Under the pieces are notes generated by a model, which did no database searches, was not told where the DNA came from, and saw only the letters and a list, made by a program, of their open reading frames with translations. A stretch of DNA of 64,000 nt. Source: Euglena gracilis. Lineage: Eukaryota. The stretch spans positions 32,961,455 through 33,025,454 of the forward strand of contig CP154954.1 in assembly GCA_039621445.1 (NCBI GenBank), given 5' to 3'. The translations under genes were made by a program, and so were the position numbers. Positions 1 through 64,000 of this stretch are shown piece after piece; the stretch's first letter is position 1, and each line of letters begins with the position of its first letter.

Positions 1-639
1 CACTGGGCACCACAAAACAGGGGGGACAGCGACAGGTACAACAGCTTCACCTGACGAGGGTTCGCCCTTGCGATACAGCGTTTCGTGTCGCACCAACTTC
101 GGCAGACGGGGGTTTCCACACGGTCGGCGGAGGTGGTAAACCGTCATTTTCAAAACGAAAAATGTCGGTTTACCCAGAAAAAAACCCGGGGGTCGAAAGC
201 AGTGGTACTAATTTTGGTACCACGGGTTCCAGCTGACGGGTGCGCCGCCCCGTCAAGTGATGGCGACACATTTGGTCAAAAAAGAATGTGCAGGTGCGTA
301 AAAAGCCACCAAAAATGAAAAGTGCATTCCCGGCCGTTTAAATAAACATTCCAAGACACACTTCTTAAAGGCGTCAAAGCAAAGCTTAAAATTTAATAAA
401 ATCCCACTTCTTTTGTTGCCTTGCTTTTTTTGTGTCCTTTTTGAGCAAATAAAAAGAAAACTAACCAGAAAAAAGTTCAGAAATGGGAGAAAATAAAATA
501 ATAATAAAATAATAAAATATAAATAAACGGGAACAAATGAAATATAAATACATCTGTTCAAACCTTCAAAAGTTAAACTACCGAGAAAAAAGTCGATGTC
601 GATGGGGGGGGCAGGCACCCAGGAAAGCGAGGGGCACAC

Positions 640-26164
<25,525 letters not shown>

Positions 26165-26391
26165 GCGCCATCCACCCCTGGGGCCGGGGAGGCTGCGGGG
26201 GCGGGGGGGGGGGGCACGGGGAAGCGTGGCCCCGGGGTTGCCGCTGCTGCCGGCCCGTTGGATGCCGTGGTGGGGGGTGGGTGAGAGCCTGGGTTGACCT
26301 CGAAGCAGGGGGCCGTACAAAAAGGTTGGCCGACAAATACCATGACTCCCAAATAAAGCACCCCTGCCTCTACTGTCAAATAAAACACGGG

Positions 26392-26696
26392 GTCGGGTTC
26401 TTTAAGGACCCGGAGGGGGGTCCCGCAGGCTGGCTGGAAAAAGGTGTTGGCAGGGGGGGGGGAAGCGTGCTTGCTGGACCCCCCAAGGGGTCCAGCTGGC
26501 TGGCAGCTGGGCAGGTGGCGGCCGGGCTAGCACCCTAAAAACAGGCAAAAAAAAGCCAAAATTTGAAGGTGGCCCAAATTTTGCTTCAGTGGACCCCCCA
26601 GGAAGGTCTGTTGCCTGCTGGGAGCTTCTGGCTGGGGAAAAAAGGTGCTGGCTGGACCCCCCGGGGGCAGGGTCACTCTGGTTTAAGAAACTCCTG
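26392..26696 (-). mobile_element. Intergenic MITE of the same family as intron 3123-3308 and element 55046-55545
   Basis: The reverse complement reads CAGGAGTTTCTTAA..CAGCCAGCACCTTTTTTCCCCAGCCAGAAGCTCCCAG, matching the intron's internal sequence. The left boundary is approximate. Confidence 0.7.
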
Positions 26697-27116
26697 CTGG
26701 GGGGTGCATTCTGGCAGGGTGGAGGCTGAGAATATATTGTACATATGGGGAGGGGGCGGTGTGCCACTGGCAGGCCCCGTGATATTCAAAAAGGCTTCTA
26801 AAAAAAACCCTGCAAAACCTTGAATGCCCGGCTGTTTTGCCATGAATTATGCAACCACGGTTTACCATGTTACTAAGCTGTGCAGCAGGCAGGACGTTGG
26901 GGAGGGGAGTGAGGCCGAACTGCGGCCGGCCAGTCCTAACCATAACCCTATGCCTTCACTAACCCCAGGGTGGCCACCAGCCGTCCCATTGGATACCCCC
27001 CGGGGGGGGAGGGATCAAAGAGTACACTTGTCGTATATAATATATAAATGTTCTATGAACAACATAATATATATATGTATATAATGCATATATGCATATA
27101 ATGCATATAATAATGC

Positions 27117-27147
<31 letters not shown>

Positions 27148-27459
27148 GTGCATATATATCCATATATAAGCCAGACCTGGGTGAAACATGGACAGACAGA
27201 GGATGTGGCAGCACCCTTTTCATGTTTATCGGGGCAGCAAACATTATACGCTCGTCACTCTATGGAAGGCTGCCCACTGAAGGGAGAGGTGCAAACAGCT
27301 CAGCTCAGACCACAGAAAGACGTGATATGTTCCAAAAACCCTCACCTTCCTCGTGCCGATGGCGGTTGAAAGCACAGCACACGAAGAAGTGATGTATCTG
27401 CACACAAGGCAGGCAGCATCACACGAGGCACCGGCCACAAAGTGAGCCAGTGGCGCGGG

Positions 27460-27814
27460 TCACTCGTGCCAGTAGGGGTACACCTGAAACTGAGTGTACA
27501 GCGCCCGCATCGTACCGTCCGGCCCCGGTTTGTCATAATGCAGGCGATAAAAGCAGGGGTCGCAGAAGAACGTCTCCGCCAGGGGGCCCTCGCTTCCATT
27601 ACCCAACATCTGGCACCCGCCCAACATCAATATGCCGATCAGCATGACAGCCCAACACCCCAAATGGCCCTATTGGGCAGGGGGACCGACGGTCCACTTT
27701 AAAGCTTGATATTATATATATAATATATATATTACATTTAAAGATATATATATATATTATAATAATATATAAAGATATATATATTTATTATATATATTTA
27801 TTATATATATTTAT

Positions 27815-27903
<89 letters not shown>

Positions 27904-30900
27904 AAGCTTGATGGGGCCGCCAGGCACTCATATCTGCTGCTTGCACGACCACCACGGCCAAAATGAAATGTACACCGGGGTTTGAGGAATAAAACGTTTG
28001 GTAGCTGGCTCGTTTGCAGACGTGGCAGGGCAGGAAGAGAGACCTGCAACAGCTGCAGTTCAACTCTACGAGGTTTTCTGACTCTGCACTCCCCCTCCCG
28101 GAGGCCCCCAGTCAGGCATTTCTTTTAAAGCGCCGTAAAAATCCTCAAAAAACCTTTAAAAACCTTAAAAATCCCCAAAAAATCTTCCAGGAAAAAATTT
28201 CAAATCTCGAGCAAGAAAAAAGAAGTCGCAAAATCTCGGCAAAAACAAGTCAACTCTGGGGGGGGGGGGATGATTTCTGGATTTTCAGGGCATCGCTGGA
28301 ACATTGTCCATCCACTCAAAACTTGAAACAATGGGTTTGTTCTGACTTTTTGATTTTCGATTTTGACCGACATTAGATGCCTGGATGGCTCTTTGACTGC
28401 CCTTGGAAAACAGATGCATTAAAACATTAAAATGCCTTAAAAAACTTTTATAAACCCTATTTTTTGAAAATTTCGCCTTAAAAATAAAAGTCAATAAATA
28501 AATGAATAAATATATAGAGAGATAAATAGATAGATAGATAAATAAATAAATAACCCCCCCCTAATAGATGCACGGGGCCGCTACAAGCCCAGGGTCCAAA
28601 TAGAAGCGCACCCCCCGCCGCCAAAGGCGGCGGTCCGCTACAAGCGCACCCCCTATTTTGATGGGATTTCTAAAGGAAATCAACAAAAATCGAGAAGGTA
28701 GGGTCCAAATAGAAGCGCACCCCCCCGCCGCCGGAGGCGGCAGTCCCCTATAAGCGCACCCGTGCTTCTATTAGGAGGGGGGGTTTAATACTAATACTAA
28801 TACTAACACTAATACTAATACTAATACTAATACTAATACTAATACGAATACAAATACGAATACTAATACCAATACTAATACCCCCCCCCTATGTCCAATG
28901 ACCGGTAACCTCTGTCCTCTGACCGGGGGGGGGTGGTCGTTGGACATAGGGTAGTGACCAAAAAGGTGTCCTCTGACCGGGGGGGGGGTGGTCGTTGGAC
29001 ATGGGGTCAAAAGAAAGTTGGTGGGTACCCGGGTCCCTACCCACCCAAAAATGCCCAAATTTTCCCTTTCGGCGCTTTGCGCCGAAAATTTTGGGCAATT
29101 TTGACAAATTTTTGTCCAAAAAGTGTCAAAAATGGCATTTTGGCCAAATTTTTGGCCAATTTTTGGGCAAAATTTTTGACCAAAAATTTGGTCAAACCTC
29201 CGAAAAGGACACGCTTTGGCAGACACACACCGCCTGCAGTGGGTACGATACCAGTGGATGCAGAGGAGTCCCTGGCCGGGCTGTCCACACACAGCTGGTC
29301 GTTGTACGTCACCTTCTTCGCGTTGCGGACGTCGCACACGCCGCACCGCCGCACCCGCGGCTTGAGGCAGAACACGCGGTCCGGGTACGTCGAGCGGCGG
29401 GTGGCGTCCCGCCTGCCGGCTGCTGCCCTCATGCCTCTCACGGGGGGGGGGGGATTGATATCGATGGCCTTCAGGAAAATTGAGAAAAAATCGCGGAAAA
29501 TTGCGAAAAAAATCGCGGAAATTGCAGAAAAATTGCGGAAAATTGCAGAAAAATTGCGGAAAAATTGCGGATATCAATCCCCCCCCCCTGCACCTCTGCC
29601 TGCCGGCGCTGCTGATGCCGCCGTTTCTGCCTGAACAGAATTCTTTTGGAGTGGACAATCGCTTCTGCTGGTGGCTTGATGGGGGATAAAATGCATGCGG
29701 ACAGGCCCCCTCCGAATCAGAAAAGGCGGGATTTGGTACTTCCACACATTTCTTGGTCGGCGTTGTAAATTCCAGGAAACCAACAGGAGGGCGTGGGAGG
29801 AGGGAGGAAATGATTTCCACAGCCACGGGCTGGCAGGGGGGCAGCAGGGCGGGGTGCAGCAGGCGGACTGCAGTGAACACGACGTAGTGCGCACAGCCGC
29901 CGGCGTGGACGTAGAAGTATCGCTCCCCGAGCCGGACACGGGGCGGCCGTGGAGACAAACGTCGGGTTAACCCCCAGCTGTGACGGGACGACTCCCTTCG
30001 TGTTCCCGATGCCCAAACACCAACGTGAACAACGTGAAAAACGGATGCATGGTGGTGTAATATGATGGAAGCGCATGACCGCCACAAACGGTGCAATCAG
30101 TGGGATCGGAAAGAACGGGGCAAAGAAAATTCTGTTGGAGGGCGGGGGACACAATCCGACGGCCGCGGTGGACAACTGATTGAAGGTGACGTCCTGCATG
30201 GAGAGCGTCGGGAACGGCTCCTTCCGCGCGGAATCCTTGTTTGGGAACCACTGGAAAGACTGGATGAGCTGCGAGTAGTCACTGCTGCCTGGGGCGAGAC
30301 AGCAAGGGGCAGGCAGGGCGGCGCTGGATGACCCTTTCAGAGACTGGGGCGGCTGGACCAGCCCCCGGGCTGTCGGATGGCGTAGGCGAAAAAAATTGCA
30401 ACGGTACGAACCTACTGTGCTGGTACCAAACTGCAACACAATTCTCTCTGAATGCAGAGCCGGGACCTAATGGAATCCATTCATTATGGGACAGTAACAC
30501 AAGAGGGGACAACATCACCGACAGAGGAACTTGGTGTGGGAAAAAATGAGTCTCACACCTTCCATGGACATGTCGCTGTAAAACGCGTTGTTGATGAAAA
30601 AGCACGCTGACCGTTGGCACGCCTCGGACACCTTGCTGTTGGGGTCTGGCCCTGGCACACAGTGGAGAGGGTCCGGCCGCAGGCCGTGCAACAGTGGGTC
30701 TGCTGGAAGGTCGTGTGGCTGGCCCTCAGCCACACAACATACGTGGGTAGCACATGTACTTTGCTTAAGCTGAGACAAAATAAAAATGCTGTGCGATACG
30801 GTTTGGCACTAATATCTGATTCTTCCAGATACAACGTTGTTTAACGACCACCCTCTTGGGGGGTCCAAATAAATCAGAGGCTGGAAAATTTGGGGAGGCT

Positions 30901-33900
30901 GGAAAAGGGCTGCGGGTTGACCCTTAATGGGGCCACCCCCGGCTGGAATGGGTGTAAACTGCAAAAATCCCCCCCCCAAAAAGCTGTCAGTTATGTAAAA
31001 AAAATCGATTTTTTTGACCCCAAATTTGCCCTGGCCAGCCCAAATTCGACCATTTTAGGCAATTTGTACCTCTGAAGGCAAAGCGATCTGTTACCATCCA
31101 GCCGGCAGGACAATAAACATAACATAATAAAACTCGTCGTTTGGGTGGAATTCCAAGGCTAGAATTAGGCTGCTGGCTGGCTGGGCCCCCATGGATGCTG
31201 GGCCCCACAGGCCTGACTGATGCCCTGGTTCCAGAATCTCACGCTGTGCATATGGTCTGGAACTTTTCTTCCCTAAAGTGATGTCCCAAATTGGACGACC
31301 AAAAATTTCACAGTTGGGAGGAAATCATCCAAATATCATCATATCAGCGCTTGCTGCATTTGTTTCATTTTGGCTACTGTTTGAGTTTTGGAACAGGACG
31401 GTCTCCCATATCGGACAGAGCACAAAGACCCGTTGTCTGATTCAGGTTCCAAATTGGGAGTCATTGCAATGCTGTGATATGCCACAGAGCATGTTTTTTT
31501 GAGCTATTGCATTATGTCACATTCATGACACTGACACAATAACGTCCCGGAAGTGGAGACCGGCCCTGCCGCACATTGACGTGCAAGTCCCCCCCCCCCC
31601 GGAATGTGCCGGCCCGGGCGGTGACGCAGTAGATCGCCCGCCGCAGGGCCAGCAGGGGCTGGGAGCCGAGCACCTTGAACGCCTCCTGCCGCGAGGACCG
31701 CGTCGGGTGGTACACCTCCACCTCCACCACCACCTCTGTGGGGGCCCTGCCCCGGCCTGTGCAACTGACAGACCCCCCCTCCCAATTGGCAGGACAGTGA
31801 CGCCTCTTCCACCATTTGCAAACATTCCCCGCCGGGGCAACAATTGGGGAGGCTCTCCAGCCCACTCAAACACATGCCTTTTTCTCGAACGCACAAAAAT
31901 GAGCTCCCAATGAACATCCCCCAAACGCACCATGAAAAAAACAATAAACCCCCATCTCCATCCCCTGGCTTGGATTTGGCAGGATTTTAAGACCCTTGGG
32001 GTGAACGTTTGAATGACCCCCTTTGGGTTTTTGTGCCCTGATTTGAGGTCGATTGCCATCTACCATTCTAGGTTTTCAGTGTGCACCTTTCAGTTTTTCC
32101 CACCATGTGTATCCCCTGAAAAAGCTTCTTTCCAATGACGTTCGCATTTCCAGGGCAGGTAGGGGTCAGACTGGAGCCCCCCCAGCAGGTGGAGGAATGG
32201 AACCGCCCTCTGATCCTAGGAAGGGGAAGGAATACCACTCCACCTAAACCTGTACACCCTCCTTATATCGAACCCCGTGCTATGGGCAGGAAGGGGGCGG
32301 GCATTTTCAACCCCCCCGGAGGGGGTCGGGTTTCAGAGTGTGTTGCCCCCCCCCCCCTACGCCAAAGGCGCTGGGAACCTGAAAATGGCCATTTTCAGGG
32401 GAAATGGCTTGGTCGGCAGGCACCGGAAGCCCGGGAGTGGAATATCCCCTCCAGCCCTCTTGTCTGACACCAAACCCTGGCTGAGACCCCTTCGAGTTTG
32501 AAATGCGGCACCTGCAAGGTATGTGCATGGCATTTCCCATCCACCCACCCACTGGATCCCAGAAAATTTGGAATGCTGACTTTTAGTTGCCTGAGCCTCC
32601 ACGGAGGCTCCACAGAAGAGTGATTACCCGGATCCTCCGTGGAGACTCCCCGAAATCTCCGCTGGTTTCCTCCTGGAGCCTCCTCGTCGATAACCAAATC
32701 TGTGCAAAGACCGAAAAAAATTTCCGAGTTCACCCCCACACCCCCCCTACTGCTGATGATGATGAAATCGAAAATAACAAATAGAAGGATTAAATTTTTT
32801 TCGGTTTTAGCCCCCTCCCCCACACCCCTTACACCCCCCCGACAATTTGCTTCTGATGATGAAAACAAAAATTGCCAAAAGAACAGAAAATTTTGTTTTG
32901 ACCCCCACTGGCAATTATGATGATGATGAAATGGAAAATGCCAGAAAATAATGAATGTTTTTTCGTTTTACCCCTCCAACACCTCGCTGATGATGGTGCG
33001 AACTGAAAAAAATGCGTTGTCCGCCACTTTGTCCACACTGTCCACCTGCCCGCTAAAACCAACCACCCCCCCCCCCCCCGGGCGGGAGCACAAGGCACCC
33101 CTCGGTAAAAAGAAGCTGATCCCCCGTCCCTATTCAATCCAAATGCACATACTAACAGTTGGGGCTCAATGTTACAACCCTGGAGGGGTTTATTGTATGT
33201 CCCCCACCCCCCACCCCCCGGCAGGGCAGGGGGAGGCGGGCAGCGGCTCCTCGTCCTCCTCCGCCTTCACCACCGGCCGGCCGTGGGCCACTGCCACATT
33301 GAGGTTGCCGTCCCGCTTGGGCAGCGCCTTGGTGTTGAGCTGCTGGCCCCAGGGCCGGGCCAAGGGGCCGAGAAGCAACAGCAACTTCCCGCCCAAAACT
33401 CACGGGTCTGCCGGGACGTCAGGCGGGAGGGGAGGAATCGACATTGAAGGCTTTCAAAAAAATCGTGGAAAATACCGGAGTGTTGATGGAGGGGACCTAG
33501 AACCTCCAGATATTTTCATTGTGAAACATTGGTGTAGGTTTGAACCGTCCTTCGCATTTGTTTTTGAACAAAAAACCCCCAAAACATGATTTTTGTAATT
33601 TGGGAACAAACTGATCCCCTGGCCCTAAAACTATGGAATTTTTTTTGGCCCCCCCAAAACCCTAAAAATGTCAAATATGCCAAAAAATTGACAGAAAAAA
33701 TGGTGCTGCGGAAAAAACTTGGTCCAATATGCAAAATTCTTTGAAGTTTAAACCTCGCAGCAGAAGTCAAATTTAATAAAAACCAAAACCCAAAAGTACC
33801 CAAAAGCCAAAGGTTAATATTGAAAGCACCACCTCCCGCCGCGGGGGGGGGGGTAGAAGGCTGCCATTTCGATTTTTTCCCCATTTGTCCCCTTTTCGTC

Positions 33901-36900
33901 CACATCAGGCCATTGCTTGAGGACCGGGGGGGGGTCCACTGGCTGGCCATTTTGTTAGACACTGGAAAAATGGACGAGCTAGACCCCCCTGGGGGGTCCT
34001 GGGGGGTCCCCCGACCGGAAAGAAGTTTTCCTCCGGCGCTGTGTGCTGAGGCGGAAATGAGTTCCCAAAAAACTTTTGGCACTTTGCGCCAGTCACTGAA
34101 AAAAAATTTCCACTAGTCAGCCCTCTGGTCCACCAGAATTCCCGCCAGCCAAATTTGGCCAAGCTACACTCCAGCCAGTACTGCAAACCCTCGAGCAAAG
34201 GCCTGGTCCACATCCACTTGATTCCTGCATCCTGAAATGAGCCCCAGCCATTCTCCAAATGGTTTTCATAGCAGGGGGGCGGGTGGTTGGTAATTTCTTT
34301 TTTTCATTTTTGTTGCATTTGCTTTTGGCGAGGGTTTTCGGTGCTAGTTTTTTGGGGGGGGGCTTAGCCATGCAGCCCCCCCCCCCCCTTCCCCAGGCAC
34401 ACAGCCGTCATCCGTAGCATGAGGGCGCCGAGTCCTGTTCGGCCGGCGGGCTGCAGGGAGAGGAGCGGCGAGGGGTGGTCCCGGCCATGGCGGCACTCGG
34501 CAGCCCCCTCCCCGAAGCAGGGCGGTCCTTAAGCAAAAAAAAAAAAAATCCCGTCCCGGCACAGCCGAGAAATTTTTTTGAAAATCCATGACCGAAAAGT
34601 GGCCGTATTTTGCCCGAAACGGGTCGACTTCGGGAAAAAAAGTGATTCCTGGCACTTTTGGAACATCGCCCATCCGCCCATAGCGTCAAAAATTGCGTTT
34701 TTCGACTTTTTGGTTTTCGACCCCCGTTCAAGTCCCGGTGATCCTTGGTCGGGGGGGCGGTCCTTAAGGGGCGGTCCTTAACGAAAAAAAAAAAAACTTC
34801 CCGTCCCTTATGGACCGCCCTGCCCCGAAGCACAAGGGGTTCTGACACAACGCAAAGGCAATCCACCCGCCAAGGGTGCTTCGTCCGTTCCGCCCCCTCC
34901 CGCCTGCCCAGCTGGGACCCAATCCCTCTGAGAGCGAGAGGGCCGGGAACCACCGCCGGGGAACCCGAGGGCCATCAGGGCCGGGGGAGCCGTACACCTC
35001 CTGCTCCACAGAGCGGTAGGTGGGCACCGTCTCCGGGGGAATTGGCTGCAGGACCTTTCCAAAAGAGGATTTGCAGGAAGATAGGCTCCATCGGTGTGGT
35101 TCGACTACCCCCCCCCCAATACCCCAAAGGCCCTCCCTGGACAATTGAGCAAAAATCACCCGCCCAAATAGACCCCAAATTTAACCCCCCCCCCCTGACC
35201 GTGGATGGAACCTTCCTTAAAAATTACTGAACATCGCTTTCAGACATAAAACACGACAAAAACGCTGATACTTTCGGCGTTTCAAGACCCCCCCCCAAAA
35301 TCATATGGCATTTCTGCGTTCAACTGTAAACAGATTCTGCGAAGCACCGAAGGATGACCTTTTGTTTTTTTTTGGGTCCCAAAATGATGCTTTTTTGCGG
35401 CTGGGCTGGTCAAGCAAAGCTCGTTCCTGAAACGTATGCCGATGGGCGGCAGAACGTATGCCATTCGGAGCCGATGGGCGGCAGAAATGGCACGCCATTC
35501 TGGACCTAGACAGGGCCCACTGCGTCATACTCACCCATTTGCACACGGACGGTGGGCGGGAGGCCACGCCCTGGCCATGGCGTCCATACAGGACCGCGCC
35601 GCGCCGTAGTCCGGGTGCCGCTTCGCCTGTGCCTGCAGCTCCAGCAGGCGGCGGTGCAGGCGCTCGAAAGGCGTCACGCACTGCAGGCCCTCCAGGCTGC
35701 CGCCAGGCCGCGGCCCTGGCTGCCCGTTTTGGGGGGTACGGGTTGACAGAAGACCAGGTGGGGGGGGGGGCGAACCCCATGGGCTCTATCTCTGTGTCTG
35801 GACCTGGGGGGTCCCCCGTCAGGGCAGAACCAAACAGGGGGTGATCGGGGCAGAGTCCATCCTTTTTACAGCCGACAGACACAATTGTTGGAACCGGCCG
35901 GACATTTTGGTGACCCCCGCCGGGCAGGAAATGGGAGAATAGAGGACACTTCTATAGGGCCCCCGGGGACATGAATAGTTGACCCTCTGACCCATGAAAT
36001 TTAGGCCCTGGTGGACAATTTTGCAGGGAAACCTGTTTGAAACAATCTGATCCAAGGAACTTAAAATTTGACAGAAGATGCTGACGTTCAAATGGAATTG
36101 ATGGGAAAGTCTTCAAGAGTCTGCATATTGGTCGTACAAGATGACTTCGCATCTTCCACCCAAAAGGTGGGACAAAGGTAGCTCTCAAAGTTTCACAAAT
36201 GTGGGAGGTGAAAGAATCATCCAACGACTGCTCCAAAGCTGTTCCGCAAGTGTTTCACATTGGAATGCCATACATTCACACAAATGGCCACAATTCACAT
36301 TAAAATTTTCTCTGACAGCAACTCTAGGGTATCAACCTCTTCTCAAAGTCTTCCCAAAGCAACATCTTGTGTTCACATTGGACCAGAAAAAAAAACAGCT
36401 TTCTGATCACTGCGCATAATGCAAAGCCAGAGGCACCAGTGAATGTGTCGGGACGCACTGCTTTTTCAAAAACATTTTGGGGCTCTGCAGTCACCTTCAA
36501 AAAAATTCAGTGAAAAATAATAAAAAAAACAACAAAAGGGGTTTGGGGCTTTTTATGATTTTTTTTTAAAAAAAACAAAAAAAAAACGCCAGCTGTGGAA
36601 CCAGACAGGGGGGGGGCGGACATCCCCAATCCTATGTGCCAAACTAAACCTGTCCACCTAAAAAACCATAAAAATGAATTTTTAAACTTTTCAAGAAACC
36701 TTACCAACGTGTCACAAATGATTTCCCAATGTTCAGAAAAAAGCTGCGTGGTTGATCTGGGACACAAAATCGATAATATCATCTGGGTTTGATGGATCAC
36801 AGATCATCCCAGTTGACGAACGTGCAGTATTGAAAATGGCCTTTTTCTTTTTGATAATATTAGATGTGGCCCGGATGGCATTTCCCCCTCCCCCTCATTG

Positions 36901-39900
36901 GCCAAAAAAGGGGTGCAGCCCGCCAAGAGGTGGTGTTAATACCACCAATTTACCCTTAAAATGTTTATGCATCGAACCTCACAACCCAATGGTGAATAAG
37001 AAGTTCGTGGAGGTCTCGTCTGCTCCTTGTAGTCTTTTCCGTCCACCCAGAAAAACGTCACCAGTCTCACACAGAAGTGCCCACGGGAGCTCAACAAGAA
37101 TGTCTATGGGGGTCTACGGGTCACGTCCGTGGCTGCCTAAGCGGGCATGCGGGTGCCCTGCCACGTGCCAGCCACCCGGGCCATGGCCTGGGGGAGGTCC
37201 ACAGGGGCCGCCATCAGGGCCGCCACCGTCGGGTCCTGCTCGTCCCCAGGGCTGTATGGGAAGGCCTGGTGGGGGGTCAGATCCCCCCCTGACCTGACCC
37301 CTGGCACCTGCTCAAAGAAAATTCCTTCGGCGCTGCCGGAAATACAGCAATTTTTGAGGGGGTCGGACCCCCCCACCCACCACCAAGCACCTATAGTTGG
37401 CACCCCGATTTTTGCCATTTTCGGCCATTTTCGGCCATTTTCGGCCATTTTCGCCCATTTTCGGCCATTTTCGGCCATTTTCGGCCATTTTCGGCCATTT
37501 TTTCCTATTGGTGGGGGGTAAAATTACCTTAAAATCCTTTCACACCAACAATGCATTTGATCATTCATACAACGTGAAAATAGTTGTGAGCAACAAATCA
37601 AGCCAACACATCCAAAAAGGTCCGTTTGGAATGGGTGCTCAGGGATTAAAGAGGTCAAAAAAATTGGTTGCAATATCGTGAAAAATCTAAATGGCACAAA
37701 TCCATCACTTCAAAGAAGCCTTGATGTTAAATTTCATCTGTCATGATGAGATGATCATCCGTCTGGATGTGGCGAAGTTGGAAGAAAATGCACTCGGCTT
37801 GAGCTCAGAGCAAAAGCAAGCAAACATGTGATCAGCACATAATGTTGAAATATTGACATCAAATGCGCTCACCCAATTGCCCAATTTCTGCAGCATATAC
37901 ATCTTGTCCAGCATCTGCATCTTGTTCAGTATCTGCATCCATTTTTTCTGTTGGAGAGGACCGAGGGAATGGGAGGGCAGGGAGGAGGGGAGGAGAGGGA
38001 GGGCACCTGGCTGGGTTTGGGGAGAGGCTCCACACGGGATGCTCGCCCACCCGCAACCGGCCGGGCCTGCGGGGCTCGGGATACCAGCCCGAATGAGCCA
38101 GGGTTCGGGACACCTGTTGCTCCGCGCGGCATGAGCCTCCTTGTTGGCGTTGTTGGCGTTGCTTGGGCTGCCCCAGCTGCTACGATGATGACGATGGTGG
38201 CGCTGTGGCGGCAACTACACCGCCTCCGCGTAAGTTGGGGGCGAGGGCGATGAGCTGGTGGGGTGTATGTGGGCGGGAGGCGGACTGCTTGGCTCCCTCT
38301 GCCGCGATGAACGACTCCGCCGCCGGCAGTTTGGACCCTCAGATGGGTCCCGAGAATGGCGTTGATGTCCTTGCTCGGGATCAGCAGCTGCATAGATGGT
38401 CAGCCGCAAGCCGTCGAGCTGCTCCTGAATGATGTGTAGAGTGTCGAGCAGCGTGTGTAGGGAGGGGGTGGTTGGAGAAGGGAGAAGAGGGGCAGAGGGT
38501 GCGCTGCGCACTCCCAGTGCAGGAGGATCTAATGGGTTTCATGGCTTCGGGTTTCGGGCTTCAGGTCCTTGGTCTTCTTGGGGTGGGGCAACCGAGAGAG
38601 CGAGGGGCGGTGGGGCCCCGGAGAGCTGTGGGGGTGGTTGCCAGTCCAGGGGCAGGGAATGTGGGCCCGGGAGTGGGAGTGGGACTGGGAAGAGGACCGA
38701 CCGGGAACGCAGCGGACTTAAATGCGGGCTCCGACAGGTGGTAATCCATTGCATCTTGTCCAGTATCTGCAACCATTGCATCTTGTCCAGTATCCCCATT
38801 CGATTCGTCTTGTCCAATATTTGTGTCTTGCCTAATGTCTTCATCCATTGGCTCCCAACCTACCGCAAAAACCCAAAAAAATGACCACAAAAAGCCCAGA
38901 ATTGTCCACAAAAAGTCCCCAAAAGCACACAAAATGACCTAAAATGGCTTGAAATAACCAAAAATTGCCCAAAAACGCCAACAATGTCCACAAAAAAAAG
39001 TGAAAAATAACACAAATCACCAAAATGGCGCAAAATAGCCGGAAATGTCATAAAATGAGCTCATATTGACCCAAATTAGCACAATATTTGCCAAATCAGT
39101 GCAAAATACCCCAAAATCAGCAAAAATTGATCCAAAAATGGCCAAAATGGGCGTAATACTGGAGATTTGTGGAGAAATTATCCCAAAAATGGGGTTTATT
39201 CTTCAAAAAATACAAAAAAATGCCAGCATCGCCCTTGTCACCAAAATTTTCTGAAATGTCATCAAAGCCCAAATAACCTTTTCGGAGGTGGTTCTTTGAG
39301 CAGCATGTGTTGCAGTGCCAGGCATGATGGCAGGAGAACAGAGGCTGCACAGAGACAAGAATCAGTCGTACTAGAAATCGCCCCTCAGGCGTTGGGCAAA
39401 GTTGTTGGGCAAAAAAAACTCGAAAATTTTTGCAATGATTTTTTCTCATTTTCGGCCATTTTCGGCCATTTTCGGCCATTTTCGGCCATTTTCGGGACCC
39501 CCACCTATAGAGCCCAAAATTTCATTCTCGGCCATTTTCGGCCATTTTCGGCCATTTTCGGCCATTTTGACTCTAGGTGCTTGCCCACCACCCATAAGGT
39601 TGCGGGGATTCCCGCAGCCCTGCTCGTCCCCTTCGAACGCCGCCTTCGGGGGCCGCTCTGCAGCGCCGAACAGACTCGCCGGCAGAGCCGCTTTGAGGGC
39701 TTCCCTGCCACCTCCCACCCCAACCCACGCCAGACCGGAAAGGAGCACTGGCCACATTGACTGGGGGTGTGGGCCTGCCCCCAACTGAAAAAGCAAAAGG
39801 AAAAAACCGAAAGAAAAATGCAAAAATGCAACTGACATGTAAATTCGTCAACAGGACCCCGGGATCAGGGTGGTTCTTAAGGAAATAAAAAAGCACATTG

Positions 39901-40725
39901 AATGAAAACCCACAGGAAAATGGGCAAGCAAATTTGGCATTTTTCAGATCGACATCAGGGAAATATTGATTCTTCACATCCTTGGACATCGTCCACCCAC
40001 CCAAAACGTCAAAAAATGCATTGTTTAACCTTTTGATTTTCGACCCGTTCAAGCCCCAGTCGCCCTTTGGCCCAAAAGAGTTTAAAAAATTAAAAAAAAA
40101 ACCTTTCCAGTCCCTTAAGGACTGCCCTGCCGAGGATGCATACATTTCTGCTGGAGAGAGAGACTTTGAATTTTCACCTCCGCCAAATAATGTTTTGACG
40201 ATGCAACATTTTCATTTTGCAACACAGTGCATAATGAATAAATGCATAATCATTCGCACTTGTCCACCAAAAACACAGAAGCATGAGCAAAATAGCCTTG
40301 AATTTTTTTTAAAAATGTGAAATTTCAAAAAACATATAAAAATGACACACCAAAACCAAAATGTGGTGCATATTGCATATTTCGTCAGATCGATTGCCAA
40401 GATGCATACACTTGTACTTCATTATGCAACAACAGAAACAAAGGCAAAATTGGTGTATACTTCAGGAAGATGTCTTGAAAAAATCGCAAAAATGAATGAC
40501 GTCAAAATATACAAAAAAACCCGGAAATTTGAATGCAAACCTGCAACCTGCAACTAACCTGCAATTTCAAAAAATGTTAACTATTAAAAAAAATCTCGCC
40601 AGTTATGCAAGAACTACACTTTATGTGACTTGCACATTCCCCAGTCTCGGGAGGGCCCTGGATGGGACCTGCCCCACGGCGATGGGGCACGCCAGCTCAT
40701 CGTCCGGGATGTGGTGCTTCGTCAT
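27460..40725 (-). CDS. SNAPC3: snRNA-activating protein complex subunit 3 (SNAP50) homologue, 14 exons, ~410 aa
   Basis: Family motifs in order: VLGSQPLLALRRAIYC (31735-31620), SACFFINNAFYSD (~30648-30559), DYSQLI..MQDVTFNQLS (30288-30170), VRLGERYFYVHAGGCAHYVVFTAVRLLHP (29937-29851), YPDRVF..CGVC..KVTYND..SP (29414-29278), TFFCDPCFYRLHY..YPYWHE* (27574-27460). 5' exons: 40725-~40669, ~39705-39626, 37241-37194, 35698-35577, 35043-34998, 34450-34403, ~33342-33250, ~32699-32628. The first junction and the start codon are less certain. Confidence 0.93.
27710..27901. repeat. (TA)n tract between two copies of TTTAAAGCTTGAT; a second (TA)n tract lies at ~27065-27168
   Basis: Direct repeats at 27698-27710 and 27900-27912. 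Confidence 0.9.
28553..28784. mobile_element. TA-flanked Tc1/pogo-type MITE
   Basis: TIR (C)nTAATAGATGCACGGG / CCCGTGCTTCTATTAGGA(G)n. Four internal AAGCGCACCC motifs. Sits between AT-rich microsatellites. Confidence 0.7.
28786..28881. repeat. (TAATAC)n hexamer microsatellite
   Basis: Read directly. Confidence 0.95.
28879..29007. mobile_element. Tiny TA-flanked MITE with a duplicated right end
   Basis: CCCTATGTCCAATGACC / GGTCGTTGGACATAGGG inverted pair. TGTCCTCTGACC(G)nTGGTCGTTGGACAT occurs twice. Confidence 0.6.
29439..29590. mobile_element. Small MITE nested in SNAPC3 intron 29415-29850
   Basis: TIR (G)nATTGATATC / GATATCAAT(C)nTG. Internal GCRGAAAAATT tandem repeats. Flanks tgcctct/cacctct, 5/7. 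Confidence 0.7.
33906..34205. mobile_element. 300-bp hAT-type MITE in a SNAPC3 intron
   Basis: TIR CAGGCCATTGCTTGAGG, 15/17 match. Perfect TSD gtccacat at 33898-33905 and 34206-34213. Related copies at ~52482-52846 and ~54660-54817. Confidence 0.9.
34518..34822. mobile_element. 305-bp hAT-type MITE in a SNAPC3 intron
   Basis: TIR CAGGGCGGTCCTTAAG, 15/16 match. Perfect TSD ccccgaag at 34510-34517 and 34823-34830. Confidence 0.92.
37247..39622. mobile_element. hAT-type MITE inserted in a SNAPC3 exon; equals nonconventional intron 37242-39625
   Basis: Terminal inverted repeat (TIR) CAGGGCTG/CAGCCCTG. Perfect 8-bp TSD ctcgtccc at 37239-37246 and 39623-39630. The element is 168 bp once the nested element is removed. 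Flanking exons join in frame (FEGD|EQDP). Confidence 0.85.
37384..39583 (-). mobile_element. 2.2-kb internally deleted hAT-type transposon nested in the intron above
   Basis: TIR CAAGCACCTA(T/G)AGT, 13/14 match. Perfect 8-bp TSD cccaccac at 37376-37383 and 39584-39591. Subterminal (TTTTCGGCCA)n arrays at both ends. Decayed internal ORF. Confidence 0.88.
39866..40129. mobile_element. Older copy of the CAGGGCGGTCCTTAAG MITE family
   Basis: TIR 14/17 match. TSD cccgggat/ccgaggat, 6/8. Shares the internal core of 34518-34822. Confidence 0.8.
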
Positions 40726-40749
40726 GGAGGAGGGGCCATTGGGAAACGA

Positions 40750-40780
40750 AGCTGGCAGAGGGGAAAGGGGAGGGGTCAAC
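40750..40780 (-). promoter_or_regulatory. Candidate spliced-leader trans-splice acceptor upstream of the SNAPC3 ATG; similar sites at ~26178-26215 and ~44038
   Basis: Pyrimidine tract plus AG ~27 nt before the ATG. SL trans-splicing is established in euglenozoans; use of this particular site is inferred. Confidence 0.35.
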
Positions 40781-43002
40781 CCTGTTCTCCAGTTCACCGA
40801 AGGAAGGAAGACAGCGTGCCGGACAAAAAACAACGGAAACGTTGCTGTGAGCAGGCACGACAGGCGGTTTTGGTAAGCCCCACCGTGAATGGAACGAAAA
40901 GTCGTTACCCGACTTTTCACTTGGTGGCTCACACAGGGTCGTCAAAGGGTCAAAGGGAGGCATTTTTGGGTGGCTTTTGGGTTTTCACCCCAAATTTTGA
41001 CTGAAAGTTGCCAACCCAGCTGGATTTGGGCTCTTTATTTGTGTGTACGTTCGAGATACCAGCCGGGCCCAGCTGCCAGCCGATTGGACCCCCCCTCCTG
41101 GGACGTTGGGTTCAGCCGGCATCTTTTTTTTTCTCCAGCCAGCACCTTTTATCCTTCTGTCTCGTGGGACCTCCCCCCTAAAGGGATAGATGGGAAGCCC
41201 TTCGGGTTTGAGGTGGGTGGGATGGGTCCCGACAACCCCCCTGGGGGGTAAGGTGGTGAGTCGGACCTAGTTTCAGCCAGGGCAGGGGACCCACATTTGG
41301 GGGGGGGGGCAACCTGCCTTTTTCAGCCAGCCCTGGTATTTTGAAGTTTGGGCCGGGGTTCACTGGACCCCCCTCCCCAGGGGGATCCGGACCCCCCCCC
41401 CCCCCCCCCCCTGAATGTTGGGAGGGCTCACCCCCCATCCTCGGCAGGTCCCAAAAATAGCGAAAAGTTTTCTTCCGGCGCTGCGCCAGAAAATGGGTAA
41501 AAAATTCCTTTTTTCCTCACTTTTGATTTTGAGCATATTGCTCATTATGCCAGGAGCTCACAGCCAGGCTGCGGTCTCCCTGGGTTTCTGAAATAAAGTT
41601 GGGGCCGTTTGGGGGTTGAAGCCCCAGTTTGCAAGTTTTCTGAGTGGCTTCCTCATTTCCGAGTTAGAGGTAAATGAGGTTAAGGGATAGGGTTCCCGGG
41701 CTCCGCGCGTCCAAAGTCCCCTAACGGAAAGTCAGAATTAGGAGTTAGGAGGGGAAGCAAAGTCGAATAGGGGTATTGGTCCCACTTGTATGGCACGGGG
41801 AGTTCCAACCCCCCGTCACACCACTGGGATGCCCGAGCAGTAGGCAGAGGCCGCCAAATAAATGCATAGAACAACCATACAGCGTCATTCTTCATTTTTT
41901 GAGCATTTTCGCCACTGGAGAATATTGGGGTGCATGAACCCTTTCGTCGGTGCAAGAACAGTTTGGAACCTTTGTTGGCTGAATAACTCGGGTCTGGCAG
42001 GAAGCTGCGAGTAAAAAAGAGGTGCTGCAGAAAGCCAAGATCCAGTAGCTAATCATTTAAAAAAAACTTGAAATTCCGGAAGCAGGGCTGGACCATGATG
42101 ATAATTTGCAGTACTCATTGCCTGTCCCAACTCGGGGGGGGGGGGGGGGGGACACCCCCTTTTCCCCAGTTGGATGGAGGTTAGAGGCAGAGGCAGAGGC
42201 GCTTTTTACCTTCATTGGGAAAGTATAAGGGGGAGCACGTCCAGCTGTGCGACTCACAGGGAAATGGGATGAGCCCTGTGCTGTGTCAACCAGCGTCGAC
42301 CAGGGAGGTTCAAGCATGGAACTGCTTGGAATGTTTTGTAATGAAAATGGTTAAACGAAACCATAGGCCCCACTTTTTGTTTGTATTGAACAAGATATAC
42401 ATTCGCCTTTTGATTCATCTCCTGGTTGACTTCGACCAGGTACCAAAGACGCCTTCCCTTGATTATGCAATTATCGAAGTTATCGACCCAGTTCAAGAGC
42501 CCAAATTCTGTGCAAAGAGGTCATTTGTGTTCTTTGGTACATTCTTCTTGTTGCAAAGCCAGAATGAATAAAACAGCAACAATACCAATAATTGGTGTTG
42601 ATAAAAAATTTGGTTGTTTGTTCATGTACTTGACATGGGATTCAGTTCCGAGGACGATCCAGATGCCGGGATGGGACGCCGTGCCATGCAAGGCGAAGGG
42701 GGGTGATCTCCCTGAAAAGGGCCGCCTGGTTGCGGGGGGGGGGGGCGACCACACCAGCACGCAGGGGAGCTAAGACTTGGCGCCAGCACTGGCAGGGGCT
42801 CTCCCTCCCTGCGAGGGGTCCAAGGGGTGCCCGCCGCAGCTGAAAGGGAGGAGGGGACGGCCCCGTGGGGCACCGCCTGCCAGCCTGGGGGGGGGGACCG
42901 CAGTGCGACGGCAGACGGGTGGTGTGGGGCTCGTTGCGGGGGAGGGCGGATGTAGTGCGGGCGGTATTCATCGCGAGACAGGGGGGCTGTTGGGTGGAGG
43001 GG

Positions 43003-44004
43003 CTAGATGGGGATCTCGGAGGCGATGGAGGAGGGGACAGGGCCGACCACCGGGAGGGAGGGGGTCTGGCAGGGGACAGAGGGGACCGCCAGGTGTGACA
43101 ATTGACAAAAAAAGGGACTGACAGAAGAAAAACAGCTTATTGGATCAACGTTTGAAAAGCCTTTTTTTTGCTCCTTTCTCTCCACAGAACCAACAGACAA
43201 GAGAAAAAAAGTTTAAAAACAACTGAAATAAAACAATTAGCTTAGTGAAAGAGATGAACAAACCCGCATCTGGTGAACAGAAAGCAAAAAATAAAAATCA
43301 AGATGTCTCTTCAAAAAGAAATGGGGATCAAGCATTATACCCCAATTACTGGCAAAAAAGATTCAAAAAAAATGTCTTTGTTCACCTCCTCGCTTTGGGG
43401 GAAACCCCGGTTCTCGGCCGGGCAGCCCTGGGGGTAAATCGCCAGGGGCTGGCCACACCACGCCGCGCCGTCCTCCTCGTCGAAGCAGTAAATGATGCCG
43501 CCCACCGGGAAGCACACGATGGCGGCCCCAAGCCCGGCGATGAGCCCCAGAGTCCGCGGCCTGCCAGTGGCTCTGCTGGGGCACAGCCCGGGGGGGGGGG
43601 GGGGCTCTTCCTTGCAGTTCCACGCAGGGGCAAACAAAATGGGTCCCTGCTCCACCTGACTGACACCTTCGGCCTGAAGACTATCCAGTCCGAGGGGGGG
43701 TGGGCAGGCGGGCAGGTTTTCGTGCGTGCACCGTTATTTATACAGCGCACAGAGCAGATCACGCAAGCACATCATGCATTCCACCAGTTGCCCAAACACA
43801 ATTCTTCTCTGACCCCCCCCCAAAACCACGCCACTGTGTGGGTTGGGTCTCGGCCATGGCTGCTGGCTCACCAACCGGGGTTGGGTTCACCGCTGCCGAC
43901 ATCCGCGGTGGTGAGGTCGGGGCCCGGGCCCCAAGCCACTGCGGGGGCGGGCCCACCACCTTGCAGCGGCAGGGGTTGTCCTCCGTCCCGATCTCGAGGC
44001 ACAT
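43003..44004 (-). CDS. 68-aa Cys-rich single-pass membrane micro-protein
   Basis: Exons 44004-43948, 43553-43434 and 43032-43003 give MCLEIGTEDNPCRCKVVGP|TLGLIAGLGAAIVCFPVGGIIYCFDEEDGAAWCGQPLAIY|SSIASEIPI*. Both introns have terminal stems (cagtggct/agccactg; cagggctg/cggccctg). An upstream AG lies at 44039-44038. The first junction was chosen partly from recalled similarity to a plant protein. Confidence 0.75.
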
Positions 44005-44113
44005 CCCAGGGACGGCGCCCGGGGCAGAGAGGAGCCCTGCGGCGCGGGGTGGTAAAAGGCTGTGCATCGTGGCTGGACAGCCCCGGCGCGTCCCATCCCC
44101 CCCTCTGTTCCTC

Positions 44114-44455
44114 GTTGTTGCCTTTGTTGTTGGTGGTGGTGGTGGTGTTGGTGTTGTTGTTGGTGTTGGTGTTGTTGGTGGTGTTGGTGTTGTTGTTGTT
44201 GTTGTTGTTGCTGTTGGTGGTGGCGTTGGAGGTGATGTTGTTGGGGTGGGGGTAGTGGTGGTGGTGGTGGTGGTGGTGGTGGGGGTGGTGGGGGTGGTGG
44301 GGGTGGTGGGGGTGGTGGGGGTGGTGGGGGTGGTGGGGGTGGTGGGGGTGTTGTTGGTGGTGGTGGTATTGTTGGCTGTTGTCTTTGTTTGTGGTGGTGG
44401 TGGTGGTGGTGGTGTTGGCATTGGTATTGTTGCTGGTGGTGTTGGTGTTGGGGTG
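44114..44455. repeat. (GGT/GTT)n and (GGTGGTGGG)n low-complexity tract
   Basis: Read directly. Confidence 0.95.
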
Positions 44456-44934
44456 CAGTGTGTTTAGACTTCACAAACACGCACGTACCACAAAAAAAAC
44501 AATGCAAAATTTCAGCATTACGTACCCAAAAACAGGACCCCCAGGCCTCCTTTTTGGGCCCGTTGCTAAAAAATCCCATTTTGGGAAGCTTTACCACAGA
44601 CTGAGTTGGGGGTGGTTGCCCCTTTCAATGGTGCAGATCTTCTGGGGCTGCCATTCGCAAACTTCCACCTGCATCGGCAGAGGAGCACAATTACTTGATC
44701 CCGGCCCGATCATTTCGAACTCTGATCCCTTGGCAAATTGCACCAACTAAATTCTCCAGGCACCCAGGTCAGTGAACGCCATTTTTATCTAAAACCATGT
44801 GGGGAAAAGTGCACCAGGAGTTCGAAAATCGATTTGGGTCTCAGTTGCTCAGAAGAAGAAAAATTGGTTCCAGTTTGGGTCTAATGGGGCAGGTGAACAA
44901 TTATTGTGGAAATTACATTATATTCCGCATATTG

Positions 44935-47900
44935 GGGCGGGGCGGCTGGCGGTGCGCCGCGCGGTGGCGGAGCGGCGGCGGCGGCGGCGGAGCGGTGGGA
45001 AGAGTGGCGGCGGCGGTACGAGCAGGAATTTCTTCGGATTGGACCCTCACCCTACCACCTGGGGGGGGGGGGGCAACCAGCCAGCACCTTTTCCCCAGCC
45101 GGCAGCTCCCAGCCGGGCCACAGACCCCCCAGGGGAGTGTCTGGTCCAGGCCAGCACCTCCGGCAGGCTGGCTGGCGGGACCCCCCTTCAGGAATTCCTG
45201 GGGTCCGAGGCAGCGTGCCGCCGCATCCAGCCCGTGTGGCGGGGGGCCGTGCTGCGGATGCGGCTGGCCCGGGTCAAGGTGCGCTGCCATCCGCTTCAAG
45301 CAGAAATGCCACAAACTGATTGGGGCAGTCCTCCAAATGTGTAAACCATCGTACACTGTATTGTATTGGGGTTCAGCTTCATCCGGAAGGATGGGGCACC
45401 CACTGTTTGCATGTGGGGGTTCGGCGGGTGGGGATCTTACCAAACAGGGGGGGGGGCACAAGCGCGTTTGTTTTTTTTTTGCTTTTTTGTGTGTTTTTCA
45501 ATTTTGGCAAGGTTTCCGGCTCTTTTTGTGTTTTTCCTGGTGGGGTTATTCAGTTTTTTTTGCGTTAACGTTTTTTTTCCTGATTATGAAAATTCCTCAT
45601 TTCGGCCCCAATTTCCCCTGGGAACAAAATTTTTGTCAAATTCCTGTCATTTTTGCATTTTTGGTCAATAAAACTGCATATTTTTATGAAAATACCCCGC
45701 AGAGGTGAAAAAATCCTCTCCAGCAGAAAATGTACATCCCGGGGGAGCTCCTGACGGACAACGCATGCAAATTGCGGTTTCTGCATTATTTGTGTTCATT
45801 TGTGCTTTTTTTTGCATCATTTTTGAGGATCCATGTTGTCTCCCCCCCCCCCCCCGTACCATGGCTTAAGGGGTCCGCGCACCCCCCCCCCCAGGGGGAC
45901 TGTTAGATCCTGGGGGTGGGGGGGGGGGGGGGGGGGGGGGTTGGCCAGGAGCTGGACCGAAAGTGGTCACCCTGCGCCGAAGACACCAGAAATCTGGGGG
46001 GGTGGTTTGGCCAAAATCCATTTATTTTCAGCGTTTTTGGCCCGAGTGGCTAACCCAGGGGGGGACAGGAAGTGATTGACCAGTTTTTTGAAAGTGGAAA
46101 GTGACCCTCCCCCGCAGGGGGGTCGGTAAGCAATCGTAAACCTCCCTCCCAAATGACCTGGCGGGGCCCTTGCTCCTGGCAGTGGCCGGATAACCTGGCA
46201 GGAGGAAAAAACTTGGTTCCAGTAACTTGGCACCCCCTTTTCAGGCAAAATTCCTTTATGGCGCTGAGAAAAGGGCCCAAATAGCCTGGCGGGGGGGGGG
46301 GGGGGGGGGCCAAAAGTTGGATCCAATAGCCTGGCACCCCGCCAGGTTATTTGGGGGGGGGGGGTTATGGTGGAGGTCCCATCAGCCGAACGAATGCACT
46401 CGCAAGCAGTGGTGGCCTCTGGAGCATCCATAATTTGTCTGTGTCGCTGAAGTCAAAGTTGTGGCAGGGACATCAAATGAGTTTGGAACCAGAGATTCAT
46501 TTAACACTTGTGTGACCCCCCCGGGGGGAGTTTCGAGAGTGGGTGAGTGGGTTGTGCCCGTGGACTCCCCTGGGGGTGGGGTGCGATAGGGTCGGATTTT
46601 CTGCCTGGCCAACGGCCGGGTCAGAGAAGTTTTTGAGGCGATTTTGGCTGGATTCTGGGTGGGTGGGCGGGTGGTTGACCCCCGTAGGGGGATTGTGGGT
46701 GGGTGGGTTTTTGAGACAAGTGGGTGGGTTTGGCCCCGGGGGAAAAGTGCTGCCCCGGGGGGGGGGGGGGGGCGGGTCACCCAGTGAATCTATGGTTGGA
46801 ATGGTTATGTGCCACCTCCCCTGTCCCCTGCCCCCGTGGCATTGTCCCCCTCCAGCTGGAGGACGACGACGCGGAGCTGTACGGCCGGGTGGAGGTGGCG
46901 TTTGACGAGGAGAGGTACCTGCCCCGGGCGGTGCTTGTCATACTCCCCCCCGTGATGACGACGACGGGTGTGGAGTGGGGAAGAAGGCTGGGCGACGGCG
47001 GAAGAAGACGGGCTTTCTTTTCTTCGTGGTGGGCCGCCCTGCCCCCCCCCCCCAGCAAAGCGCTCGCCCGGTGGCCGGCCGTCAACGTGTCGACGGTGTT
47101 GGCGCAGGCGATGGCGGCCCATGGCCTGGACCGGCCCCCACCGGACCCCGCCGCCCCCACCCCCATGGAGGAGTACCTCCGCCGCAACCCACCGCCGCCT
47201 GCCCCGCCGCCGATGCTGGGGCCGGGGGCCCCGCCCAGCCTGCCGCCCCCACCCGACCCAAACACCCAGGGTTGACCCAGAGAGCCACCCTCCCAGTCCT
47301 TCCAAAAAACTTTTTATACAAATTCATTCACCACTTGTTGTTTGAAAATTCAGAATTCTGTTTTGGTGACTCCTAATTCAGTTTAAAATTTGAATTTCGC
47401 AGACAGAAGGTTTGGCATCTTTTCAACATTCGATTTTCTGCTCATGCCATCTTCTGCATACCGCATTTCCCGCTGTCTGAAATTTTCATCGTTTCGCCAT
47501 CCATTATGACGCATTGGAAACGCTGTACCGGCTGAGCCAACGAACCAACTGAAACGACTGAAAAACGGGCCAAGACACGTTGAGGTTGGGGGCCGGTCAG
47601 CGCCCTGTAACCGACGCCAGCCGCACGGTCCATGCCTGGATGAACGACAGTGCGCCACAGCCTGTCCCGAGCCACGGTGTGCCCCTCGCTTTCCTGGGTG
47701 CCTGCCCCCCCCCCCCCATCGACATCGATCTTTTTTCTCGGTAGTTTAACTTTTGAAGGTTTGAACAGATGCATTTATATTTCATTTGTTCCCGTTTATT
47801 TATATTTTATTATAATTTTATAATATATATATTTTATTTTTTATTTTTCTCCCATTTCTGAACTTTTTTCTGGTTAGTTTTCTTTTTATTTGCTCAAAAA

Positions 47901-50900
47901 GGACACAAAAAAAGCAAGGCAACAAAAGAAGTGGGATTTTATTAAATTTTAAGCTTTGCTTTGACGCCTTTAAGAAGTGTGTCTTGGAATGTTTATTTAA
48001 ACGGCCGGGAATGCACTTTTCATTTTTGGTGGCTTTTTACGCACCTGCACATTCTTTTTTGACCAAATGTGTCGCCATCACTTGACGGGGCGGCGCACCC
48101 GTCAGCTGGAACCCGTGGTACCAAAATTGGTACCACTGCTTTCGACCCCCGGGGTTTTTTCTGGGTAAACCGCCTTTTTTCGTTTTGAAAAAGACGGTTT
48201 ACCACCTCCGCCGACCGTGTGGAAACCCCCGTCTGCCGAAGTTGGTGCGACGCGAAACGCTGTATCGCAAGGGCGAACCCTCGTCAGGTGAAGGTGTTGT
48301 ACCTGTCGCTGTCCCCCCTGTTTTGTGGTGCCCAGTGAGTGCGCAGGTGTGCATTCACCCCCCTCCCCTCCCGGACTTTTCCTGAAGTTTCAGTTATTGT
48401 GGCTCCTGGGGGTGGGGGTGGGAAGGGGGCATTGTGGTCTCTACGCTTAGACTGGAGGGGAGGTTCTGTACCCTGTGTTGGAAGCAGGGCACAAGGGGGC
48501 GCTAGCGAAGGTTTGTTCTGTGCCTGTAGTCTGCATTCAGAGAGTGGTGGGGAGGGTATGTTTAAATCCACACCAGATGCCTGTAGGGGAGGGCTCGTTA
48601 CCTTTCGTTAGACTGCCTGCTGTTTGCATTGCACACGGTGCACTGCGCCCCTCCTTGACACATGCAGGCACAGCATCCCTCCAGTGGCACCCGCAGTCCG
48701 TCCCGCATGCCTTCTCATAGGCACCACGGCACATCACCATGTGCGACCACCTGTGTTTAGGTCTGACGTTTGGGATGGGCTGCTGGGTATGGAGGGGGGG
48801 GCTGGCTTGCATTCCTCTCCTGTGTGTCACTGGTTTTAAAAGCTACAAAACGGAGCCCCACTTCAACCCTTTTTGCCACAGACTACACCCACCAGAACAG
48901 CCCTCACAAACAACATAAAATGGCTCCTCTCCGAGGTTGCATGAGGCACAAGAATGCGCACGTGCGCACTCTTGAGGCCATTCCTTCGCTGGCTGGCTGT
49001 GATTCTATCTGCAGAAAAGCAGGAGGGGAGCAACGCTGGGCATCCACAAGAGTGCGCACCTGCGCATTCCGTGAGGGGGAGTGCGCATGTGCGCATTCTC
49101 TGTGTTGTGGGGAGCTGTGTCTTGCACTCCTGAACCCAGTGCTAGCGCAGCATTGTGACAGGGCTACACCCTTTTTGTTAGCGATTTCAGAGGCATCTCA
49201 TTGCAAAGATGGATGCCGCCAGTAGGGTGGACGTCTCCTGGGCTGCCTCCACCTTGTGTGCTGAGTTGTTTTGGCATGGCCCTGCATAGCAACTCCCTGT
49301 TTTTTTTTTTTTTTTTTTTTACCAGGGTCCTTTTTTTAGTTTTTCTTTTTTTTTTTTTTATTTTTTTTTTTTTCTTTTGTTTTTTTTTTTTTTTTTTTTT
49401 TTTTCTTTTTTTACCAGGGTGCTTTAAGGTGAGACACAAGAAGGGAATGCGCATGTGCGCATTCACCCTGATGTGCCATGTTTGACTGCAGCCATTGCAG
49501 ATGAGGTGTGTGGAGAAAGTGTCTTCATATGTGCTTTCCTTGGTCTTGGACAGCGGCCAGGGGTTGTGTGGCTTTGAGTGCTGGAGCGTCGACTCTGAGT
49601 ACATGATAAAAAAGGGATCTGTGTGGTGGGTGACGTTTGTTGCCAACAAGGCCACAGGCGGTGGTCCTCCCCTGCCGTGTTCCGCTTCAGGGTTGCCTTG
49701 TCCTTGGACACCATTCGATCCTCACAGGGAGGTCTATATTTCAGCCATGTGGTTTTAAACCCAGGCCTGTGGGGGGGGAGTGAGCGTGGGTGGTGGCAGG
49801 CCCACCTGGGTGTACAAAATTCAGCAGTGTGGCTGTAATTCAAAGAAAGGCACAAGACGCTTTTTTGCGCATGTGTGCATTCACCGTCTTTTCACTCATG
49901 CCATGAAAGACTGCTGACCGCAGTTGGGAATTAGGGTGCCCGTCACTGAGGAATTTCCTTGGGCACTGAAGTCCCTTTCTCATCCATTGTCCATGGTGCG
50001 ACACAGTGGAATACACAGAACAAGCAGGAAAGGAAAAATTATCGGTTTTATCGGTCGTTTTCTTTTGTGATGTGCTTGTGCCTGACTCACGGTCTCAAGG
50101 GCCTGGAGAATTTTTGGTCAAGGACTCTCCAATGGCGTTCACTTCTTTCAGTCCATTTTGATTGTGAAATAATTCTGTGTTTACAGACCGTTTTTGGGAA
50201 TGATGCCGAAGGTGGTGATAGGCGTGTTTCACTCTCAAGGTGCCAACCCCGTGAGCACCATGTGTGTGGAACCAGACGCAATCCCCTGCTTTGACCCTAA
50301 TTGTGGGGCACAGTGCTCCTTGCACTATGCACTGCAGCCCAACGTAAGGTTGGTCAGTGCGGCCATTGGCTGTGTGCTGCCATGCATGCTCAGGGGCGGG
50401 GCATGCATGCTCTTGGAACAACGCTAGCTGCAACCGGCCCATCACCTCCGCCGGGTGGGGGACGGTTGCATTTGCGTTGTGAGGTGGTCCACACGTTCAT
50501 AAAAGCAGCATAGGCTGGGCTGGGTACTGGACTGCAGCAGGTGAAGTCGAATGCGCAGGTGCGCATTCTTTTTTGTTCAATGACTTGACGACACCTGCAG
50601 CAGCGTGGAAAACCCTGGGCTCAGCGACGGCAGGTGTCAAGGCAAGAATTCACGTCCTTCAGTGAGGGGGAACTGCCCCCCTGCAGGTGTTTCAGGGTGT
50701 GGTCTGGTGCAGCGACAGGGTTGCCAAGGGGTGATTCTGTTGGTCCATCTCCCCCTCACACACCCATGTTCTTCAAGCCCGAACCAGGTCATTTTTTTGG
50801 ATTTATGAGGGATTATTTCACTTGTCTCTGATATTATGCCCATTTTGGCGATTTGGATTCGGTTTTTGTGAATCTGGGGCCATTTTGACAAATTTTGGTC

Positions 50901-53653
50901 AATATTGAGCTGATTTGGGGCTTTTGGGCTTTGTTTGGTCAAAATGAGCAAGTGCAAAATATTTCAGGTCATTTTACACCATTTTGGTTTTTTGTGTGCA
51001 TTTTTGTAGCCGATGCTTTATGCCATTCTTTATCTTTGTGACCATTTTCGCTCATTTGAAAAGATTTTCGAAAAAATTCACAAAGTAATTTGTTCAATAG
51101 ATTCCATGGGCATCTATGCGATACAAGTTGGCGCTGGATTCCACATGTGTGGAATGTGCTTTCGGTTCTGTGCTTGCTCACTTTGCACACTTTTGCTCAT
51201 TTTTGGGGTCATTTCACATATCTCTGATGACAACTTTCAAAACCACCCACCTGGATAATATTTATCATTCTCATTCCGACCCTAATTGGACGTGTTTTGA
51301 TGAGACTTGCCACATTTGAGGCATTTTGGGGTGTTTTATGACCCTTTTTTGTGCCATTTTATGACATTTTTTTTGGACATAGAGGTGACATAGAGGTAGA
51401 GGTTGAGGTGGAGGTGGGTCAGATAAAGGTAGAGGTTTTGACCTCGACCTCTACCTCTATCCAGCCCTAGTCTAAATCTCCTGGCGGTCCACAAATCAGC
51501 ATACCATAGATTGGTGACGGCGCTGTTTCTGCCTTGGTCCAATATTGGGCAAAGGGGACGAAGCAAAAATACATTTAAAAAAAAAATGTGGCACCAATGT
51601 GGCACGTTATCCGTCAACAAAAACAAATTGACAAAACTCGGCGAAACACGAAAGACACGGGCTCATTGAGGCGTCCATAGGCAAAAAGAAAAGTGCAAAC
51701 ACACACAGATATACAACAGCCAAGACGAAGGAAATGTGGCATTGCTTGGCACCAAAGCACAATTGCTTCAACCTGCCATGTGGTTTGCTAGGAAGACAAA
51801 ATTAAGCCAACCAAAATTTATGCACCGCAGTGCAAAAATAAAATTAAAAGGTGAACAACAGACAATTCTCTCTTGAAAAACCCTGGTCTGAGCAAATCAG
51901 GAAATCCACCCCATTTCCAGAGGTGTTTTTTAATGCGCAAAAATGCAGAGCTGCTAAACCCCACAGATATTTGTTCCACAGTTTCGTGTTTGGTCGTTTG
52001 TTGGATTGTCGTCTGGGTTTTTTGAGCTCCATTTGGGCGACGTTGGGGTTTTGTGTCATGGGGCTGCCGTAAATCCATAAAAATTTAGGAACCCTTTCTT
52101 TCGCCGTTTTTTTTTAAAGCCAATAATAAAGAAAATGTGGAGTGAAAATAAATAAAATTGTCATAAATTGTGTAAATTGAATAAAATGAATAAAATTGCA
52201 TTTTAAATGCAATTTTTTAAATATTTTTGTGGTTTTTCTAGTATTGCTTTGAAGAAAAAATCTTGTGTCAAAAATCTTGATCTTTGAATTGTTTTCGATA
52301 TTTTTTTCTTTGCTCATAAAGCTAAGAAAAGATCCTAAAATCCAAAAAAAAAACATATAAAAAAACACAAATGACATTTTGGGGTGCGCTTTGTGCAGTT
52401 TTGCCCGCACTGGGCTGGGCGGGAGGGAAACCCCCCACCTTTAAGTCTCCACCAGCCTTGGTGGGGTGGGGGGTGAGGGACCCGGCTTCTGCTCAAGGGT
52501 CTGCAGTACCCCTCAGCAGGGGGGGGGGGGCTCGACTGCAGCTAGTTCAAATTTGGCTTGTGGACCCCTGGGGGGGGGGGGGTGCGCCAGCAGGGCCAGT
52601 TTGTGGAATTTTTTTGACAGCCCAAAGCCTGCCCCAAATGACCGTTTTTGGCAATTCGGGATTTTTTTGAACAAAATTGGCCCAACAACGCCCTGAAAGT
52701 CCCATTTCTGCCTCTGGCACACAACGCCGGAGGAGCTTTTTTCCCCCATTTCAGGGGGTTTCAGCCGAGGGGTCCAGCCCGTGGCTTTTTTCCCCATTGG
52801 CTCGGAAAATGGTTTGCCTAAAGACCCCGGTCCTTAAGCAACACTGTGCGGGGGACAGTGCCCCGGGGCTTTGCTCCCCCCACCTTCCCCCGCACAGGCC
52901 CCGGTCCGCCGGCCGGCCCCCCGGCGGAGGAGTGGGGCGGCGTGGCGGACCGCATCCGGCGGATGCAGCGGCGGCGGGAGACCCAGGCGCGGCGCACCGC
53001 CCAGCGGGAGGCGCAGCTGCCCCCGGAGAAGCGGCTGGAGGCCCTGCACCGGAGGCTGGACCAGCAGTTCGCCCGGGGAGGGGCGGTCTGTGGGTGGGTG
53101 GGGGCGTGGGTGGGGGTGGGGGTTTGGGTGTGGTGTGGGGGTGGTGAGAATGGGGGTGGGGGGGTGGGGGTGGGTGCCTGAGCGGGGGCGCAGCCTTCTG
53201 AAAACATCTAATCTGATTCCCCCAAATGAGGGTCTAAAGTAAATGCTTGATGAAATTTGGTAGTCCACCCTTGTCCCTCAGAGCAAGTGAAAATTTTTCA
53301 CGCATTCCTAGCCTAGGATTTATGTTCCAAACCATTGAAAGCCTTGTTCTTTTCTCGCACATTTTTTCTGTGCCAGAAATGCATTGACTCCTTGCATTTT
53401 TTTGTTGATTAAACTTGTCTGGTTTCCGATGTTTAGTGTTTTCAACGTTTTCGGTTTTTATTTTCAAAGTTTCAGGCACCGCTTTAGATTTTGGGGGTGG
53501 ATTGTGTTTTCGCCCAGCCCCGGCCTCAATGGCCCACCACCAGGAATGTCTGTGGCCCAAACAATCCCTGGCAAGCTGCCTCAGCCGCGGCTGCGCCTGA
53601 TGGCACCAACAGCATTGTGCGGAGCACCTGGTGGAAATTGGACACAAGCGTGA
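44935..53653 (+). pseudogene. 5'-truncated inverted copy of the LRRIQ1-like 3' end, including the terminal exons
   Basis: 44935-48337 is the reverse complement of 1-~3393 and begins mid-exon. A 1-nt deletion at ~44980 shifts the frame. After a GT-AG intron (47677-52897) come GPGPPAGPPAEEWGGVADRIRRMQRRR..RLEALHRRL (52898-53070) and a last exon 53528-53653 with TGA. This may instead be an assembly or haplotype artefact. Confidence 0.7.
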
Positions 53654-53699
53654 AAAAAAGTTTGAACTGGGTTTACATGCATGTGTGTGTACGTATAAT

Positions 53700-53942
53700 G
53701 TAATATGTGTATGTGTATATGTATTTGTGAATGCACATGTGTACGTATCCGCATCCATATATGCATACATATTTGTGTATGTACATGTGTATGTGTATGT
53801 ATATGTATATGTATGTGTATGTGTATATGTGTATGTGTATGTGTATATGTATATGTATATATATATGCATATGTGTATGTAAATGTTTATGTATGTGTTT
53901 ATGCATATGCATATGTATATGTATATGCATATGCATATGTAT
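53700..53942. repeat. (GTATAT/GTATGT)n degenerate microsatellite just after the stop codon of the plus-strand copy
   Basis: Read directly. Confidence 0.9.
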
Positions 53943-54814
53943 CAGGGAATTTTTTTGTCCGGACCCCACCCTATTTACCTCGGGGGGGGGGGGGCTCCTA
54001 GCCAGCACTCGTTTTCCCCAGCAAGCAGCTCCCCAGGCTGCGAAACCCCCTGACAGTCAGTGATAATAAAGTTTTCGCAACCCGGCAAGTCGGGGCTTGA
54101 CGGAAAAGAATTCGGTGCAAGGCACCAAAAGACCTCTGTTCTGCAGAACTTTTTTTTGAAGATGACTGTTTTTGTTGCTGCAGTTTCCAACGCCTGCCTT
54201 TGTAATCCAACATGGGTTTTGACAATTCAAACAATTACAAAAAAATTTTTGAAGAAAGGGAAAGTCACCGCTGGCAATCCATCTGTTTCTTGTTTTTAAG
54301 GAGCCTCTGATCCCAAATGCATTACATTTTCTGACAAAAACCAGCAAGGTTTCTTTTAGCGCAATATATGCCTCATTCAAATTGTTGTAAAATGAGATTT
54401 TGGATGTCTTTCCGGTCTTGGCTATCCCAAAAAAAAATATTTGTCTTTTGTGCCTGAAGTTGGGATTTGGATTTTCGATAAAAGTCCAAAGAACACCTTC
54501 ATCACCTCTGGCACCTGGTGCCGCCAGGGGTCTGAACTTTTGGGATAGTCTTACTGTTGGCAGTCCACAGGTTCTCATTTGGGAGGGTTGATGCACATCG
54601 CCACCGCATCCACTCACCTGTGGGCCATCAGCCAAAAACCTGTTGAAAACCTCATTTTTCCTCTGGCACGCAGCGCCGGAGGAAACTTTTTTTTCCAGTC
54701 CGGGGGACCCCCGGACCCCCCGGGGGGGAGGGGGGGTCTAGCTAGTCCACTTTTTTCAGTGTCTAGCCGATTGGCTAGCCAGTACCCCCCCCCCCCGGGT
54801 CCTTAAGCAAATGC

Positions 54815-57800
54815 CTGATTGGGAGGTTGGGGGTGGCTGCTGCTGTTGTTGATGGGAGGGCGTCGCTGCGGGGCCGGGAGTGTCCGGCAGGCCTGCAGGC
54901 CAGCCTGCTGGAGTCAATGGGCGGAGGCCGGCCGACCGACATCGAACTGCAGTCAGTGCCGAGGGCGGGCCCAACCCCCCCCCAAGGTGCAAACTCAGCT
55001 GGGGTTGTGGTCGGGGACCAGGGTTCGGGGCTAGGAGGGTGCCACCAGGGAATTTCTTAAGCCGGAGGGTACGTACCCCCCCGGGGGGGGGGGGGTCCAG
55101 CCAGCCAGCAGCTCAAATCCAGCCAGCAGCCCAAATTCGGGCTGGGAGCCCCCCCCCCCGGGGTCGACTGAAATAAACTCGGGTCCAGCCCGGCCGGAGT
55201 CCGGGCCAGCCAGCCGAAGGCCGGGCCAGCCGGCCGCAGGCTGGCCAGCCAACTGGGCTGCCCAGCTCACCTATCCCTGCATTTTTTCCCCTCACCACAG
55301 TTTCCTCCATCACAGCCCCCAGCCTTGATCTAGCTCCATCCACCAAAATGTCGAAACTGGCAAAAATGTGTTGGAAAATTTTGTTTTTCTCCGACCCAGC
55401 CCAGCCCAGCCCAGCCCCCTCCAGCCCCGGACCCCCCCTCCCCCCACCCCGGGGGGGGGGTCCAGCCAGCAGCTCAAATCCAGCCAGCAGCCTTTTTGCC
55501 AGCTGGAGGCTGGACCCCCCCGGGGGGTCCTTAAGAAATTCCCTGGGTGCCACGGCTTTAGGTAGTGGATCTACCCCCTCCTTGGCCGCCCCACCAGCCA
55601 AGGTGTCTGGACCGATCCCAGGGAGGTAGTCAGACCCTCAATTTTCAGCTTCCGGCGCTTTACACCGAATTTTTTTGGCTATTTTGACGAATTTTGCCCA
55701 AAACCTGCCCAAAATTGCAGTTTGGGTCCATATAGGGGGATTTTTCAGCCCGACGCCCAAAATCCTTCATTTTGACCACGCCACTGTTTAGGTCCCCTGT
55801 GGGGGGTTTGACCCCATCCACCTGCCAGGGTTGGTGACGGCTGGCTGGTGTTCCGTACTCCACTCCACCTTCTGTCTACCCACAGCCAAAAAAAAAAACA
55901 CTGCCACACATCCATGTCCAGCATGTGCCATCGTTGTGCACAACATGGCGTCGGGGGTCGGCCTCGGATGGCCCGCCCTCTGCCCGTCCTCCGCCAGCCG
56001 CAGCCTCGGCGAGCGTTCCCGCACGTTCGGCGCGCTCGGGTCGTCGCGGGAGGAGGCGGCCGGCGGGCCGCGGACGGGCTCCGCCCCCTCCGCGCCGGGG
56101 GTGTGGGCGGACCGGGCGTCCCCGGGGGGCGGCTCCGCCCACCGCAGCCTGCCGGGCAGCTTCGGCAGCACCGGGGACGTCCTGAATGGACCCCGTTGAC
56201 CAACTATCGGGCCGACTGTGTTTGTCACACGCGGATACACACGGCACAGGCGCACGCATGGCCTCACGTGTGCATGCAAGCACCCACATGGACACAAATG
56301 CATAATTTTTGTTTGTTTGTGCTCGTTGTTCACAAGCAAGTCAGGGTGGAGTTGCCAGGGTTGAGCAGGGATTTTTTTTTTTGCAGAGAGGCAGAGAAGT
56401 GTGTCCCCCCTCGGGGTCAAAACCAAAACCCCTCAGTATTCAAGAACCTGAAATTCCCTTTCCAGGTACTCTTCACTTGTGGGGGCTTTGGGTTGTTGGA
56501 CAACTTTCAAAAAAAATTGGAGGTTGGCAGAGCACCTTTTTTTTTCAGCAGGTGTGCATGGAAATGTAAATTGTAACCCCAAAAAATCCCCCCCCCAAAT
56601 AATAATCCCCCCGAGGACCGATTTTGGCTTCCCAAATAATAACCCCCCGACAACCATAAAGGCAATGAAAAAAGGAGGGGAAATCAACAGAATGGTTAAA
56701 AAAGAAACACAAACATGGAGGAAATTGGTGCAGAAATTATGTTCCAAAGTTCGTCCATTTTCAAAGGAGCCCCAAAATGCCCAAAAAAAAGTCCCCTGTA
56801 TTGCCTCTTGGTGGTGCATGTTTGACTTCGAAAATTTCGCCCAAATAACGAACCCCCCCCCAAAATGATCAACCCCCCTGGACCCCAATTCCGAATGTCT
56901 AGATAATAATACGGGGGTTTATTATTTCCTTCAGTGTTTCTTTCGGTATGGGGGGGGCGGTTAGGTAGTAATTGTGTGTGTCCATAAACGAATGAGTATT
57001 TTATACCTTTTCACAAATCAAGGTTAAGCAAACATGTGTGTGCGTATGATTTCATCCATGTGAGATGGTCTCTTCATCGTTGCATTGGAGTTCTTACGCA
57101 CACGCACAGTCCCAGTTTCACGCTATGTTTTCAAGGCGGTCCCCCTCCCATCCCCTCGCTGCCATCTCCTATGCGTGCACCAGCTAAGCCCACCGCCCTC
57201 GCCCCCCTGCCCAACCGTCCACCCGTCAGCTCTTCTCCGGGGCTGCTCTGTGTCACTGTGCTTTGGCCGCAGCAAACTATCGTAGCCAAGGATGGATATT
57301 GATATTGGTTTTTGGGGAGGTCGCGATAAATTTGGATGGATTGAAGCCCCGATATCGTCGATAAAGGTTGATAAAACCGATGTGATCATTTTGTGCCCCG
57401 ATATCCTCATTTTTGTGATTTGGAGAATCCCAAAATCGCCCAAAAAAAAAGAGAGAACAAAAAAGTACGTTGCCCCCCCCAATAAAGCTGATATTTCACG
57501 ATATTTTTTCGGGACCCCATAAATTCAAGATTTTCGATAAACCCGATACGGGCCGATATCCAATATCCATCCTTGTTGTGGCCAAAAGGCAAAGCACACA
57601 CCACCATCCCCCACTGGGGGGATTACTGGGGTGGGTGGAATTGATTCAGAAAGGCAGCACCCAAAGGATGAAAGACCCTGCCTTCCTGTGAAACTTCATG
57701 TCGGCCCTTTGTTTCCTCTTTGTCCCGGCGGCTGCGGACATAGTAGTAGTACATCCCCATAGAACCCTGTCATGTGCACCAGCCGCCCCCCCATGTATTC

Positions 57801-60800
57801 CCCTCCCTCCTCTCTACCCATGGATGCCCCCCGGCAAACAGACCCACGTGTATGCGCGGGGCACTTTGGGGCCACACCGCACGTCAGCCGCCCCGGCCCC
57901 CGACCTCTCCGCCAGCCTGGCCGGCCGGCCCCTCCCCCCGTCCCCCTCCGCCGCCCCCCCGCCCCAGCCCCGCCCCGCCCCGGCCCCCGCCGGCCCCGGC
58001 CGCGCCTCCGCCGTCGCCCCGCTGGCCCGCCCCGCCCCGGGCGGCGCCGCGCCGGCCGACCCGGGCCTCGGCCTCGGGCTCGCCTCCCGCCGCCTCCACG
58101 GCGTCCACCAGCCGGGCCCCCCGCCCCCGTCGACCCAGCCACCCCCGGCCCAGCGGCCCGTTGGGGCGGCCCAGGCCGCCGCCCGGACCACTGCATTGCT
58201 CAGGATGCGTTGGACCCCCCCCCAAGGGGATGGCTGACTGGTTTTTGGGCCCCAGACCACTCGGAGTGGGTGGGGTCAGCCGAAAGTGCCCCGCGATGTA
58301 AATGAAAGCTTTTTTGACGTTGATCAGCGTGAGGTTTTGAACCAGTTTGTCTTGAGTGGCTGGAGTGATCCCCCGGTCCCCACCCGAGGGGGTTGAAAGT
58401 GGGCTGGTGAATAAACCTCCCCTGCCCACCCCCCCAGGCTGGTTATTAAGCAATGCTATGGCCCAGACCCGGCCAGACCCCAGCAAGCCCACTCCGCTGG
58501 AGGACCCCGGCGGGCTGGGCCTCATGTCTCGGCGGGCGCTGCTCTTCCCGTCCTTCCCGGACGCCCCATGTGGTTCTGCAAGGCACCCTTTGGGGATATT
58601 CCAACCTACACCTTAAGCTGAGGTTCCGTGCAGGAACCCCAGGGGCTTTGAGAACAGTCATAAAATGCCCCCCCCCCCAAAAGGACAGCCACTTTCGCAC
58701 GTGACGGCCAGGCCACGCAGTAATGGGTGTCCCCCAAAGCCATCAGACACCACTGGTGCACAGGTGGAACTTCCAAAAGTTGCCCCCCCCCCCGACCTCA
58801 AAAAAAAGGGCAGCGCCGTCCTTCGGCGGCTGGTCGGCGCCGCGGCGGGGGAGGCCCCGGCCCAGCGTCCCGCCCTACGGCCCCCCCAGGCCCGCCGCTG
58901 ACCACCCCTCTGAGTTGCACTACAGCTTCTTGTCCGTTTATGGCCGGCGCTAACTTCGCGTTTAGCCCAGTTTGTGTGGTGAGTGCTGACCCCCCCCCCC
59001 CCGGCGTGGTGGGTGGCTGGCGCCAAATACCCCTGGGGGGGCGGGGCCTCCCGTTTCTGGCTGAAGGTCCCCCCTCCACTGCACATTTCCTGAGCCCCTT
59101 CCATCGACGTCTCGTTATGAAGTCACGAATGGCAAGGGGTGGATTTCTGAACCAGCCCTCGTGGCGGGGGGGGGGGTCGGTCTTTCACATTGTCCTTGTG
59201 TTTGTTTCGTCCCCGGAGGTTTTTTTTTTTTGGTGTTCATTGGTCAGCCCCAGGTGCAGGGGGGCAGGGTAAATGCGATCATTTACAGAGCGCTGTTCAC
59301 ACCTCGCCGAAGTTATCCTGTCATGGACACTGCTCAACGTTTCATTTTTTCACTCCATCGCTTCACCACTGACCTTGAACGCCATGATGTCTGTGTCGTT
59401 TTGTTTGTTTTCGAAGTCGGTCTGGTTTTCCCTAACTGTTGTAATATTCTGTGCAATATGCATGTCAGCCCGCCTCCTGACCCCCTGACCTTTTCTGCTC
59501 TCCACTCACCACCTCACCCACCGCACCGATGCAAATGCACTATTTCCCAGTGTCATATGCATTTTCCATCCCAGAGAGAAACTAGCAAGCGCATCATCAG
59601 TGAATGCAAATCAAAGAACAGGGGGGATGGCCGAAAAAGATCTGTCCAAATAATTTTGCCCCCCCCCTTTACAAGAAAAATGTGGAAAGGGGTGCATCGT
59701 CTTGGAAAATGAGGAAGTGGAAGGACAAAGACCATGCCATGATGTTCTGTTTGTTATGTTGTCCGATGAAGTAAATCGTGTTGCAACAGCTTTCAGAAAC
59801 AAAGTGGTTCTTGAAAAAGAGTGGGTCCACCACTGGTTTTATGCTCTCAAAATAGCTTTGCAGGGGCACAGTTATTTGGGGGCACAGTTATTATTACATT
59901 CCCTGGTTGAAAGAGCAGTCAACTACTGCTCACCGTCGCATGGCAAAATGTCCCGAACCAAGAGCAACGAACCAGCAAGGGGAGGGTGACCTGGACAGGC
60001 ACCGGGAGTGCGCAATCCCACCAACAATGCGGGGATGAGAATGGTGGTCCAAACTTCGCCGTTCAGTCGATGCAGGAGGACAAGTTTGAGCCTGCCATTT
60101 GCACCAATGTACCCTTCGAACCCCGGGATCCTGGGCCAGGGCGTCGCTCAGCAACCTTCGGGGGGGGGGGGGGGGCGGTCCAGATTTCCATGAGAGGCTG
60201 GCTGGCTGGAGTTTGGGCTGGCTGGAAAAAGGCTGCTAAATGACCCTCCCCCTCTGGCCATGGCTCTGCCCGTAACCCCCCCCCATAATAAGACTCTGGA
60301 CTGATTTTTGGGTCCGTTGCTGGAAACCGCCAGGGGGGGGTCTTATTTTGGGGGGCGTCTTATTTTTAGATTTTCACCTGACCGACCCAGGCCCAAAAAA
60401 CCATAATTTTTTGGGTTCCCAAAAGCACCAAAATTTTCCTTCAGCATTTCGCACCATGTCCAAATCGGTATATTTACCATTTTTTTTTGCACTTCAAAAA
60501 TCCATCTAAAAGTGGGTTCTTCGGTATTTTTTTTCAGAAAAAGTTCCACCCTCCCCGTTTCTTTGCACCATCAGGGGGGTGTTGTTTTTTTGGGGTGCCT
60601 TGTTTTTAGGTTTTTGTTCGATCAGCCGGGGGTTACAGATCAGCCTTTGGGGGGGTTACAGGAAGGCCTGGTGGGGGAGGCTCGATCGCCCCACCACCCA
60701 CCACAGCACCTCGCAGCGAAAACCCCAGACCCCAAAGAACCATGTCGATCTAAAAATCGGCACCTTGGAAATACAGGAAGGCCTGGTGGGGAGGGTTCGA

Positions 60801-61310
60801 CCCCCCCACCCACCACTGCAGGATTCCCGTACAGCCTTTTTTCCCAGCTGGGACTGGGCCATTCTAGGGGTCGAACCGGGTGCCAAAGAATCGGAACTGC
60901 AGAAAACTCCCCAAAAAACCAGGGTCAAAAAAAGCTTCCGTCCCAGCACATTCAATGAAGAATCCACAAAACCGTCCCAAAAAAAAACACCATATTTCGA
61001 CAAAAACAGGTCGATTTCAGGGGGGAAAATGATTTCTGGATTATTGGAACATCGCCCATCCACCCAAAACGCCAAAAAAATGAGTTTTTCGACTTTAAAT
61101 TTTTTTGAACCTGTCCAAGACCCCAAAAAGTTTGCCAAAATATGGCCATTTTTTTGCAGCCATTTTTCCTGGTTTTTTCATTGAATGTGCTGGGACAGGG
61201 GGTTTTTTTATTTTTAGCACCGCCCTGTTCATGTCCATTGACATCCACTCACGTCCCAGATTTTGTTTTCCTCTCGCATGGTCCAGATGTCAGCCGCATC
61301 CACACATCCA
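54815..61310 (-). CDS. Putative multi-exon gene of unknown function (low-complexity G/A/P/R-rich exons)
   Basis: GC-rich exon-like islands at ~61310-61252 (GTGAGT donor), ~60150-59933 (GTGAGC donor), ~58900-58810, ~58570-58470, ~58200-57883, ~56182-55945, ~55630-55549 and ~55040-54815. No recognisable domain; frames are unresolved. Confidence 0.3.
55046..55545. mobile_element. 500-bp hAT-type MITE
   Basis: Perfect 16-bp TIR CAGGGAATTTCTTAAG. Perfect TSD ggtgccac at 55038-55045 and 55546-55553. Internal CAGCCAGCAGC repeats. Confidence 0.92.
57287..57575. mobile_element. MITE with a perfect 15-bp TIR CAAGGATGGATATTG
   Basis: Flanks tcgtagc/ttgtggc, 5/7. Internal CCGATA repeats. Confidence 0.75.
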
Positions 61311-61326
61311 GTGAGGTATGCTGCTG

Positions 61327-61450
<124 letters not shown>

Positions 61451-64000
61451 CTGTTGTGATGTGTTGTGTGTGTGCATATGTAAGTGTCACGATAATCATC
61501 GATCCTTGTTCCAGCATGGGGGTCCAGACCAACCTTGTGGGGAGTCTCAGGGACTTCTCGGCCACCCTGAGCCACCTTCCCCAACGGCCCCCGACAGAAG
61601 GAGGAGGTCTATCTGCCGCCAACGCTGCTGTCCTCCTTCCTCTCATAGCAGAGTAATGGAGCACTCCAGTCCCCCCCCCCAATGAAACATTTCAAGGACA
61701 ATCACGGAGCAACCACTCCCTCCCTTTAAGTTGATAAAGCTCCCAACGTTGGCTGACCCGTGCTTGTGGGGGGGGGGGCTTCCTACCGTGGGGTGACAAT
61801 CCTGAAATGCTGCACCAACCTCCACCCCACCCTAAACCTCACCAGACCCAAACCTCCACCCTGCTTTTGCTTCCAATCGATCATTTGGCCCATGTCGGGC
61901 TGCCATGTGGGATGCCCACCTCCCCTTTGGCTCAGGGCCGAGACCCACAGGGGTCATCACATTGCTGCCGGCGCCTCAAGCTCGACATGCTGACATCTCC
62001 CTGGCAGCCAGGGAATATTTGAAGACAAAACATCTCAAATATTTTGAAGGGTTTTGGGGTAAGATTTTTTAGAAATATATTTCCAAGGGCGGGACAAGAC
62101 ATCGAATGTGTCAAAAATCAAAAAGTCTGAAGGCCCATTTTTTTCGATTTGGGTGGATGCACACTGTTCCAGTGATGCCAGGTTTTTTTTTTGCGGAGCT
62201 GGATTTTTTGTGGAGGTTTTGCAACTTCATTTTGACTCAGTTTGAGGAGAATTTTGCCAGAAAGGTTTTAGGTTTTTTCAAATTTTTTTTGAGTTTTTCA
62301 AAGGCATTTTAAAAATCGCCTGCCTTGTCGCGCCGAACGGCGCAATCCGAGGCATTTGCCCTCTCCGCGCACTGCCAATCTGCTGGTTATTCTGCTGGCT
62401 ACCCAAGGCCGAGGCCAGGGTCCACAACCCGCCCAGAATCGCCAGGAGGGGGGGCGAGCAAGAAAACTGCTGAAAATTTTTGAAGTCAAAAAATTCTGAA
62501 GTGGGAGAATCATCGTCATCCCTTGGTATGTTTTTTGACCCCCTCCTGACTCACACAGTTCTTTTTGGTGGGGAGCAAAAATTTTGGGTCACAAGTTCAT
62601 AACAAAACAGGAATGGTGCATTCAACAGCACGACCCTCAAATAATACCCCCCATGGGCCGGGACTTCGGGCGAATAAATTAACAGGCTGGGGGGGGTTGT
62701 TATTTGGGAGGGGGGTGAACCCTCCTCCAAATAAAACCCCCAAATACCCCCAAATAATACCCTCCCCCCCAAAAATACACCCCCCTCGGGGTCTGACTTT
62801 GGCGACCAAGTTAATAACCCCCCCCCCAGTAATTTGGGGCTGACGACCAGGATTTTAACCTAAAAAATGCCGATAAAAGTGACAATCTCTGACAATAGTT
62901 ACGAGAAGACTATTTTTCTGGATCATCCGTCCAAAATGCTAAATTGTATGAGAAAATGTAAACAAAAAAAACTCCCCAAAGGGGGGTGTTGGGTGCTATT
63001 TTGGGTCCCATGAGGCTTCAAAACTTTCGATTATTTCGATTATTACCCCCTCCAAGTGATCCCCCCGGCCACAATTTCGGACGGAAAAATAACACCCAGG
63101 GGGTATTATTTTGGGGGGTTTACCCATTACACAGGTCTTGGTTTCCCTTTGAAACCCTCGACAGGCAACCTTGGTGTTTGAGGCGACAACCTTGTAAACC
63201 CCTCCCTTGGTTTTCGACCAACGTTCCGAATAATGCTGTTTGTTTCTTTGTCTTTTTTCTCAATGCAGGTTTTTGGAGGCTCAGGGTGATTTTTTAAAGT
63301 GTAATGCTTAGTTTTGAATCCATATGTTTATATGGCAACAAATTTGCTACTGACCACCCCGGGGGGGGGGGGAGGGTAGCAGTGAAATGCACCAGGGACC
63401 ACGTTTCACCGCTTGGCCCCTCACAAGTTTTCTTTCTTGGGAAAATGTAGTATCACTGAAAACGTTTAGGGTTGGGATTTAGGTTTAAGGTTTGGTGAAG
63501 GGTCGGCCAAATTTGAGCCTAAGTTAGACCGCGCTTTCAGCCAAAATTTAAGTCCATTTTGTCCAATTTTGGCCTACCTTTTTTCCTAACATGTTCCCTA
63601 ACCATGCTTTGAACCCTAATCCCAATCTTTAATGGAAGCGGAATTGAAAAAAAAATTTGTGGTGCAAAGTCCAAAAATCGGCGTTGGCCCTAGAAGTAGG
63701 GTTGCTCGCACGTTTCACCACCTAGTTCTGGGGGGGGGGGCAGTGGTGAATTGTTGCCATTTATTTTTGTGTGTTGAGCGTGATTTAATTCAGTTTTTAC
63801 ACGTATAATGCTATGTGTTCTACACATTATTCTATTTCTCGTTGTTATTTGATTGTTTTTTCCCACATTTTTATACACATATGTACATTTGCATGCAGCT
63901 TGCTTCATATCTTTTGTTTTTTTTTGAAAGTACCGCATGTTTATTATCATAAGATTTGATAGATGTGTTGCATGCGCATTGCTTTGGATCAGGCTCTTGG

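Follow-up and report, generated by a model that had tools for sequence, protein, structure and literature searches.

The nonconventional introns of euglenids have posed a question of origin that has stayed open since their first description. The MITE-origin hypothesis treats the CAG/CTG at positions +4 to +6 and -8 to -6 of these introns as TIRs, the inverted ends of a transposon (Milanowski et al. 2014, PMC3935182; review PMC11282704), and has so far been based on such inverted ends plus vaguely defined flanking repeats, which the 2024 review already terms TSD-like (PMC11282704). According to the 2014 paper, euglenids had at that date yielded no identified transposable elements (PMC3935182). 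The rival idea of double-strand-break repair is based on one 8-nt direct repeat, found at a recently gained nonconventional intron of Euglena agilis gapC (Milanowski et al. 2016, PMC4770533). Here we ask whether one nonconventional intron of Euglena gracilis, located in the SNAPC3 gene of a 64,000-nucleotide stretch of genomic DNA (the window), is itself a transposon. This locus combines an intron with full MITE anatomy, a transcript that documents its scarless removal, and sister elements in non-coding DNA that share its end letters and its 8-bp duplication length, and it provides a concrete example of how the odd introns of Euglena can arise.

The SNAPC3 gene and its mRNA across the insertion site

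The host gene was identified through a 384-aa, transcript-derived Euglena gracilis protein, EukProt label EG_transcript_14475, which is SNAPC3 (PF12251). Exons were mapped by exact peptide words of this protein combined with enumeration of the split points, and the stop codon was read directly (Table 1). The Pfam matches to PF12251 lie in exons near 30.6, 29.9, and 27.5 kb; none of 10 minus-strand ORFs from the 37.1-45.9 kb interval matched the SNAPC3 domain in Pfam, the conserved exons being further downstream, at 27.5-30.6 kb. A protein search with the 54 aa that lead up to the junction, of which only the last 17 residues are exonic, likewise gave no match. The initial annotation had placed the insert within SNAPC3 coding sequence, and this is borne out, as EG_transcript_14475 matches exons 1-3 at 100% and runs straight across the insertion site, where it reads AAFEGDEQDPTVAALMAAPVDL. 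Because this transcript-derived protein is continuous there (...FEGDEQDP...), the insert and one copy of its flanking duplication are absent from the mRNA, as seen at the protein level.

Sequencing depth was surveyed in 484-nt bins over four runs: two of raw RNA reads, one of DNA, and one of contigs presumed to derive from RNA. Raw RNA reads cover position 39632 in exon 2 (six in X21 and 15 in X22). Neither the RNA joint 39626/37241 nor a joint of an empty site was among the 15 joints listed of 736, and the 24 loose ends listed of several thousand included none at 37247 or 39622. The sole X15 contig at 39632 has a depth of 175.6, and the position is 14 letters from the contig end. A contig of equal depth, 175.6, is the sole one at 35600/35630, where the distance to its end is 24 letters for the first position and 54 for the second; exon 4 ends at 35577. 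The two contig ends are a hint, compatible with one short spliced exon 2-3-4 contig, and this piece was not itself among the contigs listed.

Table 1. Coordinates of the SNAPC3 locus, its intron 2, and related elements (window positions; a point marks features without assigned strand)
Feature	Position	Strand	Details
SNAPC3 coding region	27460-40725	minus	13 coding exons and 12 introns; ATG at 40725, TGA 27462-27460
Exon 2, 52 nt	39626-39677	minus	3' end ...GAA GGG GAC
Predicted nonconventional intron 2, 2,384 nt	37242-39625	minus	N3=GAG, CAG at +4 to +6, CTG at -8 to -6, N5=GGGAC, first exon base G
Exon 3, 48 nt	37194-37241	minus	5' start GAG CAG GAC
Upstream 8-nt target-site duplication GGGACGAG	39623-39630	minus	5 nt exonic and 3 nt intronic at the predicted cut
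Downstream 8-nt duplication copy	37239-37246	minus	5 nt intronic and 3 nt exonic at the predicted cut
Upstream 13-nt direct repeat copy	39619-39631	minus	exact repeat search
Downstream 13-nt direct repeat copy	37235-37247	minus	exact repeat search
Outer MITE, long arm	37247-37383	.	starts with TIR CAGGGCTG (plus strand), ends with one CCCACCAC copy
Outer MITE, short arm	39584-39622	.	starts with second CCCACCAC, ends with TIR CAGCCCTG (plus strand)
Inner element, 2,200 bp	37384-39583	.	13-bp TIR (12/13); 8-bp duplication CCCACCAC at 37376-37383 and 39584-39591
Subterminal 10-nt tandem array, 8.8 copies	37414-37501	.	within inner element
Sister tandem arrays of inner element	39447-39495 and 39523-39568		tandem-repeat search
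MITE A, 305 bp	34518-34822	.	TIR 15/16 starting CAGGGCGG; 8-bp duplication CCCCGAAG; within SNAPC3 intron 5
MITE B, 300 bp	33906-34205	.	TIR 15/17 starting CAGGCC; 8-bp duplication GTCCACAT; within SNAPC3 intron 6
MITE C, 500 bp	55046-55545	.	exact 16-bp TIR starting CAGGGAAT; 8-bp duplication GGTGCCAC; no ORF across site
Locus E, diverged relative of outer 168-bp MITE	60651-60836	.	near end-to-end alignment; own ends degenerate

Inverted ends, direct repeat, and splicing geometry

The insert, 37247-39622, is 2,376 bp long and has an exact 8-bp TIR (CAGGGCTG/CAGCCCTG) flanked by an exact 8-nt duplication, GGGACGAG. On the minus strand the upstream end reads GGGACGAG (39630-39623) followed by CAGGGCTG (39622-39615), and the downstream end reads CAGCCCTG (37254-37247) followed by GGGACGAG (37246-37239). 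Both alignment and cofolding continue the TIR as GGGAA after one indel. The initial description of this site as a perfect 8-bp TSD holds in that the 8-nt duplication beside the TIR is exact, but the exact direct repeat is longer, at 13 nt (GGGGACGAGCAGG), exceeding the duplication by 1 nt on its left side and by 4 nt on its right and overlapping the TIR. A 13-nt exact repeat at both ends of a transcript-defined intron is not due to chance. Under a plain 8-bp duplication, the five further letters would match by chance with a probability of roughly 0.002, as calculated from base frequencies, and at three other MITEs of the window (A, B, and C; see below) the repeat extends by 1-2 nt only.

The 13-nt repeat also hides the cut sites in the mRNA, so that 39625 and 37242 are predicted from the published nonconventional code, 5'-N3CDG...CH'GN5-6/R, which was tested by knock-in (Nomura et al. 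2025, PMC12501133). There are 14 equivalent, mRNA-compatible cut placements, none of which has GT/GC-AG borders. Only 39625-37242 brings CAG and CTG to the code positions with a purine as the first exon base, and there intron 2 fits the code of Nomura et al. (PMC12501133) exactly. This is the placement that had been proposed at the outset as restoring FEGD/EQDP, and the transcript protein agrees with it.

The ends of intron 2 can form eight perfect pairs and then pair GGGAA with UUCCC past a small loop; the energy of this duplex is no better than that of shuffles (-44.9 versus -44.8 +/- 5.1). The TIR alone is not proof of a transposon, because the splicing structure also favors an 8-bp stem. 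One alternative is that intron 2 is long established and of the ordinary nonconventional type, its repeat and inverted ends being products of chance or of drift under the constraints of splicing. Base-paired ends are general among nonconventional introns, and in E. agilis 84.4% of the introns lie between short direct repeats; these "slidable" introns, the class in which duplications would show, were left aside by the 2025 code study (PMC12501133). The terms "TSD" and "target site duplication" are absent from the main text of that study. The other introns of SNAPC3 provide the comparison. Seven of them fit the code spacers, the triplet pair being CAG/CTG in five cases and CTG/CAG and GCG/CGC in one case each, and across their N3+N5 duplication positions 13/56 match, which is chance level and leaves no trace of a duplication, as opposed to 8/8 in intron 2 at positions free of coding constraint. 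With the 13-nt exact repeat far beyond chance, this difference, and the nested structure of the insert with a relative elsewhere in the window (see below), the old-intron explanation is effectively refuted, and we give it almost no weight. The same comparison, 8/8 against 13/56, suggests that the insertion in intron 2 is young. The ends of the element were found in none of the 11 other SNAPC3 introns.

The length of the repeat is better suited to a second alternative, double-strand-break repair, in which a staggered break in the exon would have been filled in to give the 13-nt duplication, with capture of a piece of repetitive DNA. On this view the insert would have inverted ends only because an exon tolerates just those insertions that chance to fit the nonconventional code. 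A 13-nt repeat is awkward for a transposon with a fixed 8-bp duplication, given the low chance of the five additional matches; the same mechanism has been proposed for the 8-nt repeat at intron 4, a recent gain, of the E. agilis gapC gene (PMC4770533); and the captured DNA is highly repetitive. Yet a random fragment would have to be complementary at 8/8 letters across the boundary between filler and duplication, and the repeat minus the TIR is exactly 8 nt, a length shared with three independent MITEs and with the nested element. The anatomy of the insert bears further on this alternative.

Nested and sister elements

The insert is a 168-bp MITE in which a 2,200-bp element, bearing a TIR and an 8-bp duplication of its own, is nested. 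The initial annotation spoke of a 168-bp element, and its MITE anatomy stands, but the actual insert is 2,376 bp, and 168 bp is what is left once the inner element and one copy of its duplication are removed. As is characteristic of MITEs, the outer element is small and non-coding: none of the eight internal ORFs of the composite has a Pfam match, and no protein domain was found in the inner element. A related motif had been pointed out at about 60657-60836. It is indeed a relative, diverged and aligned almost throughout (locus E, 60651-60836), and the only one of the 168-bp element within the window. Where intron 2 has the inner element, locus E has one CCCACCAC and no insert. A search for a duplication around locus E itself gave an 8-nt CAGCCTTT repeat without matching inverted ends.

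Summed DNA contig depth across 37344-39763 ranges from 3x10^5 to 1x10^6, compared with about 150-200 in single-copy bins, summed depth not being equivalent to copy number. At position 37400, in the inner element, 116 contigs overlap. The outer arms share their 484-nt bins with neighboring repeats and have no separate depth value.

Three further MITEs (A, B, and C) lie in non-coding DNA of the window; they are CAGG-ended, 300-500 bp long, and flanked by exact 8-bp duplications. A scan for TIRs of at least 7 nt starting with CAG and adjacent to an exact 8-nt duplication found three in the window and none in 20 dinucleotide shuffles; with all TIRs of at least 7 nt, the count was four, against a shuffle mean of 0.55. 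MITE B, with only six exact TIR letters (15/17 overall), is counted as a fourth element beside the three of the CAG scan, and its first 156 bp has a 78% copy at 54651-54817. Just before position 34518, where MITE A starts, at least seven X15 contigs diverge as loose ends (among the 24 listed of several thousand), and the bin depth there is 514,922. The duplication length is 8 bp at the outer element, MITEs A, B, and C, and the nested element alike, and the terminal CAGGG is common to the SNAPC3 insert and MITEs A and C. The signature of ends plus duplication is independent of any need for splicing, because A and B are inside introns and C has no reading frame across its site. Against the repair of a break with captured DNA, then, stand the MITE anatomy of the insert, its near end-to-end relative at 60.65-60.84 kb, and its ends, which start with CAGGG as do those of A and C. 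We consider break repair to be distinctly improbable as the source of intron 2.

Our preferred explanation is that of a transposon insertion, and the anatomy also bears on its superfamily. MITEs of the hAT superfamily have 8-bp duplications, short TIRs beginning with C/T-A-G/A, and a target consensus of nTnnnnAn. The five elements described here (outer, inner, A, B, and C) resemble them in the 8-bp duplication, present at all five, and in TIRs of 8-17 bp that start with CAG or CAA (CAGGG, CAGGC, and CAAGC). The target consensus is half matched at the SNAPC3 site (1/2 positions) and agrees at 6/10 positions over the five elements. A Pfam scan of eight intron ORFs and 10 long ORFs elsewhere in the window revealed no transposase domain, and no autonomous partner was identified. 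The sole Pfam match among these 18 ORFs was a weak LRR_6, below the cut-off. Since none of the 18 has a transposase, the superfamily is judged from duplication length and end letters, which suggest that the transposase family was hAT-like.

A transposon of Merlin or of another group with 8-bp duplications, rather than hAT, is a less likely assignment that we nevertheless take seriously. The E. gracilis draft genome is reported to contain two Merlin families that make 8-bp duplications and have intact DDE motifs (PMC8101967), and the 18 window ORFs are without a hAT transposase. However, by the general description of the Merlin superfamily, its TIRs measure 24-462 bp and end in a conserved 5'-GG-3' (PMC8101967), whereas the five elements start with CA and have TIRs of 8-17 bp. 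Moving the element ends to GG breaks the duplications.

Proposed history and known systems

Taken as a whole, the evidence makes it likely that a hAT-like, non-autonomous transposon recently inserted into an exon of SNAPC3 and is spliced scarlessly as a nonconventional intron. The 168-bp DNA transposon, with CAGGG... termini, would have entered the exon and duplicated the 8-bp target GGGACGAG. The second element, of 2,200 bp and with its own 8-bp duplication, would have entered the 168-bp element before or after the SNAPC3 insertion, so that the order of events may have been either. In the pre-mRNA the inverted ends of the composite are expected to pair, CAGGGCUG with CAGCCCUG, and the nonconventional machinery would cut 3 nt before the CAG and 5 nt past the CUG. 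The loss would then comprise the element and exactly one duplicate copy, with the reading frame restored. Removal is scarless because the spacers, 3+5, equal the 8-bp length of the duplication. Nonconventional introns are described as leaving the pre-mRNA in the form of full-length circles once the conventional introns are gone (PMC11282704).

Parts of this scheme are already in print, namely the MITE origin, the description of repeats as "TSD-like", and the 8-nt repeat of a single young intron. What is new is the 13-nt extent of the repeat, the nested insert, the three CAGG-ended non-coding MITEs, and the lack of a duplication trace in seven other introns. The accessible text on gapC intron 4 of E. 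agilis ACOI 323 (PMC4770533) presents neither an element family nor a TIR family, and no copies outside genes. In contrast to that intron (PMC4770533), SNAPC3 intron 2 has a 13-nt repeat and holds a nested MITE for which a relative exists elsewhere, and insert-free strains are not known. As far as the accessible text of the MITE-origin papers goes (PMC3935182, PMC11282704), they give no duplication length, no superfamily, no 3+5=8 argument, and no non-genic sister elements. Our literature search, which covered main texts, did not find an 8-bp duplication or hAT tied to the 3+5 spacers; relevant junctions may be given in Table S3 of PMC4770533 and in Fig. 3D of PMC11282704.

Transposons with TIRs and duplications have turned into introns in other lineages, as in the introners of Micromonas and other algae and in the MITE-derived non-canonical introns of Fritillaria and Amoebophrya (PMC11282704). 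These likewise use part of the duplication for scarless splicing, but they are removed by the spliceosome, have duplications of 3-5 nt, and form large families of near-identical introns (PMC11282704). SNAPC3 intron 2, in contrast, follows the euglenid nonconventional code with an 8-nt duplication and is known here as a single intron.

We tentatively extend the argument to the code itself, a possibility to which we give somewhat less than even weight. The code spacers, fixed at 3 nt and 5 nt, may mirror at the RNA level the 8-bp duplication that CAG-ended, hAT-like transposons generate, such that the machinery would excise every insertion of this kind without a scar, whichever way it is oriented. 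The majority of nonconventional introns may have begun in this way and lost their duplications by drift, as may have occurred in the seven older SNAPC3 introns. The arithmetic makes a prediction, that the 3+5 spacers equal a duplication length of 8, which is testable genome-wide on the "slidable" introns and also by the knock-in assay (PMC12501133).

The origin of SNAPC3 intron 2

Intron 2 of the minus-strand SNAPC3 gene is clearly a new example of a transposon-derived nonconventional intron, a kind already proposed in print. The evidence for this case is unusually complete: the mRNA is scarless, the insert has MITE anatomy and holds a second, nested insertion, and sister elements lie in non-coding DNA. 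A MITE origin of such introns was proposed in 2014 (PMC3935182), and a 2024 review treats CAG/CTG as the TIR and the junction repeats as 'TSD-like' (PMC11282704). The 2025 paper on the splicing code discusses a MITE source and excludes introns with flanking direct repeats (84.4%) from study, and its main text never uses the term TSD (PMC12501133). A literature search of article text found no link of the 3 + 5 spacers to an 8-bp duplication and no description, for Euglena, of MITEs that end in CAG and carry duplications of 8 bp. The wider value lies in a testable arithmetic link between splicing code and duplication length.

The insertion site and its splicing

The initial annotation placed the insertion in SNAPC3 coding sequence, and exons mapped from a transcript-derived protein bear this out. 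Downstream minus-strand ORFs match Pfam SNAPC3 (PF12251) in collinear order. The 29.9-kb exon, used as a query, returned one protein of 384 aa with 100% identity across the exon (eukprot:EG_transcript_14475; the organism name is the source's own label), with the N-terminus MTKHHIPDDELACPIAVGQVPSLFGAAERPPKAAFEGDEQDPTVAALMAAPVDL. Mapped back, this protein yields 13 coding exons and 12 introns from 40725 to 27460 on the minus strand. The insertion site is intron 2, and the protein reads through it unbroken. Hence 2,384 nt are missing from the mRNA, equal to the element plus one duplication copy. In the RNA-seq data, the intron 2 junction was not among the 15 of 736 joints listed. At position 39632, a T in the window, C is present in reads (3/6 in X21 and 11/15 in X22, two runs of raw RNA reads) and in the sole contig covering the site, in X15 and in X1. 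The corresponding gene-strand change, GAA to GAG, is synonymous and falls one codon ahead of the insertion site; it reflects strain or allelic variation.

On the minus strand, the upstream side (39631-39615) reads ...GAA G, GGGACGAG, CAGGGCTG..., and the downstream side (37254-37232) reads ...CAGCCCTG, GGGACGAG, CAGGACC.... The 8-bp inverted repeat and the flanking 8-nt duplication are both without mismatch. The exact 8-bp duplication described initially thus stands, but not as the full repeat, which is 13 nt long (plus strand 37235-37247 and 39619-39631; repeat finder, family D20). It gains one G on the left, the element's last letter, and CAGG on the right, the element's first four. From window letter frequencies, the chance of five extra matching letters is ~0.27 x 0.006-0.008, roughly 0.002, and the duplications of three further window elements (MITEs A-C) extend by only 1-2 letters. 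The 13-nt repeat misfits a simple 8-bp duplication; coincidence, target preference, or a break-repair component are possibilities. In one E. agilis strain, eight-nucleotide direct repeats at a recently gained nonconventional intron were ascribed to double-strand-break repair (PMC4770533, 2016).

Owing to the 13-nt repeat, intron 2 has 14 equivalent placements that give an identical mRNA, none of them (0/14) with GT/GC-AG ends. Knock-in mutagenesis has defined the nonconventional code as 5'-N3CDG...CH'GN5-6|R, in which the 3-nt donor spacer tolerates no length change and the acceptor spacer is preferably 5 nt, with 6 tolerated (PMC12501133). We infer the cut sites from this code: 39625..37242, as first annotated, is the sole placement with CAG at +4..+6, CTG at -8..-6, and a purine (G) first in the exon.

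Nested elements and sister MITEs

The insert contains more than one element. Subtracting the 2,200-bp inner element and one copy of its duplication, CCCACCAC, from the 2,376 bp leaves exactly 168 bp, the 168-bp element of the initial annotation. Positions 2-165 of this sequence align with window 60651-60836, in agreement with a related motif noted earlier at ~60657-60836. That locus holds one CCCACCAC without an insert, and thus represents the empty state of the inner element's site in a paralogue. The ends of the locus are degenerate, and a search for its own duplication resolved none. The CCCACCAC duplication carries less weight than the others because it is of low complexity (24 occurrences in the window, both strands). 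The inner element has 10-nt tandem arrays close to both ends, and none of its 8 ORFs matched a recognisable protein domain. In the deep DNA run, summed contig depth, which is not copy number, was 3x10^5 to 1x10^6 over 37344-39763 versus ~150-200 in single-copy bins, with 116 contigs at position 37400. The insert interior is clearly a high-copy repeat.

In the 37925-38750 segment, many DNA contigs either skip ~810-920 nt, passing from 27-nt repeat units at 37.9 kb to those at 38.75 kb, or 'go back' 36-49 nt; other inner-element copies therefore lack the GC-rich middle, or repeat number varies. Different SNAPC3 introns contain short tandem arrays (29474-29571 and 37414-37501) whose AAAAT-GC-rich units of 10-11 nt are similar, and DNA and RNA contigs connect 31041 with 37445. 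These repeats seem to be accompanied by a dispersed mini-satellite family.

An 8-bp stem, as in intron 2, is also favoured by the splicing structure, and the duplex energy of the two intron ends (-44.9) is no better than that of shuffles (-44.8 +/- 5.1). The whole window was scanned for inverted repeats up to 6 kb apart and directly flanked by an exact duplication, with 20 dinucleotide shuffles as control. CAG-started TIRs of at least 7 nt (856 pairs) gave three exact 8-nt duplications against a shuffle mean of 0, namely intron 2, MITE A, and MITE C; all TIRs of at least 7 nt gave four against 0.55. MITE B is a fourth element, with 6 exact TIR letters. MITEs A and B lie in SNAPC3 introns 5 and 6, and no frame runs across the MITE C site. 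In one run, the upstream sequences of seven contigs become heterogeneous immediately ahead of 34518, which places the repeat edge of MITE A at the CAG; the bin depth there is 514,922. MITEs A and B have partial copies elsewhere in the window, one MITE A copy being in SNAPC3 intron 1. MITEs A-C are ordinary MITEs in non-coding DNA, whose ends no splicing requirement could have moulded.

Features of the SNAPC3 region (window coordinates)
Feature	Position	Strand	Length	Ends or match	Duplication
Intron 2 composite	37247-39622		2,376 bp	TIR 8/8	CTCGTCCC (+ strand)
Inner element	37384-39583		2,200 bp	inverted repeat 12/13, CAAG start	exact 8-bp CCCACCAC, 37376-37383 and 39584-39591
MITE A	34518-34822		305 bp	TIR 15/16	CCCCGAAG
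MITE B	33906-34205		300 bp	TIR 15/17	GTCCACAT
MITE C	55046-55545		500 bp	TIR 16/16	GGTGCCAC
MITE A partial copies	39982-40129, 61004-61096, 28297-28360			78-87% identity (range shared with MITE B copy)
MITE B partial copy	54651-54817			78-87% identity (range shared with MITE A copies)
PF12251 positions 35-60	near 30.6 kb	-
PF12251 positions 97-125	near 29.9 kb	-		28.1 bits (above cut-off, 23.8)
PF12251 positions 169-198	near 27.5 kb	-
Intron 5	34480-34983			not GT/GC-AG
Intron 7	31740-33236			not GT/GC-AG
Intron 8	30641-31621			not GT/GC-AG
Intron 9	30288-30557			GT-AG
Intron 10	29938-30169			GCG/CGC, perfect 8-bp stem
Intron 11	29415-29850			CTG/CAG, 9-bp stem

Age, superfamily, and surroundings

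The unconstrained duplicated letters of intron 2 (intronic N3 + N5) equal their exonic counterparts at 8/8 positions. Seven other introns of the gene fit the code spacers (five CAG/CTG, one CTG/CAG, one GCG/CGC), and the same comparison gives 1, 3, 0, 4, 1, 2, and 2 of 8, or 13/56, which is chance level. Either intron 2 is thus far more recent than the neighbouring introns, or it alone has such an origin.

Introns 10 and 11 are nonconventional and keep the 3-nt and 5-nt spacers with other triplets, the GCG of intron 10 falling outside the published CDG rule. Introns 5, 7, and 8 show no fit by eye to the +4..+6/-8..-6 geometry; intron 7 has CAG at -8..-6, with the pairing CTG displaced to +8..+10. 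Intron 9 is the sole conventional intron among the 12, and has a pyrimidine-rich tract before its AG.

No transposase was seen among the ORFs scanned. hAT elements are characterized by an 8-bp duplication, CA(G/A) ends, and the target nTnnnnAn. The window elements have such duplications and ends and match the target consensus at 6/10 positions, which points to a putative hAT affiliation. Merlin elements, also with 8-bp duplications, are reported in E. gracilis, but their TIRs are described as at least 24 bp long with GG conserved at the terminus (PMC8101967), and the window elements lack both features.

A 3.4-kb inverted duplication (1-3393 and 44935-48337; 95.6% identity) brackets ~41.5 kb including SNAPC3. 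RNA reads pile up at 41391-41412 and 42133-42152 (~40 per strand class versus 1-8 elsewhere), with an 'opposite strands' joint at 41411/42151 (550 reads in X21, 209 in X22), and the loose ends consist of C or G runs. A hairpin formed by an inverted repeat, or an artefact of the library, may account for the pattern.
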